A DNA stretch of 64,000 bases from assembly GCA_026706595.1 (NCBI GenBank), contig JAPOYL010000009.1, forward strand, positions 22,687-86,686. Direction: 5' to 3'. Positions 1-64,000 of the stretch are shown one piece after another. The notes below the pieces were generated by a model, which did not search any database, had not been told where the DNA came from, and saw nothing but the letters and a program-made list of their open reading frames with translations. The stretch's first letter is position 1; every line of letters begins with the position of its first letter. The DNA comes from Gammaproteobacteria bacterium (lineage in GTDB: Bacteria > Pseudomonadota > Gammaproteobacteria > UBA4575). The position numbers were made by a program, and so were the translations under genes.

Positions 1-1
1 G

Positions 2-3000
2 ACAGCCAAACTCCCTGATCGGGGTGTGATTGTAGCCCGCGGCCCCGCCCGGGTGCATGAAGCTCCGGGCATGTGGGTTCTGATGGCGGATGAGGGCGGG
101 ACCGCTGCACATCTAGCGCACGAGCTTGCAGACCGCAATCAGACGGTGGTGCTGGCAGGCCCCGGTTTTGACAAGGCTGCCGAATTCAAGGTGTGCGGCC
201 CCGGCGTGCATGAGGTGTACGTGGATGCGATGATGCGCGAGTCTTGGCAGCAACTTGTGGAGCACTTGCCAGGTGATTTGCCCTTCAGCGGGGTGGTGCA
301 TTTCGCAGGACTCGACGGGCATGGCATGCAGGCGAGTACTGCGGAAATTGCAGGAGATGTCGAGCGCAACGGGGCGAGCGCGCTGGCCCTGGTGCAGGGT
401 GTGGCCGATTCGGTCCGTGAGCCTGACAAGGGCATCTGGTTGATCACGCGGGGGGCGCAGATTCTGGAGCGAGAGCGCGGCGGGGAACTCGCCGGTGCGA
501 TCCTGTGGGGCTTCGGCAAGGCCGTGGACCGCGAGGCGGCGCACCTGCGCCCGCAGATGATCGACCTCGACCCGCAACCCGAAGCCTCATTGCCCGATCT
601 GGCCAATGAACTGCTGTATCCCGATGCCGAAAACCACATTGCCTATCGCCTGGGTCGACGGCAGGTGGCGCGCCTGGTCCGCTTTGCGGACGGCCCAGCG
701 CGCTTGGCACTGCCGAAGACGCCGGACTGGGTGCTGGCACCGGACCCGGGCGGCACATTCGATCGCCCCTGCGTGCAGTCCCTTGCCGCGCGCGCGCTGG
801 AACCCAGGGAGGTGCGTGTCGAAGTCGATGCGGCAGGTCTGAACTTCTGGGATGTTTTCCGCTCCCTCGGGTTCATAGAGGAGGGACTGCTCGGCCGGGA
901 GATGTGCGGGCGTGTCATCGAGGCTGGCTCCGAGGTGAGCAGCGCGATTGTCGGCAAGCGCGTAATAGGACTTGGTTTCGGCGCCTTCGGTCCGCAGATG
1001 GTCACGCGAGAGGAACTTGTCTCTGTTGCCCCTTCGGGGTATTCGGTCACCGAACTTGCGACGGTGCCGAGCGCGTATGTCTCCGCAGCACTCTCCTATG
1101 AACTTTCCGGACTGCAGGCCGGCGAGCGCGTATTGATTCATGCCGGTGCCGGCGGGGTTGGCCTTGCGGCCATCCAGCTTGCCCAGGCCGCAGGGGCCGA
1201 GGTGCTGGCAACGGCAAGCATGCCCAAGCAGGCGTACCTCAGATCACTGGGGGTCGTGCATCTGTTTGACAGCCGCACGACGGCCTTCGGGGAGCAGATC
1301 CTCGAAGTGACCGGCGGAGCCGGCGTGGACGTGGTGCTGAACAGCCTGACGAGCGAAGGATTTATCGATGCCAGCCTGTCCTGTTTGCGCCAGGGAGGCC
1401 GGTTCGTGGAACTGGCCCGCAGGGACATCCTGAGCCCAGAGGAGATGGCAGCGGTGCGCCCGGATGTGGGTTATGACATCCTGGAGCTCGATGTCCTGAA
1501 AAAGACGGATCCGGCATGGGTCGGGCGGGTGCTGGACGATGTTACGAGGCAGCTCGCTTCAGGCGAAATCGGGCCGATCGTGCACAGCCGGTGGCCTCTG
1601 GCTGAAGCGGGAGCTGCCCTGCGGTTCATGCGGTCTGCCCGGCATCTGGGAAAGATTGTTGTCACGGCACCGCCGCTGGCGACAGGCCGGCTGCGCCAGG
1701 ACGCCACCTACCTTGTAACCGGTGGCCTGGGCGGGATCGGCATTGCCGTGGCCGACTGGCTGGTCGGGCAGGGTGCCGGGACCCTCGTGCTGAATGGGCG
1801 CCGCAGCCCGGATGCCGAGGCCGAGGCCGCGATCCGGGAGCTTCGCGAACGCGGGGCATCGATCCACGTGGAGATTGCGGACGTGACAGATGCCTCGGCG
1901 ATGGACCGGATGATGTCGCACATCGACCAGGAACTGCCACCTCTGGCCGGTGTGATTCATAGCGTCGGGGTGCTGTCGGACGGGGCACTGACAAATCAGA
2001 GCTGGGAGCGATTCGAACGGGTACTGGGGCCGAAGATCCTGGGTGCCTGGCACCTGCATCGCTCGACTCTGGATCGTGACCTCGATTTTTTCATTCTTTT
2101 TTCAAGCCGCGTGGGCGTGATGGGGAATCCAGGCCAGGCGAACCACGCCGCAGCCAATGCCTTTCTGGACCAGTTGGCCGGCCATCGGCGCGCCCTGGGG
2201 CTTGCCGGACAGGCGATTGCCTGGGGCGCATGGTCCGAGATCGGCGAAGCTGCAGAACAAAAAGACCGCATCGAACGCCAGCGCTCTGCACTGGGTGGAC
2301 GCTGGTTCACCCCGCAGCAAGGTCTCAAGGCCCTTGAACGGCTGGTGCGCCAGGATGTTACGACCTCCGTGGTGATGTCGATGGACTGGTCGGTGTTCGA
2401 GAAGGCCGTCAGTGCGCGACCTCCGTTTCTTGAGGAGATGCTTGTGACAGACGACGAGGCCGAAGCCGGTGCTGTGGCCTCGTCGGCCGATGTGATGGCC
2501 CGGCTGCAGCAAACCCCAGCCTCTGAACGGGGCCGCCTGCTGGAGTCGTATCTGCAGGGGGAGGTACAGGCGGTGCTGCGCCTGCCTTCGGCTCCGGAGC
2601 CCGCCGTCGGTTTTTTCGATCTCGGTATGGATTCGCTGATGGCCGTAGAACTGCGAAACCGCCTGAACCGGGCCTTCTCGGATGAGTACACTGCCTCCAA
2701 CACGGTGGTGTTCGATTACCCGGACATCATCTCGCTGGCCCGCCACCTGTCCGAGGAACTGGGCGAAGTCAAAGGGACCCCCGCGCCTCAGGTCCAGCCT
2801 GCCCCGGTGTCCGTATCCGAAGATGCATCGATCGAGGGGGGCATTGCGATCATCGGCATGGCCTGCCGGTTCCCGGGTGCCCGCAATCTTGCCGAATTCT
2901 GGCAGGTGCTCGATGAGGGGCGCGAAACCGTGAGTGACGGGCGCGAGGACACCGGTTTATGGGGTGGGGTGCTGGGGGATCCTGCAATACGCGATGCTGG

Positions 3001-4684
3001 CTACCAGCGTGGCGGGTTCATTGAGGGTATCGATCACTTCGATGCACGCTTTTTCGGCATCCGGCCGATTGAGGCACACAGCATGGACCCACAGCAACGG
3101 ATGCTGCTCGAGACGAGCTGGCAGGCACTCGAGGATGCCGGCATTGATCCTGAGCAGTTGCGGGGCAGTCCCACCGGGGTCTATGCCGGAATTGCTTCCA
3201 GCGAATACCGGGACCTGATGATGGACAGTGGTGGCCCCAGCTATCTCGGCACGGCAGGGAGCATGGCGGTCGGGCGTGTCTCGTTTTGCCTGGGCCTGGA
3301 GGGACCGGCCATGCCGGTCATGCTCAACTGCGCTTCATCTTTGGTCGCCATACATCATGCCGTAGCGAGCTTGCTCCAGGGCGAGGTGGACCTGGCGCTG
3401 GCCGGCGGAGTCAACGCGATCCTTTCGAGTGGGCTGACCCGTGAACTTGCCGAACTCGGAATGCTGTCGCGTGATGGACGATGCAAGACGTTCAATGCCT
3501 CGGCGGACGGGTTTGTACGCAGTGAAGGTTGTGGAATGATCGTCCTCAAGCGTCTTGATGAGGCGCAGGCAGATTGCGATCGAATCTGGGGCGTGATCCG
3601 CGGCTCGGCCATCAACCACAGCGGGGCGAGTGCAGGGCCTACAGTGCCGACGGGTCCGACGAAGGAACGGGTCATCGAGGAGGCGCTTGCCGGAGCATGT
3701 ATCTCACCGCACGAAGTGGACTATCTCGAGGCGCACGGAGGCGGTTCGGAGCTGGGTGATTCCATTGAAGTCAATGCTTCTGCGAGGGTCTACGGGCGCG
3801 AGCGGGAGGCGGACGATCCCCTGTTGATCGGTTCGGTGAAGACGAACCTCGGACATCTGGAATCCGCTGCCGGCATTGCGGCGCTCATCAAGACGGTGCT
3901 GGCAATGGATCGGCACAGGATTCCGCAACACCTGCATTTTCGTGACCCGAACCCGCACACGGACTGGGAGCAGTTGCCGGTGAAAGTGGTTTCTGAGGCC
4001 ATGGACTGGCCTCGGCATGAGGGTCGACCTGCGCGTGCAGGGGTCAGCGCATTCGGAATCTCCGGAACCAATGCCCACGTGGTGGTCGAAGGGTATCAGG
4101 CGTCGGAGGATGCCTCGTACCCAGAGCATCCGCGATCTTCTCCCGCAGGAAATGCACAACTGGTGACGTTGCCCCCGTCGGATTCATCCCGGGAGACCCC
4201 CTCTGAAATACCTGCAACCGACTTGCGAAAGACCCGCCTGTTGCCGCTTTCTGGCAAGTCTGAAGGCGTTCTCAGGGAACTGGCCGAAGCGTATCTTGCC
4301 TGGCTCGATGCACACTCGAAGGAGCTTTCGGATGATGACAGTGCATCCGGCCCCCTGCTTTCGGATATGGCATGGACGGCCAGTACGGGACGCGCCCACT
4401 TCGCTCATCGGGCCGGTGTCCTGTTCAGTGACGTGGCCTCGCTCCGGGCTCAACTTCAGTCACTTGCCAGGGGCACTGGCAAAGAGGTGCCCGCAGCGGC
4501 AGCGAAGGAAAACTCCCATGATGTGCAGACGGATGAAGTGCCTTCCTTCATGCTGGAAGTTGCAGAAGCCTACGAGGCAGGGCAAGCGGTTTCGCTCGCA
4601 GGTCTTTTTGAAGGCGAGATGCGAAGGCGAATTTCTGTGCCGGACTATCCATTCGAACGGCAGAGGTTTTGGGTCAAGGCCTAA
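2..4684 (+). CDS. Type I polyketide synthase, 5'-truncated at the window edge. Domains: psiKR/ER (~713-1661), KR (~1706-2276), ACP (~2540-2770), KS (~2846-4110), then an AT-less post-KS linker to the stop.
   Basis: The reading frame is open from nt 2. The ER region is quinone-oxidoreductase-like (GxGxxG in 'HAGAGGVGLAAIQ'). The KR Rossmann motif is 'TGGLGGIGIAVADWL'. The ACP Ser motif is 'LGMDSLMAVELRNRL'. The KS has Cys in 'NCASSLVAIHHA', 'EAHGGGSELGD' and 'KTNLGHLESAAG'. The C-terminus ends with the 'YPFERQRFW' linker motif. No acyltransferase GHSxG domain follows. Confidence 0.85.
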   Translation, partial: TAKLPDRGVIVARGPARVHEAPGMWVLMADEGGTAAHLAHELADRNQTVVLAGPGFDKAAEFKVCGPGVHEVYVDAMMRESWQQLVEHLPGDLPFSGVVHFAGLDGHGMQASTAEIAGDVERNGASALALVQGVADSVREPDKGIWLITRGAQILERERGGELAGAILWGFGKAVDREAAHLRPQMIDLDPQPEASLPDLANELLYPDAENHIAYRLGRRQVARLVRFADGPARLALPKTPDWVLAPDPGGTFDRPCVQSLAARALEPREVRVEVDAAGLNFWDVFRSLGFIEEGLLGREMCGRVIEAGSEVSSAIVGKRVIGLGFGAFGPQMVTREELVSVAPSGYSVTELATVPSAYVSAALSYELSGLQAGERVLIHAGAGGVGLAAIQLAQAAGAEVLATASMPKQAYLRSLGVVHLFDSRTTAFGEQILEVTGGAGVDVVLNSLTSEGFIDASLSCLRQGGRFVELARRDILSPEEMAAVRPDVGYDILELDVLKKTDPAWVGRVLDDVTRQLASGEIGPIVHSRWPLAEAGAALRFMRSARHLGKIVVTAPPLATGRLRQDATYLVTGGLGGIGIAVADWLVGQGAGTLVLNGRRSPDAEAEAAIRELRERGASIHVEIADVTDASAMDRMMSHIDQELPPLAGVIHSVGVLSDGALTNQSWERFERVLGPKILGAWHLHRSTLDRDLDFFILFSSRVGVMGNPGQANHAAANAFLDQLAGHRRALGLAGQAIAWGAWSEIGEAAEQKDRIERQRSALGGRWFTPQQGLKALERLVRQDVTTSVVMSMDWSVFEKAVSARPPFLEEMLVTDDEAEAGAVASSADVMARLQQTPASERGRLLESYLQGEVQAVLRLPSAPEPAVGFFDLGMDSLMAVELRNRLNRAFSDEYTASNTVVFDYPDIISLARHLSEELGEVKGTPAPQVQPAPVSVSEDASIEGGIAIIGMACRFPGARNLAEFWQVLDEGRETVSDGREDTGLWGGVLGDPAIRDAGYQRGGFIEGIDHFDARFFGIRPIEAHSMDPQQRMLLETSWQALEDAGIDPEQLRGSPTGVYAGIASSEYRDLMMDSGGPSYLGTAGSMAVGRVSFCLGLEGPAMPVMLNCASSLVAIHHAVASLLQGEVDLALAGGVNAILSSGLTRELAELGMLSRDGRCKTFNASADGFVRSEGCGMIVLKRLDEAQADCDRIWGVIRGSAINHSGASAGPTVPTGPTKERVIEEALAGACISPHEVDYLEAHGGGSELGDSIEVNASARVYGREREADDPLLIGSVKTNLGHLESAAGIAALIKTVLAMDRHRIPQHLHFRDPNPHTDWEQLPVKVVSEAMDWPRHEGRPARAGVSAFGISGTNAHVVVEGYQASEDASYPEHPRSSPAGNAQLVTLPPSDSSRETPSEIPATDLRKTRLLPLSGKSEGVLRELAEAYLAWLDAHSKELSDDDSASGPLLSDMAWTASTGRAHFAHRAGVLFSDVASLRAQLQSLARGTGKEVPAAAAKENSHDVQTDEVPSFMLEVAEAYEAGQAVSLAGLFEGEMRRRISVPDYPFERQRFWVKA

Positions 4685-4738
4685 CGCACTTCGCGATCAC
4701 GGGTCTGTTTTGACGAGTTGTGGGTACCACAGCCGCCT

Positions 4739-5635
4739 TCAGGCGTCGGGCAACTGTTGCTGTTCCTGGAATTCTCGCACCGCTGATACACAGTCCACCG
4801 GCTTTTCCAGTTGAAGAAGGTGTGTGGTCTCAGGGATGAAATCATAATCGACAGTCAGGACGTCGCTGAGATCGAACGTCGGCAGATAGGCATACGGCAA
4901 GGTCGGGTCCGCGCCGATGACCTTCGTCGGACACGGGAGCGTTTCAAAATCCACCAGCGGGGAAAAGCTGCGGACATAATCGGTGATCTGGGCTTCGTAT
5001 TCGCGTGGGCAGCGCAACTCATACCCCAACCCGTCGGGAACCTCGCGAAGCGTAGTCTTGGCCATGAGCTCCCGGACCCCGGGAACCACATGGGTGAAGG
5101 TCGGGATGTAGCTCAGGAAATCAGAAAATTCTTCCTCTGTCTGGAATCGGTATCCACGTCGGCGCGTCAGCGATGCAGCGTGTTCGGCAGCTACGTCAAA
5201 TTCGGTCTGGCTGGCACCAGGCTTGCATACGGGCGGGTCGAAAAGAATCTGTGCCGAGCAGCTGTTGTCCTGCGGTGCCGTCAGCAGCGAGATCAGCGCC
5301 GCGACGGAGTGTAATACCCCGATCTTGGGCTTGTTGCCATAGTGGCGGTCGATGGATTCCAGTATCAGGGCATAATCCTGTATCAGCACGGGCACGTTGT
5401 GATCGCGGCGTTCGCCCACGGAATTCCAGCCATGGTTTCTAAGGTCGTAGAGGATCAGCTCAAAGTCCTCGGCAAGCAGCGACCAGAACGGGTAGTACAG
5501 GTCAATGGCGAGACCGTTGCCATGACACAGCACGAGTCGAGGCCCGGACGGATTGCCGTGCTGTCGCAAGAGCGTGACTGTATTTTTATCCAGCCGGACT
5601 TCACACACTGAGATTGGTTCAGGAATTTCCCACAT
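4739..5635 (-). CDS. Alpha/beta-fold hydrolase, a candidate thioesterase or release enzyme for the adjacent PKS
   Basis: A 298-aa ORF with an oxyanion-hole 'LVLCHGNG' and nucleophile-elbow-like 'GVLHSVAA'. It is convergent with the PKS gene. Confidence 0.6.
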   Translation of the reverse strand: MWEIPEPISVCEVRLDKNTVTLLRQHGNPSGPRLVLCHGNGLAIDLYYPFWSLLAEDFELILYDLRNHGWNSVGERRDHNVPVLIQDYALILESIDRHYGNKPKIGVLHSVAALISLLTAPQDNSCSAQILFDPPVCKPGASQTEFDVAAEHAASLTRRRGYRFQTEEEFSDFLSYIPTFTHVVPGVRELMAKTTLREVPDGLGYELRCPREYEAQITDYVRSFSPLVDFETLPCPTKVIGADPTLPYAYLPTFDLSDVLTVDYDFIPETTHLLQLEKPVDCVSAVREFQEQQQLPDA

Positions 5636-5719
5636 GATCCTTATGAGGCAGGTCGCATTCTCGTTTTATCAGGTTCAAAAGACCGGACCGAATCGCTTGG
5701 TTCGTTTTCCGGGGCGGCA

Positions 5720-6457
5720 TCACACCGGGTTAAGTTCATGTGCCAGGGCTGCGGCAAAATTCGGGTCATCCAGGGATTCAAGCCACCACCGGACTTGCGG
5801 CAGCTGAGGGAAGCAGAATTCGCCTGCATTCATCTCCTGGCGCAGGGTTTTCGGAATTTCGATTCCTGACATGTCCAGCGAGAATCCCGTACCCAGTGCC
5901 TTGAGCAATGCTTCTTTCATCGTCCACAGGCGGAAAAACAAGTGGATTTTCTGCGGGCCGTGGGTCGCAGCAAGGTCCTCACGCTCGTTCGGGGTAAATA
6001 CCGACTGAATATCTTCATCCAGGTTCTGTTGCATGTTCCGTTCTTCCACGTCCACTCCGACACGTCCATGCAGGGCAAGCGCTACCAGCCCGTGCTGGTG
6101 GCTGTGGCTGACGTTGAAACCGATGCCCTCTTGTTCTCCATCCACCAGGGCATGGGGTTTTCCGTATTTCGATGTCCCAAAGGCGAGTTGTTCGTTGCGG
6201 CAGTCGAGATGTTTGCAGAGAATCGCACGCAATGCTGCACGGCACAAGCTGAATTCATACCGGGCACGGACATGGCGAAACCGGTGCCAACGTGCCTGTT
6301 CCTCGGAATCCAGCCACTCCAGCGCCTCGGCCTCACGAGTGTTGTGAGGCCGCAGGTCCACATGAAAAATTGTGGTATCCCGGGTTTTCCTGTACGGATG
6401 CCACCAGTCATTTGTTGCGGTGGCCAATTCCTTGTGCGTGCTCACCTTCAGGGGCAC
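5720..6457 (-). CDS. 4'-phosphopantetheinyl transferase, Sfp/EntD type
   Basis: PPTase signature motifs are present: 'GKPHAL', 'GFNVSHSHQHGLVA', 'GVDVEE' and 'WTMKEALLKALGTG'. Confidence 0.85.
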   Translation of the reverse strand: MPLKVSTHKELATATNDWWHPYRKTRDTTIFHVDLRPHNTREAEALEWLDSEEQARWHRFRHVRARYEFSLCRAALRAILCKHLDCRNEQLAFGTSKYGKPHALVDGEQEGIGFNVSHSHQHGLVALALHGRVGVDVEERNMQQNLDEDIQSVFTPNEREDLAATHGPQKIHLFFRLWTMKEALLKALGTGFSLDMSGIEIPKTLRQEMNAGEFCFPQLPQVRWWLESLDDPNFAAALAHELNPV

Positions 6458-6597
6458 AGGGTCGAGTCACGTTGTACGGTGCCCCGATTGTCCATGACCA
6501 TCGCAGTGTCTGCGTTTGTCCCGGCCTGGGAACTAGGGCACACGTGCACCACGATATCCGGATGCAGTTCTGCCTACATCCCTGAACCGGAAAAGGT

Positions 6598-6828
6598 TTA
6601 CCCGGAGTTTGAATCCAGATAGGCGGCCAGTTCCCGCAGAGACTGGAACTGGGAGAAGTCTTCAGGAGGGACTGTCACTCCGAATTCCTGGCTGACCTTC
6701 TTGATGAAGGCGACGGCATCCACAGAGGACACACCAGAGTCACCAAAGCGGGTGTCCATATCCGGTTCCCTGCCAGTATCCAGATTTTCATTTGCTAGTG
6801 CCATGAGGCGGTCTTCTGTTGAGGACAT
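6598..6828 (-). CDS. Stand-alone acyl carrier protein (PP-binding)
   Basis: A 76-aa acidic protein with 'FGDSGVSSVDAVAFIKKV', adjacent to the PPTase. Confidence 0.65.
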   Translation of the reverse strand: MSSTEDRLMALANENLDTGREPDMDTRFGDSGVSSVDAVAFIKKVSQEFGVTVPPEDFSQFQSLRELAAYLDSNSG

Positions 6829-7325
6829 GATGAGATTCTCCTGATTGTTTTAGTTGGTTTTTGGTGTAGACAGACCGGTATTTTAGGTGCAGGCACGTTT
6901 TCAGACAAGGGCGAGTGTAAGTCGCCAGTGATCCTGGGCGGGCATGCCACGGAATCGATCCTGGACGCGACCACTGGTCGTATACGGTTCTTAGGGTATG
7001 CGTTCGGAATTACTGCATCTTTTTGTGCGCATTTTTGAACGGATGTTGCCGGACTGCGTCTATACCTGTATAGGTTACTGTCGCTTCCCGAGAGCACCTG
7101 TCCGTGTCATGACTTGTCTGGGGCTTTCACTTACAATGACAGAACAGGAAACTGCCTGGGTCGGGGAGCGCAGTCCATCTGAATTGATTTGTCAAGATTG
7201 GCGGGAGTCCGTATGTCTGTACCGGTGAATGAGGAAGGAAGCCATACGGCTTCGGCCGACCGTCCGGTCCGGGTTCCTGCCGCAGGCGCAATGATGTCAG
7301 GCGGTCGCTTTCCCCTACAGGGCTC

Positions 7326-9770
7326 ATGGCCTATTTCCTGAAGCTTTTGCGCCTTGCGCTGGGGGCTTTTCTTGCCATCATTGTGGCAGTACTCGCCACC
7401 TACATATACCTGGCACCTTCCCTGCCGGGGGTGGCTGTGCTCAGGGACGTGGAACTGCAGGTGCCGCTCAAGGTGTACAGCCGGGACGGCAAGCTGATTG
7501 CCGTGTATGGAGAGCAAAGGCGTGAACCCCTGGGGGTGGATGAGATCCCGGAATTGCTGGTCCAGGCATTTCTTGCCGCAGAGGATGACCGCTTTTACGA
7601 GCACCTGGGGGTCGATTATCAGGGCCTGGCCCGTGCTGCGCTTTATGTATTGCTGACCGGAGAAAAACGACAGGGTGGCAGTACCGTCACGATGCAGCTG
7701 GCCCGGAACTTCTTTCTGGACAATGAGCGTACCTACCGACGCAAACTCAAGGAAATTTTCCTGGCTCTCAGGATCGAGCACGAGTTCAACAAAAACGAAA
7801 TCCTCGAGCTGTACCTGAACAAGATCTACCTGGGGAACCGGGCCTACGGTGTGGGTGCAGCGGCCGAGGTCTATTACGGGCGCAGCGTGCATGATCTGAA
7901 TCTTGCACAGATCGCCATGATTGCAGGATTGCCCAAGGCCCCTTCGAGGTTTAACCCGATCGTCAACCCCGAGCGTGCCGTCATTCGCCGCAATTACGTG
8001 CTCGGCAGAATGCACAAGCTTGAATTCATTGATGATGACGCCTATCACAAGATGCTGGATGAGCCGGTGAGCGCATCGGTCCACTACCCGAGGGTCGAGA
8101 TGAATGCCCCGTACATTGGAGAGATGGCACGCGCGCAGATGTTCGGGGAATACGGGGCCGAGGCCTATACCAAGGGCTACCGCGTGTACACGACGATCAA
8201 CAGCAAACTCCAGCGCCAGGCCCAACTGGCCTTGAGAAATGGATTGCACGCCTACGATCGGCGACATGGCTGGCGGGGTGCGGAGTCCCATCTGGAACTG
8301 GAGTTCACAGGCGATGACGTGGACCAGATCGCGTTTGAAAAGCTGGATGAGGTGATACTGGACATGGACCTGATCGGAGGGTTGATGCCGGCCGTGGTGA
8401 CCCGGGTGGAGCCCCTGGAGATCGAGGCGTATCTGGGTGAGCAGCAGTTTGCCGTGGTTTCGATCGACCAGGCCAAGTGGGCCAGGCCCTATATCAGCGA
8501 AAATACCATGGGGGAGGCACCGGAAGACTTCACCGGAGTGCTTGCACCGGGGGATGTGATCCGGATCACCCGAGCAGGTACTGGCGAGTGGGCACTGAGC
8601 CAGGTTCCCGAGGCGGCCGGGGCCTTCGTCGCGATCGACCCTCAAAACGGCAGTGTGCTGGCTCTGGTCGGCGGGTACGATTACCTGCACAGCAAATTCA
8701 ATCGCGTCACCCAGGCGAAACGTCAGCCCGGCTCAAGTTTCAAGCCGTTCATCTATTCAGCCGCACTTGAGTCAGGCTTCACGCCTGCCAGTATCATCAA
8801 CGATGCACCGGTGGTGCATGATGGCAGTGGCCTGGAGAGTGCCTGGCGCCCGAAAAATTACAGCGGCAAGTTTTTCGGACCGACCCGTCTTCGCGAGGCC
8901 CTGGTGAAGTCCCGCAACATGGTTTCAATCCGTGTGCTGCGAAGCGTGGGCCACCGTTACACCGAGCAGCACATCACCAACTTTGGTTTTGGCCCGGAGC
9001 AACTGCCCCAGGGCTTGTCCCTGGCACTGGGTTCCGGTGTAGCGACGCCTATGGAGATGGCTCGAGGCTATGCTGTGTTTGCCAATGGCGGTCACTATGT
9101 CGAACCGTTCGTGATCGAAAGGATCGAAGACGTCAGGGGTGAAGTTCTGTTTCGCTCCAGTCCCCTGATGGTATGCGAGGCAGACTGTCTGGACTTGCAG
9201 CAACAGCTGTATAGCAGCGGCGAGGAAATCATCGGCGAGGACGGGGCAGCAGAGCTGGGCATGCGGGTCGCAGAGCGCGTGCTGCCCAAGGAGAACGCCT
9301 ATCAGATGGTAAGCATGATGCATGATGTCATACAGAGTGGCACCGGCAGGCGCGCGCGCCAGCTGGGGCGCAGTGATCTTGCGGGTAAAACGGGCACGAC
9401 AAACGAACAGAGGGATGCATGGTTCTGTGGTTTCAATGGTGATATCGTGGCAATTGCCTGGGTGGGGTTTGATCAGCACAAACCGCTCGGACGCAAGGAA
9501 GTTGGGAGTGTCACGGCGTTACCGATATGGATCGAATTCATGCGTGCCGCCCTTCAGGGCAAGCCGGAGAACAAACTGAAGCGACCGGAGACGATTGTCA
9601 GTGTGCGCATCGACCCTGCCACTGGACAACGGGTGGATTCGGGTAATGAGCAGGGTATCGATGAGACCTTCCGTATGGGGTATGTTCCGGCCGAAGGCTC
9701 CGGACCCGGCACACCGCCGGCATATCCGCGAAATGACGGGGGGATGGGAACTCCAGAACAGCTTTTTTGA
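7326..9770 (+). CDS. mrcA: Penicillin-binding protein 1A (bifunctional transglycosylase/transpeptidase)
   Basis: An N-terminal TM helix. Glycosyltransferase motifs 'EDDRFYEH' and 'GGSTVTMQLARNFF'. Transpeptidase 'SSFKPF', 'SRN' and 'KTGTT'. Confidence 0.9.
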   Translation: MAYFLKLLRLALGAFLAIIVAVLATYIYLAPSLPGVAVLRDVELQVPLKVYSRDGKLIAVYGEQRREPLGVDEIPELLVQAFLAAEDDRFYEHLGVDYQGLARAALYVLLTGEKRQGGSTVTMQLARNFFLDNERTYRRKLKEIFLALRIEHEFNKNEILELYLNKIYLGNRAYGVGAAAEVYYGRSVHDLNLAQIAMIAGLPKAPSRFNPIVNPERAVIRRNYVLGRMHKLEFIDDDAYHKMLDEPVSASVHYPRVEMNAPYIGEMARAQMFGEYGAEAYTKGYRVYTTINSKLQRQAQLALRNGLHAYDRRHGWRGAESHLELEFTGDDVDQIAFEKLDEVILDMDLIGGLMPAVVTRVEPLEIEAYLGEQQFAVVSIDQAKWARPYISENTMGEAPEDFTGVLAPGDVIRITRAGTGEWALSQVPEAAGAFVAIDPQNGSVLALVGGYDYLHSKFNRVTQAKRQPGSSFKPFIYSAALESGFTPASIINDAPVVHDGSGLESAWRPKNYSGKFFGPTRLREALVKSRNMVSIRVLRSVGHRYTEQHITNFGFGPEQLPQGLSLALGSGVATPMEMARGYAVFANGGHYVEPFVIERIEDVRGEVLFRSSPLMVCEADCLDLQQQLYSSGEEIIGEDGAAELGMRVAERVLPKENAYQMVSMMHDVIQSGTGRRARQLGRSDLAGKTGTTNEQRDAWFCGFNGDIVAIAWVGFDQHKPLGRKEVGSVTALPIWIEFMRAALQGKPENKLKRPETIVSVRIDPATGQRVDSGNEQGIDETFRMGYVPAEGSGPGTPPAYPRNDGGMGTPEQLF

Positions 9771-9776
9771 AGAATC

Positions 9777-10379
9777 GTGGCTGTAAGAAAACAGGACCGG
9801 CTTCGGCAAAAGCTCGCCCAGGAGGCCGCCAGGATCATTGTCAGCGAAGGGGTGCACGACTACCAGAAAGCCAAGTGCAAGGCTCGCGAACGCTTGCATG
9901 CATTGCAGGGTGTGGCGTTACCCAGCAATGTCGAGATCGAGTCTGCCATCCGTTCATTTGCACGGACTTTTTTACCGGACCATGAGGGAATTCTTCGGAG
10001 CCTGCGATGTACGGCTCTGACCGTGATGAACTGGCTGACTCCGTATCACCCCTACCTGACCGGCCCCGTGCTGGAAGGCACCGCGGGTGCAGAAACACCG
10101 ATCAGCCTGCATGTCTCCTGTGATTGTCCCGAAGAAGTCCTGGCAGTGCTGCAGCGACGCGGCCTGGTCGTCCGGTTGGCAGACCGGCATTTCAGGCAAA
10201 ACCGCCACTACACCTGCCTGCCGGTTTTGGTGTTCGCGTATCGTGAGCACGAAATCGACATCACTGTCTTCAGCTTGCGGCAGCAGCACCAGCCTCCGAA
10301 AAGCAAGACGCATCACCGCAGTGCGCAAAGGATAAATGGAAAGGCGCTGGCCAGTCTGCTTGGGCAAGCCCGCAGCTAG
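9777..10379 (+). CDS. Conserved hypothetical protein (200 aa)
   Basis: A long ORF with coding-like codon usage that abuts the mrcA stop. No motif recognised. Confidence 0.45.
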   Translation: MAVRKQDRLRQKLAQEAARIIVSEGVHDYQKAKCKARERLHALQGVALPSNVEIESAIRSFARTFLPDHEGILRSLRCTALTVMNWLTPYHPYLTGPVLEGTAGAETPISLHVSCDCPEEVLAVLQRRGLVVRLADRHFRQNRHYTCLPVLVFAYREHEIDITVFSLRQQHQPPKSKTHHRSAQRINGKALASLLGQARS

Positions 10380-11437
10380 TGATAGGCGGGACTGAACTCC
10401 CTGACTGCATCCACCAGCACCGTGACTTTGTCCGGGTTCACAAATTGCTGTATGCCATGGCCCAGGTTGAAGACGTGACCGCTGCCCTTGCCGTATTTCT
10501 TCAGCACGTTCTGTACCTCACGTCGAATGACCGGGTCCGGAGCATACAATACGGCCGGATCCAGGTTGCCTTGCAACGCGACTTTTGAGCCTACCTGCGC
10601 CCGGGCCTGATCCAGTTCCGTAGTCCAGTCGAGCCCCACCGCATGGCATCCGCTGGACGCCAAATCCACCAGCTCATGCCCGACCCCCTTGGTGAACAAA
10701 ATGATCGGAACCGTGTTTGGCGTCTCGAGTCGTGACAGTTCCGAGACAATGTGCTGCATGGGTCCCAGGGAGTATTTCAGGTAGGCATCCCGCGATAGCA
10801 CGCCGCCCCAGGTGTCAAAGACCATCACGGCCTGTGCGCCAGCATGGATCTGGGCCAACAGATAGTCGGCCGTCACCTGACTCAGTATCTCGAGCAGGCG
10901 TTCAAGAATGTCCGGCTGAGTGTAGAGCAGGCTCTTGATTTTGCGGAACTCGCGGCTGGTTTCGCCCTCCACCATGTAGGTTGCAAGCGTCCATGGACTT
11001 CCAGTGAATCCGATCAGCGGAACCCGTCCGTTCAGTTCATGCCGGACCATGCGAACCGCATCGCACACGTATCCCAGGCCTTCCATGGGTCGTGTGCGGG
11101 CGATGCGCTCCACGTCTTTCATGCTCGATACGGGTCTTGCAAACCACGGTCCCTCACCTTCACTGAAGGAAAGGCCCAGGCCCATCGCGTCCGGAATGGT
11201 CAGGATATCCGAAAACAGGATTGCCGCATCGAGATCGAAACGTTCCACCGGCTGCAGCGTGACCTCACACGCCAGTTCCGGAGTTTTGCAAAGGGTCAGG
11301 AATCCGCCGGCCCGCTTGCGTGTGGCCCGGTATTCTGGCAGATAGCGGCCTGCCTGGCGCATGATCCACAGGGGTGTACGCGGGACCGGTTTTTTGAGCA
11401 GTGCCCGGATCAGAACATCGTTTTGTAGGGGCGGCAT
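10376..11437 (-). CDS. hemE: Uroporphyrinogen decarboxylase
   Basis: N-terminal 'NDVLIRALLKKPVPRTPLWIMRQAGRYLPEY' and a 353-aa length. Confidence 0.92.
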   Translation of the reverse strand: MPPLQNDVLIRALLKKPVPRTPLWIMRQAGRYLPEYRATRKRAGGFLTLCKTPELACEVTLQPVERFDLDAAILFSDILTIPDAMGLGLSFSEGEGPWFARPVSSMKDVERIARTRPMEGLGYVCDAVRMVRHELNGRVPLIGFTGSPWTLATYMVEGETSREFRKIKSLLYTQPDILERLLEILSQVTADYLLAQIHAGAQAVMVFDTWGGVLSRDAYLKYSLGPMQHIVSELSRLETPNTVPIILFTKGVGHELVDLASSGCHAVGLDWTTELDQARAQVGSKVALQGNLDPAVLYAPDPVIRREVQNVLKKYGKGSGHVFNLGHGIQQFVNPDKVTVLVDAVREFSPAYH

Positions 11438-11549
11438 GGCGCTTTGAGTATAGCGGCAAACAGGGATTTAGAACCAGAGCGATGCCGCTCGCTGTACATC
11501 GCGTACCCGCAGTGCGGGCATATCGTCAGGGTTACAGCTTTGAAGGGAT

Positions 11550-11765
11550 TCAGTAAAGCCGTCGTCGTCGCAGGCTGGTTCGTGCTACGCGCTTCAGGTT
11601 GCGCTTGACCGCAGCTGCCGCTTTGCGTTTGCGGACCTCGGTAGGCTTTTCATAGTATTCACGTCGGCGTACTTCAGTAATGATTCCCGCTTTTTCGCAG
11701 GAGCGTCGAAATCGCCGCAAGGCAAAGTCGAACGGTTCATTTTCTTTTACACGTACACCGGGCAT
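11550..11765 (-). CDS. rpsU: 30S ribosomal protein S21
   Basis: '[28 protein letters not shown]...', 71 aa. Confidence 0.95.
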
Positions 11766-12149
11766 TCAATACTGTCCTGATCCTAAGATGCTCAAACCAA
11801 AAAGAACCGCGATTATACCGGCAGGTTCCTATATTTCAAATATATTTTGAGCAAAAACAATCTATTCGGTTCTCTCAAGGATTTTGTGGATTTGCCATGA
11901 GTATGACCATGCCAAGGAGAAGAGCAGTCCGCGTGAACCATCTGGCGATTGTTCCAAAAGCAAGTGAAAGCGGTTTCTTCATGAAAGGTGTTATTTGCAT
12001 GGCAAAAGGAGACTAATAACGAGCAATTTGGACTGCAAACAGGACTAGGGGAAGTGAAATCCATTCTTTCGTGCCTTGTTACGGGTTCTGTGAACAGCCG
12101 ACAAGATACATGCTATGTTTGCCGAAACGAATCACACCAAGCTGTCTGC

Positions 12150-13160
12150 ATGCGAGTACTGGGCATTGAAACCTCTTGCGACGAAACCGCCGTTGCCGTG
12201 ATCTGTGAACACCAGGGACTGCTGGCCCACCATCTGTATTCGCAGTCTGCCCTGCACAGTGAATATGGGGGCGTGGTTCCGGAACTGGCCTCACGCGATC
12301 ATATCCGAAAGCTCGGGCCCCTGATCCAGACCGCAATGCGCGCAGCACGACTGTCCCTGAGAGAGGACATCGATGCTGTGGCCTATACCTCGGGGCCGGG
12401 ATTGATGGGAGCCCTGATGGTGGGCGCAGGACTGGGCCGTACCCTGGCCTTTGCGCTCGACAAGCCTGCCGTGGCGGTTCATCACATGGAGGCCCACTTG
12501 CTCGCACCTCTGCTGGAAGATGCTGCCCCCGACTGCCCGTATGTGGCGTTGCTGGTCTCGGGAGGACACACCTTGCTGGTCGAGGTCCGCTCGGTTGCAC
12601 GCTATGCCGTGCTGGGAGAGAGCATCGACGATGCCGTCGGCGAGGCTTTTGACAAAGTGGCGTTGATGCTGGGTCTAGGTTACCCGGGTGGGCCGCAGAT
12701 CCAGCGACTGGCCAGGCAGGGCGACCCGGAGCGCTTCGTATTTCCCCGCCCGATGGTGAACCGCGCAGGGCTTGATTTCAGTTTCAGCGGGCTGAAGACT
12801 CATGTGCTGAACACCCTGAAAGGTCTTGCAAAGCCGGATCACCAAGCCCGTGCCGATGTGGCGCGTGCTTTCGAGGATGCGGTTGTGGACACCCTGAGAA
12901 TCAAGTCTACGCGTGCGATCGAGCACACGGGTGCGAAGACGCTGGTCGTGGCGGGGGGCGTCGGCGCGAACCAGAAGCTGCGCCAACAGCTGATGCAGCG
13001 ACTGGGCGAGCAAGGCGTGAAGGTGATCTTTCCGGCTCCAGAATTCTGCACCGACAATGCTGCCATGGTTGCACAGTTGGGTCTGTTGAGGCTGCAAAGC
13101 GGAAGCCGGGAGCCGCTGCAGATCCGTGTTCAGCCGCGCTGGGCGCTCGAAGAAATCTGA
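12150..13160 (+). CDS. tsaD: tRNA N6-adenosine threonylcarbamoyltransferase
   Basis: '[17 protein letters not shown]' at an internal ATG of the longer ORF. It is divergent from rpsU, as in E. coli. Confidence 0.9.
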
Positions 13161-13763
13161 CTAATCCTCCCCCAACCGGGTCTCCCTGCCTGCAAGCAGG
13201 TCACGGATGTTGCTGACATGCCGCCAGAAGATCAGGGCGGTGATGACCGAAAGGGCACCAGCGGTCCACATTTGATCCGACGGCGTGACAAGCACGAGGA
13301 CGAAGGTGACCGACATGGCGGTCATGGCGGCCACGGACGAATACCTGAACACCAAGGCAGTGGCCAGCCAGACGAGGGCCCAAAACACGCCAAGCAGCCA
13401 GTCCATGGCCAGCAGCACACCCAATGTGGTCGCTACCCCTTTGCCGCCCCGAAAGTGATAATAGACCGGGAAGATATGACCCAGCAGTGCTGCCAGGCCC
13501 ACTGCCGCAACCAGCCGAGGGTCGTCCGTGACCACGGTGGTCAGCAGGACCGGCAGATAGCCTTTCAGGAGATCGCCCAGTAGCGTGATCGCTGCAGCCG
13601 GTATGCTGCCGACGCGCAACACATTGGTGGCACCGGGGTTACCGGATCCTGCAGTCCTAGGGTCGGGCAGACGCAGGGCCTTGCTGGACAGCACTGCACT
13701 GTTGATTGAGCCCAGTAGATATGCCGCAATGACCGCTGCGATCTGAAGAAGGATTACACCCAT
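13161..13763 (-). CDS. plsY: Glycerol-3-phosphate acyltransferase PlsY
   Basis: 'LGSINSAVL...LPDPRTAGSGNPGATNVLR'. The start is chosen at the internal Met (MGVILLQ). Confidence 0.85.
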   Translation of the reverse strand: MGVILLQIAAVIAAYLLGSINSAVLSSKALRLPDPRTAGSGNPGATNVLRVGSIPAAAITLLGDLLKGYLPVLLTTVVTDDPRLVAAVGLAALLGHIFPVYYHFRGGKGVATTLGVLLAMDWLLGVFWALVWLATALVFRYSSVAAMTAMSVTFVLVLVTPSDQMWTAGALSVITALIFWRHVSNIRDLLAGRETRLGED

Positions 13764-13773
13764 CCGAGGTACC

Positions 13774-14544
13774 GTGTCAAAACTGTATTGTTCAAAATCC
13801 GGCCAAGGTCCGAATCTTGTATTGTTGCATGGATGGGGGTCGAGTTCGAAAATCTGGCACAAGGTGGCCGGCGATCTGGCCTTGAAATATCAAGTCTGGT
13901 GCGTCGATCTGCCGGGACACGGACACAGTCATGCCATGCACTGGGATTGCAGCACCGAACAGGGGATGCAGTTGCTTGCCGACGTGTTACCCCCTGCTGC
14001 CAGCTTCCTCGGCTGGTCCTTGGGGGGGCTGTGGGCCTTGCTGTATGCCAGGCAGTATCCTGATCGGGTCGTCGATGTGATGCTCGTTTCAAGTGCTCCA
14101 AGATTCACTGCGACACAGGAGTGGCCACATGGCATGGCACAGACGGAATTGCTGGATTTTTCGCGGCAGTTTTCGAAGGCCCCACAGCAGACCCTGAAAA
14201 AATTCTGTTCGCTGCAGGCTATCAACAGTGATCGCGCAAAACCCACGCTTGTTGCATTGCGCAGTGCCTTGTCCAGTTCCCCTGTCCATACCGGGAATAT
14301 CGCCTGGGGTTTGAAATGGCTGGAGCAGGTCGATCTGCGCTCAGACAGCAGGCTTTCGCATCTGCCTGTGGACTTGCTGCATGGTGAGGAGGATCAGGTG
14401 TTGCCTGTCGACACCGCCGAGGGTACGAATCGCATTTGGCCACATGCGCGAGTCGAGCGCATTCCAAAGGCCGGGCATGCTCCGTTTGTTTCACATCCCG
14501 AACAGTTTTTGCAGTGGGTAGCCCAAAGGAAAATCCATGAGTGA
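13774..14544 (+). CDS. bioH: Pimeloyl-ACP methyl ester carboxylesterase
   Basis: An alpha/beta hydrolase with 'LVLLHGWGSSSKIW' and 'GWSLGG', directly upstream of bioC. Confidence 0.75.
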   Translation: MSKLYCSKSGQGPNLVLLHGWGSSSKIWHKVAGDLALKYQVWCVDLPGHGHSHAMHWDCSTEQGMQLLADVLPPAASFLGWSLGGLWALLYARQYPDRVVDVMLVSSAPRFTATQEWPHGMAQTELLDFSRQFSKAPQQTLKKFCSLQAINSDRAKPTLVALRSALSSSPVHTGNIAWGLKWLEQVDLRSDSRLSHLPVDLLHGEEDQVLPVDTAEGTNRIWPHARVERIPKAGHAPFVSHPEQFLQWVAQRKIHE

Positions 14545-15424
14545 GCATGCGGACATAAAAAAGCAGCGTGTGCGCGATGATTTCTCGAAAGCTGTTGCCA
14601 GTTACGATACTGCTGCAGTGCTGCAACACGAGGTGTGTGAACGCACTCTTGAACGCGTGGACATGCTCAAGCTCCAGCCTCGGCGTGTGCTTGATGTCGG
14701 AACTGCAACCGGTCGCAGCCTGAAGGGCCTCGCTTCCCGTTTTCCCAACAGTTCAATGGTTGCCTGCGATCTTGCCTTGCCCATGCTGTTGTGGTGTCGT
14801 CGACATCACGATGCCGAGTACACGAATGCACTCGTGTGCAATGATGCAGAACAGCTGCCTTTTGCAGATGGATCGGTCGACCTGGTTTTTTCTTCCTCAA
14901 CGTTTCAGTGGTGTGTGAACCTGCCGCAGGTATTTTCCGAATGCATGCGAGTGCTGCGCATCGACGGTGTGCTGATATTTTCCACATTCGGGCCTGACAC
15001 CCTGCACCAGTTACGTGACAGTTTTGCGAGACTGGATGATTACCGGCATGTGCACGAGTTTGTCGACATGCACCATATCGGCGACATGCTGTTGGCAGAA
15101 CAATTTACAGACCCGGTCGTTGACATGGAGATGATCGATATTCAATATCAATCCCTGTTGCAGCTGCTGCAGGATCTGAAAAACACCGGTAGCCGTGGAA
15201 AATTTGGCTCCGCGCACGTCACGCCTACGGGGTTGATGGGAAGACAGAAATACCGCTCGCTGGTGCAGGCTTACGAAGAGTACCGTCAGGATAACGGCAT
15301 GCTTCCGGCAAGCTACGAGGTGATCTACGGCTATGCCCGCAAGTCGGCGAAGCCTGTATCAGAAGCAGCGGACGACAACGAGGTCAGGATACCGGTCGAC
15401 CACCTGCAAGGCAGAAACCGATAG
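14537..15424 (+). CDS. bioC: Malonyl-ACP O-methyltransferase
   Basis: A SAM-dependent methyltransferase with motif I 'VLDVGTATGRS'. It overlaps bioH by 8 nt. Confidence 0.75.
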   Translation: MSEHADIKKQRVRDDFSKAVASYDTAAVLQHEVCERTLERVDMLKLQPRRVLDVGTATGRSLKGLASRFPNSSMVACDLALPMLLWCRRHHDAEYTNALVCNDAEQLPFADGSVDLVFSSSTFQWCVNLPQVFSECMRVLRIDGVLIFSTFGPDTLHQLRDSFARLDDYRHVHEFVDMHHIGDMLLAEQFTDPVVDMEMIDIQYQSLLQLLQDLKNTGSRGKFGSAHVTPTGLMGRQKYRSLVQAYEEYRQDNGMLPASYEVIYGYARKSAKPVSEAADDNEVRIPVDHLQGRNR

Positions 15425-15518
15425 GCATGAAGTCGGTACCGAAACGAAGTCATAGACCCTTATCTGCCAGGGCAGTCCGGGCTGCTGTACGAAGGAAAAT
15501 TCAGGACTGAAGATATGC

Positions 15519-16559
15519 ATGAGTGTAACAGGCCATATGGACAATAAGCGCAGGAACAGGTTCCGAAACCTGGCACTGGTCAGCTGTGCACTGGCTTTGC
15601 TGGTGGTGGTGCTGGGGGCCTATGTGCGTCTTTCCGATGCTGGACTGGGTTGCCCGGACTGGCCGGGTTGCTATGGCCACCTGCTCGGTGTTCCGGAATC
15701 GGAGCAGGAAATCTTGCAGGCCAACCGCGCCTTCCCGCAGCGTGCAGTGGAAGCGGACAAAGCCTGGAAAGAGATGGCTCATCGCTATTTCGCAGGCGTA
15801 CTTGGTATTCTGATCGCGGCTCTTGCCGTAATGGCCCTGCGCAATCGTAAGGATCCGGGACAGCCCGTGGGCCTGCCAGTGTTTTTGGTAGGCCTGGTGA
15901 TTTTTCAGGCCCTGCTCGGGATGTGGACGGTGACCCTGTTGCTCAAACCGGTGATTGTCATGCTGCACCTGCTCGGGGGCTTTGCCGTGTTGTCGTTCCT
16001 GTGGTGGGTGTACCTGGACACCGGTACCGAGCGGCTGATCTACCGGCAACGCCTCAGCCACGCAGTATTGCCGATGCTGGTAGCAGGATTGTTGCTATTG
16101 ATCGGCCAGATCATTCTGGGTGGCTGGACCAGCGCAAATTATGCAGCACTGGCCTGTATTGATTTTCCAACCTGCCAGGGACAATGGTGGCCACCCATGG
16201 ATTTCAAGGAAGGCTTCGTGTTCTGGCGTGGCCTCGGCACCAACTATGAATTCGGGGTGCTGGATAACCCGGCGCGCACGGCCATACACCTGAGTCATCG
16301 ATACATGGCAGTCGTGGTGGCTGCCTACTGGCTAGTATTGTTGATTTACCTGTTGACCACGAGCAATGCCACCGCGTCGCTGCGCATCGCCAGTGTCGTG
16401 ACCTTGCTGTTGCTGTTGGGCCAGTTGACGCTGGGGGTATCGAATATCGTGCTGCACCTGCCAATCGCGGTGGCCGTCATGCACAACGGTGGCGCGGTCT
16501 TGCTGCTGCTCAGCGTGGTGACCCTGGTGTATCTTGCCCACAGCGAGGCGGGCCGCTGA
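15519..16559 (+). CDS. ctaA: Heme A synthase (COX15/CtaA family)
   Basis: 'CPDWPGCYGH' motif with multiple TM helices. Confidence 0.8.
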   Translation: MSVTGHMDNKRRNRFRNLALVSCALALLVVVLGAYVRLSDAGLGCPDWPGCYGHLLGVPESEQEILQANRAFPQRAVEADKAWKEMAHRYFAGVLGILIAALAVMALRNRKDPGQPVGLPVFLVGLVIFQALLGMWTVTLLLKPVIVMLHLLGGFAVLSFLWWVYLDTGTERLIYRQRLSHAVLPMLVAGLLLLIGQIILGGWTSANYAALACIDFPTCQGQWWPPMDFKEGFVFWRGLGTNYEFGVLDNPARTAIHLSHRYMAVVVAAYWLVLLIYLLTTSNATASLRIASVVTLLLLLGQLTLGVSNIVLHLPIAVAVMHNGGAVLLLLSVVTLVYLAHSEAGR

Positions 16560-16568
16560 CGAAGAGAA

Positions 16569-17432
16569 TCAGCTAGCGACTGCAGCCTTAAGCGCCTGGA
16601 TGGCGTTGCTTTCCAACTGGCGTATGCGCTCTGCCGAAACCTTGTACTTGGCAGCCAGGTCCTGCAGGGTGGAGCGCTTCTCACTCAACCAGCGCTGCGT
16701 GATGATGTCCCGGCTACGCTCATCCAGCACGGTCAGTGCGGCTTGCAGTTGCCGTACCTGATGGGATTCCCAGTCCTCATGTTCAATCTGCAGTTCAGGG
16801 TTGTCTTCTTCATGGCTTAGGTAGGCCGCCGGTGCAAAGTGACCGGGCTCATCCTTGTGCTCATCATGATCCTGGTCAAAACCGAGGTCGTGACTGCTGA
16901 GCCGCTTTTCCATCTCCACCACTTCACTGCGCTTGACGCCCAGTTCCTTGGCTACCGTATCCACCTCATCCTGATTCAGCCAGGCCAGGCGTTTCTTGGA
17001 GTTGCGCAAGTTGAAAAACAGCTTGCGCTGGGCCTTGGTGGTTGCAACTTTGACAATGCGCCAGTTGCGCAGTACGAACTCATGAATCTCGGCACGAATC
17101 CAGTGCACCGCAAACGAGACCAGGCGCACACCCTTGTGCGGGTTGAAGCGGTTGACGGCCTTCATCAGCCCGACATTGCCTTCCTGGACCAGATCCGCAA
17201 GCGGCAGACCATATCCCAGGTAGCCGCGCGCCACATGAATCACGAACCGCAGGTTGTGAATGATCAGAGTGCGTGCCGCATCCAGATCGTTATCTTCATA
17301 CAGGCGCAGCGCCAGGGCATGCTCCTCTTCCATGCTCAGCACCGGAATCTGCAGCGTCGAGGCGATGTAGCCGTCCAGGTTGGCGGTGGAAATCGCCGTT
17401 GAAGCTTGCAAGGGTTGTATGGTGGTCGTCAC
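16569..17432 (-). CDS. rpoH: RNA polymerase sigma-32 (heat-shock sigma factor)
   Basis: RpoH box 'QRKLFFNLR', region 2 'LIIHNLRFVIHVARGY', and a GTG start preceded by a GGAGAA RBS. Confidence 0.93.
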   Translation of the reverse strand: MTTTIQPLQASTAISTANLDGYIASTLQIPVLSMEEEHALALRLYEDNDLDAARTLIIHNLRFVIHVARGYLGYGLPLADLVQEGNVGLMKAVNRFNPHKGVRLVSFAVHWIRAEIHEFVLRNWRIVKVATTKAQRKLFFNLRNSKKRLAWLNQDEVDTVAKELGVKRSEVVEMEKRLSSHDLGFDQDHDEHKDEPGHFAPAAYLSHEEDNPELQIEHEDWESHQVRQLQAALTVLDERSRDIITQRWLSEKRSTLQDLAAKYKVSAERIRQLESNAIQALKAAVAS

Positions 17433-17486
17433 AGTTCTCTGGTTCTCCCCAGTTGGAGCGTTTGTTCAATCTTCATCAGGGCTATA

Positions 17487-17513
17487 TTAGCACTCTTTTA
17501 TATAGAGTGCTAA
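17487..17513. promoter_or_regulatory. CIRCE operator (HrcA-binding inverted repeat) upstream of rpoH
   Basis: An exact TTAGCACTC-N9-GAGTGCTAA, 55 bp upstream of the rpoH GTG. Confidence 0.8.
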
Positions 17514-17516
17514 TAT

Positions 17517-17524
17517 TTTTAGTT
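17517..17524. repeat. Target-site duplication, left copy (TTTTAGTT)
   Basis: An identical octamer lies immediately outside both inverted repeats (the other copy is at 21113..21120). Confidence 0.75.
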
Positions 17525-17550
17525 GGGGCTTATATACGTAAGTTACCGGA
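17525..17550. repeat. Left terminal inverted repeat GGGGCTTATATACGTAAGTTACCGGA
   Basis: Matches the reverse complement of 21087..21112. Subterminal partial copies occur at 17735..17745 and 17786..17795. Confidence 0.75.
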
Positions 17551-17935
17551 TTCTGAGCAGTTTTCCCTACCTGAACTCGGGTTCCATGCTGTCGCCCAGG
17601 ACGCGCAGGGCAAACGGTTCCGAATTGGCGCACCCGCCATGATCGGCGAGGTCAGCCTGTAGACCGCGAACAAGTACTGCCATCGTATCCGGACCCTCGG
17701 TGCCTCATTAAAAAATTTTATCAATAATTTTTTGTTTATAAGCTCTGGGTATTCTTGGGGCATTTGGAAAAAATACTAAGATTTCAAGCTTATATGATTT
17801 TGCCCACTTCTTGTGTTCGGAGTCTGGCATCCACACAATCCATTGTGTACAATCACTGCCATACGCATTGCGTAATCGACCAACAAAAAGCGAGGAAAAC
17901 GTCATGGAGCAAATGATTCAAAGTGAGGTGGAAAA

Positions 17936-18044
17936 GCGCCGGTAGCTAAAGAGGCATAAGCACATACTGGCGTGGCGTTCAATTCCCGTCAGGCATGGTC
18001 GTAGCACTAGCTGCGTGCCGGTTCGAGTCCGGTCCGGCGCACCA
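17936..18044 (+). other. tRNA/tmRNA 3'-end-like element (T-arm GGTTCGAGTCC, 7-nt acceptor strand, discriminator A, CCA); not a complete tRNA
   Basis: The T-stem-loop 18017..18033 and acceptor 3' strand 18034..18040 could pair with GCGCCGG at 17936..17942. The 109-nt span cannot be folded into a canonical cloverleaf. Confidence 0.3.
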
Positions 18045-18077
18045 TCTTACAAAAATTCAAATCTGAACGAAGACACA

Positions 18078-18218
18078 TCAAGTCTTCTTTCTTTTCCCAG
18101 CAGCAAAGATCGCCTTTGCTACATATTCAGGACTTTCATCAATCTTCAGAACACGGGTTTTCGGTCTGCCACGTGGCAGTTTTTCCTGTGCAGTCTTCTT
18201 TGGATTAGTCTTACCCAT
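18078..18218 (-). CDS. AT-hook micro-protein (46 aa), paralog 1
   Basis: '...LPRGRPKTRVLKIDESPEYVAKAIFAAGKRKKT'. It shares the RGRP...SPE(Y/N)(V/I)AKAI(F/M) core with 18774..18965. Confidence 0.5.
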   Translation of the reverse strand: MGKTNPKKTAQEKLPRGRPKTRVLKIDESPEYVAKAIFAAGKRKKT

Positions 18219-18320
18219 TAAAAAGAAGTATAGGGTTTTAGTCTGTGTTAGTAAATTGGCTAATTGATTGGCATCGCATGATTATCTATGCTTGTCTATA
18301 GTTTCCTACTAGGACATAAA

Positions 18321-18515
18321 ATGGATAAAAGTAATTTAAATAATCTAGATGGTGAGTTGAACGCTCTAGCTGATTTCATAGTCAACTTTGTCGGAGTCTC
18401 AGGTCTAAAAATTCAAATGATCCAAAAGCTCAAATCTGGCTTAACGAAAGATGTTAAAGGTACAGACTATGAAGCTAGGTTGCAGTATTTCATAAAACAA
18501 TTAGAAAAACTCTGA
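18321..18515 (+). CDS. Hypothetical small helical protein
   Basis: An ORF in AT-rich cargo DNA with no recognisable motif. Confidence 0.25.
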   Translation: MDKSNLNNLDGELNALADFIVNFVGVSGLKIQMIQKLKSGLTKDVKGTDYEARLQYFIKQLEKL

Positions 18516-18773
18516 CGCATCTTATTTGGGAAATATAAAGATTAGGGGTTTATATACTTGTTTACCTATCGGACTAATGCTTCTGGGATCTTTCCCACAC
18601 AACTCCTTCTTTTCTACAAATCCTTTTAATGTCTCTTCCTTTCATCTGTAAAAAATGCACTCCTTCCTTTTGTTTTTAATATTGCCAATAATTCGCTATT
18701 AAGTTATTTCCATAGTGATTACCACTTCAACTGTATCTTCTGGACTATAAGTTTCTTCCACAAGTTTCTCCTT

Positions 18774-18965
18774 TCAATCCTCTTTCAGATAATCCCAGTC
18801 TTTCTTCGGAGACCCCTTCATAATTGCCTTGGCAATGTTCTCCGGGCTGTCTGGCACTTTAGGAGGCATTTTCTTGGTCACAGGCCGACCCCGCTTGTGA
18901 GCCTTTACCTTCAATGTCTTTTTGCCTTTAACCTGCTTCATCTCTATACTTTCCTCTAACGACAT
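18774..18965 (-). CDS. AT-hook micro-protein (63 aa), paralog 2
   Basis: '...KAHKRGRPVTKKMPPKVPDSPENIAKAIMKG...'. It is Lys-rich. Confidence 0.55.
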   Translation of the reverse strand: MSLEESIEMKQVKGKKTLKVKAHKRGRPVTKKMPPKVPDSPENIAKAIMKGSPKKDWDYLKED

Positions 18966-19124
18966 TCATGTAGATACCCTGGTCGGGTTATCTGCTTAAT
19001 ACAATAGCCATTTACGCATCAGGGTAGCTCCCTGATGTTTGGTAAAGAGGCGGAACCTCTCCGTACTTCTACGTGGATGTCGTATGACCCGGCACCATGC
19101 ACGTAACAAAAAGGAGAGGTGGTC

Positions 19125-19424
19125 ATGCGTTCTTTCAATATTCTCGTCATTTCAATTCTCATAAGCGGGTGTGCTACTAGCAATTATTTCGTTGCCACTG
19201 GCAGTCGCGCGGATGGAACGGTTGAGGTGGCCTGCAACTACGACATGTTTAATATTTGCAAACACGATGGGAGTCCCAATGGATCCAGCGCAGCCGGTCA
19301 AGCTTGCCGAAGTTGGGGATATGACGGTGCCCGCTCTTTTGGAGGTTATACCAACCAACCTAGATATGACGGTACAGGCCAGGTAAGAATCCTGTACCAG
19401 TGTTATGGTGATCCTGAGAAGTAA
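19125..19424 (+). CDS. Small lipoprotein (Cys-rich, about 100 aa)
   Basis: Signal peptide plus lipobox 'LISGC', with an AAGGAGAG RBS 8 nt upstream of the ATG. Confidence 0.6.
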   Translation: MRSFNILVISILISGCATSNYFVATGSRADGTVEVACNYDMFNICKHDGSPNGSSAAGQACRSWGYDGARSFGGYTNQPRYDGTGQVRILYQCYGDPEK

Positions 19425-19434
19425 GGGGAGAAAC

Positions 19435-19608
19435 ATGGAATACATCATCCCTTACCTTTTTGCCTTTGGCCTTTGTGGTTTGCTGGCTTTTGCAATACAG
19501 GGAGAAAATTCTGAAGGGAAAGGATTAGCCTTTGCCTTGGGATTTCTGTTTGGACCTTTAGGAATTCTCATTGTGTTGATCACGAAACTAGCAAAGACAA
19601 AGAAATAA
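19435..19608 (+). CDS. Two-helix mini membrane protein (57 aa)
   Basis: 'MEYIIPYLFAFGLCGLLAFAIQG...GFLFGPLGILIVLITKLAKTKK'. An AGGGGAG RBS follows immediately after the lipoprotein stop. Confidence 0.5.
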   Translation: MEYIIPYLFAFGLCGLLAFAIQGENSEGKGLAFALGFLFGPLGILIVLITKLAKTKK

Positions 19609-19657
19609 AAACTCATGCCACTCTGATAACATAGCCAAAATTAATTAGGAAATCTTG

Positions 19658-19987
19658 ATGACAGAAAATCCCTCAAAACCCCAATCAGTTCGAGCTCAAA
19701 AGCATGCTGCTTCTCCAGAACATTCTGAAAGTCGACTTCGACATGTGAAGGGATTTGATTTGTATCAGGCAGACAATACAGAGTCCTATGTCCTAGATTT
19801 TCACTTTCATACTTTACAGAATTATCCTGCAGACGAAATGACAACCCTTGTGGGAGATCATTTTCCTCAAATTTTGGAAAGGAAGGATCTTCAGAAGCTT
19901 GCCTATAAAATTCTAAAGACATTGCGAGAAGAGCTTCAAGCTCCTGTCGAGAAGTGGAACGATGATATTGATTCCTTGAAGATTTAA
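19658..19987 (+). CDS. Hypothetical protein (about 109 aa). A fully overlapping 133-aa antisense ORF (19641..20042) is an alternative.
   Basis: An AGGAAA RBS lies 7 nt upstream of the ATG. The call is ambiguous between strands. Confidence 0.35.
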   Translation: MTENPSKPQSVRAQKHAASPEHSESRLRHVKGFDLYQADNTESYVLDFHFHTLQNYPADEMTTLVGDHFPQILERKDLQKLAYKILKTLREELQAPVEKWNDDIDSLKI

Positions 19988-20022
19988 AGGATTCAAAATT
20001 AATAATATTGTTGTTATTCACC

Positions 20023-20958
20023 CTAAGACACCAATTCCTCATACTTCAACCGCTTGCCTTCCATGCGCTTGGCAACAAACGCCATCTGGCGGATTGTATC
20101 CAGCTCCCTGATATTGAAGCGTCCTGCGAACTCCTGCACATAGCGATTCAGGTGCTTTTTGCTGATGTGATGATACGTGCCGTGGTACCCACGCTTGAGT
20201 AGTGCCCAGAAGGACTCGATGCCGTTGGTGTGGGCCATGCCCCTCACAAACTCACTGGTAGAATGTCGGACGGCCCTGTGGTCATAGCGTTTGTATAGTT
20301 GCATGTAAGCCCGATTATCGTCTGTGATCAGTGTGGCCTCTGGGTCCATGTTCTCGGCAATAAACTTGTGCAGCGTGTACGCCGTGGTGTCTTCGGCAGT
20401 CTTGGCCCGAATCTCTTTACTGTCTCTGCACTTCATACCGACCACAATTGCCTTGTCCGTAGCTCCTCGTCCCTTGAGAGTCTTGCGCTTGGCATTGTGC
20501 ATGTTCTTTCGCTTTCCACCCATGTAGGTCTCATCCACTTCCACAGTGCCTCGCAGAAGCCCATCGCCTTCATCAAAGGCCTCCCGAATGCGTTGTAGCA
20601 TGTACCAGGCTGACTTCTGGGTTATTCCGAGTTCCCGACTCAGCTTCATGCTGGAAATGCCCTTGAGATTAGTGGTCGCCATGTAGATCGCGATCACCCA
20701 GTGTTGGAGCTTGATCTTGGAACCTTCCATGACCGACCCTTTTTTGACGCTGAAGAATTGCCGGCAATCACGGCAGCGATAACGCATGGTCTTGTGGGTC
20801 GTATGGGTGTGGTTGACAGACCCGCAATCAGGACAGACCGGACCATCAGGCCAACGCTGCTCCTCAAGCCATTGCTCAGCAGTCCTGTCATCAGGGAACA
20901 TCTGAAGCAGCTCAATGATTGTAATCCCTTTCCGGTGTGACTTGCCTGGACCTGCCAT
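20023..20958 (-). CDS. IS1595-family (ISXO2-like) DDE transposase
   Basis: An N-terminal zinc ribbon 'PDGPVCPDCGS...YRCRDCRQFFSV', then 'KGISSMKLSRELGITQKSAWYMLQRIR' and a DDE domain (311 aa). Confidence 0.85.
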   Translation of the reverse strand: MAGPGKSHRKGITIIELLQMFPDDRTAEQWLEEQRWPDGPVCPDCGSVNHTHTTHKTMRYRCRDCRQFFSVKKGSVMEGSKIKLQHWVIAIYMATTNLKGISSMKLSRELGITQKSAWYMLQRIREAFDEGDGLLRGTVEVDETYMGGKRKNMHNAKRKTLKGRGATDKAIVVGMKCRDSKEIRAKTAEDTTAYTLHKFIAENMDPEATLITDDNRAYMQLYKRYDHRAVRHSTSEFVRGMAHTNGIESFWALLKRGYHGTYHHISKKHLNRYVQEFAGRFNIRELDTIRQMAFVAKRMEGKRLKYEELVS

Positions 20959-21086
20959 TCCTACATCTTGATCAGTTGATTATTCATGGTAACTATTCTA
21001 CCGGAAAACAGTGCGAAAGTAAAGGGTTTACCGATAGAAATATATATTACGATAGGTATATCCTATGTAGGCTGTTAGAAAAGACT

Positions 21087-21112
21087 CTCGGTAACTTTTG
21101 TATATAAGCTCC
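21087..21112. repeat. Right terminal inverted repeat (reverse complement GGAGCTTATATACAAAAGTTACCGAG)
   Basis: See the left inverted repeat. Confidence 0.75.
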
Positions 21113-21120
21113 TTTTAGTT
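21113..21120. repeat. Target-site duplication, right copy (TTTTAGTT)
   Basis: See the left copy. Confidence 0.75.
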
Positions 21121-21260
21121 GTTTAAATTCAGTAGCTTATGTTGTCAATCCCGTGCATTTACCGGTGGTATGCAGGAGATTGATGGGGATCGGCAGCCAC
21201 CGGATTCGGGGGGTCAAACACCGAGGTTCTGGGCAATTGCGTTCGTGCTGGTCCGAACGC

Positions 21261-22229
21261 TCAGCTGGGTTCAATCCGCACGATATGGCGTCCGACGGCC
21301 AGCCATGAACCCAGCAGTCCCAGCACGATGCTGGTCGCGATCAGGGCCAGGCCCTGCCTGAGATCCGGAAAAATCAGCTCGAAATTGCTGTTGTACAGAC
21401 CAATCAGGTGCTGTGCGGGCGCTTCGATGACGTACAGCACGAGCAGCACCAGCAACAGCGCCAGGCTCCCCCCCAGCAGGCCATACCACATACCGCCATA
21501 CAGGAAAGGCCTTCGCACGAAGCGGTTGGTCGCGCCGATCAGCTTGGCGACCTCGATTTCCTCGCGTCGATTCTCGATGTCCAGGCGGATGCTGTTGCCG
21601 ACCACCAGTAGCACGGAAATAGCCAGCGTGATGCCCAGTATCGTGATCGCACGGTGCACCACCTCGGTGATGGCCTGCAGTCGCTGCAGCCATTGCAGGT
21701 CGAGTTGTACATGCTCGACCTGCGGGTAGGTGCCAAGATCCTGCACCAGCCGGTCCAGTTGACCGGCCTGCTTGGCTTGCTCAAACGGGATCAGGGTCAG
21801 GGTGGGCGGCAGTGGATTTTCCTCCAGCCCTTCGATCAGGTATTCGAGCCTGCTGAATTTTCGAAACTCCGTCAGGGCCTGTTGGGCAGAAACGTACTTG
21901 ATGTTCTCGATCTCCTTGAGTTCGGCCAGGCGGGTGCGAAGTGCCTCGATCTCGGCTTCGCTGCTGTTCACGTTCAAGAACAGCGTGATTTGTCCGGAGT
22001 CGTCCCATTTCTCGGTAACCGCCTGCAGGTTGTCCAACAACAGGTACATGCAGGCCGGCAGCGCCAGGGCCACGGCGATCATCAGGATGGTCAGCGTCGA
22101 CGCGAACGGGTGGCGGTACAGCTTGCCGAGGCTGAACACCAGGCTACGCAGATGCTCACGCACCAGAGCGCGAAAGCGTGTCAGGGAGTTGGGTCGGTTC
22201 GGGATTGGTCTGCGTGTGGATGCCTGCAT
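21261..22229 (-). CDS. ftsX: Cell-division ABC transporter permease FtsX
   Basis: Four TM segments and a periplasmic loop, downstream of ftsE. Confidence 0.85.
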   Translation of the reverse strand: MQASTRRPIPNRPNSLTRFRALVREHLRSLVFSLGKLYRHPFASTLTILMIAVALALPACMYLLLDNLQAVTEKWDDSGQITLFLNVNSSEAEIEALRTRLAELKEIENIKYVSAQQALTEFRKFSRLEYLIEGLEENPLPPTLTLIPFEQAKQAGQLDRLVQDLGTYPQVEHVQLDLQWLQRLQAITEVVHRAITILGITLAISVLLVVGNSIRLDIENRREEIEVAKLIGATNRFVRRPFLYGGMWYGLLGGSLALLLVLLVLYVIEAPAQHLIGLYNSNFELIFPDLRQGLALIATSIVLGLLGSWLAVGRHIVRIEPS

Positions 22230-22266
22230 GTTCCTGTCAAGGTCTGTACTGCCGTGTCACCTGCCA

Positions 22267-22938
22267 TCAGGCCAGCTGTGCCTGTCCGTTGATACATTGT
22301 CCACCTTGCAGGCGGATGATTCGTTTACCCAGGCGTGAAATCAGGTCCAGGTCATGACTGGCCACAAGCACGGTGACGCCGACCTGGTTAAACTCGGAAA
22401 AGAGCTGCATGATTTCGGCCGATAATCCCGGGTCCAGGTTGCCGGTCGGTTCGTCGGCCAGCAAAATCGCCGGTTTGTGGACTACTGCACGTGCAATCCC
22501 GACACGCTGCTGTTCCCCCCCAGACAATGTGATAGGCATGGCCTTTTCCCTGTTCAGCAATGCCACCTTGTCCAGGGCGGCCCGCACCCGGCGCCTGATC
22601 TCGGCCCGCGCATAACCAGCGATCTGCAGCGGCAGCGACACATTGTCGAAGACGCTACGGTCATATAGCAAATGATGATCCTGGAACACGATCCCCATGA
22701 ATCTTCGCAAGTTGGGAATCTTGCGCTTGGGAATCTGCGTGATATTTTTCTGGTTGATCAAGATCCGGCCCCGGGTCGGACGCTCGATGGCCGCAATGAG
22801 TTTCAGCAGGGTGCTCTTGCCTGCTCCCGATGGCCCGGTGAGAAATGCCATTTCACCACGTTCGAGCACCAGGTCCAGTTGCGTCAGGGCTTCACGGTTT
22901 CCCGGGTATCGTTTGGTTACGTTCTGCAACTCGATCAT
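22267..22938 (-). CDS. ftsE: Cell-division ATP-binding protein FtsE
   Basis: Walker A 'GPSGAGKST', ABC signature 'LSGGEQQR' and Walker B 'LLADEPTGNLD'. Confidence 0.92.
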   Translation of the reverse strand: MIELQNVTKRYPGNREALTQLDLVLERGEMAFLTGPSGAGKSTLLKLIAAIERPTRGRILINQKNITQIPKRKIPNLRRFMGIVFQDHHLLYDRSVFDNVSLPLQIAGYARAEIRRRVRAALDKVALLNREKAMPITLSGGEQQRVGIARAVVHKPAILLADEPTGNLDPGLSAEIMQLFSEFNQVGVTVLVASHDLDLISRLGKRIIRLQGGQCINGQAQLA

Positions 22939-22965
22939 CGGTCCGTGCCTGACTCCAGTTCCGGC

Positions 22966-23883
22966 CTAGGCATGCAACAGGGCCTCGGCATACCGGTAGG
23001 CATCAAATACGCGCAGGTCCTCGATGCCCTCGCCCACACCAATATAGCGGATTGGAATCTCCAGCCTGTCTGCGATGGCAATGATGGTTCCACCCTTGGC
23101 CGTACCATCCAGCTTGGTCACGCACAGGCCGGTGAGGTTCAGTGCCTCGTGAAAGCCGAGCGCCTGCTTCAGGGCATTTTGTCCGGTGCCGGCTTCCAGC
23201 ACCAGCAGGATCTCATGCGGTGCCTCGGGGTCGATTTTTTGCATGGCCCGCTTGATCTTGAGCAGTTCATCCATCAGGTTCTGCTGGGTATGCAGCCGCC
23301 CGGCAGTATCTGCGATCAGCACGTCGATGCCGCGGGCCTTCGCAGACTGATATGCATCGAATACGACAGCCGCACTGTCGGCGCCGCTTTTTTGTGCCAC
23401 CACGGGCACCTCGATTTTCTTACCCCAGGATTGCAACTGTTCGACCGCCGCCGCCCGAAAGGTATCCCCAGCAGCCAGCAACACGGTCTGATCCTGTTCG
23501 ACCAGGCGGTGGGCGATCTTGCCGATGGTGGTGGTCTTGCCGGCACCATTGATACCGACGACCAGAATGGTGAAAGGCTTGCTGCCACGGGTCAGCAGGG
23601 GCTTGTTGCAGGCTGACATGATCTCCGCGAGGCTTTCCTGCAGCAGTGCATCCGCCCCCTGGGTCTTTCCGCTGTGCTTGCGACGCAGGCGTGATTTCAG
23701 GTCGTCGATGATCCGGGCAGTCGTATCGATTCCTACATCGGCGAGCAGCAAACGGTCTTCCAGTTCAGCAAGCAGGGCCTCACTGTTGTCCCGCCACGCA
23801 GCCGCAGGGATGCCAGCGGTCAGCGCATTCCTGGTCTTTTGCAGGCCCTGGCGCAGGCGCGAAAAAACTCCGGTTTCAGGCAT
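22966..23883 (-). CDS. ftsY: Signal recognition particle receptor FtsY (short form)
   Basis: An NG domain with 'GVNGAGKTTTIGK' and 'DTAGR'. Confidence 0.92.
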   Translation of the reverse strand: MPETGVFSRLRQGLQKTRNALTAGIPAAAWRDNSEALLAELEDRLLLADVGIDTTARIIDDLKSRLRRKHSGKTQGADALLQESLAEIMSACNKPLLTRGSKPFTILVVGINGAGKTTTIGKIAHRLVEQDQTVLLAAGDTFRAAAVEQLQSWGKKIEVPVVAQKSGADSAAVVFDAYQSAKARGIDVLIADTAGRLHTQQNLMDELLKIKRAMQKIDPEAPHEILLVLEAGTGQNALKQALGFHEALNLTGLCVTKLDGTAKGGTIIAIADRLEIPIRYIGVGEGIEDLRVFDAYRYAEALLHA

Positions 23884-23943
23884 GGATTTCGGGCAAACAG
23901 TTATAGTAAGGTTCGCTGATCATACATCAATGCATCCAGTGCG

Positions 23944-25347
23944 GTGCTTATCCTAACACCCCTATACTCGTCATTTATGAATGTAATCAAAATTGCCGGA
24001 TTGTGGCTGGTTGCGGCGCTCATTTGCCATGTACAGGCCGGTGTCGGCGATACCCACGAGATGGTGCTGGACAATGGACTGAAAATCATTGTCAAGGAAG
24101 ACCATCGGGCACCGGTGGTGGTTTCCCAAATCTGGTACCGCGTGGGATCTGCCCAGGAACATAACGGCATCACCGGAATTTCGCACATGCTCGAACACAT
24201 GATGTTCAAGGGTACGGAAAAATATTCTGCCGAGAAATTTACATCGACACTGGCGAAAATCGGCGCACGTGACAATGCATTCACAGGGCGCGACTACACC
24301 GCCTACTTTCAAGTAATGGGCCGCGATCACCTGGAGGTGAGTTTCGACATCGAGTCGGACCGCATGGTCAACCTGATCCTCACGCAGGACGATTTCGACA
24401 GCGAGCGCGAGGTCGTCAAGGAGGAGCGGCGTTTGCGCACCGACGATGATCCGAACGCACTCGTCTACGAGCAATTGAGTGCAGCCGCTTTCACCAGCAG
24501 CCCGTATCACCATCCTGTAATCGGATGGATGAACGATCTGGAGCATCTCGAGCTCGAGGACCTGAGCCGTTGGTACCAGCGCTGGTACGCACCCAACAAT
24601 GCCACCTTGGTAGTGGTGGGGGACGTCGAGCCCGAGACCGTGTTTGCTTTGGCCCGCACCTACTTCGGCGCTATCGAGCGCCGGCATATCCGCGACAGCA
24701 AGCCGCGTGTCGAGCCCATCCAGAGCGGGTTGCGCCGCATCAAGGTGAAGGCCGTCGCCAAACTTCCATACATTCTGTTGGGATACAAGACGCCGAGCCT
24801 GACCACCGCTGAACAGGACTGGGAGCCATACGCCTTGTCGGTACTGTCCGGTGTGCTCGACGGAGGCCGCAGCGCGCGGCTCAGCAAGTACCTGGTACGG
24901 GAAATGGAGCTGGCCGCCAGTGCAGGCGCCGGATACAGCCTGTATGCCCGCTATCCCACCCTGTTCCTGCTGGAGGCCACGCCTGCACCACAGCACAGCC
25001 TGGAGGATGTCGAGCAGGCCCTCTATGCCGAGATTCGGGCACTGCAGGAAGACCTGGTCAGTGAACAGGAACTCGCCCGTGTCAAGGCACAGGTCATCGC
25101 CAGCGAAGTGTACGCTCAGGACTCCATCCGTGCGCAGGCCGGTGTAATTGGCCGGCTGGAATCGGCGGGACTGGGCTGGCGTGTGATGGACGAATACAGC
25201 CAGCACATCAACGCGATCAGTGCCGAACAGGTGCGCCAGGTGGCCCGCACCTACCTGACCGAGGATCGCCTCACCGTGTCCGTACTGGAGCCGCTGCAAG
25301 CCGGCGGGACCACCGGTGCGGCTGTGGTCTCCGATGCAGCACAGTAG
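23944..25347 (+). CDS. M16-family zinc peptidase (active subunit)
   Basis: Signal peptide and inverted zinc motif 'HMLEHMMFKGT'. Confidence 0.85.
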   Translation: MLILTPLYSSFMNVIKIAGLWLVAALICHVQAGVGDTHEMVLDNGLKIIVKEDHRAPVVVSQIWYRVGSAQEHNGITGISHMLEHMMFKGTEKYSAEKFTSTLAKIGARDNAFTGRDYTAYFQVMGRDHLEVSFDIESDRMVNLILTQDDFDSEREVVKEERRLRTDDDPNALVYEQLSAAAFTSSPYHHPVIGWMNDLEHLELEDLSRWYQRWYAPNNATLVVVGDVEPETVFALARTYFGAIERRHIRDSKPRVEPIQSGLRRIKVKAVAKLPYILLGYKTPSLTTAEQDWEPYALSVLSGVLDGGRSARLSKYLVREMELAASAGAGYSLYARYPTLFLLEATPAPQHSLEDVEQALYAEIRALQEDLVSEQELARVKAQVIASEVYAQDSIRAQAGVIGRLESAGLGWRVMDEYSQHINAISAEQVRQVARTYLTEDRLTVSVLEPLQAGGTTGAAVVSDAAQ

Positions 25348-26662
25348 TACACCATTGAGAGCTGCCTGCGGCACCCTATGGCTATGTGCAGCGCTGCTCG
25401 GAAATGCCCTGGCGGCACCTTCGATCGAGCAGTGGACCAGTGCCCAGACCGTTCGCACCCTGTTTGTGGCAGCCCCGGAGTTGCCAATGCTGGACATCGC
25501 CGTGACCTTTGGTGCCGGCAGTGACCGGGACGCTGAGCTTGCCGGCCTCTCGCAGATCACGCACGCCCTCCTGAGTGCCGGTACCGATGCCATGGATGCC
25601 GATGCGGTGGCCGAGAGATTCGAAGAGGTCGGCGCCCGCTACGGGTACGACGTCAATCTGGATCATTCCAGAGTCAGCTTGCGCAGTCTGACCGAGGAGC
25701 AGCTGCTTGAACCGGCGTTGTCAACCTTCGTCGAGATCCTGACCCGACCCGACTTTCCGCAAAAGGACTTCCTGCGTTTGAAGAACCAGGCACTCACAGC
25801 AATTCGCGATGAGCAGCAACGGCCGGACAGGATCGCCGGCAAGGCGTTCTACCAGGCCGTATACGGCACTCATCCCTACGCTCAGCCCGTCTCGGGAAGT
25901 GAGAGCAGCATGCAGGCTATTGAACTGGCGGATGTCAAGGCATTCCAGCAGCAGTATCTGGTTGCGGAAAATGCCACAATTGCCATCGTTGGAGACCTGG
26001 ATACGGATCAGGCCCGCCGAATTTCCGAGTACATTGCATCCCATCTTCCCAGGGGCGCACGGCCAGCCACTGCGCCACCCCCGCAACCTGCATCAGAGGA
26101 CCAGTACCGGTTTATTCCCTATCCCTCCCAGCAGTCGCATGTCTACCTGGGGCAGTTGGGCATTGCCCGGGGAGACCCGGATTATTTCATCCTCTATACC
26201 GGCAATTATGTCCTGGGCGGAGGCGGCTTCAGCTCGCGTTTGATGAAAAGGATCCGCAAACAACTGGGGTTGTCCTACAGCGTGTACAGTTATTTTTTCC
26301 CCTTGCAGCAACCGGGGCCTTTCATGCTGGGTCTGCAGACACGCGCCGATCAGGCCCAGATGGCACTCGATCAGGCCTCGCGGCTGGTTCAGGACTATGT
26401 GGACCAGGGGCCCAGCGAGGAAGAACTGGAACTCGCCAAGAAAAGCATCATCGGCGGTTTTCCGTTACGGGTAGACCAGAATAGCGATATCCTGGCGTAT
26501 TTGTCGTTGATCGGGTACTACGACTTGCCTCTGGACTACCTCGAGACCTTCACCACACACATTGCTGAGGTCACACGGGAGGATGTCCGGGTAGCGTTCA
26601 GCCGACATTTGCACACTGACCGCATGGTCAAGATTGTCGTTGGTGGTCCCGAAGAGGAATAG
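25316..26662 (+). CDS. M16-family peptidase, non-catalytic partner subunit
   Basis: M16 fold without HxxEH, overlapping the upstream gene. Confidence 0.8.
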   Translation: MRLWSPMQHSSTPLRAACGTLWLCAALLGNALAAPSIEQWTSAQTVRTLFVAAPELPMLDIAVTFGAGSDRDAELAGLSQITHALLSAGTDAMDADAVAERFEEVGARYGYDVNLDHSRVSLRSLTEEQLLEPALSTFVEILTRPDFPQKDFLRLKNQALTAIRDEQQRPDRIAGKAFYQAVYGTHPYAQPVSGSESSMQAIELADVKAFQQQYLVAENATIAIVGDLDTDQARRISEYIASHLPRGARPATAPPPQPASEDQYRFIPYPSQQSHVYLGQLGIARGDPDYFILYTGNYVLGGGGFSSRLMKRIRKQLGLSYSVYSYFFPLQQPGPFMLGLQTRADQAQMALDQASRLVQDYVDQGPSEEELELAKKSIIGGFPLRVDQNSDILAYLSLIGYYDLPLDYLETFTTHIAEVTREDVRVAFSRHLHTDRMVKIVVGGPEEE

Positions 26663-27212
26663 TCTGCGCATCGTCGGCGGCGTTTGGCGCAGCCGTCGGA
26701 TCCAGTTTGCAGACAACCCGGATATCCGGCCCACTCCAGACCGGGTGCGCGAGACCCTGTTCAACTGGCTGGCCGACAAAATTGAGGGTGCACGCTGCCT
26801 GGACCTGTTTGCAGGCAGTGGTGCGCTGGGGTTTGAGGCAGCCTCCCGGGGGGCTGCGCATGTCACCCAGGTGGATCGCAATGCTTCGGTTGCGGCAATG
26901 CTAGAGTTGCAGAAACAAGCCTTGCAGGCCCGGCAGGTGGATATCGTATGCCAGGATGCACTGGACTATGTGCAGCAGGCAAGAGAGCCGTTTGATATCG
27001 TGTTCCTCGATCCTCCTTTTGCAACAGACCTGGACAGGCAGATATTGCCGGCGCTGGTCACTCGCCGGCTGTTGCGCCCGCCCGCCCGGGTCTATGTGGA
27101 ATCCCCGGTCGATCGGATCCTGGAATTCCCGGGTTCCCTGGACTGCATCCGCGAGAAAACGGCAGGGCAGGTGCGTTACCAGCTGTATGCGCTGGAAGAT
27201 GAAATCGTGTGA
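26634..27212 (+). CDS. rsmD: 16S rRNA (guanine966-N2)-methyltransferase
   Basis: 'RIVGGVWRSRRIQF', 'LDLFAGSGALGFEA' and 'VFLDPPF'. Confidence 0.85.
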   Translation: MSLVVPKRNSLRIVGGVWRSRRIQFADNPDIRPTPDRVRETLFNWLADKIEGARCLDLFAGSGALGFEAASRGAAHVTQVDRNASVAAMLELQKQALQARQVDIVCQDALDYVQQAREPFDIVFLDPPFATDLDRQILPALVTRRLLRPPARVYVESPVDRILEFPGSLDCIREKTAGQVRYQLYALEDEIV

Positions 27213-27249
27213 CAGAGCCCCCGGGGGCGCCGGGCCCGCTTCATGCTAG

Positions 27250-27744
<495 letters not shown>

Positions 27745-27760
27745 AACCCTTTTGTTCGAA

Positions 27761-29479
27761 GTGCGGATTCTGGTCTTCGTGTGCCTGGCATGGGGGGCGA
27801 TCTCCTGCGGCACGTCCCCGACTGACAAACCCGCTCCGTCGAGCTCGCTATCCCAGCCCGCCCTCACAGATTATGCCGTGGCCAGTGCCCATCCACTGGC
27901 CACCCAGGCAGGCATCGATATCCTGCGTCAGGGCGGCAACGCCTTCGATGCGGCCGTAGCGGTAACCGCATGCCTGGCTGTGGTGGAGCCCTACGCCTCG
28001 GGGCTGGGAGGCGGCGGCTTCTGGCTGTTGCACACGGCATCGGATGGACGCAATATCATGCTGGATGGAAGGGAGGTGGCACCGCTTGCAGCGACCCAGG
28101 ACATGTATCTGGATGATGCTGGAAGACCCACCCGAGAGTCCGTCGTAGGTCCCCTGGCTGCAGGCATCCCAGGCCTCCCTGCAGCCCTCGTTCACCTGTC
28201 GGACAGGTACGGGCGGCTTCCCCTTGATCTCACCTTGCACGCGGCCATCCGACATGCCCATGAGGGTTTCGAGGTGAGCGCACGTTATCAAAGGCTGGCC
28301 ACAGCCGTGCTCGACCACTTGCACGAGGATGCCGGGGGAACTTCGGTTTTCCTGGAGCAGGGCAGCGCGCCCGAACCCGGCTATGTGCTCCGGCAACCGC
28401 AATTGGCCCGCGTGCTGGAGCGCATCCGCGACGAGGGTGCTGACGGATTCTATCGGGGAGAAGTGGCAGCATTGCTGGTCCAGGGCGTGCAGCAGGCCGG
28501 AGGAATCTGGCAGATGCAGGACCTGGCGCAATACCGGGTACAGGAACGAAAGCCGGTTTCCGGCACCTATGCGAACATGAGGGTCACCAGCGCTGCGCTG
28601 CCTTCATCAGGAGGCATCGTATTGATGCAGATGCTCAACATGTTGTCGTTGCTGGACCTGTCACAGATGGAAGTCACACAGCGCACTCATGCACTGGTCG
28701 AGGTGATGCGCCGGGCGTATGTCGACCGTGCCAGGTATCTCGGGGATGCGGACCATGTCGAGGTGCCCGTCAAGCGTCTTCTGTCGGCACAGCATGCAAC
28801 CCGCATGCTGGCGGATTTCAACCCGAAGCAAGCTTCCCCGAGCAGCGCATACCTCAAGGAACCGGCCGGTCAGCAGGGTGGTGAACCTGCAGAGGGCCGC
28901 AACACCACGCATTTTTCCGTCACTGACCGCGAGGGCAACTACGTCGCTGCCACGCTCTCCATCAACTACCCGTTTGGCTCGGGATTTGTGCCGCCCGGCA
29001 CGGGCATCCTGCTGAACAACGAAATGGACGATTTTTCGATCAAGCCCGGACACTCCAACCTGTATGGCCTGACCGGCAACCGTGCAAATGCCATCGAGGC
29101 TGGCAAACGCATGCTCTCAAGCATGTCGCCTACGTTTCTGGATGACGGTGAGCGAGTTGCGATTTTGGGGACCCCGGGCGGCAGCCGGATCATCACCATG
29201 GTGTTGCTGGCGGCGCTGGAATTTGCCCGTGGTGGGGATGCGAACGCCATGGTCTCGCGGCCACGCTTTCATCACCAGTTCGTCCCGGACCACATCGAGT
29301 TTGAAGACGGGGCCTTCGATGCAGCCACACTGGCTGCACTCGCCGGGCTGGGACACACGCTGCAGGCTACCTCTCGCAGTTACGGGGACATGCATGCCGT
29401 CATCTGGAATCGGAAGACCGGGCACGTGACCGCAGCCAGCGATCCTCGGGGCCTGGGTCTTGCGCAGGTCGGCGAGTGA
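27761..29479 (+). CDS. ggt: Gamma-glutamyltranspeptidase
   Basis: Autoprocessing Thr 'TTHFSVTDREGN' and 'GTPGGSRII'. The start is placed at the GTG at 27761, after the coaD stop, giving a lipoprotein-like N-terminus. Confidence 0.85.
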   Translation: MRILVFVCLAWGAISCGTSPTDKPAPSSSLSQPALTDYAVASAHPLATQAGIDILRQGGNAFDAAVAVTACLAVVEPYASGLGGGGFWLLHTASDGRNIMLDGREVAPLAATQDMYLDDAGRPTRESVVGPLAAGIPGLPAALVHLSDRYGRLPLDLTLHAAIRHAHEGFEVSARYQRLATAVLDHLHEDAGGTSVFLEQGSAPEPGYVLRQPQLARVLERIRDEGADGFYRGEVAALLVQGVQQAGGIWQMQDLAQYRVQERKPVSGTYANMRVTSAALPSSGGIVLMQMLNMLSLLDLSQMEVTQRTHALVEVMRRAYVDRARYLGDADHVEVPVKRLLSAQHATRMLADFNPKQASPSSAYLKEPAGQQGGEPAEGRNTTHFSVTDREGNYVAATLSINYPFGSGFVPPGTGILLNNEMDDFSIKPGHSNLYGLTGNRANAIEAGKRMLSSMSPTFLDDGERVAILGTPGGSRIITMVLLAALEFARGGDANAMVSRPRFHHQFVPDHIEFEDGAFDAATLAALAGLGHTLQATSRSYGDMHAVIWNRKTGHVTAASDPRGLGLAQVGE

Positions 29480-29488
29480 CGGCCTGCA

Positions 29489-30301
29489 TCAATGCTGGCA
29501 CTGGCTGCAATAAAAACTGCTGCGCTGGCCGAGTGTCCGGAGTCGGATGGTGTGGCCGCAGACCGGGCAGGGTTCCCCATCCCGGTTGTAGACATTGAGT
29601 TCTTGCGCGAAATAGCCGGGGCGGCCGTTTTCACGGGTGAAATCGCGCAAGGTGGTGCCCCCGGCATCGATGGCGGAACTAAGCACATGCTTGGTGTTCG
29701 CGACCAGTTTCTCATAGCGGGACAGCGAGATGCGGCCTGCGGCTCGCTGCGGGTGTATGCCGCTTAGAAAAAGCGCTTCACTGGCATAAATGTTGCCAAC
29801 ACCGGCGACTACGCTGCTGTTCATGATGAAATTCTTGACGCTGACCTTCCTGGAGGCAGCACGGCCGTGGAGGTAACGGCCGCTGAATGCATCGCTGAAC
29901 GGTTCCGGCCCGAGGTTTCGCAGCAGCTTGTGCTGCAGGGGGTCTTGGCGGGTCCAGTGTATGCTTCCGAAACGGCGTGGATCATGAAATCGCAAGATCT
30001 TGTTGCCGAACACGAAATCCACCTGGTCATGCTTTTGTGCCGGCACACCGTTTGCGACGATGCGCAAACTGCCGGACATTCCGAGATGCACAATGAGGCA
30101 GCCGTTGCCGGTTTCAAGCAGCAGGTACTTGGCGCGTCGACCGACTGATTCCACCTTCTGGTTCTTCAACAATTTCTTCAACTGGTTCGGCACTGGCCAG
30201 CGAAGCTGCCGCTGATGCACGAGGAGGTCAGTGATTCTTCTGCCGGCAACGTGCGGACGGATGCCGCGACACGTCGTTTCCACTTCCGGGAGTTCAGGCA
30301 T
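29489..30301 (-). CDS. mutM: Formamidopyrimidine-DNA glycosylase
   Basis: 'MPELPEVETTCRGI' and a C-terminal zinc finger 'CPVCGHTIRL...CSQCQ'. Confidence 0.93.
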   Translation of the reverse strand: MPELPEVETTCRGIRPHVAGRRITDLLVHQRQLRWPVPNQLKKLLKNQKVESVGRRAKYLLLETGNGCLIVHLGMSGSLRIVANGVPAQKHDQVDFVFGNKILRFHDPRRFGSIHWTRQDPLQHKLLRNLGPEPFSDAFSGRYLHGRAASRKVSVKNFIMNSSVVAGVGNIYASEALFLSGIHPQRAAGRISLSRYEKLVANTKHVLSSAIDAGGTTLRDFTRENGRPGYFAQELNVYNRDGEPCPVCGHTIRLRTLGQRSSFYCSQCQH

Positions 30302-30313
30302 TCTGGTCGTGGT

Positions 30314-31330
30314 TCAGGATTGGTAGAGTGCCTCGATCTCCACCAGCAGGTCGGTCCGGCACATGTCTCCCAGCAGCAAAATCCGTGGCGTCGTGCTGGA
30401 CAAGCGTGCAGCCAGCACTCTTTGGATGTGGGGCACGTCGCGGCGATGGCGCACGTACACTTTCATGCACAGCAGATCGTCCTGTGCGTTCAGTTGCGTT
30501 CCATGCCTGTGATTGGCGTGCACGACCAGGGTTTCTACGTTGTTCAGGGATTCGTTGAGTTGCGCGCCAACGTCATCCACGTGCCGGGTCTCATGCCCGA
30601 CGATACTGGCTGTGCCCGAGACATAAAAGTGAGTACAGTTGCTCCAGTGCTTGAGGACTCCCCGCGAAAACAGGGGCGGTGCCTGCACATTGGCAATCGG
30701 GTAGTCATAGGCGCTCGTCTGTCGCGGGTTCTCGACAGCAATCCCCGGAACATCACCCGCCAGAAAATAAATTTGCAGATAGGGGTTCTGGTTGCCGATC
30801 ACGGTGGCCGCAGGATAGATGCTGCTCTCGGCATCGCAGGCCTGCATGGCCTGCAGGCGGCCACTGCAAAACAGGTCGTAGCGGCTCGACTGGTCTCCAG
30901 CCGGATCGGTAATGCCGGGAAAGTAGTTCCAGGTACGCAACAGATGATTGCAGGCGGTGCTTTGCAGGCAGTCGTAGATTTCCTGGTAGGCCTGCATGGC
31001 CAGCGCCTGGAAATCGCCTGAATCTGGACAGGCCAGCTGGAGATGACCAAACAGTACCTGGGGGTGACACGCATATTGAATGTTTGCGTGCTTTCCTTGC
31101 GTGACCTGGCCACTCGTATACCAGTTCTGAAAATGGAAATCAGACCCCTGCAGAACCTCCAGGCGGCTGTTGACTGACCACCCCTTTGCAGGGCGTTGTC
31201 CGGGATTCCCGAAATGCACGTGTGTCAGCAGGGCGGAGTCATCCATGGACGGGTCCGCGCTTTCGTGGACTGCAACTTTCAGGCTGGGCACTGTACCGAA
31301 GTGGCCGGGTTTGGGATTACCTGCTGTCAT
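30314..31330 (-). CDS. XanB2/FkbO/Hyg5-family chorismatase-like protein (formerly annotated as 'pteridine-dependent deoxygenase')
   Basis: About 338 aa with a RidA/YjgF-like C-terminal half. The call is by recalled family similarity, not a strict motif. Confidence 0.4.
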   Translation of the reverse strand: MTAGNPKPGHFGTVPSLKVAVHESADPSMDDSALLTHVHFGNPGQRPAKGWSVNSRLEVLQGSDFHFQNWYTSGQVTQGKHANIQYACHPQVLFGHLQLACPDSGDFQALAMQAYQEIYDCLQSTACNHLLRTWNYFPGITDPAGDQSSRYDLFCSGRLQAMQACDAESSIYPAATVIGNQNPYLQIYFLAGDVPGIAVENPRQTSAYDYPIANVQAPPLFSRGVLKHWSNCTHFYVSGTASIVGHETRHVDDVGAQLNESLNNVETLVVHANHRHGTQLNAQDDLLCMKVYVRHRRDVPHIQRVLAARLSSTTPRILLLGDMCRTDLLVEIEALYQS

Positions 31331-31569
31331 GGGAACACTGTAACCTGCAAATGGCGGCCTTGTGAACCAAAGACACGAAGCGGACCCAGGGCAGCTTTAA
31401 ATTCCCGGTAATGATGTTTAAAGTGTTGTCCGACCGGTAGCGCTTGTACCGGGTAATACCACGGCATTACCACTACAGAATCCGAAACTGACATGCTATG
31501 GCCTCTTGCTGCACCCGGTTGCGTGTCCTTGTAAAGACATGGCCCGATTGACTGAACCGGAATGAATTC

Positions 31570-33528
31570 ATGCGCTTGCTAGGTGTCGATACGGGTGGAA
31601 CCTTTACGGACCTGGTCTATTTTAATGGACAATCCGTGCAGACACACAAGGAACTGTCCACGCCGCAGGCACCCGAGCGGGCCATCATGCAGGGTATTGC
31701 CTCGCTTGGGATTGATACCCGCGGGTTGCACATTGTGCATGGTACCACGGTGGCTACCAACGCACTGCTCGAGGGCAAGGGTGCACGAACGGTGTTTGTC
31801 ACCAACCATGGCTTCAAGGACTTGCTGTTGATTGGCCGCCAGACACGTGAGGAACTCTACAACCTCACACCCCGCGAAAAGCCCACATTGTTTGAATCCC
31901 GGTTGTGCCTGGAATCCGGCGGCCGCATAGACCCTCGGGGGGACACGGTCTCGCCGTTGCCCGCTGCAGAAATGGATGCACTTGCCGACTCCATCGATCG
32001 GCTTGATGTCGAGGCAGTCGCAGTTTGCCTGCTGTTTTCATTCGTCGACAACCGGTTTGAGAGAATGCTCAAGGCACGGCTGGGCGAGGGCTATTTCGTT
32101 TCGATTTCATCCGAGGTGCTTGCAGAGTACAGAGAATACGAGCGTGGTCTGGCTACCTGGATCAACAGCTACCTGGGTCCGGTCATGCAGGGTTACCTGT
32201 CTCGCCTTGGCGAGGCACTGCCGGATTCCCGGCTCGCCGTCATGCAAAGTGACGGCCTGACCCTGAGTACAGCGGCTGCAGAACGTAATGCCGTACGCTT
32301 GCTGTTGTCGGGTCCGGCGGGCGGGCTCTGGGGAAGCCTTCACACGGGGGCGAGTGTCGGGTGTACGCGGTTGCTGACCTTTGACATGGGGGGGACCTCT
32401 ACGGATGTTTCCATCATTGACGGGGACTTCGAGTTGACCCGTCGCGGCAACATCGCGGGACTTCCGGTGGCGGTGCCCATGCTTGACATTCACACTATCG
32501 GCGCCGGCGGCGGCTCGATTGCCTGGGTGGATGAAGGCGGGCTGCTGCAGGTGGGCCCGGATTCTGCAGGCGCCTCGCCCGGTCCGGCATGCTATGGACA
32601 GGGGGGAGGCCAGCCCACCGTGACCGATGCCCACGTAGTCCTGGGGCGCTTGCCCTCAAGCTGCAAGCTCGCCGGGAACCTGGACCTGGACCCTGCTGCC
32701 TCCCAAAGCGTCATCGCTCGCCTTGCCCAGCGTGTGGGTCTGGACCCCCAAACCTGTGCCCAGGGGATCGTGCGGATTGCCAACGAACAGATGACACAAG
32801 CCCTGCGTGTGATGTCAGTGTACCGGGGCCATGACCCGAAAGACTTTACACTGGTCAGTTTCGGGGGTGCGGGTGGCCTTCACGTGTGCGATCTCGCCGA
32901 GAGTTTGCGCATTCACCAGGCACTGGTTCCTGCCCATACCGGTGTGTTATCGGCGTTTGGCCTGTTGGCAGCACCTTCCGGCAAGGAGGTGTCTCAAAGC
33001 TGCATCCAGTTGCTGGATGAGTGCGATAGCGAGGAGTTGGAGGAGGTGTTTACCCAACTTGAGCACAGAATTGCCTCTGACTTGAAGATGGGGTCTGCCT
33101 CACCGTATGCGCTGAAACGGGAACTCGATCTGCGTTATCAGGGCCAGTCAGCCACGTTGAGGCTGCCCTGGCAGGATCCGTCATCGGTTGGACAGGCATT
33201 TCACGGGCGCCACCGCGAGCGTTATGGTTATGCACTGGATATGCCGGTCGAGTTGGTCAATCTGCGGCTTACTGCAGCCAATACGGATACGCCCGAGTTG
33301 CCCATGCCTCGCGTTGACCGCACCCACCCGGGCTCGGCGATCGGAAAGACCCGCCTCCATGAGTTCGCGAAGGAAGTCCCGGTATTCAGGCGCTCCGACA
33401 TTGCCCTGGGTCAAACGCTGAGCGGTCCAGTTGTCGTGATAGAGCCCCAAGCTACCCAGTACATTGCCCCAAGGTGGACCGCGCTACAGCAGGAATCGGG
33501 CAGTCTTTTGCTGGAATACACGGGATAG
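31570..33528 (+). CDS. Hydantoinase/oxoprolinase A-family protein (HyuA-like), with no HyuB partner
   Basis: N-terminal 'LGVDTGGTFTDLV' and a 652-aa length. Confidence 0.8.
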   Translation: MRLLGVDTGGTFTDLVYFNGQSVQTHKELSTPQAPERAIMQGIASLGIDTRGLHIVHGTTVATNALLEGKGARTVFVTNHGFKDLLLIGRQTREELYNLTPREKPTLFESRLCLESGGRIDPRGDTVSPLPAAEMDALADSIDRLDVEAVAVCLLFSFVDNRFERMLKARLGEGYFVSISSEVLAEYREYERGLATWINSYLGPVMQGYLSRLGEALPDSRLAVMQSDGLTLSTAAAERNAVRLLLSGPAGGLWGSLHTGASVGCTRLLTFDMGGTSTDVSIIDGDFELTRRGNIAGLPVAVPMLDIHTIGAGGGSIAWVDEGGLLQVGPDSAGASPGPACYGQGGGQPTVTDAHVVLGRLPSSCKLAGNLDLDPAASQSVIARLAQRVGLDPQTCAQGIVRIANEQMTQALRVMSVYRGHDPKDFTLVSFGGAGGLHVCDLAESLRIHQALVPAHTGVLSAFGLLAAPSGKEVSQSCIQLLDECDSEELEEVFTQLEHRIASDLKMGSASPYALKRELDLRYQGQSATLRLPWQDPSSVGQAFHGRHRERYGYALDMPVELVNLRLTAANTDTPELPMPRVDRTHPGSAIGKTRLHEFAKEVPVFRRSDIALGQTLSGPVVVIEPQATQYIAPRWTALQQESGSLLLEYTG

Positions 33529-33658
33529 CGTGAACCATGTGCTCAGCCGGCACGTTCCGTGCGAGCTTGTGCAGTTCCCTTGTCAACACGTATGATGCAC
33601 GGACCGAAAAGCGGGTTTCTTCAAGAAAAATAACAAATGCCCGTACTAGGATCCGCCT

Positions 33659-34843
33659 ATGCTTGATGGATTGATAGCTTTGCCCTGGTGGGGATATGTC
33701 GTCCTCACACTCGCTCTCACACATCTCACCATCGTGTCGGTCACCGTATATCTGCATCGGTGCCAGGCACACTGTGCCCTGGACCTGCATCCACTGTCGG
33801 CGCATCTGTTCCGTTTCTGGCTCTGGCTGACTACCGGTATGGTGACCAAGGAGTGGGTCGCAATTCACAGGAAGCACCATGCCAAGACCGAGACAGCGGA
33901 AGACCCGCACAGCCCGCACGTGGTGGGTATTGGCACGGTGTTCTGGCAGGGTTCGGAGCTGTACCGGGAAGAAGCTGGAAATGCGGACACCCTGGAGCAC
34001 TATGGTCACGGCACGCCCGATGACTGGATCGAGCGCAACCTGTACACGCGCCTTTCCTCCATGGGAGTGGTACTGATGCTGGCCTTGAACCTGCTGTTGT
34101 TTGGTCTTCTCGGGGTCGTGATCTGGGCGGTACAGATGATCTGGATACCAGTCACCGCGGCAGGCGTCGTCAATGGCTTTGGCCATTACTGGGGATACCG
34201 CAACTTCGAAACCCCCGACGGCTCGACCAATATCATGAATCTCGGCATCCTGATCGGCGGTGAGGAGTTGCACAACAACCATCATGCCTACCCGGGTTCG
34301 GCGAAGTTTTCCAGCAAGCGCTGGGAACTTGACACAGGCTGGCTATACATTCGGATGCTGTCCTTTCTGAACCTGGCCAAGGTTCGCAGACGTGCTCCGC
34401 AACCCGTGCGTGTAGCCATCAAGGAAAAAATTGACCTCGAAACGGCCAAGGCCATCATTTCCAGCAAGCTGCATGTCATGGCTGATTATGCTCAGCACGT
34501 GACGCTGCCGACATTTCGCAGTGAATTGTCCGGCAACAAAATGCATGGGAAAAAACTGATGCGCCAGATGCGAACCGCGGTGATCCGTGAAAAATCCCGG
34601 CTGAAACCGCTGCATCAAAAACACCTGCAGGTGCTTTTGCAAGACAGCGAAGCCTTGCATACGGTGTATGAGTTTCAGGGGCGTTTGCAGCAATTGTGGA
34701 ACGAGACCTATGCCAGTCACGAGCGCCTGATCCAGGCCATCACACAGTGGTGCAAGGAAGCGGAGGCGACCGGGATCCGTGTCCTGCAGACCTTTGCGCA
34801 AAGCCTGAGAGGCTATGCATTGCAGCCCACTCCCGTAGGCTAG
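33659..34843 (+). CDS. Membrane fatty-acid desaturase
   Basis: Histidine boxes 'HRCQAH', 'HRKHH' and 'HNNHH' with TM helices. Confidence 0.8.
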   Translation: MLDGLIALPWWGYVVLTLALTHLTIVSVTVYLHRCQAHCALDLHPLSAHLFRFWLWLTTGMVTKEWVAIHRKHHAKTETAEDPHSPHVVGIGTVFWQGSELYREEAGNADTLEHYGHGTPDDWIERNLYTRLSSMGVVLMLALNLLLFGLLGVVIWAVQMIWIPVTAAGVVNGFGHYWGYRNFETPDGSTNIMNLGILIGGEELHNNHHAYPGSAKFSSKRWELDTGWLYIRMLSFLNLAKVRRRAPQPVRVAIKEKIDLETAKAIISSKLHVMADYAQHVTLPTFRSELSGNKMHGKKLMRQMRTAVIREKSRLKPLHQKHLQVLLQDSEALHTVYEFQGRLQQLWNETYASHERLIQAITQWCKEAEATGIRVLQTFAQSLRGYALQPTPVG

Positions 34844-34897
34844 GCGAAACAGTCACTGGATGCATCTGGCCCAAGGGGAGTTGGGCAGGGTGCGGGG

Positions 34898-35065
34898 TTA
34901 CTTGATCTTGGCTTCCTTGTAAGGAACGTGCTTGCGAACGACCGGATCGTACTTCTTCAATTCCAGCTTTTCCGACATGGTGCGTTTATTCTTGCTGGTC
35001 GTGTAGTAGTGGCCCGTACCTGCACTGGAGACCAGCTTGATTTTTTCACGTACTGATTTTGCCAT
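34898..35065 (-). CDS. rpmG: 50S ribosomal protein L33
   Basis: Translates to [55 protein letters not shown]. It is not in the ORF track because it is under 60 aa. Confidence 0.92.
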
Positions 35066-35092
35066 CCTGATTTCCGGGTCCGTCTTGCGAAG

Positions 35093-35329
35093 CTAGACCT
35101 TGACCCCCTGTTTTCGAATATCTGCAAGCACTGCCTCGATGCCTTTCTTGTCAATGATGCGCACGCCCTGCGAGGATACGCGCAGCTTGACCCAGCGGTT
35201 CTCGCTCTTCACCCAAAAGCGGTGAGTATGTATATTAGGCATGTAACGACGCCGTGTTTTATTATGTGCATGGGAGACGTGGTTACCGGACATCGGCCGT
35301 TTTCCCGTTACTTGGCATACGCGTGACAT
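35093..35329 (-). CDS. rpmB: 50S ribosomal protein L28
   Basis: '[28 protein letters not shown]...' at an internal Met of the ORF. Confidence 0.92.
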
Positions 35330-35454
35330 GGCTGTGGTTTCTGTACTGGATGCAGTCAATCTGTAGGGCGCGCAAGATACCAGAATCGTTATACGGGTAC
35401 AAGCTGAGAGGCTTTTGCCCGGGATGGACGATTCTCTCGATGACACAACTGAAC

Positions 35455-35820
35455 ATGGCGAAGGACACGATATTTTTGCGCGACCTGGAAATCGATGCGA
35501 CCATCGGCGTCTATGAGTGGGAGAAGCGGATCCGGCAGAAGGTATGCATCAACCTTGAAATGGCCGCAGACATCGCGCCGGCTGCCGCTTCACATTCCAT
35601 AGACGACACCCTGGACTACAAGGCCGTTGCCAAGCGCATCGTACAGTTCGTGGAAGCCAGCCACTACGAACTGATCGAGAGCCTGATCGAAAAAGTGGCT
35701 GCCATGCTGATCCAGGAGTTCAACATCCCTTGGCTGCGCATCACGATCAGCAAGCCACGGGCCGTGCGTGGGGCACGCGACGTCGGAATCACCATTGAGC
35801 GTGGCAAGCGCAACTCTTGA
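35455..35820 (+). CDS. folB: Dihydroneopterin aldolase
   Basis: '[19 protein letters not shown]', 121 aa. Confidence 0.85.
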
Positions 35821-36305
35821 TGGCACGCGTCTTCATCGGTATCGGTAGCAATATCGATAAGGAAAAAAACATTGTCTCCTCCGTGGCCACACTGCGCGCC
35901 CATTTCGGCCCCCTGGATATTTCCAATGTCTACGAGACCCCGGCCTTCGGTTTTGAAGGAGACGATTTTCATAATCTGGTCGTCGGATTCCACACCGACC
36001 AATCCCCCCAGGAAATCAGCCAGACACTGAAACGGATCGAGTCAGAACATCACCGTACTCACGGCAAGGAATCGTTCGTGTCCCGCACGCTGGACCTGGA
36101 CCAGTTGCTATACGATGACCTGGTCTTGCAGGTGGATGGCGTGAGCCTGCCGCATCCCGATGTGCTTCGCTACAACTTCATGCTGAGGCCATTGGCCGAG
36201 CTCGCGGGTGATGTGCAGCATCCGCAGGAAAAATGCACGATTGCAGAGCTGTGGGAGGCGCATCCCTCGGACCAGGAGATGAGAAAGGTTGAGTATGAAT
36301 TTTGA
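35817..36305 (+). CDS. folK: 6-hydroxymethyl-dihydropterin pyrophosphokinase
   Basis: 'RVFIGIGSNI...' with an HPPK fold. It overlaps the folB stop. Confidence 0.88.
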   Translation: MMARVFIGIGSNIDKEKNIVSSVATLRAHFGPLDISNVYETPAFGFEGDDFHNLVVGFHTDQSPQEISQTLKRIESEHHRTHGKESFVSRTLDLDQLLYDDLVLQVDGVSLPHPDVLRYNFMLRPLAELAGDVQHPQEKCTIAELWEAHPSDQEMRKVEYEF

Positions 36306-36371
36306 CCGCCTGACCCCAGGGTTCAGTGGGTTCTGATTCCCGGCACACCAAGGTGTGTGCCTTGGGCATAG

Positions 36372-36887
36372 CTATCTTTTCTTAGGGTAATCGAACTCGA
36401 CCAAGCGGCCTTTTTTGGGGAGAACGTCCTCCCAGCTGCGTGCATCGAATTCCATCCGGGCAACGCCGCAAGTGGGCAAACTGTCGATCCGGGAGTCGCC
36501 AAGAAAATTGCACAGTTGCGTGATCCCCGGATTATGCCCCACCAGCACGGCATGCCGGAAACGGCTGCTGATTTCCCTGACCACTTCCGTGAGTGCTCCC
36601 AGGCTGGCACCGTACACGAGCGGGTTTTGTACGATGTTGTCCGGATCGAAGCCGATTTCCGCCGCAATGCTTTCCGCGGTCATGATGGCGCGCCTCGCCG
36701 GGCTGGAAATGATGGTGTCTGCCCGGTAGCTCACGGCAGCCAGTCGCTGGCCCATCATTGGCGCATTCTGAAGTCCGCGTCGGTTCAGGGGGCGGTCAAA
36801 ATCCTGCAGCTCGGGATGGTCCCAGCTCGATTTCGCATGACGTATGAGAGTGAGGCTTCGTGATCGGTCCGAGCTCATTGCCGCCAC
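36372..36887 (-). CDS. sixA: Phosphohistidine phosphatase SixA-like (histidine phosphatase superfamily)
   Basis: 'LTLIRHAKSSW' RHG-type motif. Confidence 0.7.
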   Translation of the reverse strand: MAAMSSDRSRSLTLIRHAKSSWDHPELQDFDRPLNRRGLQNAPMMGQRLAAVSYRADTIISSPARRAIMTAESIAAEIGFDPDNIVQNPLVYGASLGALTEVVREISSRFRHAVLVGHNPGITQLCNFLGDSRIDSLPTCGVARMEFDARSWEDVLPKKGRLVEFDYPKKR

Positions 36888-36894
36888 CGGCCTG

Positions 36895-37485
36895 TCAGCC
36901 TGTGCGACGGGCTTTTTTCCCCAGATACCCGCCGTGGTGGCGCATCCCGTAGTCTTCGCGGGTAAAATCCTTCTGCTCCATCAGCAACAAGGCCAGGGCA
37001 TCACTGATGGCCAGCATGACCGCCATGCTGCAGGTCGGGGTCAGGTCGAGTCGGCACGCCTCCCGGATCGTGCCCATGTCCAGGATGACATCGCTCAGAT
37101 CGCGCAACTTCGAGTCCGGGTGTGAAGTGATTCCAATAACCGTGTGCAGGCCCAGTTCGCGTCCTGCCACCAGCACTTCCAGGACCTCGCGCGTTTTGCC
37201 ACTGGTTGAGAAGGCGACCATGGCATCGTTTTCCTCGATCAGCCCCAGGTCGCCATGGGCGGCTTCGCCCGGATGCAGAAAAGAGGCTGGCGTCCCGGTC
37301 GACGACAGGGTAGCTGAAAACTTGTTCGCGATGTGGCCCGCCTTGCCCATGCCGGTCGTCAGCACCTTGCCATGGCAGTCCCTGAGCAAAGACACCGCTT
37401 TTTCGAAGTTGTCCGTGACCGGAATGGAGGCGATGGCCCCGGCTTCCTGCTCAAAAATTTCCCGTACGCGCTTTTTGACATCCAT
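36895..37485 (-). CDS. Stand-alone SIS-domain protein (KdsD/KpsF-like sugar-phosphate isomerase domain without CBS domains)
   Basis: 'GKVLTTGMGKAGHIANKF...LHPGEAAHGDLG...FSTSGKTRE'. Confidence 0.65.
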   Translation of the reverse strand: MDVKKRVREIFEQEAGAIASIPVTDNFEKAVSLLRDCHGKVLTTGMGKAGHIANKFSATLSSTGTPASFLHPGEAAHGDLGLIEENDAMVAFSTSGKTREVLEVLVAGRELGLHTVIGITSHPDSKLRDLSDVILDMGTIREACRLDLTPTCSMAVMLAISDALALLLMEQKDFTREDYGMRHHGGYLGKKARRTG

Positions 37486-37585
37486 CTACCTATCTCCAGG
37501 GACTCAATGCGTGCTCACCGGTGGTGCAGTGATTTTATAAACATTTGGATACCGTGGGTTGGAGGCGCGAGTTCGCTCCAATGAT

Positions 37586-38476
37586 TCACGCTGCAGTGAC
37601 CGTATTGCGTATCGTGCCAATTGACTCGATCTCGCATTCTACTACATCCCCCGGAAACAGGTATTCGGGCGGATTGCGCACATAGCCGACTCCGCTCGGG
37701 GTGCCGGTTGCAATGATATCCCCGGGTTCAAGCGACATGCTCCGGGACAATGTTTCGATCACGGTTGCAATGTCAAAGATCTGGTACTTCGTGTTCGAGT
37801 CCTGCTTGACCACACCGTTAACGCGGCACGTCAGGTTCAGCGTCTGCGGGTCCGGGATATCGTCCGCGGTGACGATCCAGGGACCCATGGGACAGGCTCC
37901 TGTCAGACTCTTGCCAATGAAGAACTGCTTGTGGCGTTTTTGCAGGTCACGCGCAGAGACATCATTGATCACCGTGTACCCGAACACATGCTGCAGGGCC
38001 TGCTCACGGCGGATTCCGCGACCGCCTTTACCGATAATGACACCCAACTCCACTTCCCAGTCCATCTTGTCAGAAACTTCTGCATCCACCGGAATGTCAG
38101 AATAGGGACCGTTCATACTGGAGACTGACTTGGTGAAGACGATGGGGTATTTCGGCAATTTCGGCGCTTCGACAATTTTGCGCGTGGTTTCCTCCACATG
38201 GTCCATGTAGTTCCAGCCAAGGCACATCATGTTCTGACGCGGTCTGGGGATGGGCGACACCAGTTCGACCGGAGCCAGTGCCATCCACTGTTCTCGAGGG
38301 GCCTGTCGTACCAGTTCGCACAACTGCGGCAGCAGTAGGTCACTTTGATCGATGACCTGCAGCAGGCTGTCTATTTCCGGCGACCAGCCGGGACAGGTTG
38401 CCGGTAACAGGATAGAATCACCTTGCACCACGGCAAGATGCGCTTCACTGTCGTGGTTGCAGGTTGCAAGCTTCAT
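37586..38476 (-). CDS. Fumarylacetoacetate-hydrolase (FAH) family protein
   Basis: An FAH-fold signature through 'FTKSVSSMNGPYSDIPVD...ELGVIIGK...INDVSARDLQ'. Confidence 0.75.
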   Translation of the reverse strand: MKLATCNHDSEAHLAVVQGDSILLPATCPGWSPEIDSLLQVIDQSDLLLPQLCELVRQAPREQWMALAPVELVSPIPRPRQNMMCLGWNYMDHVEETTRKIVEAPKLPKYPIVFTKSVSSMNGPYSDIPVDAEVSDKMDWEVELGVIIGKGGRGIRREQALQHVFGYTVINDVSARDLQKRHKQFFIGKSLTGACPMGPWIVTADDIPDPQTLNLTCRVNGVVKQDSNTKYQIFDIATVIETLSRSMSLEPGDIIATGTPSGVGYVRNPPEYLFPGDVVECEIESIGTIRNTVTAA

Positions 38477-38579
38477 TACGGAGTGTCACGGGTTTTGTGG
38501 GATGGGTATTGTAATCCCAGCCGGATGCCCGAAGCCAGATTTTGCGCAGTGTGGCGCAAGGCACCATGGGGTAATTGCC

Positions 38580-40709
38580 ATGAAGAAAATAGCGGTCCTT
38601 TTTATTGTCATCGCCCTGATCGCAGTCTTTTTCATTCTTGATTTGCACCACTACCTCGATTTCTCGTATATCAAATCCAAGCAACTCCAGTTTACCGACT
38701 ACTTTCACGCCTATCCTGTCAAGACGGCACTGATCTATTTCCTGATCTACCTGGTTGTAACCGGACTGTCCCTGCCGGGTGCGGCCGTACTCTCGCTGCT
38801 TGCCGGTGCGATCTTCGGGTTGCCGGTGGGCGCGGCTGTCGTGCTGCTTGCAGCCACTTGCGGGGCCACCATCGCATTCTGGCTGTCGCGCTACATTTTT
38901 CGTGATTTCGTGCAGAACCGATTCGGGGACAAGCTGGCGGCCGTGAATCGTGGCATTGAGAAGGATGGGGCGTTTTATCTGTTCACACTGCGACTGATCC
39001 CGATATTCCCGTTTTTCGTCATCAACCTCGTCATGGGTCTCACCCCCATGCGAACCTCCGTCTTTTTTGTCACCAGCCTGCTCGGCATGGTACCCGGATG
39101 CATCATTTACGTGAACGTCGGCACCCAGTTGGCCAGCCTGGAGTCCCTCGGCGGGATCCTGACGCCGGGCCTGCTGATCGCGTTGCTGCTGCTGGCGGTC
39201 TTCCCGTGGATCGCGAGAAAAGCCGTTGAGCTTCTTCGTGCGCGGCGGGTGTATGCCGGTTTCAGCCGGCCGAAAAAGTTTGACCGCAACCTGATCGTCA
39301 TCGGGGCGGGCTCGGGAGGTCTGGTCGCCGCGCTCATTGCCGCGACCGTCAAGGCCAGGGTCACGCTGGTCGAGAAAAACAAAATGGGGGGTGACTGCCT
39401 GAACACCGGCTGTGTACCTTCCAAGGCGCTCATACGTTCGGCAAAGTTTATCGCCCAGGCAAAACGGGCGCAGCAGTACGGCTGTGAGCCGGTACAGGTG
39501 GAATTTAATTTCAAGAAGATCATGCAGCGCGTACGGCGCGTCATCCAGACGGTGGAGCCTCATGATTCCGTGGAGCGCTATACGAAGCTGGGAGTCGAGT
39601 GCATACAGGGCGAGGCGGAACTGAAGGACCCGTGGACGGTTGCCGTGAACGGAACGACGCTGACGAGCAAGAGTATCGTCCTGGCGACCGGGGCCAGTCC
39701 CCTGGTTCCAGACCTGCCAGGCTTGGCGGAGGCGGGCTATCATACCTCGGACACCATCTGGGACATCGATGTCCTTCCCGAGCGCATGGTCATCCTGGGA
39801 GGGGGTCCGATCGGATGTGAGCTGGCGCAATGCTTTGCGCGGCTGGGCTCCAAAGTGACCCAGGTGCAGCGCAGATCCAGGATCCTGCCGCGTGAAGACC
39901 CGGAGATTGCGGCCATGGTCACGGAAAGTTTCCGGCGCGACGGCGTGCAGATACTGACCGAGCACGCCGCACAGGAGGTCGTGCAGGAACCGGACTCCAG
40001 AGTACTGATTTGCAGCCACGGGGGCGAGGAGGTCCGTATTCCGTTTGATACCATTCTGGTTGCAGTGGGGCGCAAGGTGACCTCCCACCATACCTGGGAC
40101 AAGCACCTGCAGATCGAGGTGCAGAAAAACGGGCAGCCTGAACTGAATGAATTTCTGCAAACCAGTTACCCGAACATCTATGCCTGTGGCGATCTCGCGG
40201 GCCCTTACCAATTCACGCACACGGCTTCCCACCAGGCCTGGTATGCCAGTGTCAATGCGCTGTTCGGGCGCTTCAGGAAATTCCGCGTGGACTACTCGGT
40301 CATCCCCTGGTGTACGTTCACAGAACCCGAAGTGGCAAGGGTCGGTCTGAATGAACAGGAGGCACAGTGCAGGGGGGTCGAACACGAAGTGGCATGCTAC
40401 GATATCTCCGATCTGGATCGCGCCATTGCCGATGAAGAGGCGCACGGGGTGGTCAAGGTACTGACGGTTCCCGGCAAGGACCGGATACTGGGGGTTACCA
40501 TTGTTGGTGAGCATGCCGGTGACCTGATCGCTGAGTATGTCTCGGCCATGAAGCACAAGCTGGGCCTGAACAAGATTCTCGGCACGATTCATATCTACCC
40601 GACGCTGGCCGAGGCGAACAAGTATGCTGCCGGTGCCTGGAAGAAGGCTCATGCCCCCGAGAAAGTGCTGAGTTGGGTAAAGAGGTATCATGCCTTTGAG
40701 CGCGGCTGA
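38580..40709 (+). CDS. Fusion protein: DedA/TVP38-TMEM64 membrane domain plus class-I pyridine-nucleotide-disulfide oxidoreductase (often mis-annotated as mercuric reductase)
   Basis: N-terminal multi-TM DedA region. FAD-binding 'VIGAGSGG'. Redox-active disulfide 'GGDCLNTGCVPSK'. NAD-binding 'ILGGGPIGCE'. Dimerisation His-Glu 'HIYPTLAE'. There is no C-terminal MerA Cys pair. Confidence 0.8.
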   Translation: MKKIAVLFIVIALIAVFFILDLHHYLDFSYIKSKQLQFTDYFHAYPVKTALIYFLIYLVVTGLSLPGAAVLSLLAGAIFGLPVGAAVVLLAATCGATIAFWLSRYIFRDFVQNRFGDKLAAVNRGIEKDGAFYLFTLRLIPIFPFFVINLVMGLTPMRTSVFFVTSLLGMVPGCIIYVNVGTQLASLESLGGILTPGLLIALLLLAVFPWIARKAVELLRARRVYAGFSRPKKFDRNLIVIGAGSGGLVAALIAATVKARVTLVEKNKMGGDCLNTGCVPSKALIRSAKFIAQAKRAQQYGCEPVQVEFNFKKIMQRVRRVIQTVEPHDSVERYTKLGVECIQGEAELKDPWTVAVNGTTLTSKSIVLATGASPLVPDLPGLAEAGYHTSDTIWDIDVLPERMVILGGGPIGCELAQCFARLGSKVTQVQRRSRILPREDPEIAAMVTESFRRDGVQILTEHAAQEVVQEPDSRVLICSHGGEEVRIPFDTILVAVGRKVTSHHTWDKHLQIEVQKNGQPELNEFLQTSYPNIYACGDLAGPYQFTHTASHQAWYASVNALFGRFRKFRVDYSVIPWCTFTEPEVARVGLNEQEAQCRGVEHEVACYDISDLDRAIADEEAHGVVKVLTVPGKDRILGVTIVGEHAGDLIAEYVSAMKHKLGLNKILGTIHIYPTLAEANKYAAGAWKKAHAPEKVLSWVKRYHAFERG

Positions 40710-40737
40710 TGCCGCCTGATTTGGGAGCACTCTGGAT

Positions 40738-41697
40738 ATGCATGAAACCCTGCATCTGCTGAAACAGTCCGACTTCCCCGAAATTCACCGGGCCCGGCTT
40801 GAGACCCTGCAGATCAACCTGGGCTACCGCTGCAACCAGACCTGTGTGCACTGCCATGTCAATGCCGGTCCGAACCGCAAGGAGATGATGTCTTCGGATA
40901 CGATCAACACCGTGCTGGGCTATCTGCAGGCACGTGATGTCCAGGTGCTGGATATCACCGGCGGGGCTCCGGAACTGCACCCGCAGTTCAGAAGCCTGGT
41001 CGAACAGGCCCGCGGACAGGTCGAGCGTGTGATCGATCGCTGCAACCTGACGATACTTGAGGAACCCGGGCAGGAATCACTTGCACAATTCCTGGCAGAG
41101 CAGCACGTCGAGATCGTGGCATCCCTGCCATGCTATCTTGAAGAAAATGTCGACCGCCAGCGCGGCAAGGGAGTGTTCCAGAAGAGCATACGGGCATTGC
41201 AACGGCTGAATGCGCTTGGCTACGGAACCGGTGATGCCCGCCTGAGTCTCACGCTGGTCTACAATCCACAGGGCCCGGATTTGCCACCGTCGCAGGAAGG
41301 CCTGGAGAGAGACTATCATGAATTCCTGCTCAAGTACGGGGTCAGGTTCGATCACCTGTTCACCATCACCAACATGCCGATCAAGCGGTTTGGCAGCATG
41401 CTGGTGAGCCAGGGAAAATTTGACGAATACATGCAGTTGCTGAGGGATTCCTATTGTGAAAAAAACCTGCAGGCGGTGATGTGCCGTTCCCTGATCAGCG
41501 TGGACTGGCGCGGCTACGTGTATGACTGTGACTTCAACCAGATGCTCGGCTTGCCGCTGCCGTATCACAACCAGGTGCGCACGCATTTGTCCGAGCTGAT
41601 GAGTGTCGATCTGGAGGGCAGCGAAATTGCCGTGGCGGACCACTGCTATGGCTGTACTGCTGGACAGGGGAGCAGTTGTGGCGGTTCGCTGAGCTAG
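40738..41697 (+). CDS. Radical SAM/Cys-rich-domain protein, ArsS-like (arsenosugar-biosynthesis radical SAM family)
   Basis: 'CNQTCVHCHVNAG' CxxxCxxC and a C-terminal Cys cluster 'CYGCTAGQGSSCGG'. Confidence 0.7.
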   Translation: MHETLHLLKQSDFPEIHRARLETLQINLGYRCNQTCVHCHVNAGPNRKEMMSSDTINTVLGYLQARDVQVLDITGGAPELHPQFRSLVEQARGQVERVIDRCNLTILEEPGQESLAQFLAEQHVEIVASLPCYLEENVDRQRGKGVFQKSIRALQRLNALGYGTGDARLSLTLVYNPQGPDLPPSQEGLERDYHEFLLKYGVRFDHLFTITNMPIKRFGSMLVSQGKFDEYMQLLRDSYCEKNLQAVMCRSLISVDWRGYVYDCDFNQMLGLPLPYHNQVRTHLSELMSVDLEGSEIAVADHCYGCTAGQGSSCGGSLS

Positions 41698-41738
41698 CGA
41701 CCGTAATGTACCTGCTGTAACCTGCCTCACACACGGAT

Positions 41739-42794
41739 ATGAGAATATTGCTTGTATACATTGCCTTGGCCCTCTATGCGGTAACGGGTCATGCACAGGA
41801 GATGATGGAACGGCCTCCTGTGTTTGTGGTCACTGAGCCGGCAGTGAAAAAAAGTGTCTCGCCCACCGTCCTGTACAGCGGCACAGTCATCAGTCGGGAC
41901 GATGCCTATCTGGCGGGGGAAGTCCCCGGACACCTGACGTGGGTTGCCGATGTCGGCAGTCGTTTTCAAAAGGGTGAGACGGTGGCAAAAATGGATGACG
42001 TCTTCATCAGCCAGCAACTGATCGAAGAGCAATCCATCATCCAGAGCGAAAAGGCAAAGTACGAGTACCACACTCGCCAGGTGGAACGGTTCAGCAAACT
42101 CCTGACGGACAACAACATTGCAATGAGCCAGATGGATGCGGCCCGCAGGGACCAGTCGGTAGCGCGCAGTAACATCCTCTCCGCAGAAGCCCGCCTTGTC
42201 CAGGCCGAAGAGCATTTGCGGCGTACACGAATCATCGCCCCGTTTGACGGTATTGTATCCGAACGACGCCTGCAGGCCGGTGAGTGGGCCGACAAGGGGG
42301 AGGCCATCGTGCGGCTGGTCAGCAGCGAGAACCTTGAGATTCAAACGCACATTCCATCCAGCGCACTACCCTTTGTGACGGTCGGCACGCCTTTGACTTA
42401 CAACCATGGAAAATTCAACGGCACGGGCCGGGTGCGTACCTTGGTGCCGATCGGTGGAGACCTGTCCCGGCTGTATGAGTTGCGTGTTTCCATCTCGGAT
42501 GCGTCCTTGAGTGCGGGCACTCTGCTGCGCGTCGCAATCCCGACTGCACACCCCAGGGAAGTGGTGCTGGTGTCGCGCGATGCCCTGGTGCTGCGCAGGG
42601 AGGGGGTGTATGTGTTTCGCGTGAATGATCAATCGGTGGCAGAGAGGATCGCTGTGCAAACCGGGATTGCCGACTCTGACAGCATCGAAGTGATTGGCGG
42701 AATCCGGGAAAGTGACCGGGTCATCACACGCGGCGGCGAGAACCTCCAGCCCGGGATGGTAGTCAAGGTGCGACCGCTACTGGCGGATCCATGA
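41739..42794 (+). CDS. RND efflux periplasmic adaptor (membrane-fusion protein)
   Basis: A signal peptide with coiled-coil and beta-barrel adaptor architecture. Translationally coupled to the downstream RND permease. Confidence 0.8.
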   Translation: MRILLVYIALALYAVTGHAQEMMERPPVFVVTEPAVKKSVSPTVLYSGTVISRDDAYLAGEVPGHLTWVADVGSRFQKGETVAKMDDVFISQQLIEEQSIIQSEKAKYEYHTRQVERFSKLLTDNNIAMSQMDAARRDQSVARSNILSAEARLVQAEEHLRRTRIIAPFDGIVSERRLQAGEWADKGEAIVRLVSSENLEIQTHIPSSALPFVTVGTPLTYNHGKFNGTGRVRTLVPIGGDLSRLYELRVSISDASLSAGTLLRVAIPTAHPREVVLVSRDALVLRREGVYVFRVNDQSVAERIAVQTGIADSDSIEVIGGIRESDRVITRGGENLQPGMVVKVRPLLADP

Positions 42795-45700
42795 ACCCGA
42801 TTAAACTTGCACTGGGCAATCCCACTGCAACCCTGGTCGGCTGCCTGTTGGTTATCCTGTTTGGGTCGGTGACCCTGACCCAACTTCCCATCCAGCTGAC
42901 TCCCGCTGTGGAGCAGCCCGAGATCGTGATCTCGACCAGTTGGCGGGCGGCAGCCCCGGAAGAGGTCGAGTCCGAGATCATCGAGCCCCAGGAAAAGCAG
43001 TTGCGCGGCCTTACGGGCATGACGGAACTGCTTTCAGAAGCAAGCACCGGCACGGGCAAGATCACGATTTCCTTTGAGGTGGAACACGACTTGAACCGGG
43101 CGCTGATCGATGTGATCAACCGGCTGAACCGTGTTCCCAGCTATCCCGAAGATGCAGACGAGCCCGTGCTCAGCACGGCCGGTGGCCGGGGACGGCCGAT
43201 CGCCTGGTTCATCATCCGGACTGAAGAAGGCAATCCCCGGCCCATAGAAACCTACCGGGATTTTGTTGAGGACGTCGTGCAGACACGCCTTGAGCGCATC
43301 AACGGAGTCGCGCTATCCGAGGTTCGTGGCGGGAATGAGCATGAAGTCAGGATTACCGTCGATCCCTACAAGGCGGCAGGACTGGGTATCGACCTGACCA
43401 AGGCCGCCGCCCTGGTCAACGGCAATGAGGACATCTCCGGTGGCACTGCAAGCGTCGGCAAACGGCGCTACACATTGCGTTATGCCGGTTCGCTGGACGT
43501 ACGACAACTCAATGAACTGATCCTGGAGTGGCGAGATGGCAGGGCCATCGTATTGCGGGATATCGCCCGGGTTGAACTGGCCACCGTCGACCGCAACAAC
43601 TTCGTGATTACCAAGGGCGGACAGTCGATCGCAGTCAATGCCTACAGGGAGTCAGGTGTCAACGTGTTGCAGACCATGAGCCGGATCCGGGAAGTGGTCC
43701 GGGAGATCGAGCAGGGGCCTCTTAAACGGGCAGGCCTGAACATAGAACAGGTCTACGACGAGACTCAATATATCAACAGCGCGATCGAGTTGTTGCGCAA
43801 CAGCCTGAGCCTGGGAGTACTGTTGGCAATTGCCATTTTATGGTGGTTTCTGAGAAGGCTGCGGCCAACGCTGGTAGTCACTTTAGCGATACCCCTGTGC
43901 CTGTTTATGGCCTTGGTGATGATGAACATGACAGGCCGCACCATTAATGTCGTTTCCCTGGCGGGGATGGCATTTGCGGTCGGCATGGTGATGGATGCCG
44001 CGATCATCGTACTGGAGAACATTGTCCGCATGCGCGAGCAGGGCATGCCCTCCAAAGAAGCCGCGATTACAGGTACCTGGCAGGTGTGGCCGGCCTTGTT
44101 TGCCTCTGCAGTGACGACAGTCGCCATTTTTCTGCCGATCATTTTTCTGAAGGATCAAAGTGGTCAGCTGTTCTCGGATCTGGCCATCGTGATTTCAGTG
44201 GCTACCGTGACATCATTGCTCGTTGCCAGCCTTGTGATTCCCGTGGCTGCCCATGAGTTTACGTCGCAATTGCAGCTTGCCGACAGACCGGAATCTTGGC
44301 TGGATCGATCCACTTCGATGATCATGAGCCTCACCGGCACGCCGAAGATGCGCTGGATATGGATCCTCGGCCTGATCGGGACAGCGGTCACGATTACCTA
44401 TCTGGCCTTCCCCAAGCTGAACTATTTGCCGGAAGGAAATCGTAACCTGGTGTTTGGCATCATAATCCCTCCTCCGGGTGTCAATATTGATCACGTAGAG
44501 AAGGAAATGGGGGAAGTGATTGCCCAACGCCTGCAGCCGTATCTCGACGGCACAAGGTCACCGCAAATCAAACATTACTTCTTTGTCGCCCGGCCCGGGG
44601 CAATGTTCTTGGGTGCGCGGGCACAAAATCCGCACAAGGATGAAATCGACGAGGTCATGAAGGTCGTGAAAGGCACGATCAGCGGTTTTCCAGACAGCTT
44701 TGCCATCGTGCAGAAGGCGTCCTTGTTCAGTGGTGTTGGCGGAAGAACCTCTGTTGATATCAACATCCAGGGAAATGACATCGAAAGCCTGCTGCATGCT
44801 GCCCGGATGGGCTTTTTCAAGATTCCCACGGTGTTTCCCGGAATACGGGCCAACCCGAAACCCGGACTGCAGCTGGCAGAGCCCGAGCTACAGATGGCGC
44901 CTAGGGAGAGCCGCCTGGTTGAGGTCGGCTGGGGACGCGGGACCATGGCCTTGCTGACACGCTTTTTGGGCCAGGGTCTGTTTGTCGGCGAATATTTCGA
45001 TGGCGATGAAAAACTGGATGTGGTCGCCAGAGTCCAGCCATGGGACACACCGGAAGAACTGGCCGCTATCCCGTTGTATACGCCCCAAGGCGGTGTTCTG
45101 CCTGTCAGCGAGCTGGTCGAGATCACGCGCACCGCGGGTCCGGACCTCATTCGCCGCCTCGACCGACGACGTACTGTGACCCTGGAATTGCGCCCACCGC
45201 CCGGGGTTCCCCTCGAAGTGGTACTCGACAAGATTCACCAGGAAATCATCCCGGTCATAGAACGGGAACTGCCAGAGGGTGGAGCGATTCGCCTGAGCGG
45301 GTCTGCCGACAATCTTAAAAAGGCAATCCAGGGCTTTTCAAGCAGCTTTGTGCTGGCCGTGATCATCCTTTACTTGCTGATCACCGCGCTGTTTCGATCT
45401 TTTGTCGACGGGGTTCTGGTCATTTTGGTCCTGCCGCTTGCTACTGTGGGCGGGGTCCTCATGTTGCAGCTGCTGAATCTTCCCGCAGACCTGTTGACCA
45501 TGCTTGGCTTCATTGTCTTGCTGGGCCTGGTCGTCAATAACGCGATCCTGCTGGTCCACCAGGCCCGTGCCGCAGAGCGTCGGGGCCTGTCGCGCCCCGA
45601 CGCGGTACGTGAATCCGTACGGGTGCGCCTGCGGCCCATCTTCATGAGCACGCTGACCAGCATTTTCGGGATGCTGCCCCTGCTAGTCATCCCGGGTTCG

Positions 45701-45850
45701 GGCTCTGAGCTTTACAAGGGATTCGCCGGGGTCATCGTTGGAGGAATGGCGGTGAGCACCGTGTTCACGCTGATCCTGCTGCCCAGCATCCTGCAGCTCG
45801 GCAAAGCCACATCTCCTGCCGGGCGTGATGCTGAAATCACACCGGCCTGA
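42791..45850 (+). CDS. RND efflux transporter permease (AcrB/HAE1-like)
   Basis: 1019 aa, 12 TM helices and two large periplasmic loops. Confidence 0.85.
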   Translation: MNPIKLALGNPTATLVGCLLVILFGSVTLTQLPIQLTPAVEQPEIVISTSWRAAAPEEVESEIIEPQEKQLRGLTGMTELLSEASTGTGKITISFEVEHDLNRALIDVINRLNRVPSYPEDADEPVLSTAGGRGRPIAWFIIRTEEGNPRPIETYRDFVEDVVQTRLERINGVALSEVRGGNEHEVRITVDPYKAAGLGIDLTKAAALVNGNEDISGGTASVGKRRYTLRYAGSLDVRQLNELILEWRDGRAIVLRDIARVELATVDRNNFVITKGGQSIAVNAYRESGVNVLQTMSRIREVVREIEQGPLKRAGLNIEQVYDETQYINSAIELLRNSLSLGVLLAIAILWWFLRRLRPTLVVTLAIPLCLFMALVMMNMTGRTINVVSLAGMAFAVGMVMDAAIIVLENIVRMREQGMPSKEAAITGTWQVWPALFASAVTTVAIFLPIIFLKDQSGQLFSDLAIVISVATVTSLLVASLVIPVAAHEFTSQLQLADRPESWLDRSTSMIMSLTGTPKMRWIWILGLIGTAVTITYLAFPKLNYLPEGNRNLVFGIIIPPPGVNIDHVEKEMGEVIAQRLQPYLDGTRSPQIKHYFFVARPGAMFLGARAQNPHKDEIDEVMKVVKGTISGFPDSFAIVQKASLFSGVGGRTSVDINIQGNDIESLLHAARMGFFKIPTVFPGIRANPKPGLQLAEPELQMAPRESRLVEVGWGRGTMALLTRFLGQGLFVGEYFDGDEKLDVVARVQPWDTPEELAAIPLYTPQGGVLPVSELVEITRTAGPDLIRRLDRRRTVTLELRPPPGVPLEVVLDKIHQEIIPVIERELPEGGAIRLSGSADNLKKAIQGFSSSFVLAVIILYLLITALFRSFVDGVLVILVLPLATVGGVLMLQLLNLPADLLTMLGFIVLLGLVVNNAILLVHQARAAERRGLSRPDAVRESVRVRLRPIFMSTLTSIFGMLPLLVIPGSGSELYKGFAGVIVGGMAVSTVFTLILLPSILQLGKATSPAGRDAEITPA

Positions 45851-45889
45851 GGACATTTCTGCACTTTTGGAACCTCTGTTGCCTGCCGG

Positions 45890-46711
45890 TCAGTGCAGTT
45901 TCTTGCGTTGTTCCTTGATCATGTCATAGGCCTTGCGAATCTCTTGGGTTTTCTCTGTGGCGATATCGATCATCTCTTCGGGCAGGCCCTTGGAAATCAG
46001 CTTGTCAGGATGATGCTGGCTCATCAGCCTGCGGTAGGCCCTCTTGATGTCGGCCTCGGAGGCCTGCGGGTCAACGCCGAGGACCCTGTAGGCATTTTCG
46101 ATCTCCTCAGCGGATACGAAGGCGGAGCGGTTGCCGTACTGATCACGGTGCTGCTGGCCAAAGGTGATCGATTCCAGTTGCTCAAGCCACGCATGTGGAT
46201 ATCCCAGCACGCTGCATATGTGGCGCAGAACCTGCTCCTCGGCCGGGTCCTTGATACCGTCCGCATAAGCGGCTTGCAGCTGAATCTCGATGAACATCTG
46301 GATCAGCGTGGTTTTGCGATGGCACTCCCTTCGGAACTGCTCGAGAACCTCGTCGAGCATGAATCCGTCCTCCTTGCCCTGATTGAACAGGGCTACGGCA
46401 ATCTTGCGCTGCGATTTGTTCAACCGCATCTGCGAGATCACCTGCTCGGCCAGCTGTATTTCCTGCGGGGAAACCTGTCCATCCGCCTTGGCAATGTGGC
46501 CCATGACAGAAAAGGTTGCGGTAAAGAAGGCGGCTTGGGTCCGTTCCTGTGAACCTTGGTCGAAGCTGAACCCCTCCTGCCTGCCGCCAGAGGATTTGTC
46601 CAGCTGATGGCCAAGCATGGCACCGATCATTGCACCAAGCGGCCCGCCCAGTGCAAATCCCAGTCCACCGCCAGCCAGCTTTCCCCACCAACTCATGGGC
46701 GTGTCTGCCAC
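45890..46711 (-). CDS. djlA: Co-chaperone DjlA (TM plus TerB plus C-terminal J domain)
   Basis: A C-terminal J domain 'AYRVLGVDPQASEADIKRAYRRLMSQHHPDK'. Confidence 0.85.
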   Translation of the reverse strand: MADTPMSWWGKLAGGGLGFALGGPLGAMIGAMLGHQLDKSSGGRQEGFSFDQGSQERTQAAFFTATFSVMGHIAKADGQVSPQEIQLAEQVISQMRLNKSQRKIAVALFNQGKEDGFMLDEVLEQFRRECHRKTTLIQMFIEIQLQAAYADGIKDPAEEQVLRHICSVLGYPHAWLEQLESITFGQQHRDQYGNRSAFVSAEEIENAYRVLGVDPQASEADIKRAYRRLMSQHHPDKLISKGLPEEMIDIATEKTQEIRKAYDMIKEQRKKLH

Positions 46712-46762
46712 CTGTAATGTATCATCGTGCCGTGTGCCCGCCTGCGGCCCGGATAACCGTTC

Positions 46763-48067
46763 TTATTTCGCACAGGTTCTGAATCCGGCGAATACATCAT
46801 TGCGGTCAGGACCATAGTAGTTGCGCCATGTGTTGTGGATCATGCGACTGCGGGTTACCCAAGCACCACCCCGCAGCACTTTGGTCTGACCGAACAACGG
46901 TCGGGAATATTCCGTGTAGCAGTCCGGTGAGAAGCCTGGATAGGGCTGGAAAGTCGAGTCCGTCCACTCCCACACATTGCCAAGCATCTGACGGCAGCCC
47001 AGTGCGCTGTCACCTGCCGGATGCGCGTGGACGCCAGCTGGGCCGGAACCCCTAGCATCCAGATTGGCACAATCCGCACTGGCCTCATCTCCCCAGGGAA
47101 ACTGCCTCTTGCAGGGCATGCCTGCAGTCACATCCTCTGGATTGCAAGCAGCTGCAAATTCCCATTCCGCCTCGGTCGGCAAGCGCCGGTTTGCCCATCT
47201 GCAAAACGCTTGGGCTTCATACCAGCTGACATGAATCACGGGATGGGCCAGTGCCAGAGCATGCCACTGGTCAAACCGTCGGGTGTGCCAGGTGTGATCG
47301 GAATCCTTTCTCCAGTACACCGGACATTCAAGACCCCGTTCCTTGCGCCATTGCCAACCCGCATCGCACCAGTATTCCCGCGTTGTATAGCCGCCGGCCT
47401 CCACAAACTCGACATAGTCTTGGTTGCTTACCGCGCAGCGGGCAATACGAAAAGGGGCCAGCGTGATCCTGTGTGCCCATTTCTCATTGTCAAACGTGAA
47501 CTCGCCGTTTCTTTCCGCACCCAGAAGGAACGGTCCGCCTGCAACTTCGATATCTTCATTTTCAGGAACGCTGCCGCCGTCAGCAGGTGTTTGATGGCGC
47601 ATGTAGGCCGGTGCGGGGTAGGCGAGAGTCTGTCGTGTGTAGGTCAGTGCCTCGCCATGCATGTCTTCATGGAACAGGGCCAGCAGATAGAAGTATTTTG
47701 CAGAATCTTCCAGCCCGATTTCGTCCAGTTGGGAAACCTCTGCCGACAGTACCTCATCCATGTACTGGAGTGTGTCTTCCATACTGGGTAGCGGCAGATC
47801 CCACCGCGTTTCGTGCGGGATGGAGATGGAGTCAAACAGCCTGTCTGAATCCGGAAGAATTTCCGGTCGTTGGCCTAGGTGGCGCAGCACCCAGAGTTCG
47901 TGGAAATACGCGGTGTGGGCAATTTCCCAGCACAAGGGGTTGGTGGTGGAAAGCCTGGGGCCGAGGAGTTGCTGTGAGTCCAGCCCCTCGATCAGGGTCA
48001 GGGTCCTGGAGCGCGTATCCCGCAAGGCGGCTTCTAGGTTTTCTGCGGTAGCGTCTCTGTAGTGCAT
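46763..48067 (-). CDS. EgtB/SenA-like sulfoxide (selenoxide) synthase homolog (DinB_2 plus FGE-sulfatase domains)
   Basis: An N-terminal DinB-like four-helix region followed by an FGE-like C-terminal domain (about 434 aa). There is no egtD neighbour. Confidence 0.7.
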   Translation of the reverse strand: MHYRDATAENLEAALRDTRSRTLTLIEGLDSQQLLGPRLSTTNPLCWEIAHTAYFHELWVLRHLGQRPEILPDSDRLFDSISIPHETRWDLPLPSMEDTLQYMDEVLSAEVSQLDEIGLEDSAKYFYLLALFHEDMHGEALTYTRQTLAYPAPAYMRHQTPADGGSVPENEDIEVAGGPFLLGAERNGEFTFDNEKWAHRITLAPFRIARCAVSNQDYVEFVEAGGYTTREYWCDAGWQWRKERGLECPVYWRKDSDHTWHTRRFDQWHALALAHPVIHVSWYEAQAFCRWANRRLPTEAEWEFAAACNPEDVTAGMPCKRQFPWGDEASADCANLDARGSGPAGVHAHPAGDSALGCRQMLGNVWEWTDSTFQPYPGFSPDCYTEYSRPLFGQTKVLRGGAWVTRSRMIHNTWRNYYGPDRNDVFAGFRTCAK

Positions 48068-48148
48068 CAGCTTTTCGTATGCATCCTGTTTGGATCACGA
48101 AATATACCCTGTTATCGATACAATAACGTAATACCATTCACTTTTATT

Positions 48149-49102
48149 ATGAAAATTGTCCTGATCACCCCGGCATTGCCCCGTTCCCGTTCTGGAAACC
48201 GCGCCACGGCTGCCCGTTGGAAAAACATCCTGACGGAACTGGGTCACAGGGTAGATGTGAAAGTTGATTTTGCAGGAGGCCAGTATGATGCCATGGTTGC
48301 GTTGCATGCATGGCGTAGTGCAGCCTCCATACGTCGCTTCCATACGCAATTCCCCGAGTGTCCGCTGATCGTGGCGTTGACCGGCACCGACATCTATAAA
48401 TTTATCCGGTCTTCACCACAGCCCACCCTGTACTCGATCCGTGCGGCAGACAGGTTGGTCACCCTGCACGAGCTTGCGGGTTTGGCAATCCCCGCAGAGT
48501 ACAGGGACAAGGTTTCAGTCATCCACCAGTCCGCCAAACCAGTGATGCGCAAACCGGCAAGGCGGAAAAACAGTTTCAATGTCTGTGTGATCGGTCATTT
48601 GCGGGAGGAAAAGGATCCGCTGCGGGCAGCCTACGCGGTTCGCAGGCTGCCCGCGGAATCCCGCATCCGCATCCGCCAGTACGGCAAGGCCCATACCCCG
48701 GTGTGGGCAGAACGGGCCGAAAAAGAGATGCGGGAGAACTTCCGGTATCGCTGGTTCGGCGAAGTCCCGCACTGGCAGGTACGCAGGGTGTACGCGAGTG
48801 CCGATGTGATGGTGCTCAGTTCCCGGATGGAAGGCGGTGCCAATGTGATTTCAGAGGCCTGTGTCGCGGGTCTTCCGGTCATTGCCTCGGAGATCGCAGG
48901 CTCGGTGGGACTGCTGGGCGAAGAGTACCCCGGCTATTATGCAACCGGTGATACCCGGGCGCTGCGCGAACTGCTGCTTCGGGCCGAGGCGGACCACGCC
49001 TGGCTGAGGGTATTGCAAGCGGCCTGCCAGGGGAAAGCCGGGCTGTTTTCCTATGCGAGGGAGAAGAGCCGCTGGAGGATATTGATGAACCGTGTTGCCT
49101 GA
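48149..49102 (+). CDS. Family-1/GT4-type glycosyltransferase, SenB-like (putative selenosugar synthase)
   Basis: An E-x7-E motif region 'EGGANVISEA' in a GT-B fold. It lies between the SenA-like gene and the SelD-fusion gene. Confidence 0.6.
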   Translation: MKIVLITPALPRSRSGNRATAARWKNILTELGHRVDVKVDFAGGQYDAMVALHAWRSAASIRRFHTQFPECPLIVALTGTDIYKFIRSSPQPTLYSIRAADRLVTLHELAGLAIPAEYRDKVSVIHQSAKPVMRKPARRKNSFNVCVIGHLREEKDPLRAAYAVRRLPAESRIRIRQYGKAHTPVWAERAEKEMRENFRYRWFGEVPHWQVRRVYASADVMVLSSRMEGGANVISEACVAGLPVIASEIAGSVGLLGEEYPGYYATGDTRALRELLLRAEADHAWLRVLQAACQGKAGLFSYAREKSRWRILMNRVA

Positions 49103-49433
49103 GACCGCCACGGCATATCTGATTCTGCGGGTGCCAGTCGGTCAAGCTAAAAAACCTTTAAGATCAGTCACTTGTGCACTTATCAAAGTATTTGATTTTT
49201 CCCATAATGAGGTTTTAGTTGTGCCCTGGGAAAGCTCCACGTAGCCTAGGCATTGTGGATGTTTTATTGTTGTTTTGTTGGCAGACCTGATAAGCAACAG
49301 TTCGCAGATCGACTTGGCGTAACTTCACAATCATGTCCCGGTCGCAGGCTACTGCGGAGGTGGGACAACCTGAACGTCACAATGTACGAATCGGTGCGAT
49401 AAAACATCACCAGTAAACTGGTCTGCCGGAAAA

Positions 49434-49459
49434 GCCCGCTTCTCGCGGGCTTTTCTTTT
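49434..49459. terminator. Bidirectional rho-independent terminator
   Basis: A GCCCGC-ttctc-GCGGGC stem-loop followed by TTTTCTTTT, about 20 nt beyond the stop of the SelD-fusion gene. Confidence 0.55.
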
Positions 49460-49478
49460 GGGTGTCGTCAGATGCCTT

Positions 49479-51761
49479 TCAGCGGGGCTGGTCAAGGTTG
49501 ATATGCACGGGTTCCAGCGTGTCGCTTTGGGGCAGCACCTGTCCCACGATACAGGCATGCCGGTAGCCCAGCTCGTGCAATTCCGCGATGCAGGCATCGG
49601 CATGCCTGCCAGGTAGGGTGGCGAGCAAGCCCCCGGAAGTTTGCGGGTCAAACAGCAACGGGTAGTGCGGATGCTGAGTAGCTGCTTCGGGATTTTTGAC
49701 TGCGCGGCGCAGGCGTACATTGGAAGGCTGCAGGGAACTGAATATTCCCATCTCGATAGTTTCGGCAGCGCCGTCGAGAACCGGCAGCATGTTCAAGTCA
49801 ATCGTGATGTCCAGCTGGGCCGCACGTACCATCTCCAGCAAGTGACCCAGCACGCCAAAGCCCGTGATGTCGGTGCACGCATGCACGTCATACTTGTACA
49901 GGCATTGCGCGGCCATGTGATTTGAAACGAGCATGCAATCTATGGCATCCACGATCCAGCGACCCCTGGCCTTGCCCCGCATCTCTGCTGCAAACAAGGT
50001 GCCCGTGCCAACCGGTTTGGTGACGATGATGACATCGTCAACCTGCATCCCCCCTTTGGCAAGCAGTCGTTCTTTTTCGATCAGCCCGGTAACACTGAGC
50101 CCAAAGGCAAGCTCGGCCCCCTCGCTGGAGTGTCCCCCGACCAGCGCCGCCTTGTGCTGATCCAGGACCCGCACCGCACCGTCCATGATTTGCAGAAGCT
50201 GCTGCTCAACCACGTTCTCTTTTCCGTACGGGATGGTTGCAATGGCCATGGCCGCCTGTGCCTCTGCACCCATCGCAAACACATCGCTGAGGCTGTGGTT
50301 AGCGGTGACCTGTCCAAATACAAACGGGTCATCGATAAACGCCCGGAAATAATCGACGGACTGAACCTGTACTTTGCCGGGGGGTACGGTCACGGCCGCG
50401 GCATCATCCGGTGCATCCAGTCCGAGCAGCACGTCCTCACGAAGGTGGGGCGACAGCTGGTTGATGACGCGGCTTAGGACATTGCTGCCAATTTTTGCGC
50501 CGCATCCGCCACAACGCATGGCAATTGCAGAGATTTCCTCGAGCGTATCGCGGCTTGCCAGTCTGCTGTCCACGAGGTCGTCATGCTTTTCTTGCATTTC
50601 AGGGAGACGGTTGTACTTGTGCATGAATCTCCGGTCGATCAGATCCTTGAGCTTCCAGACCCAGGCACCTTCAGTGGCTAACGCTCCACGGGAGGCCACT
50701 GCATACTTGTTGCCGGTACTGACCAGACTCAGGAAGCTGATTTGTGGCACATGTTCTTTCAGGCGTCTGTTTTCCAGTGCACGCCTCAGATTCTTGTACA
50801 GCGGCTTCCCCTGCCGAACCGCAAACACACCGGACTTGGGCCGCGGATAATCGGTCACCGCAGCGATGTCACCTGCTGCAAAAACGTCACTGTGGGACAC
50901 TGACTGCAGGGAACTGTTTACCTGGATGAACCCTCGCTCATCCACGGCAAGCCCGGATTCCCTATACCAGGTTGGCGCGGATGCATGGGTTGCCCAAATT
51001 GTCGCGTCCGCGTGCAAGGAATTACCGGAATCCAGCTGCAGGGTATGGGCGTTAGCTTCCATGACCATGCATGCCTTGTGTATCGTAATCTGACGCTCTG
51101 CCAGAATGCGCATGAAGCGGTGCTGTACGGAGGGGTTATGTGTAGGCAATACGGTGCCGTTGCTGCAGATGATGTGAAAACGGAGCTTGTCCACAGGCAG
51201 GTCTTGCTGGCGTAGTAACTTGTGCAGGTGATACTGCGTGGACAGGGCGACCTCGACACCGCCAGCACCTGCGCCCACCACGGCCATCTGGTAATCGCCC
51301 TTGCGTGTGAGCACTTCATCCATGATGGCGTCCCAGCCCCGTAGAAACCGGTGGATGGGCTTGACTCCCAGTGTGTGTTCTCTTGAGCCGGGAACCTCTG
51401 TGAAGGAAGGTGTTGATCCCGTGTTAATGGACAGTACATCGTAATGTACGGGCGGCCGGTCGCCGCACAGAACATACTTGTTTTCCAGGTCCAAAGAGTT
51501 GGCATTTACATGGAACAGGCGTGCTCCGGCAAACCGGGCCAAGGGCTGCAAATCGATATGGCTTTCGTCAAAACTGTAATGACCCGCGATGTAGCCCGGC
51601 AACATCCCGGAATAAGGGGTGTGTACATCGCGGCTGATCAGGGTGATCTGCAGGCCCGCAATGGGCTTCATGCCGAATCGTTTGAGCACGGCAACGTGGC
51701 TGTGGCCTCCCCCGATCAACACCAAGTCCTTGATCACCGTGCTGTTTTTCGGTTTCTGCAA
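49479..51761 (-). CDS. selD: Fusion protein: NDH-2-like FAD/NAD(P) oxidoreductase plus selenide,water dikinase SelD (SenC-like)
   Basis: N-terminal 'LVLIGGGHSHVAV' and 'VVGAGAGGVE' Rossmann motifs. C-terminal SelD with 'RCGGCGAKIG', 'VDYF', 'GGHSSEG' and an AIR-synthase-like C-terminal domain. Confidence 0.85.
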   Translation of the reverse strand: MQKPKNSTVIKDLVLIGGGHSHVAVLKRFGMKPIAGLQITLISRDVHTPYSGMLPGYIAGHYSFDESHIDLQPLARFAGARLFHVNANSLDLENKYVLCGDRPPVHYDVLSINTGSTPSFTEVPGSREHTLGVKPIHRFLRGWDAIMDEVLTRKGDYQMAVVGAGAGGVEVALSTQYHLHKLLRQQDLPVDKLRFHIICSNGTVLPTHNPSVQHRFMRILAERQITIHKACMVMEANAHTLQLDSGNSLHADATIWATHASAPTWYRESGLAVDERGFIQVNSSLQSVSHSDVFAAGDIAAVTDYPRPKSGVFAVRQGKPLYKNLRRALENRRLKEHVPQISFLSLVSTGNKYAVASRGALATEGAWVWKLKDLIDRRFMHKYNRLPEMQEKHDDLVDSRLASRDTLEEISAIAMRCGGCGAKIGSNVLSRVINQLSPHLREDVLLGLDAPDDAAAVTVPPGKVQVQSVDYFRAFIDDPFVFGQVTANHSLSDVFAMGAEAQAAMAIATIPYGKENVVEQQLLQIMDGAVRVLDQHKAALVGGHSSEGAELAFGLSVTGLIEKERLLAKGGMQVDDVIIVTKPVGTGTLFAAEMRGKARGRWIVDAIDCMLVSNHMAAQCLYKYDVHACTDITGFGVLGHLLEMVRAAQLDITIDLNMLPVLDGAAETIEMGIFSSLQPSNVRLRRAVKNPEAATQHPHYPLLFDPQTSGGLLATLPGRHADACIAELHELGYRHACIVGQVLPQSDTLEPVHINLDQPR

Positions 51762-51818
51762 AGCTTATCCTGCCTAGATCAATTCAGATAGGCCCGAAAG
51801 CCCTGCGGCCAATCCGGT

Positions 51819-53417
51819 TCATACCGTTACAGCCTTTTCGGGAAGTGTCTCCTGGAAGTAGTTCTCCAGAAATTCATCGAAAGACACCGTGTCGGAAGCT
51901 TCGATCTCGAGCTGTTTCTCCACGGACTGCTGTACAGCATCGGTGAAAAACTCCGTGTCTTGCGGACTCAAGGCATGCTTGCATACACGGGCTTGATGTA
52001 TTTTGGAATGACGGCTCGCCATTTCGAAGAATCCTTCCTCGGCGGTGCGCATCTCATGCAGGATTCTTGCAGAAGGTGTCAATGCGGCCTCTTTCATGGC
52101 TGCAGCTTGCTGTCGTAATGCTGCACTGTAGTCATCACAGGAGTTTGCCTCATCCAGTATTTCACAGATGGCCTGCATTTCATGCAGGATTTCCTGTCCC
52201 CACTCCTGCAGTGAAACCTGCTTTTGGCCTTGCGTTAATTTGAGTGCCGGGTCACGCCCATAGTGCGCTGTGTTGATTTCATTGCTGTCAATTGCCTGCC
52301 GTTCCGCTGCATCGATGCGCGGGCTTTCCTGCAATAGGCAAAAAATCATAAAGGCTTCCAGAAAATGAAGCTGATCACAATTGATGCCCAGCGGTTCGAA
52401 TATGTCCAGGTCCAAGGAGCGTAACTCAACGTACTGGACACCACGCTGGCGAAGGGCATGGACCGGCTTTTCATTGTTCAAAGAGGGCTGCTTTGGTCGC
52501 ACAGTACTGTAGTACTCATTCTCAATTTGCAAAAAATTGGTGTTGAGCTGCCGGTATTCTCCCGTCATCTTGACACCAATCCTTTCATATTTCGGACATG
52601 ATGTTTCAATCGCCTGAGTCAGGCACTGGATATACGAATCCAGGCTGTCGTAGCAGGCCTTGATTCCAATCTCACTTTCCAGTTTGTTGTTGTACCCGAT
52701 ATCTCCCATGCGCAATGATGTCGCATGAGGGAGATAGTATGTAGTGGCATCAAACTGCTGCAGTACGCCGGGTTGTCCGTCTACAAAGGATTTGCAGATT
52801 GCGGGTGATGCACCAAACAGGTAGTAGATTAACCAGCCGTAACGTTGCAGATTCCGGGTCAAAGCAAAATACCGGTCGTCGATGAAATCCCGCTGCGGAG
52901 CATTGCGGGGGAAAAGGTCGCTGTAATACGGCCAGAATGGGCCTGGCAGCGAATAATTGAAATGGATGCCTGCAATTACCTGCATCATCTTGCCATAACG
53001 ATGGCCGAGACCACGGCGATACACGGTCTTCATCATGCCCAGATTCGACGGGCCGTAATTTGCAATCGGAATGCTCGCCTCGCCGTCGATTACGCACGGC
53101 ATGCTTGCACCCCACAAAGACTCGTGCCCGAGCTGGCCATAGACAAACTGATGAATTTTCTCCAAAAATCCCAGGGTCGTGGCAATTCCCTGTAGGGGTG
53201 GGGTGATCAGTTCCAGCAGGGCTTCCGAGTAGTCGGTCGTGATATAGGGGTTGGTGAGCGCGGAGCCCAGCGAAGACGGATGTGGTTGTTGGGAAATTTT
53301 CCCGTCACTGTCCACGCGTAACGATTCCTTTTCCAGGCCGATTTTGCCACCAGACAACAAATGTTGTTGCCTGTCCTGAGTGATCCTTCTGAGGTGGCTG
53401 TGTAGCTGGTCGTACAT
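51819..53417 (-). CDS. gshA: Glutamate-cysteine ligase (E. coli type)
   Basis: 'GLEKESLRVDSDGKISQQPHPSSLGSALTNPYITTDYSEALLELITP'. Confidence 0.88.
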   Translation of the reverse strand: MYDQLHSHLRRITQDRQQHLLSGGKIGLEKESLRVDSDGKISQQPHPSSLGSALTNPYITTDYSEALLELITPPLQGIATTLGFLEKIHQFVYGQLGHESLWGASMPCVIDGEASIPIANYGPSNLGMMKTVYRRGLGHRYGKMMQVIAGIHFNYSLPGPFWPYYSDLFPRNAPQRDFIDDRYFALTRNLQRYGWLIYYLFGASPAICKSFVDGQPGVLQQFDATTYYLPHATSLRMGDIGYNNKLESEIGIKACYDSLDSYIQCLTQAIETSCPKYERIGVKMTGEYRQLNTNFLQIENEYYSTVRPKQPSLNNEKPVHALRQRGVQYVELRSLDLDIFEPLGINCDQLHFLEAFMIFCLLQESPRIDAAERQAIDSNEINTAHYGRDPALKLTQGQKQVSLQEWGQEILHEMQAICEILDEANSCDDYSAALRQQAAAMKEAALTPSARILHEMRTAEEGFFEMASRHSKIHQARVCKHALSPQDTEFFTDAVQQSVEKQLEIEASDTVSFDEFLENYFQETLPEKAVTV

Positions 53418-53677
53418 TGATGCGGGGTGGCTGATGATTTTCTGTTGGCCTGCGCAGTATCAATCCAGCCTTCGGATTTATCTGTTCACGGGCATTTTAC
53501 ACGCTTTATTTTCAAATGCTTCTTTGAGGAAATTGCGTTTGCGCCAATTTTGAGAGACTGTTTGCAGGGAAGGAAATCCCCATGACCGTGATGCAGGCTG
53601 TATCCCCTGTAAACGGAAGTTGGTAGGCTGCAGACCCTGGTTTGGCCTGTGGATGGTCCTGAATTAATGCCGCTGGT

Positions 53678-54256
53678 TCAGGCTAGTTCCTGATGCAGGC
53701 GGTTCCAGTCGAATGCCTGACCCGGATCGGTTTTCCGGTCCGGTGCAATCTCGGAATGCCCCACAATTCTTTGCCTGCTCAATGACGGATAGGCAATTCT
53801 CAGCGCATCGATCAGTGTGGCCAGAACCAGGTACTGGGCATTTTCGTAGGGCAGGGTATCGGTGCCCTCCAGTTCGATGCCGATGCTGAAATCGTTGCAA
53901 TTCTCCCGTCCTTGGTAGCTCGAGATGCCTGCATGCCAGGCACGGCGGTGAAAGGGTACGAACTGCACAGTGCTCCCATCGCGTCGCACCAGCACATGCG
54001 CAGATACCCTGTGTTCGGCAATTGAGGCGAAATCGGGGTGTGTGTCCGGATCGAGTCGGTTGGTGAAAAGCTGCTCGATACCAGGTCCTCCGAACTCACC
54101 GGGAGGCAGGCTGATGTTATGGAGAACGATCACGGAAGGCTGGCAGCCCTCAGGGCGTTCATCGGCATTCGGTGAAGGGACATAATGCACGCCGGTAATC
54201 AGGTGGCTGGCCGGGTCAACTCGCATGAGTCGCAGTATGCGGGATACGTGCCCCAC
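53678..54256 (-). CDS. ampD: 1,6-anhydro-N-acetylmuramyl-L-alanine amidase
   Basis: Amidase_2 with 'ISYHYLI'-type motifs ('SAHVLVRRDG', 'AWHAGIS...GIELEG'). Confidence 0.8.
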   Translation of the reverse strand: MGHVSRILRLMRVDPASHLITGVHYVPSPNADERPEGCQPSVIVLHNISLPPGEFGGPGIEQLFTNRLDPDTHPDFASIAEHRVSAHVLVRRDGSTVQFVPFHRRAWHAGISSYQGRENCNDFSIGIELEGTDTLPYENAQYLVLATLIDALRIAYPSLSRQRIVGHSEIAPDRKTDPGQAFDWNRLHQELA

Positions 54257-54311
54257 AAAAAAGGCCCCGCAAAGCGGGGCCTTTGAAGCAAGGAAAAGCC
54301 TTGTGGCTGAT

Positions 54312-55970
<1,659 letters not shown>

Positions 55971-56003
55971 CTAAATGCGTTAAAACTTCTTGATTGAGAG
56001 AGA

Positions 56004-56294
56004 CTAGCCTTCGATTACTGCCATGACATCGTCTTCGCGCATCACGAGCAATTCTTCTCCTTCGACCTTCACTTCGGTACCGGAATATTTTCCGAACAGG
56101 ATTTTGTCACCCGCTTTCAGGTCCAGCGGACGAACTTCTCCGCTTTCCGTAATCTTGCCATTCCCCACGGCAACCACTTCGCCCTTGATCGGTTTTTCTG
56201 TAGCTGAATCCGGGATCACGATCCCTCCGGGGCTCGTACGCTCTTCTTCCATACGCTTGACGACCACGCGGTCATGCAACGGACGTAACTTCAT
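56004..56294 (-). CDS. groS: Co-chaperonin GroES
   Basis: '[14 protein letters not shown]...GGIVIPDSA'. Confidence 0.97.
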
Positions 56295-56372
56295 CAGGAT
56301 TGCCTCCTTAAAAATATCGACTGAATTGGATGTTGATAACGTGTTTTGCTTTATCTACGGAGGCCGCAAGTA

Positions 56373-56399
56373 TTAGCACTCCCCACAAAAGAGTGCTAA
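56373..56399. promoter_or_regulatory. CIRCE operator (HrcA site) of groESL
   Basis: An exact TTAGCACTC-N9-GAGTGCTAA, 79 bp upstream of the groES ATG. Confidence 0.9.
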
Positions 56400-56432
56400 T
56401 AATACGCACGAAACAAGTCAAGTCAAGCGGTT
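56398..56432 (-). promoter_or_regulatory. Putative sigma-70 promoter of groESL (TTGACT-16-TATTAT); the -10 abuts CIRCE
   Basis: The minus-strand reading shows cTTGACTtgacttgtttcgtgcgTATTATtagcactc. Confidence 0.45.
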
Positions 56433-56457
56433 TTTCAGCCGCAAATGATCTTGGGAA

Positions 56458-56904
56458 TCAGTCGTCCCGATGAGTGGCTTCTCCTTCGTAGATGCTTCCG
56501 GGACCGCTGTGAAGTGTGTTCGGATAGATTCGCACATAACGGGCCATGGACCACGAAATCAGGGCCTGGCGGGTCAGCGGCACCAGGCAGACAAAGCCGA
56601 CAAAGTCGGTAAAAAAACCCGGGGTGAGCAGCAGGGCCCCACCTAGAAGTAATGCCACGCCCTCAAGGATCTCGGTGGCAGGATAACGGCCCTCGGACAG
56701 GGATCGTTGGAGCCTGAGATACGTCTGCAGCCCCTGGGCACGCAACAGGGCCACGCCCAGCACGGCGGTCAGCACCACCAACCCGATGGTCGGCAGTGCA
56801 CCGATCAGGCTGCCGACCTGGATCAGCAGATAGATTTCGATGATCGGTATAATCACAAATGCTGCAAACAGGACCGGAAAAGGCCGTACATGGATTCGTG
56901 GCAT
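56458..56904 (-). CDS. fxsA: Inner-membrane protein FxsA
   Basis: '...IIEIYLLIQVGSLIGALPT...' next to groES, as in E. coli. Confidence 0.8.
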   Translation of the reverse strand: MPRIHVRPFPVLFAAFVIIPIIEIYLLIQVGSLIGALPTIGLVVLTAVLGVALLRAQGLQTYLRLQRSLSEGRYPATEILEGVALLLGGALLLTPGFFTDFVGFVCLVPLTRQALISWSMARYVRIYPNTLHSGPGSIYEGEATHRDD

Positions 56905-57245
56905 TGACTTCTCCTTTGCAGGTTTAGTTCACTGGCCCATGTTCGTTTACCAAACATGACCCATGGCGATTTGAGGTTTTGCTGAAATCATACGTGCGCA
57001 TCGTGTGATTTGAATTCCCCAAATGATTGTACGCAAATTCCACACATTACTGAGACCTGTGGGCCGGATATGGTGGATGGACAGATTGCATCAGGCGAGT
57101 GCTCTGGATGTCAAATCCGTGGTTCGAAGGCAACGGTGCCGAAAGACCCTGCAGCCCTTGGTGGCTGCATCGCCGCGGGCCTGTGGAATATGTCGGTACT
57201 GCGATACATGTTAATCTTTGCCTGGAAGTTGAGATGGAGGAATAG

Positions 57246-57614
57246 ATGCAAAAACCACTCGATCGTTCGATCCATGTTGTCTTGACCCTTGTGTTCGCTG
57301 CCAGCGTATTCACTATGACCTCCGCCGTTTTCGCGGATGAAAGCGTTGTGGAAAATGGCAAGAAAGTAGCCTTTGACCGCAAAGCGGGAAACTGCCTGTC
57401 CTGTCACTTGATTGAGGGCGGCGAAGCTCCCGGAAATCTGGGGCCGCCCCTGGTAGCGATGAAAGCCCGTTTCCCAGACAGGCAAAGGCTTCGAGACATC
57501 ATCTGGGACATCACCACATCGCGCCCAGAAGCCCTGATGCCGCCATTTGGAAGGTACAAGATTATCAGCGAACAGGACATCGATGACATTGTCGAGTATC
57601 TGTACACGCTATGA
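57246..57614 (+). CDS. soxX: Monohaem cytochrome c SoxX
   Basis: A signal peptide and a single 'CLSCH' haem site, first gene of the sox operon. Confidence 0.75.
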   Translation: MQKPLDRSIHVVLTLVFAASVFTMTSAVFADESVVENGKKVAFDRKAGNCLSCHLIEGGEAPGNLGPPLVAMKARFPDRQRLRDIIWDITTSRPEALMPPFGRYKIISEQDIDDIVEYLYTL

Positions 57615-57654
57615 CTATGTATATTGCGTTTTGAGATTTTACGAGGTCGACATT

Positions 57655-58104
57655 ATGAGCCTTACACGAAGAACAGTAATCAAGAATACGGCGGTTGCTG
57701 GTTTGGCAGCCATGGTTGGATTACCCAAACTATTGCTTGCCGCCTGGCCCGAGAATGCCTTCAAGGCTAAATCCATGGAGGACGCCCTGACTGCACTGCT
57801 GGGTACAACTGAATCGGAACAAGGTGATATTGTAATCAAGGCGCCCGAAATTGCTGAGAATGGTGCCGTGGTGCCTATCACGGTCACCAGCAATATCGCA
57901 AATACGGAGTCCATTTCCATTATCGTGCCGCATAACCCCCAGCCGCTGGTTGCAAGTTTTGACCTGAAAGACAGTGAGCCGTTTGTGTCGGTACGCATCA
58001 AGATGGCAAAAACATCTGACATTGTGGCTTTGGTGAAATCAGGCGACCAGTTGTTCAAGACCGCGAAGGAAGTCAAGGTGACCATTGGTGGGTGCGGCGG
58101 TTAA
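57655..58104 (+). CDS. soxY: Sulfur-carrier protein SoxY
   Basis: Tat signal 'TRRTVIK' and a C-terminal 'VTIGGCGG'. Confidence 0.9.
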   Translation: MSLTRRTVIKNTAVAGLAAMVGLPKLLLAAWPENAFKAKSMEDALTALLGTTESEQGDIVIKAPEIAENGAVVPITVTSNIANTESISIIVPHNPQPLVASFDLKDSEPFVSVRIKMAKTSDIVALVKSGDQLFKTAKEVKVTIGGCGG

Positions 58105-58128
58105 CCCATAGACAGAAGGTAAGTTGAT

Positions 58129-58443
58129 ATGGCAGAGACGATCAAGATTCGTGCCAAGAGCACAGACGATATTGTCACAGTAAAAGTGCTTGTTACGCAC
58201 CCTATGGAAACCGGGACACGCAAGGACAGCAGGACCAACAAACTCGTCCCCGCCCATTTCATAAAAGAAATCAAAGCCGAGGCTCACGGTAAAGTAGTTT
58301 TCCATGCAAACACCGGCGCGGGCGTGGCAAGAAACCCTTACTTCGCATTCAAATTCAAGGGCGCGAGTCCTGGAGACAGCATCAAGATCAGCTGGATTGA
58401 TAATCAAGGCAACGTGGATTCGAGAGAGGCCGTAATCAAATGA
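58129..58443 (+). CDS. soxZ: SoxZ
   Basis: 'IKIRAKSTDDIVTVKVLVTHPMETG', 104 aa. Confidence 0.9.
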   Translation: MAETIKIRAKSTDDIVTVKVLVTHPMETGTRKDSRTNKLVPAHFIKEIKAEAHGKVVFHANTGAGVARNPYFAFKFKGASPGDSIKISWIDNQGNVDSREAVIK

Positions 58444-58475
58444 TGGTCACCGGTCGTTGTTTCGAGGGAGGAAGA

Positions 58476-59312
58476 ATGAAAAATGCATTGATTGCCGCTG
58501 TCCTGGTATTGGCAGGTTCGTTGTTCGTGCAAGCACTGTCAGCAAGTCCCGAGGACGATGTGAGGTTGTATCAGGACTACTTCAAGAAACGCTTTCCAAG
58601 TATCGATTTTCAAGAATTTGCAAATGGCGTATATGCAATCAGTGCCCAGCAGCGTGAAAACTGGGAGGCGATCGAAGAATTCCCGCCTTATGAGCCGTTT
58701 ATCGAACGCGGTGAGTCCATGTGGAATGCCAAGTTTTCAAACGGAAGATCCTATGCGGACTGCTTTCCGAACGGGCCGGGCTCTCAGCACTTGTATCCGC
58801 AATGGAGCAAAGAGCAAGGAAAGGTCATCACTCTAGCGCTTGCGATCAATCAATGCAGAGAGGCAAACGGAGAGCAGCCCTTGAAATACATGAAGGGGCC
58901 AATAAATGACATTTTGGCGTACATGGCCTTCGAAAGCCGTGGGCAGTTGACCAATGTGGCAATACCTGTGGATGACCCGCGTGCGCTGGAAGCGTATGAG
59001 AAAGGCAAGGAGTTCTATTTCACGCGCAGAGGGCAGTTGAATTTTTCCTGCGATCAGTGCCACTTTCCTAACTCCGGCATGAATCTGCGTTCTGATGTGT
59101 TGAGCCCGGCCGTAGGACAAACTACGGGCTGGCCGGTATACCGTTCCGGGTGGGGGGCTCTAGGAACATTGCACCGCCGCTACAGTGGTTGTCTCAAGCA
59201 GGTCCGAGCCAAACCCTTTGCCGCGCAAGGTGAGGAATATCGCAACCTGGAATACTTTCACACATACATGAGTAACGGGATTGGATTAAACGGCCCCGCT
59301 GCCCGGAAATGA
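58476..59312 (+). CDS. soxA: Dihaem cytochrome c SoxA
   Basis: A signal peptide, 'CDQCHFPNSG', and a GGGAGG RBS before the ATG at 58476. Confidence 0.8.
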   Translation: MKNALIAAVLVLAGSLFVQALSASPEDDVRLYQDYFKKRFPSIDFQEFANGVYAISAQQRENWEAIEEFPPYEPFIERGESMWNAKFSNGRSYADCFPNGPGSQHLYPQWSKEQGKVITLALAINQCREANGEQPLKYMKGPINDILAYMAFESRGQLTNVAIPVDDPRALEAYEKGKEFYFTRRGQLNFSCDQCHFPNSGMNLRSDVLSPAVGQTTGWPVYRSGWGALGTLHRRYSGCLKQVRAKPFAAQGEEYRNLEYFHTYMSNGIGLNGPAARK

Positions 59313-59367
59313 TGAATCCGTGAAGCTTGTATTCATACGGCAGGTCTAAACCAGGGGGAACCAGGCA

Positions 59368-59700
59368 ATGGGAGTACTGCTCAAATACATTTTAATTTCG
59401 ATGGCCGCCACGGGCATATTGCTGTCTGCCGGTTTACTCGCAGATGTATCGGCTTACGATGATACCGAATTTGTGAATTTGCTCAGTACGGCAAAGTCGG
59501 CACAAAAAAAAGCAAGCTCTGTAGGGGGTGAGTGGCGCGATGTCGGGAAGTTCATCAAGGAGGCAGAGCAGGCTGCGGCAGATGGAGATTTCGATCGGGC
59601 GAAAAAGCTCGCACAGAAAGCCAAAACCCAGAGCGAACTCGGATACCAGCAGGCCGTTTCGCAAAAAGGAAAAGCACCCAGCCCATCCTACCTGCGATAG
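59368..59700 (+). CDS. Small secreted protein between soxA and soxB (possibly SoxK-like)
   Basis: A signal peptide followed by a Lys/Ala-rich helical tail. The assignment rests on position only. Confidence 0.35.
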   Translation: MGVLLKYILISMAATGILLSAGLLADVSAYDDTEFVNLLSTAKSAQKKASSVGGEWRDVGKFIKEAEQAAADGDFDRAKKLAQKAKTQSELGYQQAVSQKGKAPSPSYLR

Positions 59701-59730
59701 GGCCACCCGGGTCCAGTCGTAAATCGAGCC

Positions 59731-61497
59731 GTGTACCTGACGCGCCGTCAATTCCTGTCATTATTGAATGCAGCGGCAGTAGCAGGAATATTGCCATCGT
59801 CCCGCGGCCTGAAGGCTGGCAGGTCCACCGACGTATACGAGGTTCCCAAAAAGGGCAATGTGAGGCTTCTTCACATCACGGATTGCCACGCCCAGCTACT
59901 CCCTGTTTATTTTCGTGAGCCCAGCGTCAATATCGGTGTTGGAAACGCCCGCGGCAAGGCTCCTCACCTGGTGGGCACCCACTTGCTGGACCGGTTCGAT
60001 CTGAATCCTGCCAACCGCATGGCCGTGCACGCTTTCACCTTTCTCGATTTCATTGATGCGGCAAAGAAATTTGGCAAGGTGGGGGGCTTTGCACATCTGT
60101 GCACACTGGTAAAAAAACTGAGACACGAGTTTGGTGAAGAAAACACGCTGTTGCTGGATGGCGGCGACACATGGCAGGGATCAGGGACCGCTTACTGGAC
60201 ACGCGGCAGGGACATGGTCAATGCGTGCAATCTTCTAGGTGTTGATGTGATGACGGGCCACTGGGAGTTTACTTATCACGATAAGGAGGTGATGGAGAAC
60301 ATCCAGGCGTTCAACGGTGAGTTCATCGCACAGAATGTCAAACTGACAGAAGAAGGCTTCTTTGAAGGTCAGCCCGCCCATGATGAAACTACCGGGCACA
60401 TATTCAAACCCTATACGATCAAAGAACTGGGAGGTGTGCGCATTGCTGTCATTGGACAGGCCTTCCCCTACACACCCATCGCCAACCCTCGACGGTTCAT
60501 ACCCTATTGGTCATTTGGCATTCGGGACGATGAAATGCAGAAAGTCGTAAACGCCATACATGAGAACGAAAAGCCGGCTGCCGTGGTGCTGATTTCCCAT
60601 AACGGGATGGACGTTGACTTGAAGATGGCCAGCCGCGTAACGGGTCTGACCGCGATCTTTGGAGGCCACACGCATGACGGAGTGCCTCAGGCGGTCGAAG
60701 TGAATAATGCGAATGGCGTGACCTTGGTAACGAATGCAGGATCGAATGCAAAATTTCTGGGCGTCATGGATCTTGATATCAAAAACAACAGAGTATCCGG
60801 CTATAGCTACCGGTTGCTGCCGGTATTTTCCAACCTTCTGGATGCTGATCCGGAGATGTCAGCGTACATAGAGAAGGTCAGAAATCCCTATCTCGACCGG
60901 CTGGAGGATAAGCTGGGCGTGGCGGATTCCTTATTGTACCGGCGGGGGAATTTCAACGGTTCGTTTGACCAAGTGATCTGCGATGCCCTGATTGAGCAGC
61001 TGGACACCCAGATAGCGCTGTCACCCGGCTTTAGGTGGGGAGTATCCGTACTGCCGGGTGATGACATCACGATGGAGCACGTCCTGACACAAACCTGCAT
61101 GACTTATCCCGAAACATACACCAGCGGCATGAGCGGTGAAACCATCAAGCTCATACTCGAAGATGTGTGTGACAATTTGTTCAATCCGGACCCGTACTAT
61201 CAACAAGGGGGAGACATGGTCCGCTTGGGCGGTATGAACTATGTGTGTGACCCGACAGCTTCAGCCGGAAACCGGATCTCGGATATGACCTTGGACAGTG
61301 GAGAAAAAATAGAAGCGAACAAGACATATCAGGTAGCGGGGTGGGCGACTGTCGGGTCTAAATCTCAGGGGCCTCCAGTCTGGGACGTCGTCGCACAATA
61401 TATACGCGAACATAAAAGCATCAGGATATCCAGGCTCAACACTCCCAAACTGAAGAATCTGGGAGCCAATCCAGGCATCAGTGATTACCGGGTCTGA
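59731..61497 (+). CDS. soxB: Thiosulfohydrolase SoxB (5'-nucleotidase/metallophosphatase family)
   Basis: Tat signal 'TRRQFLSLL' and metallophosphatase motifs 'ITDCHAQ', 'GGDTWQG' and 'GGHTHD'. Confidence 0.9.
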   Translation: MYLTRRQFLSLLNAAAVAGILPSSRGLKAGRSTDVYEVPKKGNVRLLHITDCHAQLLPVYFREPSVNIGVGNARGKAPHLVGTHLLDRFDLNPANRMAVHAFTFLDFIDAAKKFGKVGGFAHLCTLVKKLRHEFGEENTLLLDGGDTWQGSGTAYWTRGRDMVNACNLLGVDVMTGHWEFTYHDKEVMENIQAFNGEFIAQNVKLTEEGFFEGQPAHDETTGHIFKPYTIKELGGVRIAVIGQAFPYTPIANPRRFIPYWSFGIRDDEMQKVVNAIHENEKPAAVVLISHNGMDVDLKMASRVTGLTAIFGGHTHDGVPQAVEVNNANGVTLVTNAGSNAKFLGVMDLDIKNNRVSGYSYRLLPVFSNLLDADPEMSAYIEKVRNPYLDRLEDKLGVADSLLYRRGNFNGSFDQVICDALIEQLDTQIALSPGFRWGVSVLPGDDITMEHVLTQTCMTYPETYTSGMSGETIKLILEDVCDNLFNPDPYYQQGGDMVRLGGMNYVCDPTASAGNRISDMTLDSGEKIEANKTYQVAGWATVGSKSQGPPVWDVVAQYIREHKSIRISRLNTPKLKNLGANPGISDYRV

Positions 61498-61634
61498 TGC
61501 AAACCCGTACTGGACGATACAGTCATGCCCGTGCCCATAGTCATCCGAGGATTGATGAAACACCTGTTGAACACAGGACAAATGTGCGACTTGTGTCTTT
61601 TTTGATATTTTAGGGAATCATATACTTAGCTTTT

Positions 61635-61970
61635 GTGAGGGTTGCGTTCATGAGTCCACACATTTTAGTACTGACGGCCTTCCCGGATATGGACATCGCG
61701 ACACGTCTAGCACAAGAAATTGTTCAGACCCGGCTTGCAGCCTGCGTTAATATCCTGCCTCAGGCCAAATCCGTGTACATGTGGCAAGGAAAGCAGTGCA
61801 TGGATTCGGAGTACATCGTGATCATGAAGACTACGGAAAGCAGGTATCAGAAGTTGCAGTCCTTTATACAAAGCCAGCATCCCTATGAACTTCCGGAGAT
61901 CATTGCGACTCCTATTACACAAGGCTTGGATGATTATCTTGACTGGATGGCAAAGAGTGTAAGCACGTGA
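61635..61970 (+). CDS. cutA: Divalent-cation tolerance protein CutA
   Basis: CutA1 fold ('LAACVNILPQAKSVYMWQGK') upstream of dsbD, as in E. coli. Confidence 0.85.
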   Translation: MRVAFMSPHILVLTAFPDMDIATRLAQEIVQTRLAACVNILPQAKSVYMWQGKQCMDSEYIVIMKTTESRYQKLQSFIQSQHPYELPEIIATPITQGLDDYLDWMAKSVST

Positions 61971-63886
61971 AGCGTCTCTACATCATTTTTTGGGTGTTGC
62001 TTGTATTTGGACACCCTGCAGCCTATGCAGAATCTACAACCCGGACTCTTGAGCAGTTCGTTTTTGGTGTGGATGAAACCGAATTCCTTCATCCTGATGA
62101 AGCCTTCCGGGTTTCAGTTCGCAGAGGTGATGCCAACACCATCGTGACCGACTGGAAGGTGGTGGACGGACACTATCTGTACAAGGACAAGATTGCAGTC
62201 GCACCCAGGGACAGGAGCGAGGCTGCACTTGGTGCTGTGCAACTGCCTCCCGGAAAGGAAATGCATGACGAATTCTTTGGTCAGGTCGTCACCATTGATC
62301 ATGATTTTGAGGCGGATGTCCCGATCCTGCAGGTCTCCGCGAACCTGCAGGCACTTGATCTTGAGGTGACCTACCAGGGATGTGCCAAAGCCGGCCTTTG
62401 CTATCCTCCCATTACCAAAACCCTACAGGTGTCCTTGGACGATGCCAGTGAGCATACCGGTCTTGCATTCGCTGGCGCCGGGTCGGGAAGTGCTCCCAAT
62501 GGCTTGTCTTCCGGCGATTCCGGTTTTCAGTCCGAGCAGGACCGCTTTGCGGCCATGCTGGCCTCCGGCAAACTCTGGTGGATCGTAGCCAGCTTTCTGG
62601 GCTTGGGACTTCTGCTCGCTTTCACGCCCTGCGTATTCCCGATGATCCCAATCCTGTCCAGCATCATTGTTGGCCAGGGAAAGCATGTTTCAACGTCAAG
62701 GGCCTTTGGGCTGTCGCTGGTCTATGTGCTGGCCATGGCAATCACCTACACAGTGGCTGGCATTGTGGTGGGTCTTTCAGGGGAAAATGTGCAGGTATGG
62801 TTTCAGAATCCATGGGTGATCAGCACGTTTGTTGGGATTCTGGTATTGCTGTCCCTGTCCATGTTTGGGCTGTACGAGCTGCAAATCCCGCAGGCGATTC
62901 AGTCCAGACTGAACGCGTACAGTTCAACCCAGCGCCAGGGCTCATACACCGGTGCCGGCGTGATGGGTTTTCTTTCCGCGTTGATTGTCGGGCCCTGTGT
63001 GAATGCTCCGCTGATCGGTACACTGATCTACATCGCTGATGTCGGAGACGCCACCATCGGTGGCCTGGCTCTTTTCGCATTGAGCATGGGGATGGGAATA
63101 CCGTTGCTGGTAGTCGGTACATCCGCTGGCAAAATCTTGCCGAAGGCAGGAACCTGGATGGCTGCTGTGAAGGCCGTCACTGGAGTATTTTTGCTGGCGC
63201 TGGCTATCTGGATGCTGGAACGCATTATTCCTACTCCCGTAGTGTTGTTGCTTTCCGGGGCCTTGCTCATTGCCTCTTCCGTATATATGGGTGCACTTGA
63301 GGCCCTTCGGGAGGGTGCTTCTGGGTGGCTCAGATTGTGGAAGGGATTTGGACTCATTGCACTGGTGTACGGAGGTATCCTGGTCATTGGTGCGGCAGCC
63401 GGAAGCCACAGCCTGCTTCATCCCCTGCAGGGTATATTTGCGCAGCGTGTTGCCACCGACGGCGCATACCCCGGCAGGGGTGCAGCGCATAGTCTCGCCT
63501 TCCGGCAGATCAAAGGCATTGAGGGGTTGGAGTCTGCCGTGCAACTGGCCGTAGCGCAGGGCCGGCCCGTGATGCTCGATTTTTATGCGGACTGGTGTAT
63601 CTCCTGCAAGGAGATGGAGGCCTTCACTTTCAGCAACGCAGGGGTGCAGGATGCATTGCAAGATTTTGTCCTGCTGCAGGCCGATGTTACCGACAACGAC
63701 GAGCAGGATCAGGCCCTGTTACAGCATTTGGGCCTGTTTGGTCCACCCGCCATTTTGTTTTATGCCCACACCGGCCAGGAAATGAAGGACTACCGTATCG
63801 TGGGGTTCATGGGAGCCTCTCGGTTCACGTCGCATATTGACCACTTCAAAAATGCAGGAACACTGGCACTTTACATGGGGAATTAA
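61967..63886 (+). CDS. dsbD: Thiol:disulfide interchange protein DsbD
   Basis: A periplasmic alpha domain 'CAKAGLCYPP', TM beta domain 'CVFPMIP...GPCVNAP' and a C-terminal thioredoxin domain 'WCISCKE'. Confidence 0.9.
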   Translation: MKRLYIIFWVLLVFGHPAAYAESTTRTLEQFVFGVDETEFLHPDEAFRVSVRRGDANTIVTDWKVVDGHYLYKDKIAVAPRDRSEAALGAVQLPPGKEMHDEFFGQVVTIDHDFEADVPILQVSANLQALDLEVTYQGCAKAGLCYPPITKTLQVSLDDASEHTGLAFAGAGSGSAPNGLSSGDSGFQSEQDRFAAMLASGKLWWIVASFLGLGLLLAFTPCVFPMIPILSSIIVGQGKHVSTSRAFGLSLVYVLAMAITYTVAGIVVGLSGENVQVWFQNPWVISTFVGILVLLSLSMFGLYELQIPQAIQSRLNAYSSTQRQGSYTGAGVMGFLSALIVGPCVNAPLIGTLIYIADVGDATIGGLALFALSMGMGIPLLVVGTSAGKILPKAGTWMAAVKAVTGVFLLALAIWMLERIIPTPVVLLLSGALLIASSVYMGALEALREGASGWLRLWKGFGLIALVYGGILVIGAAAGSHSLLHPLQGIFAQRVATDGAYPGRGAAHSLAFRQIKGIEGLESAVQLAVAQGRPVMLDFYADWCISCKEMEAFTFSNAGVQDALQDFVLLQADVTDNDEQDQALLQHLGLFGPPAILFYAHTGQEMKDYRIVGFMGASRFTSHIDHFKNAGTLALYMGN

Positions 63887-64000
63887 TACCAGGCCCAGCC
63901 ACAATACCGCATCCCCGACCAACGACAACACACACTCAGACTACAACTCCATCCCTGTTCATGTGCACGGATGCCATCGTTCAGGGAATCCCCGGATGAG

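Follow-up and report, generated by a model that had tools for sequence, protein, structure and literature searches.

The odd-looking ketosynthase (KS) without acyltransferase (AT) that ends the polyketide synthase (PKS) gene at the start of the window, the 64-kb stretch of DNA analysed here, fits a known and common cassette. Judged by architecture, gene content, distribution and the secondary literature, this cassette fits another copy of the Sup (sponge symbiont ubiquitous PKS) type. The synthase is predicted to comprise one complete, fully reducing, C-methylating module (KS-AT-DH-cMT-psiKR-ER-KR-ACP) plus a second KS (KS2), and the AT missing after the last KS would be the final stage of a family-wide decay. 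We give the whole reading, a Sup-type cassette in which KS2 extends the chain onto a free acyl carrier protein (ACP), a probability of about 0.65. The features of the cassette are as follows:

2..4684, + strand: supA-type PKS gene, 3´ 4.7 kb (C-terminal 1560 aa); Pfam, 99.8% nucleotide identity to OZ242174.1
2..800, + strand: psiKR (structural ketoreductase half), after the C-methyltransferase encoded just upstream of the window; weak match
803..1666, + strand: enoylreductase (ER); Pfam ADH_N/ADH_zinc_N, residues 268-555, NADPH motif HAGAGGVG intact
1703..2239, + strand: ketoreductase (KR); Pfam KR, residues 568-746, E=1.5e-64
2549..2749, + strand: integrated ACP; Pfam PP-binding, residues 850-916, GMDSLMA, Ser878
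2843..3940, + strand: KS2; Pfam ketoacyl-synt N and C, residues 948-1313, E=1e-79 and 3e-37
3947..4681, + strand: KS-AT linker domain fused straight to the post-AT linker, AT core deleted; Pfam, alignment
4739..5635, - strand: alpha/beta hydrolase; Pfam Abhydrolase_6/1, conserved
5720..6457, - strand: Sfp/HetI-type 4´-phosphopantetheinyl transferase (PPTase); ACPS and AASDHPPT_N
6598..6828, - strand: discrete 76-aa ACP; Pfam PP-binding
6880..6912 (6908 to 6880), - strand: promoter-like site ahead of the ACP gene; lies at the edge of the block nearly identical to the sister genome

The open reading frame 2..4684 contains no AT: it reads psiKR-ER-KR-ACP-KS, followed by the KS-AT linker domain, the YPF..W linker and the stop. 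Acyl_transf_1 was absent from 2..4684 in the Pfam search, and the region behind KS2 matched KAsynt_C_assoc, CurL-like_PKS_C and RhiE-like_linker (residues 1316-1491). The two linkers join near nt 4511, YPFERQRFW starts at 4646 and the protein ends in YPFERQRFWVKA, with the stop at 4684. The first-pass annotation had already described an AT-less terminal KS with adapter and YPFERQRFW linker, a Cys/His/His triad with HGGGS for HGTGT, and hydrolase, PPTase and stand-alone ACP genes on the opposite strand. The Pfam matches bear out the linkers, the lack of an AT and all three genes, and the triad was found at Cys1110 (LNCASS, nt 3329-3331), His1245 (EAHGGGS, nt 3734-3736) and His1285 (KTNLGH, nt 3854-3856). 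The psiKR assignment is plausible but weakly shown, because it relies on a weak match of the N-terminal 260 residues to the structural KR half in 2z5l (E=0.003) and on their position within the alignment to the Pks2 model of NCBIfam.

The 5´ half of the gene lies outside the window and was inferred from the sister genome OZ242174.1, which carries a 99.8% identical cassette and provides the missing part. There the synthase is a single protein of 3214 aa with the order KS-AT-DH-cMT-psiKR-ER-KR-ACP-KS-linker, in which Pfam places the first KS (KS1) at 30-407, the AT (AT1) at 591-872, a DH, the methyltransferase at 1484-1646, ER, KR, ACP and the second KS with its linkers. The motifs of the methyltransferase, the ER, AT1 (GHSVGE and ARAFHS) and both ACPs are intact. 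Since a complete module with its own AT is part of the same polypeptide, the window system is neither AT-less nor trans-AT, and the split-module trans-AT alternative of the first-pass annotation is not borne out. That annotation had also considered that its reading would fail if the upstream region held a complete single module with its own AT and the terminal KS were a degenerate KS0; of these two conditions the first holds, since the module is there, but the KS is not degenerate, with Cys/His/His conserved in the family. The KR carries His at the position of the catalytic Tyr (residue 715, nt 2144-2146, GQANHAAAN), a change that is family-wide. If this KR were inactive, the prediction of a fully reduced product would be wrong.

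Relatives were compared in a hydrolase-anchored sample, the best 80 of at least 586 species genomes carrying the hydrolase. In most of them the terminal KS is followed by an AT relic of 140-210 residues, whereas the window lineage has none. The relics match the Pfam profile only at positions 2 to about 120 of 319; not one aligns to the xAFH His region, and GHSxG is retained in five of about 57. They have lost the small subdomain and the catalytic His, and most of them carry Gly for the Ser. Complete AT deletions have boundaries that differ among at least four groups of loci, and the linker segments on both sides of the deletion remain conserved. On the strength of these alignments, KS2 is taken to descend from a KS-AT pair in which the second AT decayed to a relic throughout the family, and the relic was apparently removed completely several times, the lineage of the window included.

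KS2 forms a separate clade, with a mean identity of 71% within KS2 versus 59% to KS1. Its catalytic residues are kept (Cys in 68 of 68 loci, the first His in 67 of 68 and the second in 68 of 68), and its HGTGT motif is relaxed to HG[AGST][GA]S in the family. EAHGTGT is present in all 18 KS1 loci and DPQQR in 17 of these 18. Most likely, KS2 carries out a further condensation onto the free ACP, whose loading would fall to AT1 or FabD, although the relaxed motif could mean an altered chemistry instead of ordinary condensation.

The cassette comprises a large synthase gene and an operon encoding the discrete ACP, the Sfp-type PPTase and a dedicated alpha/beta hydrolase. In the proposed mechanism, module 1 would extend a fatty-acyl primer with malonate, methylate the chain at C-2 and reduce it fully. 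The chain would then pass to KS2 with its intact Cys/His/His, which would perform one further decarboxylative condensation with malonate on the discrete ACP; AT1 of the synthase itself or the cell's own FabD would have to malonylate this ACP. The PPTase would activate both ACPs, and the hydrolase would free the product from the discrete ACP, unless the type II fatty acid synthase first elongates the ACP-bound chain. The expected product class would be a fatty acyl chain with methyl branches, in agreement with the published proposal for Sup. In the window lineage a clean excision of the AT relic has left nothing but the linker domain and the YPF..W linker, both of which pack against the KS.

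It is also conceivable, with a smaller but appreciable likelihood, that KS2 does not elongate at all and acts as a transfer or gatekeeper domain that receives the finished chain carried by the integrated ACP and relays it to the free ACP or straight to the hydrolase. The second module has no functional AT anywhere in the family, no reducing domains follow KS2, and HGTGT is degenerate in KS2 and invariant in KS1. Against this role, both decarboxylation His residues are kept in 67-68 of 68 KS2 across many phyla at a mean identity of 71%, whereas typical KS0 domains have lost the HGTGT His. Judged by loss of this His or of the Cys over the 68 loci, KS2 does not classify as a KS0.

Split-module trans-AT logic, in which a dedicated free-standing AT encoded elsewhere would serve KS2, is improbable. 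The comparison is structurally apt, because the KS2 tail aligns colinearly with the AT-less KS-linker structures 7zma, 6mhk and 4wky; like KS2, the trans-AT KS modules (also 6mhl and 5elp) consist of a KS, a linker domain and ...LP.YPF..R.W, with no AT and a separate ACP. However, the window-type polypeptide has a cis-AT in module 1 (Acyl_transf_1, residues 591-872 of the 3214 aa, GHSVGE and ARAFHS motifs), and a tblastn search with AT1 of the 64-kb window and, in the 80 loci, of the 10 kb around the PKS found no AT gene outside the PKS itself; a distant FabD elsewhere in the genome is possible. Furthermore, in the relatives the AT-less state is not ancestral but a recent and repeated outcome of cis-AT decay. 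More doubtful still is a priming device, in which KS2 and the discrete ACP would make or load the starter of KS1. The order in which domains are used is unreadable from sequence, and in many loci the genes for ACP, PPTase and hydrolase are found immediately upstream of the PKS. Yet KS2 directly follows the integrated ACP as in a downstream module, so that colinearity favours downstream action, and it has the Cys where decarboxylating loading KSs have Gln. It is hardly credible that the missing AT reflects an assembly artefact or a functionless decaying pseudogene: the AT region is under relaxed constraint in the family, but the identical in-frame junction occurs in the window, in OZ242174.1 and in a third locus (L003, hydrolase 90% identical), the frame is open over 3214 codons and the linkers flanking the deletion stay conserved.

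The assignment of the cassette to Sup draws on several features. By published description, Sup synthases are unusually small and mono-modular, combine a full FAS-like reducing loop with a C-methyltransferase and are ubiquitous in high-microbial-abundance sponges (PMC4245539, PMC3908369). SUP clusters have been found in Chloroflexota, Spirochaetota, Proteobacteria and Acidobacteriota MAGs (PMC9426513), and SupE is a permease (PMC3908369). The protein of the sister genome is, by Pfam, a mono-modular type I PKS with full reducing loop and C-methyltransferase; the genes for ACP, PPTase and hydrolase all adjoin the PKS in the window; and KS1 of this type has the primer motifs DPQQR and HGTGT targeted by sponge PCR surveys (18 loci). 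Sup is defined as widespread among uncultured sponge-associated bacteria irrespective of taxonomy; the relatives here, the best 80 of at least 586 genomes, are uncultured bacteria of many phyla and include sponge-microbiome bins, which matches PMC9426513. A SupE-like permease gene is not adjacent to the cassette. We take ACP, PPTase and hydrolase to be the supB-D accessory genes next to supA, the hydrolase at 4739..5635 presumably corresponding to SupD. Sup was reportedly first described by Fieseler et al. 2007, and we know of no Sup cluster for which product or mechanism has been demonstrated. The open literature yielded no text giving the domain order of SupA or the functions of SupB-D, and none of the proteins listed as homologous to KS2, the hydrolase or the KS1 amplicon region bears a Sup name; full-length SupA is missing there because the listed matches reach only about 1.75 times the query length. 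The terminal KS with a discrete ACP, which had been called unusual, is the rule in this large named family. The product class had been considered unassignable from the window; for Sup the literature proposes mid-chain methyl-branched fatty acids (PMC4245539).

Other known systems share part of this architecture. The best solved-structure and NCBIfam matches to the window ER-KR-ACP belong to the MAS/Pks2 type (9d2y, E=1.6e-45, and Pks2), enzymes that likewise use a single, fully reducing module to build methyl-branched fatty acids on a fatty-acyl primer. In MAS, however, the methyl groups come from methylmalonyl-CoA, whereas the window type has a SAM-dependent cMT and the malonyl-type AT motif ARAFHS without YASH; in addition, MAS has no second KS, and the KR of the window type has His for Tyr. 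A MAS-like PKS was rejected on the Pks2 model score (752.6 bits versus a cut-off of 2400), the presence of the cMT and ARAFHS instead of YASH. Fungal highly reducing iterative PKSs of the LovB type have the same order KS-AT-DH-cMT-psiKR-ER-KR-ACP and an extra C-terminal domain, but this domain is a condensation or reductase domain and the enzymes are fungal, whereas the window type is bacterial and has a KS in this place; iteration would be conjecture. Another mono-modular PKS/FAS family that is widespread in sponge symbionts is Swf (sponge widespread FAS-like PKS; PMC3908369). SwfA differs in its order KS-AT-DH-ER-KR-ACP, without methyltransferase or second KS; it has HATGT but no DPQQ, and its partners are SwfB (reductase-sulfotransferase) and SwfC (radical SAM).

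Within 10 kb of the hydrolase, the same PKS was found in 72 of the 80 loci, the free ACP in 63 and the PPTase in 22, in three different gene orders. Without exception, the best 80 genomes are MAGs of uncultured bacteria; they belong to more than ten phyla, with Gammaproteobacteria, Alphaproteobacteria, Nitrospirales, Latescibacterota, Acidobacteriota, Spirochaetia, Rhodothermales, Chloroflexota, Gemmatimonadota, Binatia and Nitrospinota among the taxa. Several have sponge-microbiome bin names, including the SB06xx series, bins of which are listed among the sponge-symbiotic Entoporibacteria (PMC7883664); the record of the window's own MAG states no source. The cassette differs from OZ242174.1 by 0.19%, the flanks by at least 4%, with a sharp break at about 6913. 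The GC content is 62-65% in the PKS versus about 56% for the window. The divergence break at the cassette edge may be a sharp recombination breakpoint, and the cassette would behave as a unit moving between genomes.

The hydrolase has Ser110 in G-V-L-H-S-V-A (nt 5306-5308) and His272 (nt 4820-4822). A PDB profile search returned only generic alpha/beta hydrolases (best 5a62, E=6e-5), no NCBIfam model scored above cut-off, and the predicted structure has a mean pLDDT of 58.5, with the cap region below 50. In the discrete ACP, Ser35 in G-V-S-S-V-D (nt 6724-6726) is the probable phosphopantetheine site. Where the PKS and hydrolase genes converge, no terminator candidate exceeded the shuffle expectation, and Rfam and tRNA scans of the 64-kb window gave no matches. 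The gene at 30314..31330, previously suggested as a chorismatase supplying the starter, does carry an FkbO/Hyg5-like N domain, but no link to the cassette was found. This candidate was dropped because it is located 25 kb away behind housekeeping genes; the interval encodes PBP1A, hemE, tsaD, plsY, a BioH-like hydrolase, a methyltransferase, COX15/CtaA and a sigma factor.

Among the PKS genes of sponge microbiomes, those of Sup clusters are the most abundant, and PCR screens aimed at drug-relevant PKSs are swamped by them. The window copy is a clean, minimal synthase without AT relic in a 1.85 Mb gammaproteobacterial genome, which makes it convenient for expression. The family comparison gives three hypotheses about how the enzyme functions: a second AT that is dead throughout, a live KS2, and a KR with His in place of Tyr. 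Taken together, and only tentatively, the Sup family might be a natural series for the origin of an AT-less, trans-AT-like KS module from a cis-AT module, through loss of the small subdomain and the His, change of Ser to Gly and, several times independently, a clean excision sparing only the linker domain and the YPF..W strap. Together with an ACP and a hydrolase of its own, the surviving KS2 might be a gate that condenses alpha-methyl-branched chains that FabF/FabB would refuse and returns them to fatty acid synthesis, and the KR might work with His for the near-universal catalytic Tyr.

The open frame at window positions 2 to 4684 (1560 codons, C-terminal end ...ISVPDYPFERQRFWVKA*) encodes the 3´ part of a polyketide synthase (PKS). 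Translation and Pfam models gave the following features for this gene, in residues of the fragment, and for the three genes beside it:

Residues 268-555, + strand: ER
Residues 568-746, + strand: KR (E=1.5e-64)
Residues 850-916, + strand: integrated ACP
Residues 948-1313, + strand: complete ketosynthase (KS2)
After the KS, to residue 1491, + strand: KAsynt_C_assoc, CurL-like_PKS_C and RhiE-like KS-MAT linker models
4739..5635, opposite strand: alpha/beta hydrolase
5720..6457, opposite strand: Sfp/HetI-type PPTase
6598..6828, opposite strand: ACP, 76 aa

No acyltransferase (AT) model was found by Pfam in the translation of 2..4684, and the catalytic residues of KS2 are Cys1110, His1245 (in EAHGGGS) and His1285. 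The anatomy given in the first-pass annotation was accurate for the Pfam domains and for the three opposite-strand genes; its labels ER, KR, ACP and KS stand, while its psiKR label is weakly supported.

An exact-sequence look-up placed the hydrolase sequence in an uncultured gammaproteobacterium, on a chromosome of 1.85 Mb (OZ242174.1) in which the PKS gene is complete (3214 codons) and has a shikimate kinase gene as upstream neighbour. Its Pfam order is KS-linker-AT-DH-C-methyltransferase-ER-KR-ACP-second KS-linker-stop, with KS1 at residues 30-407, AT1 at residues 591-872 and the C-methyltransferase at residues 1484-1646 of the full-length protein. The two are distinct records, 95.8% identical across 15.6 kb, and since just 13 differences fall within the 6912 positions of the cassette (99.8% identity), the 5´ half of the PKS can be inferred from OZ242174.1 at little risk. 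Read from these sequences, the synthase is a single module that reduces fully, C-methylates and carries its own AT, followed by one additional KS. The alternative that had been raised, a single complete module that has its own AT, followed by a degenerate KS0, is thus borne out for the module by OZ242174.1 but not for KS2, which is not degenerate.

Comparison of window positions 1..6912 and 6913..15637 with OZ242174.1 as reference revealed a divergence of 0.19% in the first stretch and of 3-15% in the second, where the flanking housekeeping genes differ by 4% or more (PBP1A 4.0%, hemE 4.1%). The break at about 6913 is sharp and lies approximately 85 bp upstream of the ACP start, adjoining a promoter-like site. 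The GC content of the PKS gene is 62-65%, versus about 56% for the window. These sequence comparisons point to a recent exchange of the whole cassette as a unit, by recombination or horizontal transfer.

Elsewhere in the window, a BioH-like alpha/beta hydrolase gene with a weak thioesterase match is followed directly by a BioC/UbiE-like SAM methyltransferase gene (13774..15424, + strand); this pair probably belongs to the biotin pathway, outside the PKS cassette. The stretch 17600..20958 is low in GC (34-49%), contains only small ORFs and is adjoined by an IS1595-family transposase gene (20023..20958, - strand); an insertion is the probable explanation. At 49479..51761 (- strand) a pyridine-nucleotide-disulphide oxidoreductase domain is fused to AIR-synthase-related (SelD-like) domains. 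The gene at 30314..31330 (- strand), proposed earlier as a possible starter source, has an FkbO/Hyg5-like chorismatase N domain (E=4e-32) and lies between gamma-glutamyltranspeptidase and oxoprolinase genes; no link between it and the PKS was found.

The hydrolase has about 3000 homologues, with 64-97% identity throughout the best 120; when each species was represented by one genome, it turned up in at least 586 genomes. The best 80 of these are all uncultured MAGs, from Gammaproteobacteria, Alphaproteobacteria, Nitrospirales, Latescibacterota, Acidobacteriota (Bryobacterales, Thermoanaerobaculia and Vicinamibacteria), Spirochaetia, Rhodothermales, Chloroflexota, Gemmatimonadota, Binatia and Nitrospinota. 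Candidatus Porisulfidus and the SB06xx series of bins are among the names; SB06xx bins are listed with the sponge-symbiotic Entoporibacteria (PMC7883664).

Mapping of the window's domains by tblastn onto the best 80 hydrolase loci located the same PKS no farther than 10 kb from the hydrolase in 72, and PKS fragments at contig ends in three more; the free ACP was present in 63 of the 80 and the PPTase in 22. Gene order is convergent, as in the window, in 46 loci, hydrolase to PKS in 14, and PKS to ACP to PPTase (where present) to hydrolase in 12. The free ACP gene is duplicated in loci L037 and L066, and L060 has two hydrolase copies 4 kb apart. Linkage has been kept through rearrangement across phyla, which shows that the PKS, ACP, PPTase and hydrolase genes function jointly.

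The genes for ACP, PPTase and hydrolase are those that we take to be supB-D of the sponge symbiont ubiquitous PKS (Sup). KS1 carries the DPQQR and HGTGT motifs. Sup enzymes are mono-modular PKSs of unusual type and small size; they dominate among the KS amplicons of high-microbial-abundance sponges, and mid-chain methyl-branched fatty acids have been proposed as their products (PMC4245539; PMC3908369); SupE is a permease (PMC3908369). MAGs of Chloroflexota, Spirochaetota, Proteobacteria and Acidobacteriota carry SUP clusters irrespective of taxonomy (PMC9426513). Architecture, accessory genes, distribution and KS1 motifs of the cassette all fit, and together they form a strong but indirect argument that it is a Sup member. 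The observation is real and well described: it adds one more member to a cassette type that is known and very common.

By sequence, KS2 forms a group separate from KS1: mean identity is 71% among KS2, 76% among KS1 and 59% between them, and the nearest neighbour always lies within the own group. HGTGT is invariant in KS1, and the atypical HGGGS noted in the first-pass annotation is one variant of the KS2 clade signature HG[AGST][GA]S. The Cys is conserved in 68 of 68 KS2 sequences, the first His in 67 and the second in all 68. That both His are retained favours a KS2 that decarboxylates and condenses over a transfer domain of the KS0 type.

Most relatives have 430-490 residues between the KS2 end and the stop codon; in module 1 about 520-535 separate the KS end from the YPF motif. 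The long KS2 tails contain relic ATs, matching Acyl_transf_1 mainly at profile positions 2 to ~120 of 319 (Pfam), and in the alignment every relic lacks the small subdomain and the xAFH His region. The GHSxG serine is retained in only five of about 57 (Nitrospirales, Porisulfidus); the others have GHGxG, GRGxG or GQGxG. Across the tails of the related loci L004-L081 decay is graded, from relics with Ser (5) through those with Gly (most) and shortened ones (L047, L057) to complete excision. Ten loci, the window lineage among them, lack the AT core entirely, and since their junctions differ (L001, which is OZ242174.1, with L003; L023; L042; L043/L058; L039/L051/L073), the relic was removed repeatedly, in separate events that left four or more distinct junctions. 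All cases retain the linker domain and the ...AYEAG..LFAGE.RRRI.LP.YPFQRRR.W segment. The resemblance to trans-AT PKSs suggested earlier holds structurally, the window KS2 tail being colinear with their solved AT-less KS-linker structures (7zma, 6mhk, 4wky, 6mhl, 5elp); however, the AT-less state is here derived from cis-AT, and neither the window nor the surroundings of the PKS in the 80 loci encode a free-standing AT.

In module 1 the AT has the malonyl-type motif ARAFHS, and the SAM motif of the methyltransferase and the DH and ER motifs are intact. Module 1 would add one C2 unit, methylate and reduce it; KS2 would then receive the alpha-methyl chain and condense it with malonate on the discrete ACP, which AT1 or FabD would have to load. 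The hydrolase, which forms a separate and tightly conserved family marked by an H-S nucleophile elbow and a C-terminal His that never varies, might free the product, or type II FAS might extend the chain first. This mechanism, of which we infer every step, is consistent with the methyl-branched fatty acids proposed in the literature. In all 70 KR domains examined, His occupies the position of the catalytic Tyr of solved KRs (residue 715 of the fragment, window nt 2144..2146): mycocerosic acid synthase reads GQGAYAAAN, whereas the cassette KR reads GQANHAAAN. The NADPH motif, Ser and Asn of the KR are retained, and it is among the best-conserved domains. Useful leads toward the product of the Sup enzymes are the graded AT decay seen across the family, the conservation of KS2 and the His of the KR.

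Follow-up and report, generated by a model that had tools for sequence, protein, structure and literature searches.

HrcA/CIRCE control of rpoH, the gene for sigma-32, was reportedly described in beta- and gamma-proteobacteria by Permina and Gelfand in 2003, and is said to have been addressed again by Ueki and Lovley in 2007. From another angle, insertion sequences (IS) are known to alter promoters or to create new ones, including hybrids in which an outward-facing -35 is supplied by the IS end. Among the systems described, the closest to the locus we report here is that of Geobacter sulfurreducens, where comparative genomics predicted a perfect CIRCE at position -51 of rpoH (Rodionov et al., 2004, PMC545781), in a paper that cites Permina and Gelfand (2003) for the beta- and gamma-proteobacteria. 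A CIRCE at rpoH was therefore already known before this analysis. A second point of reference is the P3 promoter of rpoH, a classical RpoE-dependent target; RpoE recognizes the sequence GGAACTT (PMC8103513). Beyond PMC545781 and PMC8103513, our literature search returned nothing further.

The CIRCE operator at rpoH

The rpoH gene studied here lies in a 64-kb window, by which we mean the whole stretch of DNA that was analyzed and to which all positions refer. The window comes from a 150-kb metagenome scaffold, and the host is an uncultured sulfur-oxidizing gammaproteobacterium. The features needed for this section are the following.

16569 to 17432, minus strand: rpoH (sigma-32), 287 aa with a GTG start; TIGR02392, Sigma70_r2/r4 and RpoH box
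17487 to 17513, minus strand: CIRCE (HrcA operator consensus), an exact match 55 bp upstream of the rpoH start codon
56373 to 56399, minus strand: second CIRCE, upstream of groES-groEL and adjoining a TTGACT-N16-TATTAT promoter
21261 to 22229, minus strand: ftsX, with FtsX and FtsX_ECD domains; last gene of ftsYEX and ancestral neighbor upstream of rpoH

The identity of the gene is clear: its product scores 390 bits against TIGR02392 rpoH_proteo (cut-off 323), and the translation holds the Sigma70_r2 and Sigma70_r4 domains together with the RpoH box QRKLFFNLR. The nearest relative, an uncultured gammaproteobacterial metagenome-assembled genome (L003), shares 80% identity at RpoH and has an ATG where the window has the GTG start; the next relative stands at 68%. 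Look-ups of the exact RpoH protein led only to assemblies of the source sample, namely the ENA scaffold and a Logan contig of the same run. The gene order, ftsY-ftsE-ftsX-[element]-rpoH, becomes that of Escherichia coli MG1655 once the element is taken away. We also considered a sigma-32-type autoregulatory promoter downstream of CIRCE, and inspection found no CCCCAT-like -10 there.

A pattern scan of the window recovered the exact CIRCE sequence, TTAGCACTC-N9-GAGTGCTAA, at two places, 17487-17513 and 56373-56399, and allowing up to three mismatches over the whole window gave the same two sites only. Shuffled sequences give a chance expectation of 0.02, and none of the 100 shuffles held two or more copies. 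At rpoH the palindrome grows to 13-nt arms (17484-17496 and 17504-17516), and the start codon of the gene begins 55 bp from the nearest base of CIRCE; the groES copy is 79 nt upstream of groES. The two exact copies and the 55-bp distance to rpoH are thus as the first-pass annotation had given them. A search of the six-frame translation of the 64-kb window for the HrcA hallmark motif, as evidence of hrcA, was negative; Pfam detected neither HrcA nor an ECF sigma factor among ten candidate ORFs of the window, and no rpoE was seen in these 64 kb. For a cognate hrcA in this genome, the pair of perfect CIRCEs at rpoH and groES offers indirect support only.

To place this operator among its relatives, we compared the 80 genome loci (about 8.8 kb each) whose RpoH is closest to that of the window. 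CIRCE, with at most three mismatches, is present in 27 of these 80 nearest gammaproteobacterial rpoH loci and perfect in 16 of them; every match lies directly upstream of rpoH, with none elsewhere in the loci. The carriers include Ectothiorhodospira, Thioalkalivibrio, Competibacteraceae, Woeseiaceae, Cocleimonas and other Thiotrichaceae, Chromatiales and Halioglobus. In the same set of 80, no CIRCE was found at rpoH in Pseudomonas, Halomonas and its relatives, Colwellia, Endozoicomonas or Marinobacter. When the 27 loci are aligned on the operator, both arms are invariant (each position close to 2 bits) and the information at spacer positions 13-18 stays below 0.5 bit, which, because constant arms enclose a variable spacer, is the signature expected of a protein-binding operator. 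Spacer positions 10-12 are partly conserved as TAA (20-22 of the 27 loci).

This invariance of the arms across 27 orthologous loci bears out the earlier proposal that CIRCE serves as an operator for rpoH, and we regard the palindrome at 17487-17513 as a genuine predicted operator, one that HrcA would be expected to bind. Less can be kept of the accompanying remark that the arrangement departs from the gammaproteobacterial textbook. Given its presence in 27 of the 80 nearest loci and its prediction for Geobacter rpoH as early as 2004, a CIRCE in front of rpoH is no rarity, but the usual arrangement in CIRCE-bearing gammaproteobacterial lineages. HrcA control of the sigma-32 gene would then be widespread and apparently ancestral in the CIRCE-bearing Gammaproteobacteria, and not the peculiarity of one genome.

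The proposed promoter module around the operator

In the 27 CIRCE-anchored loci, a sigma-E-type -35, GGAACTT, stands 15-16 nt upstream of CIRCE. The profile shows GGGAACT conserved at -16 to -10 of the operator, and all loci but one have a GAAC or GAAAC whose first base falls at -14 to -16; in the remaining locus (L064) the operators stand in tandem, and GGAACTT precedes the first of them. The corresponding -10 of the relatives, TCTAA, is made of T8 and C9 of the left arm followed by the TAA of the spacer, and lies 16-17 nt from GGAACTT. The same sigma-E-type pattern occurs upstream of rpoH in 40 of the 80 loci in total, CIRCE-less relatives included, and the rpoH upstream region of E. coli MG1655 reads GAACTT-N16-TCTGA. 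The comparison of upstream regions thus brings out the sigma-E-type GGAACTT as the conserved element, and not the sigma-70 TTGACA on which the first-pass annotation had built the ancestral promoter.

On the rpoH side of the operator, the two positions that complete a second motif are also constrained. Position 29 is A in 23 of the 27 loci and position 30 is T in all of them; the mirror positions upstream of CIRCE are not conserved. Together with nAT, the right arm spells TGcTAAnAT, a canonical extended -10, and 18 nt before it the left arm offers TTAGCA or TTGGCA as a -35-like hexamer. The T at position 30 is absent from the few CIRCEs compared that do not precede rpoH (TAC at the groES copy of the window, ATA at the hrcA copy of L086). 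It could also be that this invariant T serves some other purpose.

Our reading of these patterns is that one HrcA operator lies over two overlapping promoters, one putatively sigma-E-type and the other putatively sigma-70-type. Such a module would have three parts: a sigma-E-type promoter, with GGAACTT as its -35 and TCTAA as its -10 over the end of the left arm, that would correspond to P3 of E. coli rpoH; the CIRCE operator; and an extended -10, TGcTAAnAT, provided by the right arm, with the left-arm TTAGCA as a -35-like hexamer. It is even a possibility that throughout the CIRCE-bearing Gammaproteobacteria the CIRCE at rpoH is a self-contained sigma-70 promoter-operator of the form TTAGCA-N18-TGcTAAnAT. 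HrcA sitting on CIRCE would occlude both promoters, and sigma-32 synthesis would then come under chaperone (GroE)-titrated repression. Because the operator is superimposed on a promoter that would depend on sigma-E, two signals could meet at the rpoH locus, envelope stress through sigma-E and cytoplasmic folding stress through HrcA and GroE.

The IS1595-family insertion and the promoter of rpoH

In the window, this module is interrupted on its upstream side by a transposon.

17525 to 21112, minus strand: IS1595-family transposon with cargo, 3588 bp, recognized by its inverted repeats, GC content and transposase
17517 to 17524, no strand: rpoH-proximal target-site duplication TTTTAGTT, 8 bp, adjoining an inverted repeat
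21113 to 21120, no strand: ftsX-proximal target-site duplication TTTTAGTT, identical to 17517-17524 and adjoining the other inverted repeat
20023 to 20958, minus strand: IS1595-family DDE transposase, 311 aa, with an N-terminal zinc ribbon

The terminal inverted repeats (17525-17548 and 21089-21112) are 24 nt long and identical at 21 positions (88% complementary), and the GC content of the element, 33-54%, is to be compared with about 54-61% in the flanks. The transposase matches PF12762 (4e-41) and PF12760 (4e-11), and reaches 194 bits against NF033547 (cut-off 75). A zinc-ribbon transposase, inverted repeats and an 8-bp duplication make the element a member of the IS1595 family. Its cargo includes a YecR-like lipoprotein, several small ORFs and a tRNA-like sequence; the transposase and two cargo ORFs are oriented like rpoH, and a TTTACT-N17-TAGAAT site precedes the transposase. 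End-like sequences recur inside the element, with 12 of 13 nt at 18545-18557 and about 15 of 16 nt at about 17730-17746. As copies of both ends they hint at a composite or nested origin, although they are very short and have no matching duplications. We considered whether a tRNA gene had been the integration target, and set this aside: ARAGORN found no tRNA, and the Rfam tRNA match lies inside the element and not at its edge. The exact transposase protein turned up in the source sample alone, on the ENA scaffold, and in a plasmid collection the transposon gave one marginal match of 124 bp only.

The boundaries of the insertion are well defined. The inverted repeats directly adjoin the duplications, the element begins 11 bp beyond CIRCE, in agreement with the first-pass annotation, and the junction is not an assembly chimera, since a second, independent assembly of the same run (L002) gives the identical succession of inverted repeat, duplication and CIRCE. 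The uninterrupted site can be rebuilt from the flanks, and its main elements are now found at these positions.

21120 to 21148, minus strand: displaced upstream promoter DNA, with TTGACA (21143-21148), N17 and TAAACA (21120-21125)
17502 to 17506, minus strand: TCTAT at the sigma-E-type -10 position, overlapping the left CIRCE arm and the spacer; TCTAA in relatives
17484 to 17492, minus strand: extended -10-like TGcTAATAT, formed by the right CIRCE arm and 3 nt; candidate surviving sigma-70 promoter

In the orientation of rpoH, the reconstructed sequence reads ...TTGACA-acataagctactgaatt-TAAAC-AACTAAAA-ATA-TTAGCACTCTAT..., with GAGTGCTAATATTTTTAGTTGTTTAAA as the empty-site junction. The reconstructed junction had no match in the metagenome collection. 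A search with CIRCE plus its spacer gave five loci from organisms unrelated to this one, three of them at groES (L083), hrcA (L086) and an rpoH-like gene (L087); none informs on the state before the insertion. As no uninterrupted allele was recovered, the pre-insertion sequence stands as a reconstruction. In it, the 8 bp that became duplicated, AACTAAAA, run from -11 to -4 as counted from CIRCE, an AT-rich target, and AAAC stands at -15 to -12, where the relatives have GAAC. These four bases, now at 21121-21124, hold the position of the conserved sigma-E-type -35 core. With the duplication at -11 to -4 and the -35 position at -15 to -12, the element must have entered the sigma-E-type promoter within its spacer. 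Inverted-repeat DNA (AAGCCCC) now fills the -35 position, and the old -35, the TTGACA hexamer and the DNA on the ftsX side are 3.6 kb away. Having entered between the -35 position and CIRCE, the element has cut off every promoter element further upstream, TTGACA included. To this extent the promoter has been rewired by the transposon, as the first-pass annotation proposed; the specific hybrid sigma-70 promoter that it named finds no support, as discussed below.

The sigma-E-type promoter may have been weak or dead already before the insertion, as suggested by the degeneration of its elements (AAAC/TCTAT here, GAAAC/TCTAT in L003). The nearest relative has GAAAC at the -35 and shares the TCTAT -10 with the window, and the reconstructed site reads only TAAACAA-N16-TCTAT, outside the P3-like pattern GGAACTT-N16/17-TCnnA.

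What, then, drives rpoH today? We scored sigma-70-like sites over the 270 nt upstream of the gene, before and after the insertion. On the rpoH strand no site reaches 9/12, a threshold at which about 5.5 chance sites are expected per 4.1 kb. The top site is the same in both configurations: it is the one embedded in CIRCE, TTAGCA-N18-(TGc)TAATAT, in which the -35-like TTAGCA at 17508-17513 lies 18 nt upstream of the extended -10-like element. Its score of 8/12 plus the TG, with an 18-nt spacer, is under the scan threshold; the site is conserved in all 27 relatives and untouched by the insertion. Most likely, rpoH is now transcribed from this intact, putatively sigma-70-type promoter. The gene would in this case stay under HrcA control, the upstream input being lost. 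We hold with moderate confidence to the reading that joins these observations, namely an HrcA operator set in a conserved module, an IS1595-family insertion, and a CIRCE-embedded sigma-70-type promoter that would now drive rpoH. The transposon has performed a natural dissection of the locus, in which everything upstream of -12 was removed and the operator was kept along with the extended -10 embedded in it; the dissected locus could be used for testing which elements suffice for rpoH expression.

An alternative is that the insertion rebuilt a promoter of the ECF (sigma-E) type, GTAACTT-N16-ACTAA, some 15 bp farther upstream than the earlier one.

17519 to 17546, minus strand: possible ECF-like hybrid promoter, with GTAACTT at 17540-17546 (inverted repeat), N16, and ACTAA at 17519-17523 (duplication)

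The -35 would come from the inverted repeat, 15 nt from its tip, and the -10 from the duplicated target. Transcription would start just upstream of CIRCE, so that the operator, lying downstream, would serve as a roadblock and would form a hairpin in the leader of the mRNA. The resemblance is not trivial: GTAACTT agrees with GGAACTT at six of seven positions, the AAC core is intact, and the 16-nt spacing to the CTAA motif is canonical. The sequence GGTAACTT is read outward from this inverted repeat and is also present in the other one. In the window the strict pattern has this sole match, and the relaxed pattern occurs 20 times in 128 kb, which puts the probability of a match in the right orientation within 60 nt at roughly 1%, but since the pattern was defined after the sequence had been seen, these figures are only suggestive. 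Moreover, GTAACTT has a T where the relatives have their best conserved base, the G of GAAC, the ACTAA -10 has no leading T, and no rpoE was seen in the window. The likeness may be a coincidence, because the inverted repeat is constrained as a transposase-binding sequence. We consider this alternative unlikely on two grounds, the post hoc choice of the pattern and the missing G of GAAC. If true, it would preserve an envelope-stress input to sigma-32, with CIRCE wholly in the transcribed leader.

The hybrid promoter proposed by the first-pass annotation is of another kind: a -35 TTACGT from the inverted repeat, paired with a -10 AAATAT/TAAAAT from the target, would have replaced an ancestral TTGACA promoter. 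The creation of hybrid promoters by IS ends is well established, and the hexamers are indeed where they were said to be, TTACGT (as ACGTAA, 17536-17541) lying 17 bp from AAATAT. However, TTACGT-N17-AAATAT agrees with the consensus at only 5/12 positions, and the best neighboring combination, CTTACG-N16-AAAAAT, at 7/12, in a scan where no site on the rpoH strand attains even the 9/12 that chance readily provides. As to the ancestral promoter, the TTGACA is present (as TGTCAA at 21143-21148), a perfect -35 that in the reconstruction stands 17 nt from TAAACA. A sigma-70 promoter directly before CIRCE is also found at groES in the window and at the unrelated rpoH-like gene L087 (TTGACA-N17-TATTAT-N3-CIRCE), which makes the reconstruction plausible. 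But in TAAACA the final T that is invariant in a -10 is missing, and nothing in L003 corresponds to TTGACA, so that the ancestral promoter is plausible but unproven. That the hybrid drives rpoH today seems to us quite improbable.

Equally doubtful is the idea that rpoH has no dedicated promoter, being served by read-through from transposon genes or belonging to a deleterious or minority allele with poor rpoH expression: the transposase and two cargo ORFs do share its orientation, TTTACT-N17-TAGAAT lies ahead of the transposase, and the exact transposase and the exact RpoH are each confined to assemblies of one sample, but read-through must cross 2.5 kb with oppositely oriented ORFs, rpoH is intact, full length and 80% identical to that of L003, and two assemblies of the sample have the same junction.

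Comparison with described systems

Our results do not overturn the current understanding of rpoH control, and their value is comparative and descriptive. The likeness to Geobacter sulfurreducens is the closest, with a perfect CIRCE some 50 bp before the start codon of rpoH and another at groESL in the same genome. The differences from that system lie in the host, here an uncultured sulfur-oxidizing gammaproteobacterium, in the apparent overlap of the operator with a sigma-E-type promoter and an extended -10, and in the transposon end that now flanks the operator. With the ftsYEX-rpoH locus and the rpoH P3 promoter of E. coli, the window has the gene order in common, and its relatives the arrangement GGAACTT-N16/17-TCnnA. 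E. coli, in contrast, has neither CIRCE nor HrcA, and in the window the -35 is degenerate (AAAC) and split from its -10.

The classical CIRCE promoters, such as that of groESL, in which the operator comes directly after a sigma-70 -35 and -10, share with rpoH the operator sequence and the presumed repressor, and the groES copy of the window has exactly their layout. At rpoH the operator would instead overlap promoter elements, and does not simply follow a sigma-70 -10. Finally, the insertion resembles others that alter promoters, in that an IS end has come to lie 11 bp from an operator, within a promoter spacer and in an AT-rich target. It differs from those that build hybrid promoters, for it brings no convincing outward sigma-70 -35, and its main demonstrable effect is the loss of the upstream elements.

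Internal structure and cargo of the transposon

The IS1595-family element carries, between its inverted repeats, its transposase gene and short copies of its own ends as well as several cargo sequences:

17730-17746, short internal copy of the right end
17936-18041 (+), tRNA-like sequence
18545-18557, short internal copy of the left end
19119-19608 (+), YecR-like lipoprotein gene and the small ORF overlapping it
20023-20958 (minus strand), transposase ORF

The internal copies match the right end at about 15 of 16 nt and the left end at 12 of 13, and they split the transposon in three: a 222-bp MITE-like piece, an 800-bp middle segment and a 2.6-kb part with the transposase. No matching internal duplications were found for these two end copies.

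The tRNA-like sequence, 106 nt long, scores 32.9 bits against the Rfam tRNA model (gathering score 29). It has a complete acceptor stem, a D-arm, a T-arm and a discriminator followed by CCA, with an anticodon and variable region longer by some 39 nt; ARAGORN called no tRNA at this position. It may represent cargo, in the form of a degenerate or type-II-like tRNA, or what is left of an integration site.

The transposase is publicly annotated from 20730 only, as a 235-aa product from which the IS1595 zinc-ribbon domain is missing. Read from 20958, the ORF encodes 311 aa and includes this domain. Among the cargo are the YecR-like lipoprotein (PF13992, 2.9e-08), a 67-aa hydrophobic ORF that overlaps its gene and comes after it, and several further small ORFs without a family match.

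Probable host metabolism

A sox sulfur-oxidation cluster encoding a cytochrome c, SoxY, SoxZ, SoxA and a 5'-nucleotidase/SoxB-like protein, followed by CutA and DsbD, was identified (window about 57500-63900; locus L088). This makes a sulfur-oxidising gammaproteobacterium the probable host.

The CIRCE operator at this and other loci

Read on the plus strand, which is antisense to rpoH, the CIRCE hairpin and the TTTTTAGTT after it (17484-17526) are marked as terminator-like, probably as a mere side effect of the AT-rich promoter region. In L003, the relative with the nearest RpoH, an additional gene of 247 aa (3043-3786) lies between ftsX and rpoH, so that, farther than about 20 nt upstream of the operator, its intergenic DNA does not align with that of the window.

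At the rpoH locus of another CIRCE-bearing relative (L064, 3906-3964), two tandem CIRCE-like palindromes, with three mismatches each, stand upstream of the gene, and the sigma-E-type -35 GGAACTT precedes the first. A CIRCE whose 9-nt spacer is identical to that of the rpoH copy in the window occurs on unrelated metagenome contigs: in L087 (about 640-760) it sits ahead of an rpoH-like gene and behind a perfect TTGACA-N17-TATTAT promoter, and in L086 (about 3200-3456) ahead of an hrcA-like gene (N-terminal ...QPVGSRALS).

Follow-up and report, generated by a model that had tools for sequence, protein, structure and literature searches.

The window analysed here, a 64,000-nucleotide stretch of DNA from an uncultured gammaproteobacterium, raises the question of what occupies the spacer between ftsX and rpoH and how this DNA was put together. 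We consider it highly likely that the segment 17525-21112 (3,588 bp) is a single insertion of an IS1595-family 'transporter IS', i.e., an IS with passenger DNA between its ends, and that the window copy is a mosaic. The terminal inverted repeat distal to the transposase gene, IR_B (left; 17525..17550, plus strand), reads GGGGCTTATATACGTAAGTTACCGGA, and its partner adjoining that gene, IR_A (right; 21087..21112, minus strand), reads GGAGCTTATATACAAAAGTTACCGAG as reverse complement. The two ends match at 21 of 24 positions, differing at three, and at 21 of 26 over their full given length. When up to three mismatches were allowed, the 24-mer end occurred in the 64-kb window only at these two terminal sites, with 0.00 expected from shuffles. 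Identical copies of the octamer TTTTAGTT, read directly, abut the repeats, one adjoining rpoH (17517..17524) and one adjoining ftsX (21113..21120). An earlier, sequence-only reading of this DNA had proposed both the inverted repeats and the flanking octamers, and their coordinates recount correctly, with no such repeat match expected by chance. The block had also been described as AT-rich; this is true of the whole (44.8% G+C versus 57-59% in the flanks) but not of every part, as patches at 17551-17700 and 17936-18044 have 61-62% G+C.

Comparison with sister genomes identified the empty site. In L004 (VXPJ01000084) and L005 (OZ242174), whose FtsX is 98% identical, the ftsX-rpoH spacer is ~230 bp long and contains a single AACTAAAA (that is, TTTTAGTT) at the exact junction; the window, once the element and one octamer are removed, aligns colinearly with both. 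This is the check that the sequence-only reading had proposed, and its expectation that such a removal would restore a contiguous ftsX-rpoH region is borne out. Its description of a split ftsYEX-rpoH unit is correct in placing the insertion between ftsX (21261..22229, minus strand; FtsX and FtsX_ECD domains), which lies upstream, and rpoH (16569..17432, minus strand; Sigma70_r2 and r4 domains), which lies downstream, but the site is intergenic and no gene is broken. The rpoH gene is 86-98% identical to the gene after ftsX in the closest relatives. The element was absent from this site in all 21 relatives, and the related ftsX loci that were recovered, 21 in number and 17 of them with rpoH as well, all lacked a transposase gene. 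The insertion is younger than the split from the sister lineages with 98% identical FtsX. We propose that the element's own DDE transposase would have recognised both terminal inverted repeats and directed insertion into the octamer TTTTAGTT of the spacer, and that repair of an 8-bp staggered cut would have left the octamer duplicated.

A metagenome mis-assembly, joining an insertion sequence of another organism into the scaffold, might also place DNA with a G+C content unlike that of the host at this position. The source is a metagenome bin, and the short-read contigs of this sample break off within the element, at 17612 and about 20212, so internal repeats or strain variation exist. However, when the same sample was assembled independently, both junctions were recovered on contigs (L001 and L003) that extend into the element by 88 bp (17525-17612) and about 900 bp, and a second assembly (L002) contains the full interior with 2 base differences in 3.9 kb. 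The perfect duplication of a host octamer that is single in the sister genomes also argues against mis-assembly, which we regard as very improbable.

The family of the element is indicated by its transposase. The sole transposase gene in the block (20023..20958, minus strand) is intact and encodes a protein of 311 aa with matches to PF12762 DDE_Tnp_IS1595 (4e-41, covering 2-153 of 153 positions), PF12760 Zn_ribbon_IS1595 (4.3e-11) and NCBIfam NF033547 (2.4e-57; 194 bits against a cut-off of 75). In a full-length alignment with 12 relatives, the zinc-ribbon cysteines C42, C45, C62 and C65 are invariant in all 13 sequences, as are D142, D213, E248 and R256, while K255 is nearly so. Judging from their positions, D142, D213, E248 and the basic residue seven after the glutamate would be the catalytic residues. 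Within the IS1595 family, reportedly described by Siguier, Gagnevin & Chandler 2009, the zinc ribbon is missing only in the IS1016 group. The ISXO2-type DDE domain, the N-terminal zinc ribbon, the D, D, E and basic residue signature, the GG-starting inverted repeats at the exact edges and the 8-bp target-site duplication all agree on this family, as the sequence-only reading had held. The element shares with IS1595 family insertion sequences (ISfinder) the DDE_Tnp_IS1595 core and the N-terminal zinc ribbon, together with a single transposase reading frame, GG-starting ends and an 8-bp duplication, the last being typical of IS1595 (PMC8101967 for these family features). In contrast, it is 3.6 kb long whereas the family measures about 0.7-1.2 kb, and the most similar transposase in the databases reaches only 72% identity to the window copy. 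The transposase is a singleton, its best plasmid-borne relatives being 42-45% identical, and no second copy of the exact element is known; hence, activity is deduced from one insertion. The region upstream of the gene (20959..21086, minus strand) contains a promoter-like TTTACT-17-TAGAAT at 21023..20995, and the TAGAATAGTTACC motif also precedes the transposase gene in L025, L026, L028 and L029.

The same type of end is found in eight related elements, which measure 2,371-4,301 bp and whose transposases are 59-72% identical. The clade is characterised by ends of type GGG(G/A)(C/A)TTATATA..AGTTACC, and IR_B differs at 2 of 25 positions from the consensus end GGGGCTTATATACAAAAGTTACCGG common to L025, L026 and L033. 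Perfect 8-bp AT-rich duplications flank five of the eight (TTATTTTA twice, TATCGATT, ATTAAATA and TAATTTTA), while clean duplications were not found for L025, L030 and L031. The clade targets AT-rich octamers in general. Variable cargo is present in all eight, and the observation that the window element is 3.6 times larger than a plain IS, though correct in pointing to cargo, has to be set against the sizes of these relatives (2.4-4.3 kb, same ends), among which large size is normal. A small, unannotated gene for a basic protein of 41-60 aa adjoins the distal end in all eight and reads outward, its stop codon lying 5-40 bp from the end. There are 218 homologues of this small protein, none of them named, and each of the three that were sampled blind has an IS1595 transposase gene upstream of it.

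The name transporter IS (tIS) is in use for IS1595 elements that carry passenger genes (PMC3129680, PMC11891212), and cargo-carrying members of the family have already been described (Siguier et al. 2009, to the extent that it is cited in PMC3129680, PMC11891212 and PMC4611040). The window element falls under this definition (PMC3129680, PMC11891212), since its ends enclose a YecR-like lipoprotein operon along with other ORFs; as in ISNha5 and the passenger-carrying ISNwi1 group, the passenger DNA is inside the repeats and moves with them as one unit. The cargo-carrying nature ascribed to the block by the sequence-only reading is upheld by this operon and the other ORFs inside the repeats. However, the count of at least five non-transposase ORFs overstates functional cargo, because only the YecR-like lipoprotein and the small basic protein family have homologues. 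Members of the ISNwi1 group have ends of type ggnnatTAT and a DDEK signature with a downstream E-x3-R, and those that carry passengers measure 1.75-4.75 kb. The ends of the window element, GGGGCTTAT and GGGGATTAT, together with E248, K255 and E276-R280, presumably fit this group, the comparison being with its description only. To our knowledge, the published description of tIS includes neither a conserved small basic protein gene at the distal end nor an sRNA-Xcc1-like block or an internal relic end.

The YecR-like lipoprotein gene (19125..19424, plus strand) encodes a signal peptide with the lipobox ISGC, matches Pfam PF13992 above cut-off (2.9e-8) and has 215 representative homologues. It is followed by a 19435..19608 ORF (plus strand; from the ORF list) for a small predicted membrane protein with a weak PHROG membrane-protein match (E 0.0019), and by ORF109 (19658..19987, plus strand), an orphan of 109 aa for which family searches were empty and a database search returned only itself. 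Preceding the lipoprotein gene is a conserved non-coding block (18945..19124, plus strand) whose RNA-like core, 18982-19096, ends 29 nt upstream of the gene. Copies of the block were detected by nhmmer in L028, L026, L032 and L029. These copies have stems in common and one varying pair, and covariation support is thin as there are only five sequences. The block appears to resemble sRNA-Xcc1 (RF02221), with which it has in common the motif GUCGGG...AAUACAAUAGCC...CCCGGCACC and a placement 5' of a variable accessory gene. It falls short of membership, however: the L029 and L032 copies match at 35.2 and 30.4 bits against a gathering threshold of 53, which no copy reaches, and the window copy, linked to the others by nhmmer only, has no Rfam match because one hairpin is enlarged by an insertion of about 30 nt. 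sRNA-Xcc1 itself is an RNA of integron cassettes, transposons, plasmids and phages, located upstream of accessory genes; it has been observed upstream of symE (bioRxiv 10.1101/2025.06.18.660453) and, in APSE phage, in front of an ORF6N gene.

The left part of the interior points to a mosaic history. The transposase, both outer ends and ORF46 (18078..18218, minus strand), a small basic protein gene of the clade type RGRP..LKID.SPEY.AKAIFAAGK, are of one, L025/L033-like type, and over 30 aa the ORF46 product shares 80% identity with its L025 counterpart. A second, divergent small basic protein gene, ORF63 (18774..18965, minus strand; annotated as hypothetical protein OXG06_02095), is 40-48% identical to ORF46 and to the copies in the relatives. 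It reads toward an internal, third end-like sequence (18545..18570, plus strand; GGGGTTTATATACTTGTTTACCTATC), which is in the same orientation as IR_B, reads GGGGTTTATATAC and was overlooked in the sequence-only reading; no 8-bp repeat pairs it with 21113-21120. ORF63 together with this internal end is what remains of the right end of a relative that is more divergent. A gene call in L002 also supports an unannotated ORF of 64 aa from the ORF list (18321..18515, plus strand; 75 aa if read from an ATG further upstream, at 18288), for which family searches gave no match. Directly after the ORF46 stop codon, 18045..18066 (minus strand) may be the truncated inner half of an older end, as suggested by a short AT-rich match in a by-eye comparison with five relatives.

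ORF46 lies 528 bp from the outer end, and the intervening 17551-18044 contains two further fragments. The first is a GC-rich piece (17567..17683, minus strand; 61% G+C) of a peptidase S24 (LexA/repressor-like) gene, whose translation ends ...FALRVLGDSMEPEFR*; its Pfam PF00717 match is weak and below cut-off (E 0.035), and in the other assembly a gene of 38 aa was called here. The second, which 18045..18066 abuts at its 3' end, is a tRNA-like sequence (17936..18044, plus strand) with a CCA end, a long variable arm and an abnormal anticodon arm; it scores 32.9 bits with Rfam RF00005 (gathering score of 29) with a 39-nt insertion, while ARAGORN made no call at default settings and called it only with an 18-nt 'intron' or a lowered threshold. 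None of the related elements has a homologue of the left arm, 17551-17935. The presence in the block of a repressor-like peptidase fragment and a tRNA-like 3' end might suggest a small genomic island that a site-specific recombinase integrated at an attachment site resembling a tRNA. However, the ORFs include no integrase or other recombinase gene, the tRNA-like sequence is internal rather than at a boundary, and what lies at the boundaries is a pair of transposase ends with an 8-bp duplication. This anatomy refutes an integrase-type island, and we rejected it, its probability being negligible. A composite (compound) transposon, in which the cargo is flanked by two complete IS copies, was also rejected; there is only one transposase gene, and the second and third end-like modules lack one.

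It could alternatively be argued that the transposon had a single origin, with the whole interior consisting of co-selected passenger genes and with the internal end and second small gene arising by internal duplication or coincidence. The only target-site duplication belongs to the outer ends, the YecR-like gene represents a real conserved family with its own upstream RNA-like block, and several kilobases of cargo are present in the relatives too. However, the divergence from the clade consensus is far greater for ORF63 and the 18545 end than for the outer ends and ORF46, ORF46 is separated by a tRNA-like sequence and a gene fragment from an end that is within 40 bp in every relative, ORF109 is an orphan, and the G+C content is patchy. 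A single origin is, hence, rather unlikely. Part of the cargo is debris, namely the internal end, the second small-protein gene, the possible truncated end, the tRNA-like sequence and the peptidase S24 fragment. For the mosaic, the most likely origin would be nested or adjacent insertion of related elements, after which transposition from the outermost compatible pair of ends would have swept the intervening DNA into the element; this order of events is reconstructed from sequence, and any origin of the left arm is conjectural. In ISEcp1-type capture, the transposase uses an end beyond the original one, so that the intervening DNA joins the element. The proposed route of cargo growth is similar to this capture and to nested-IS composites, and the scars to be expected from it would be the 18545 internal end and, at 18045-18066, the possible truncated end. 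It differs in that the outer end of the window copy is a good family copy rather than a weak surrogate, and the process is deduced from anatomy.

The position of the insertion raises the question of whether it affects the host. The element sits 3 bp from a perfect CIRCE (17487..17513; TTAGCACTC-N9-GAGTGCTAA, the consensus as in PMC545781), a host feature upstream of the heat-shock gene rpoH that is kept in 10 of 10 aligned relatives and is a putative HrcA operator. A second perfect match occurs at 56373-56399, upstream of groES-groEL, against a chance expectation of 0.02. The insertion may not have been neutral: it may have cut CIRCE and rpoH off from a conserved upstream block and placed the outward-reading ORF46 upstream, thereby rewiring rpoH transcription, and have been retained for this reason. 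Besides the proximity to CIRCE, it is consistent with this proposal that the octamer TTTTAGTT is part of a block whose conservation extends to relatives with as little as 81% FtsX identity, that ORF46 and rpoH are on the same strand and that an empty-site contig was not recovered from the same sample. However, a consensus scan of the ftsX-rpoH site located no promoter in either the empty or the filled version, and the target preference of the clade for AT-rich octamers could alone explain the position. We consider retention through rewiring distinctly unlikely, and any effect on rpoH expression is conjectural.

Insertion of a transporter IS into this spacer is an event of a well-documented, ordinary kind. 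Beyond their ends, the elements of this clade share a zinc-ribbon transposase, an outward-reading small gene with the RGRP motif at the distal end and variable cargo. The small protein is probably a DNA-binding cofactor acting at the AT-rich end.

The terminal inverted repeats of the element lie at 17525-17550 (GGGGCTTATATACGTAAGTTACCGGA) and at 21087-21112, where the reverse complement reads GGAGCTTATATACAAAAGTTACCGAG. A repeat finder paired them over 24 nt at 88%, and a search for the end sequence at three mismatches or fewer returned these two sites only in the 64-kb window (0.00 expected from shuffles). Directly outside both ends stands the octamer TTTTAGTT (17517-17524 and 21113-21120). 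The block has a G+C content of 44.8%, against 57-59% for its flanks, which carry the host genes rpoH (16569-17432, minus strand) on one side and ftsX, ftsE and ftsY (21261-23883, minus strand) on the other. The sequence-only reading had described these repeats and octamers, which were found in place when the sequence was re-read, and had proposed to look in relatives for an empty site, which does exist. Two sister genomes with 98% FtsX identity (L004 and L005) read ...GAATTTAAA(G/C)AACTAAAAATATTAGCACTC..., with the octamer present once, exactly at the insertion point, and the window minus 17525-21120 aligns colinearly with both. These genomes were reached through an FtsX scan of species-representative genomes that gave 21 related loci, all in uncultured gammaproteobacterial bins with, where complete, chromosomes of about 1.8-2.8 Mb. 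None of the 21 has a transposase gene at its ftsX locus, and the ftsX-rpoH distance is 150-240 bp in the nine closest. Exact 28-mer scans of metagenome and genome collections for the reconstructed empty junction gave no match because L004 and L005 each have a single-base difference adjoining the octamer. The names of the nearest relatives' bins suggest a marine sponge origin. The 8-bp duplication proves one thing only, namely that 17525 and 21112 are the ends that were used last.

The window corresponds to part of a 150-kb metagenomic scaffold assigned to 'Gammaproteobacteria bacterium'. A chimeric assembly is very unlikely, since the junctions are present in independent contigs and the interior in a second assembly of the same sample. 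One independent short-read contig (L001) extends from rpoH across the first 88 bp of the element (17525-17612), another (L003) extends from ftsX into the element up to transposase codon 249, and the second assembly (L002) differs at only two bases over the same 3.9 kb. Both differences, at 18153 and 18161, fall within ORF46, a gene for a small basic protein, and one of them converts a lysine codon into a stop codon, which suggests a population polymorphism or decay of that gene copy. L001 ends at 17612 and L003 at about 20212, both inside the element and not at its ends, a possible sign that the community contains similar sequence in other places or that its strains vary.

The 311-aa product of the transposase gene (20023-20958, minus strand) matches the whole length of the IS1595 DDE domain, and it also matches the IS1595 zinc ribbon. 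Alignment with 12 relatives showed it to be full length, with retention of the four zinc-ribbon cysteines, D142, D213, E248, the basic residues 255/256 and E276-R280. The public annotation is a 235-aa protein that starts at residue 77 and excludes the zinc ribbon. The reading frame is open over all 311 codons and relatives align from residue 1; the shorter call is an annotation error. The nearest homologues are 59-72% identical, an exact-protein look-up found no second copy on record, and relatives in a plasmid collection are at most 45% identical and have only generic names. A scan of viral contigs found no match to the end sequence. There was a single JGI metagenome match, on a contig without long ORFs or other features of the element, and it was taken as chance. 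The ends and the catalytic signature appear to agree with those of the ISNwi1 subgroup.

Five related elements (at loci L025, L026, L028, L029 and L030) were located around the nearest transposases, and the small protein described below led independently to three more (L031-L033). All eight have ends of the type GGG(G/A)(C/A)TTATATA..AGTTACC and are 2,371-4,301 bp in size; perfect AT-rich 8-bp duplications flank five of them and are absent from three. The cargo varies by element and includes N6/N4 DNA methyltransferases, a YafQ-like toxin, DUF4145, an HpuA-like 674-aa protein and unknown ORFs. The sequence-only reading had assigned the element to IS1595 and had seen it as a cargo-carrying transposon. 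Every family-defining feature readable from the sequence is present, and all eight relatives with the same type of end carry cargo, so that large size and cargo are a rule of the clade and not a peculiarity of the window. In half of the relatives the transposase gene is followed immediately, in the same orientation, by an N6/N4 DNA methyltransferase gene, in three cases with a fused HNH or Mrr nuclease domain (L025 6927-8246, L030 7861-9085 and L033 3315-4988) and in one without (L031 3804-4808). The L028 element lies 42 bp from a tRNA-Asn gene (region 6409-6527 of L028), and the target octamer TTATTTTA is common to L026 and L028.

Every element carries a gene for a basic protein of 41-60 aa with the consensus ..KRGRPETRVLKID.SPEY.AKAIFAAGK... 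(motif RGRP..LKID.SPEY.AKAIFAAGK). In the related elements this gene reads outward and its stop codon is 5-40 bp from the transposase-distal end. Copies are found at 8256-8387 of L025, at about 2700-2830 of L026 and in L028-L033, while the window has two on the minus strand, ORF46 (18078-18218) and ORF63 (18774-18965). A profile search yielded 218 homologues, all named only 'hypothetical protein' and none with a Pfam domain of its own; an IS1595 transposase gene lies 1-2 kb upstream in all three homologues chosen for their long contigs. Comparison of the small protein with Pfam, NCBIfam, PHROGs and PADLOC gave no match except a sub-threshold AT-hook signal. An AlphaFold model (pLDDT 73, pTM 0.33) has an extended basic segment followed by one helix (residues 30-40), a fold too scant for structure searching. 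We infer that the protein is a DNA-binding accessory factor acting at the AT-rich end. One database protein (P0153; 76 aa, from a 1.7-kb contig) has the first ~30 transposase residues, part of the zinc ribbon, fused to the small protein, which would fit a non-autonomous derivative produced by an internal deletion in an element of this kind. An unannotated basic protein thus travels with a subset of IS1595 transposases and is a candidate transposition cofactor.

The window copy has a mosaic make-up. ORF46 is 80% identical to the L025 copy, and the transposase and both outer ends are likewise of the L025/L033 type; ORF63 is only 40-48% identical and is oriented toward a third end-like sequence, itself divergent, at 18545. 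A gap of 528 bp separates ORF46 from the outer end. It contains what may be a truncated end (18045-18066), a tRNA-like sequence that finishes in CCA (17936-18044; 32.9 bits with Rfam, and detected by ARAGORN with relaxed settings only) and, close to the left end on its inner side, part of a gene for a LexA/repressor-like peptidase S24 (17567-17683, minus strand, 61% G+C, ending GDSMEPEFR*) that could be captured host or prophage DNA. L028 (3552-3625) and L029 (5577-5670 and 5845-5918) also have tRNA or tRNA-like sequences, in their case between the transposase gene and the proximal end, so that such passengers recur in three of nine elements. The anticodon loop is enlarged or abnormal in several of these sequences; outside the L029 element, a phage-like region holds a tRNA-like gene (L029 1254-1328; Rfam 33.4 bits) with an anticodon loop one base over the model. 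Because a tblastx comparison of the left arm (17525-18100) with the eight relatives showed no similarity beyond the ends, a derivation from a transposase-proximal arm of the L028/L029 type is suggested only by the layout of an end followed by a tRNA-like sequence. The orphan ORF109 (19658-19987, plus strand) has no homologue, the cargo ORFs had no match in NCBIfam or PADLOC, and their sole PHROGs match, that of the small membrane ORF, was weak (E 0.0019). The simplest history would be that related elements inserted into or beside one another and that transposition then occurred from the outermost compatible ends.

A conserved non-coding block stands at the head of the variable cargo genes (18945-19124, core 18982-19096, plus strand). 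It shares about 70% identity with part of L028 (5801-5990), and nhmmer added copies in L026 (5640-5819), L032 (4672-4776) and L029 (7774-7895). Its position is constant, with the small gene on one side and, on the other, a cargo gene that runs opposite to the transposase gene. When the cargo strand is read, the copies in L029 and L032 score 35.2 and 30.4 bits against the Rfam family sRNA-Xcc1, below the gathering score of 53; the window copy, which has an extra hairpin, had no Rfam match. The motif GUCGGG...AAUACAAUAGCC...CCCGGCACC and two stems are common to the five copies, and one closing pair varies as U-G, U-A or C-G. Previous work has placed sRNA-Xcc1 upstream of symE in integron cassettes (bioRxiv 10.1101/2025.06.18.660453), and it is also reported upstream of an accessory gene in APSE phage. 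The window block is similarly 5' of an accessory gene, that of a YecR-like lipoprotein (19125-19424). An sRNA-Xcc1-like RNA heading the cargo ties an RNA of integron cassettes and phage to insertion sequences.

Upstream of rpoH lies a perfect CIRCE, the HrcA operator (17487-17513), and the element inserted 3 bp away from it; a second perfect CIRCE (56373-56399) lies upstream of groES-groEL. As the rpoH CIRCE is kept in ten of ten aligned relatives, sigma-32 appears, by prediction, to be HrcA-controlled in this lineage, and there is a precedent for a CIRCE upstream of rpoH in Geobacter sulfurreducens (PMC545781). The duplicated octamer falls within a conserved block, the upstream part of which is therefore now 3.6 kb from rpoH. 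No sigma-70-type promoter for rpoH emerged from consensus scans of the site with or without the element, and looking by eye for sigma-70, sigma-32 or sigma-E hexamers did not place the promoter either. It is possible that the insertion alters rpoH expression. Its position 3 bp from the rpoH operator makes this lineage a natural experiment on the coupling of HrcA/CIRCE to sigma-32.

In summary, the identification of this element as a new IS1595 transporter IS is correct and well supported, and the category is already known: accounts of the family's definition state that passenger-carrying members ('transporter IS') were described at that time (Siguier et al. 2009, via PMC3129680, PMC11891212 and PMC4611040). 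More tentatively, and with the odds against it, the element and its eight relatives may form an undescribed, coherent subgroup of transporter IS with a fixed three-part architecture, in which cargo accretes by nested insertion and end switching. The parts would be the transposase, the RGRP-motif protein of 41-60 aa, encoded by a gene directed outward across the distal end and possibly providing an end-binding transposition cofactor or an outward promoter, and, in about half of the members, the sRNA-Xcc1-like RNA heading a variable cargo slot. The single event matters little: it is a clean, datable landing of a transporter IS in a regulatory spacer of an uncultured gammaproteobacterium, with the empty site kept in sisters. 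Of more use are the small protein shared by the clade, the sRNA-Xcc1-like block and the location of the insertion next to a CIRCE.

Follow-up and report, generated by a model that had tools for sequence, protein, structure and literature searches.

A micro-protein gene at the distal end of one IS1595 transposon subclade, and its possible role as a nucleic-acid-binding accessory factor

The micro-gene that occurs twice in the window (the whole 64-kb stretch of DNA that was analysed) is the conserved second gene of one monophyletic IS1595 subclade, where it lies at the transposase-distal end. Its product is best explained as a nucleic-acid-binding accessory factor or regulator encoded by the element. 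Taken as one explanation, the core-gene status within the subclade, a nested anatomy of the window element and this accessory role are given a probability of roughly 0.55.

Both copies are located inside an IS1595-type element, as the preliminary description had proposed. Because inverted repeats and a perfect 8-bp direct repeat enclose an IS1595-family transposase, positions 17525..21112 (3588 bp) are one transposed unit of this type. The transposase carries the DDE_Tnp_IS1595 domain and an N-terminal Zn ribbon and, together with the terminal repeats and the 8-bp duplication, places the element in the family. The insertion lies between ftsX and rpoH (rpoH at 16569..17432, minus strand; ftsX/ftsE/ftsY from 21261 onward, minus strand), and GC content is 44.8% in the element versus 57.2% in the rest of the window. 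The parts of the element and its duplicated target are as follows.

17517..17524, unstranded: left copy of the target-site duplication TTTTAGTT, 8 bp, read directly and confirmed by script
17525..17548, plus strand: outer terminal inverted repeat GGGGCTTATATACGTAAGTTACCG at the transposase-distal end, 24 nt, 88% complementary to its partner
17708..17905, minus strand: 65-aa ORF with no homologues and none in related loci; cargo or possibly not a gene
17936..18044, plus strand: tRNA-like gene, cargo, with 39 extra nt in the anticodon/variable region
18078..18218, minus strand: micro-protein ORF1, a 46-aa member of the short type, which has no PPKK..WDYL tail
18288..18515, plus strand: 75-aa ORF with no homologues and none in related loci; cargo or possibly not a gene
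18545..18567, plus strand: internal third copy of the terminal repeat, GGGGTTTATATACTTGTTTACC, in the spacer-4 form found in L005
18774..18965, minus strand: micro-protein ORF2, of the long type that has the PPKKDWDYL tail; the longest ORF gives 63 aa
19119..19424, plus strand: YecR-like lipoprotein, cargo (Pfam YecR, E = 2.9e-8)
19405..19608, plus strand: 67-aa membrane-like ORF, cargo (PHROG membrane protein, E = 0.0019)
19641..20042, minus strand: 133-aa ORF without family match, cargo
20023..20958, minus strand: IS1595-family transposase, 311 aa (Pfam DDE_Tnp_IS1595, 4e-41; Zn_ribbon_IS1595, 4.3e-11)
21089..21112, minus strand: transposase-proximal terminal inverted repeat (reverse complement GGAGCTTATATACAAAAGTTACCG), which differs little from the repeat of L008
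21113..21120, unstranded: right copy of the target-site duplication TTTTAGTT, 8 bp

Read in the direction of the transposase, the order is proximal repeat, transposase gene, 133-aa ORF, the YecR-like and membrane-like ORFs (on the other strand), ORF2, the repeat at 18545, 75-aa ORF, ORF1, tRNA-like gene, 65-aa ORF and distal repeat. The distal repeat at 17525..17548 fits the family consensus GGGnnTTATATAC-N4/5-TTACC. The tRNA-like gene at 17936..18044 scored 32.9 bits with the Rfam tRNA model (E = 6.5e-4) and was not detected by ARAGORN. When the window element was compared with all other loci collected, only the transposase gene and the micro-genes were found to be conserved.

The positions of the two minus-strand ORFs and the presence of a common core, both reported in the preliminary description, were borne out by the coordinates, by BLASTP and by a regular-expression scan. 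The core shared by ORF1 and ORF2 consists of RGRP, 8–10 residues and then [DE]SPE[YN][VI]AKAI, and a six-frame scan of the 64 kb for the RGRP-linker-SPE motif returned two sites only, namely these two ORFs. Direct alignment gave 14 identical residues out of 31, with a BLASTP E-value of 2e-6 for a single comparison that would fail correction for all small-ORF pairs in the window; because the pairwise value is insufficient alone, kinship was settled by external evidence. Both reading frames are intact, and the conserved residues are specified by different synonymous codons in the two genes. The proteins are Lys-rich, as had been noted, with pI values of 10.2–10.6. The surrounding DNA had been put at about 35–40% GC, a figure that needs correcting upward: 44–48% was measured for the ORFs and 44.8% for the element.

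For ORF2, the second ATG (18941), which gives a protein of 55 aa, is the more likely start because GAGGAAAG lies 7 nt upstream of it and the public gene call is also of 55 aa. This 55-aa form is 100% identical to P0001 (NCBI MCY3803181.1, "hypothetical protein", from a Gammaproteobacteria MAG), and the closest relative of ORF2 is P0002, 79% identical and located in the L005 element. Best homologue E-values were 1.8e-13 for ORF2 and 1.6e-7 for ORF1. A promoter-like sequence, TTTACT-17-TATACT (18255..18227, a match to consensus only), ends 9 nt before the ATG of ORF1.

Searches with a profile built from 13 sequences indicate that ORF1 and ORF2 are real coding genes of a widespread family that has no name. 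An exhaustive search of 1.84 billion representatives returned 777 clusters (50% identity) at E ≤ 1e-3, 111 of them at E ≤ 1e-10, with members that are basic and nearly all 45–90 aa long; a word-indexed search with the same profile found at least 2258 proteins at E ≤ 1 among the best 8000 candidates. When 65 distinct DNA versions of a 13-codon core were compared in pairs, mean differences per site were 0.20, 0.08 and 0.55 at codon positions 1, 2 and 3, respectively, and codon differences were synonymous in 11562 cases versus 5695 non-synonymous. A Shine–Dalgarno-like 4-mer preceded an in-frame ATG at 46 of 63 micro-gene loci, compared with 18 of 63 random positions, and the frame stays open across elements whose transposases are only 47% identical. 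The codon-position pattern, the 777 clusters and an invariant (R)GRP uphold the earlier proposal that the two ORFs are real, conserved and paralogous genes.

In an alignment of 120 members, G18, R19, P20 and one Ala are invariant, and R17, a P..IPDTPEN.RA block, PPK and W-D-Y-.-K are conserved at 90% or more. The family consensus starts with a basic N-terminus and [KR]RGRP, continues with a Pro-rich stretch of about 10 residues and D-[TS]-P-E-N-[IV]-A-[KR]-A-[IL], and often includes a PPKK..W.YL tail. Residues preceding the RGRP are basic, in the form (P/K/R)RGRP and often PRGRP, and the linker is Pro-rich and extended (MPxPIP). The PPKK..W.YL tail is present in most members. Because it is absent from the ORF1 type, and P0168 is of intermediate type, the minimal module common to all types is a basic arm with RGRP followed by one helix.

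The family has been left nameless by gene callers and domain databases in spite of its hundreds of clusters in many phyla: source names of its proteins are "hypothetical protein" only, and Pfam, NCBIfam and PHROGs gave no family match for ORF1, ORF2 or other members beyond sub-threshold hits to DUF6890 and AT_hook. No relatives of the micro-protein were found by tblastn against the PLSDB plasmids or in a scan of IMG/VR. A profile scan of genomes gave 163 relatives, and the 80 loci that were kept derive from MAGs that span many phyla, a single genome often having several copies.

The genomic context of these loci establishes the position of the gene. An IS1595 transposase (HMM) was located within 6 kb of the micro-gene at 60 of the 80 genome loci and was absent at the other 20. 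Among the 60, the transposase gene lies upstream of the micro-gene in the same orientation in 50, downstream of it and convergent in 6, and otherwise in 4. When 8 context loci were added to the 80 of the genome scan, a correctly oriented GG..TTATATAC repeat had its outermost base no more than 64 nt from the micro-gene stop in 37 of the 88; in 10 further loci the outer end of the repeat lies 200–540 nt from the stop, as for ORF2. The stop is usually a few to a few tens of nucleotides from the terminal repeat, e.g. 7 nt before the distal repeat in L004 (element at 3803..6173), with 15 nt between the two in L005 (3734..6178) and 12 nt in L006, and gene and repeat overlap in two loci. This adjacency is kept even where the orientation of the gene is inverted.

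Perfect 8-bp target duplications flank 27 elements, including that of the window, with sizes ranging from 1471 to 7972 bp. The 1471-bp elements (L018, L019 and L021, at three different target sites) consist of the transposase gene and the micro-gene only. Even in cargo-free elements the micro-gene is at least 215 nt from the transposase stop codon. Where variable cargo is present, it is placed between the transposase gene and the micro-gene; the 44 cargo ORFs tested included N6/N4 DNA methylases (six, some fused to HNH), MT-A70, SocA/Panacea, RhuM, a dCTP-deaminase-like protein and a STAND NTPase. GC content averages 54% in the elements versus 60% in their flanks, with many elements above 55% and several at 60–65%.

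Conservation in other IS1595-type elements, which the preliminary description had raised as a check, was found throughout one subclade. Its view of the micro-genes as transposon cargo does not hold: the micro-gene is a positionally fixed core gene, is kept in the 1471-bp elements and co-evolves with the transposase, since identities among micro-proteins and among transposases are correlated (Mantel rho 0.53, 0 of 999 permutations). For the transposase side of the comparison, 80 metagenome loci at 35–55% identity were sampled. In a neighbour-joining tree, one clade of 52 leaves takes in 46 of the 49 micro-linked transposases. The other six leaves are five contigs that end before the distal end and L094, which has a divergent micro-like ORF that keeps the SPEDVRAALM helix, is missing the GRP and is acidic. 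About 70 transposases outside this clade are without the micro-gene.

The IS1595 family was reportedly first described by Siguier, Gagnevin and Chandler in 2009 (Res Microbiol). It has been characterized by a single transposase gene and 8-bp target duplications (PMC8101967), and passages of two sources also include cargo-carrying "transporter IS" forms in it (PMC8101967, PMC12561309). A single transposase gene is not the only conserved gene of the subclade described here, which has a second at the transposase-distal end; because the literature gives IS1595 a single transposase gene, the subclade is a two-gene variant of the family. The searchable literature returned no description of the micro-protein, no IS1595 accessory gene, no AT-hook protein in insertion sequences and nothing pertinent on IS1595 in sponges. 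The closest plasmid-borne IS1595 transposases (42–45% identical) gave no clean repeats with a repeat finder and were set aside as comparators.

The presence of two copies in one element is accounted for by two IS lineages. The window transposase is 68% identical to that of L008 and 65% identical to that of L004, the two elements with ORF1-type (short) micro-proteins, and shares no more than about 55% identity with the transposases that accompany ORF2-type proteins. The proximal repeat GGAGCTTATATACAAAAGTTACCGAG is almost the same as that of L008 and has the five-base spacer form, as does the repeat at the outer distal end. By contrast, GGGGTTTATATACTTGTTTACC, the internal repeat, has the four-base spacer form of L005, the element whose micro-protein is 79% identical to ORF2. 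Because of these transposase identities and repeat spacer forms, ORF1 is assigned as the cognate micro-gene of the window element, and ORF2 with the repeat at 18545 is assigned as the remaining end of another, L005-like element that lies nested in the first. ORF1 and ORF2 are accordingly family paralogues of separate lineages. Duplication in situ was also considered as the origin of the pair and was rejected, as the transposase and repeats assign the copies to two IS lineages.

The micro-protein was modelled with AlphaFold2 from the 120-sequence alignment (mean pLDDT 71; residues 21–40 at 85–88). The model predicts one amphipathic helix, residues 33–42 (PENIAKAIMK), with a D-[TS]-P-E cap, and a globular fold is absent. 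A profile search of the PDB with the family returned nothing meaningful. The earlier identification of an AT-hook stands at the level of the RGRP motif and fails at the Pfam threshold. The central G-R-P of the HMGA-type AT-hook (Pfam PF02178; Aravind and Landsman definition), usually R-G-R-P, is present in the family and in both window ORFs, and the N-terminal flank is basic in nearly all members (KK, KR, RP). On the C-terminal side, the canonical motif continues with a basic run, whereas the micro-proteins have V/A/K-T/E-x-x, with lysines in some members only. Pfam AT_hook gave no match for ORF1 or ORF2 at E ≤ 1 and none in the 120 members at E ≤ 10; one further locus-derived member reached 8.3 bits, the best score, against a cut-off of 17.4. 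Moreover, an AT-hook or GRPR arm is usually a motif within a larger DNA-binding protein, whereas the micro-protein is free-standing at 45–70 aa.

Minor-groove GRPR arms are also found in the Hin and Gin invertases and in Tc1/mariner transposases, and in Hin an α-helix begins a few residues after the arm. The micro-protein has the same succession of RGRP arm, a few residues and α-helix; unlike Hin, it has one helix and no helix-turn-helix. In the proposed mechanism, the invariant RGRP would insert into the AT-rich minor groove by analogy with the AT-hook or the Hin arm, and the TTATATA box that is invariant at both ends is the candidate site. Contacts with DNA or with the transposase would be made by the helix and tail, and the net effect would be modulated transposase expression or end synapsis. 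The TTATATAC box, invariant in both termini, is the only invariant AT-rich patch of these otherwise 50–65% GC elements. On the transposase side, a TTGACA-like −35 box is found just inside the repeat, with the TTATATA box about 20 nt further out. The more specific version, in which a peptide of about 45 aa made up of an AT-hook and one helix binds the TTATATA box, or transposase that occupies this box, and determines the rate of transposition, is put forward tentatively and is less probable than the general accessory role.

In weighing DNA binding, we counted in its favour the invariant GRP, the pI of 10.2–10.6, the lack of a globular fold and the invariant TTATATAC box, and against it the sub-threshold AT_hook score, the residues after RGRP, which include lysines in some members only, the termini of sister elements without the micro-gene, and L094. 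The micro-gene was also considered as the cause of the AT-rich target choice or of the TTATATAC termini. This was rejected: the micro-less IS1595 relatives (L098, L113, L115, L116, L117, L123, L140 and L151) have both TTATATAC termini and AT-rich 8-bp targets, and target duplications are 69% AT with the micro-gene versus 75% AT without it. Because micro-less sister lineages have both features, the micro-protein cannot specify either. The accessory factor is, for a similar reason, pictured as a dispensable regulator and not as an obligatory cofactor; a dispensable modulator is more likely because transposition also occurs in sister lineages that have the same termini but no micro-gene.

The strongest competing explanation, although an unlikely one, is that the micro-protein acts on the transposase and not on DNA, i.e. 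as a peptide that binds, inhibits, stabilises or chaperones it, for instance in copy-number control, with the RGRP serving as a protein interface. Its extended Pro-rich segment and amphipathic helix, predicted by AlphaFold2 with fairly high local confidence and no fold of their own, fit this explanation because peptides that fold on a partner are expected to be fold-less alone. The co-variation of micro-protein and transposase sequences and the conserved aromatic W.YL tail point the same way, and L094, which retains the helix without GRP, leaves room for a transposase-binding role. The tail, however, is missing from ORF1-type proteins, which still keep RGRP and its basic flanks, and the very high pI of the micro-proteins and the invariance of GRP in 120 members also speak against it.

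Less probable again is that the micro-gene is a passenger whose benefit has nothing to do with transposition, such as an anti-defence or host-interaction peptide, and that it sits at the end since cargo is tolerated solely in the middle of the element. Genes of defence or anti-defence type (DNA methylases, HNH, SocA/Panacea, STAND NTPase) are indeed abundant in the cargo, and transposition of sister lineages without the micro-gene is compatible with a passenger. Against this, the micro-gene is the sole non-transposase gene that is always retained, even in minimal 1471-bp copies; it tracks the transposase phylogeny as a single clade and keeps its place beside the repeat even with inverted orientation.

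The preliminary description had offered xenogeneic silencing or counter-silencing as well as an accessory function in transposition, and of these options the transposition accessory factor fits best. A silencer or counter-silencer would coat the AT-rich DNA of the element or displace H-NS-like proteins. Lsr2 and H-NS also use a minor-groove motif of the RGR type, and the window element has a lower GC content than its host (44.8% versus 57.2%). H-NS, Lsr2, MvaT and Rok, however, combine oligomerisation and C-terminal DNA-binding domains, whereas the micro-protein, at 45–70 aa, is predicted by AlphaFold2 to have one 10-residue helix and no oligomerisation domain, and has no Pfam match to H-NS or Lsr2. 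Mean GC of the elements is 54%, lower than that of their flanks by only about 5 points, with several at 60–65%, and cargo-free elements retain the gene. Hosts span many phyla, in some of which, to our knowledge, H-NS-type silencers have not been described. Silencing is therefore regarded as very improbable. Finally, the suggestion that the ORFs are chance frames over conserved cis-acting subterminal DNA that encodes no protein, which draws on the position of the gene against the terminal repeat, where transposase-binding sites are expected, is effectively refuted by the strong three-base substitution periodicity, the two-to-one ratio of synonymous to non-synonymous differences, the open frame conserved at 47% transposase identity and the enrichment of Shine–Dalgarno-like motifs upstream.

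Among known systems, the accessory factor favoured here would be functionally comparable to InsA of IS1 and OrfA of IS911, in that it is a small, basic, element-encoded protein with a proposed modulating effect on transposition at the ends or promoter. Of the IS families, IS1 stands closest to IS1595. Both InsA and OrfA represent the N-terminal, DNA-binding portion of the transposase, made without frameshifting from the transposase-proximal end; the micro-protein, in contrast, has no sequence similarity to the transposase and no Zn finger or helix-turn-helix match, and it is encoded at the opposite end.

We know of no accessory factor for IS1595/Merlin transposons. IS1595 elements and their eukaryotic Merlin relatives have been described as single-gene transposons (PMC8101967). 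If the more specific version, with binding at the TTATATA box, is correct, the micro-protein would be the first accessory protein dedicated to transposons of this type to be described, and it would rank among the smallest sequence-directed DNA-binding regulators known, spread with the elements over at least 10 bacterial phyla. The minimal two-gene system of 1.5 kb offers a test case for control of a DDE transposase by a peptide of about 50 aa. As the micro-gene defines the whole subclade, it is also a simple annotation marker for these elements and, because cargo falls between the transposase gene and the micro-gene, for their boundaries. DNA methylases, HNH nucleases and other cargo of defence type travel with the elements from one uncultured bacterium to another.

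One weak similarity to a named family was observed. Neither window protein matches Pfam DUF6890 (PF21830, uncharacterised, 44 positions), for which the best hit had E = 0.048 and 13.8 bits, below the cut-off of 23.6 bits. The similarity, seen in 7 of 120 members, extends over PDTPENIARAIM..PPKKEWDY, corresponding to profile positions 10–33, and kinship of the micro-protein family with DUF6890 is possible.

The IS1595-type element of the window, which lies between ftsX and rpoH, was inserted exactly into the T-tract of a terminator-like hairpin, and three features in or directly beside the element stood out.

17484-17516, plus strand: hairpin with a 13-bp stem, followed by TTTTAGTT, directly outside the element
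17936-18044, plus strand: tRNA-like gene inside the element (Rfam, 32.9 bits)
18545-18567: terminal repeat, third copy, inside the element

Both the target site of the window element and the 8-bp duplications that flank the other elements examined are AT-rich. The internal repeat shows that the end of one IS1595-type element is nested within another; the target duplication flanks positions 17525 and 21112, so the whole composite was later mobilised together through the outer repeat. A comparable case was found at locus L008, where the distal repeats (those far from the transposase gene) are two in tandem, 119 nt apart.

The tRNA-like gene of the window lies 33 nt from the stop codon of ORF1, the element's own copy of the micro-gene, which is encoded on the opposite strand. 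Its acceptor, D, and T arms are all intact, and 39 extra nucleotides in the anticodon/variable region fold into two hairpins; ARAGORN called no tRNA at this position of the window. The other ORF1-type element with a tRNA gene inside is L004. Features of note at L004 and at further loci were as follows.

L004 3949-4023: gene for a tRNA-Gly, located between the repeat and the transposase gene; its anticodon, ACC, is unusual
L094 4418-4579: small micro-like ORF adjoining the distal repeat, in the micro-bearing transposase clade
L024 1830-3237 and 6175-7583: two copies of a 1409-bp element of a different IS1595 subgroup
L001-L003 6001-6204: micro-gene of P0008, one subfamily member

Cargo of the tRNA-like type may be recurrent in the ORF1-type lineage. 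In the cargo that separates the transposase gene from the micro-gene (L011, L013, L027, L035, and other elements), N6/N4 DNA methylases were over-represented: they account for 6 of the 44 ORFs, and some are fused to HNH nucleases. The 44 ORFs also included MT-A70, SocA/Panacea, RhuM, a dCTP-deaminase-like protein, and a STAND NTPase. All of these are genes of defence or anti-defence type.

Several elements (L018, L029, L042, L045, L068, and others) share a TTGAC(A/G) box that is located ∼30–36 nt in from the transposase-proximal end, a short way past the repeat, and looks like the −35 element of the transposase promoter; with this assignment, the TTATATA box of the repeat would sit at an UP-element-like position. 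At the distal end of L094, the ORF product retains the helix (...EASPEDVRAALMRP...) but has VRVRP where the family has RGRP and is net acidic; it represents either a decaying copy or a sign that the helix, rather than the hook, is the essential part.

MAG hosts of the micro-protein family (loci L009–L088) included Alphaproteobacteria, Acidobacteriota, Chloroflexota, Spirochaetia, Latescibacterota, Gemmatimonadota, Binatia, Rhodothermales, and others, often with 2–3 copies per genome. Names such as Ca. Spongiisocius and COS3_bin suggest marine sponge microbiomes as a possible source; the family was absent from PLSDB plasmids and IMG/VR.

Other mobile elements were also encountered at micro-type loci. 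The L024 subgroup element has TCCTGATTCCCTA.. repeats and a single 321-aa transposase, with neither a micro-gene nor the TTATATAC box in either copy, and one copy has inserted into a micro-type element, within its distal repeat. An IS4/IS5-type DDE_Tnp_1 transposase precedes the P0008 gene by 300 nt, with resolvase and TniQ/TniB/Mu-type transposition genes nearby, and a TTATATAC repeat was located 540 nt beyond the P0008 gene; this locus resembles what is left of an IS1595-type element after disruption by other mobile elements.
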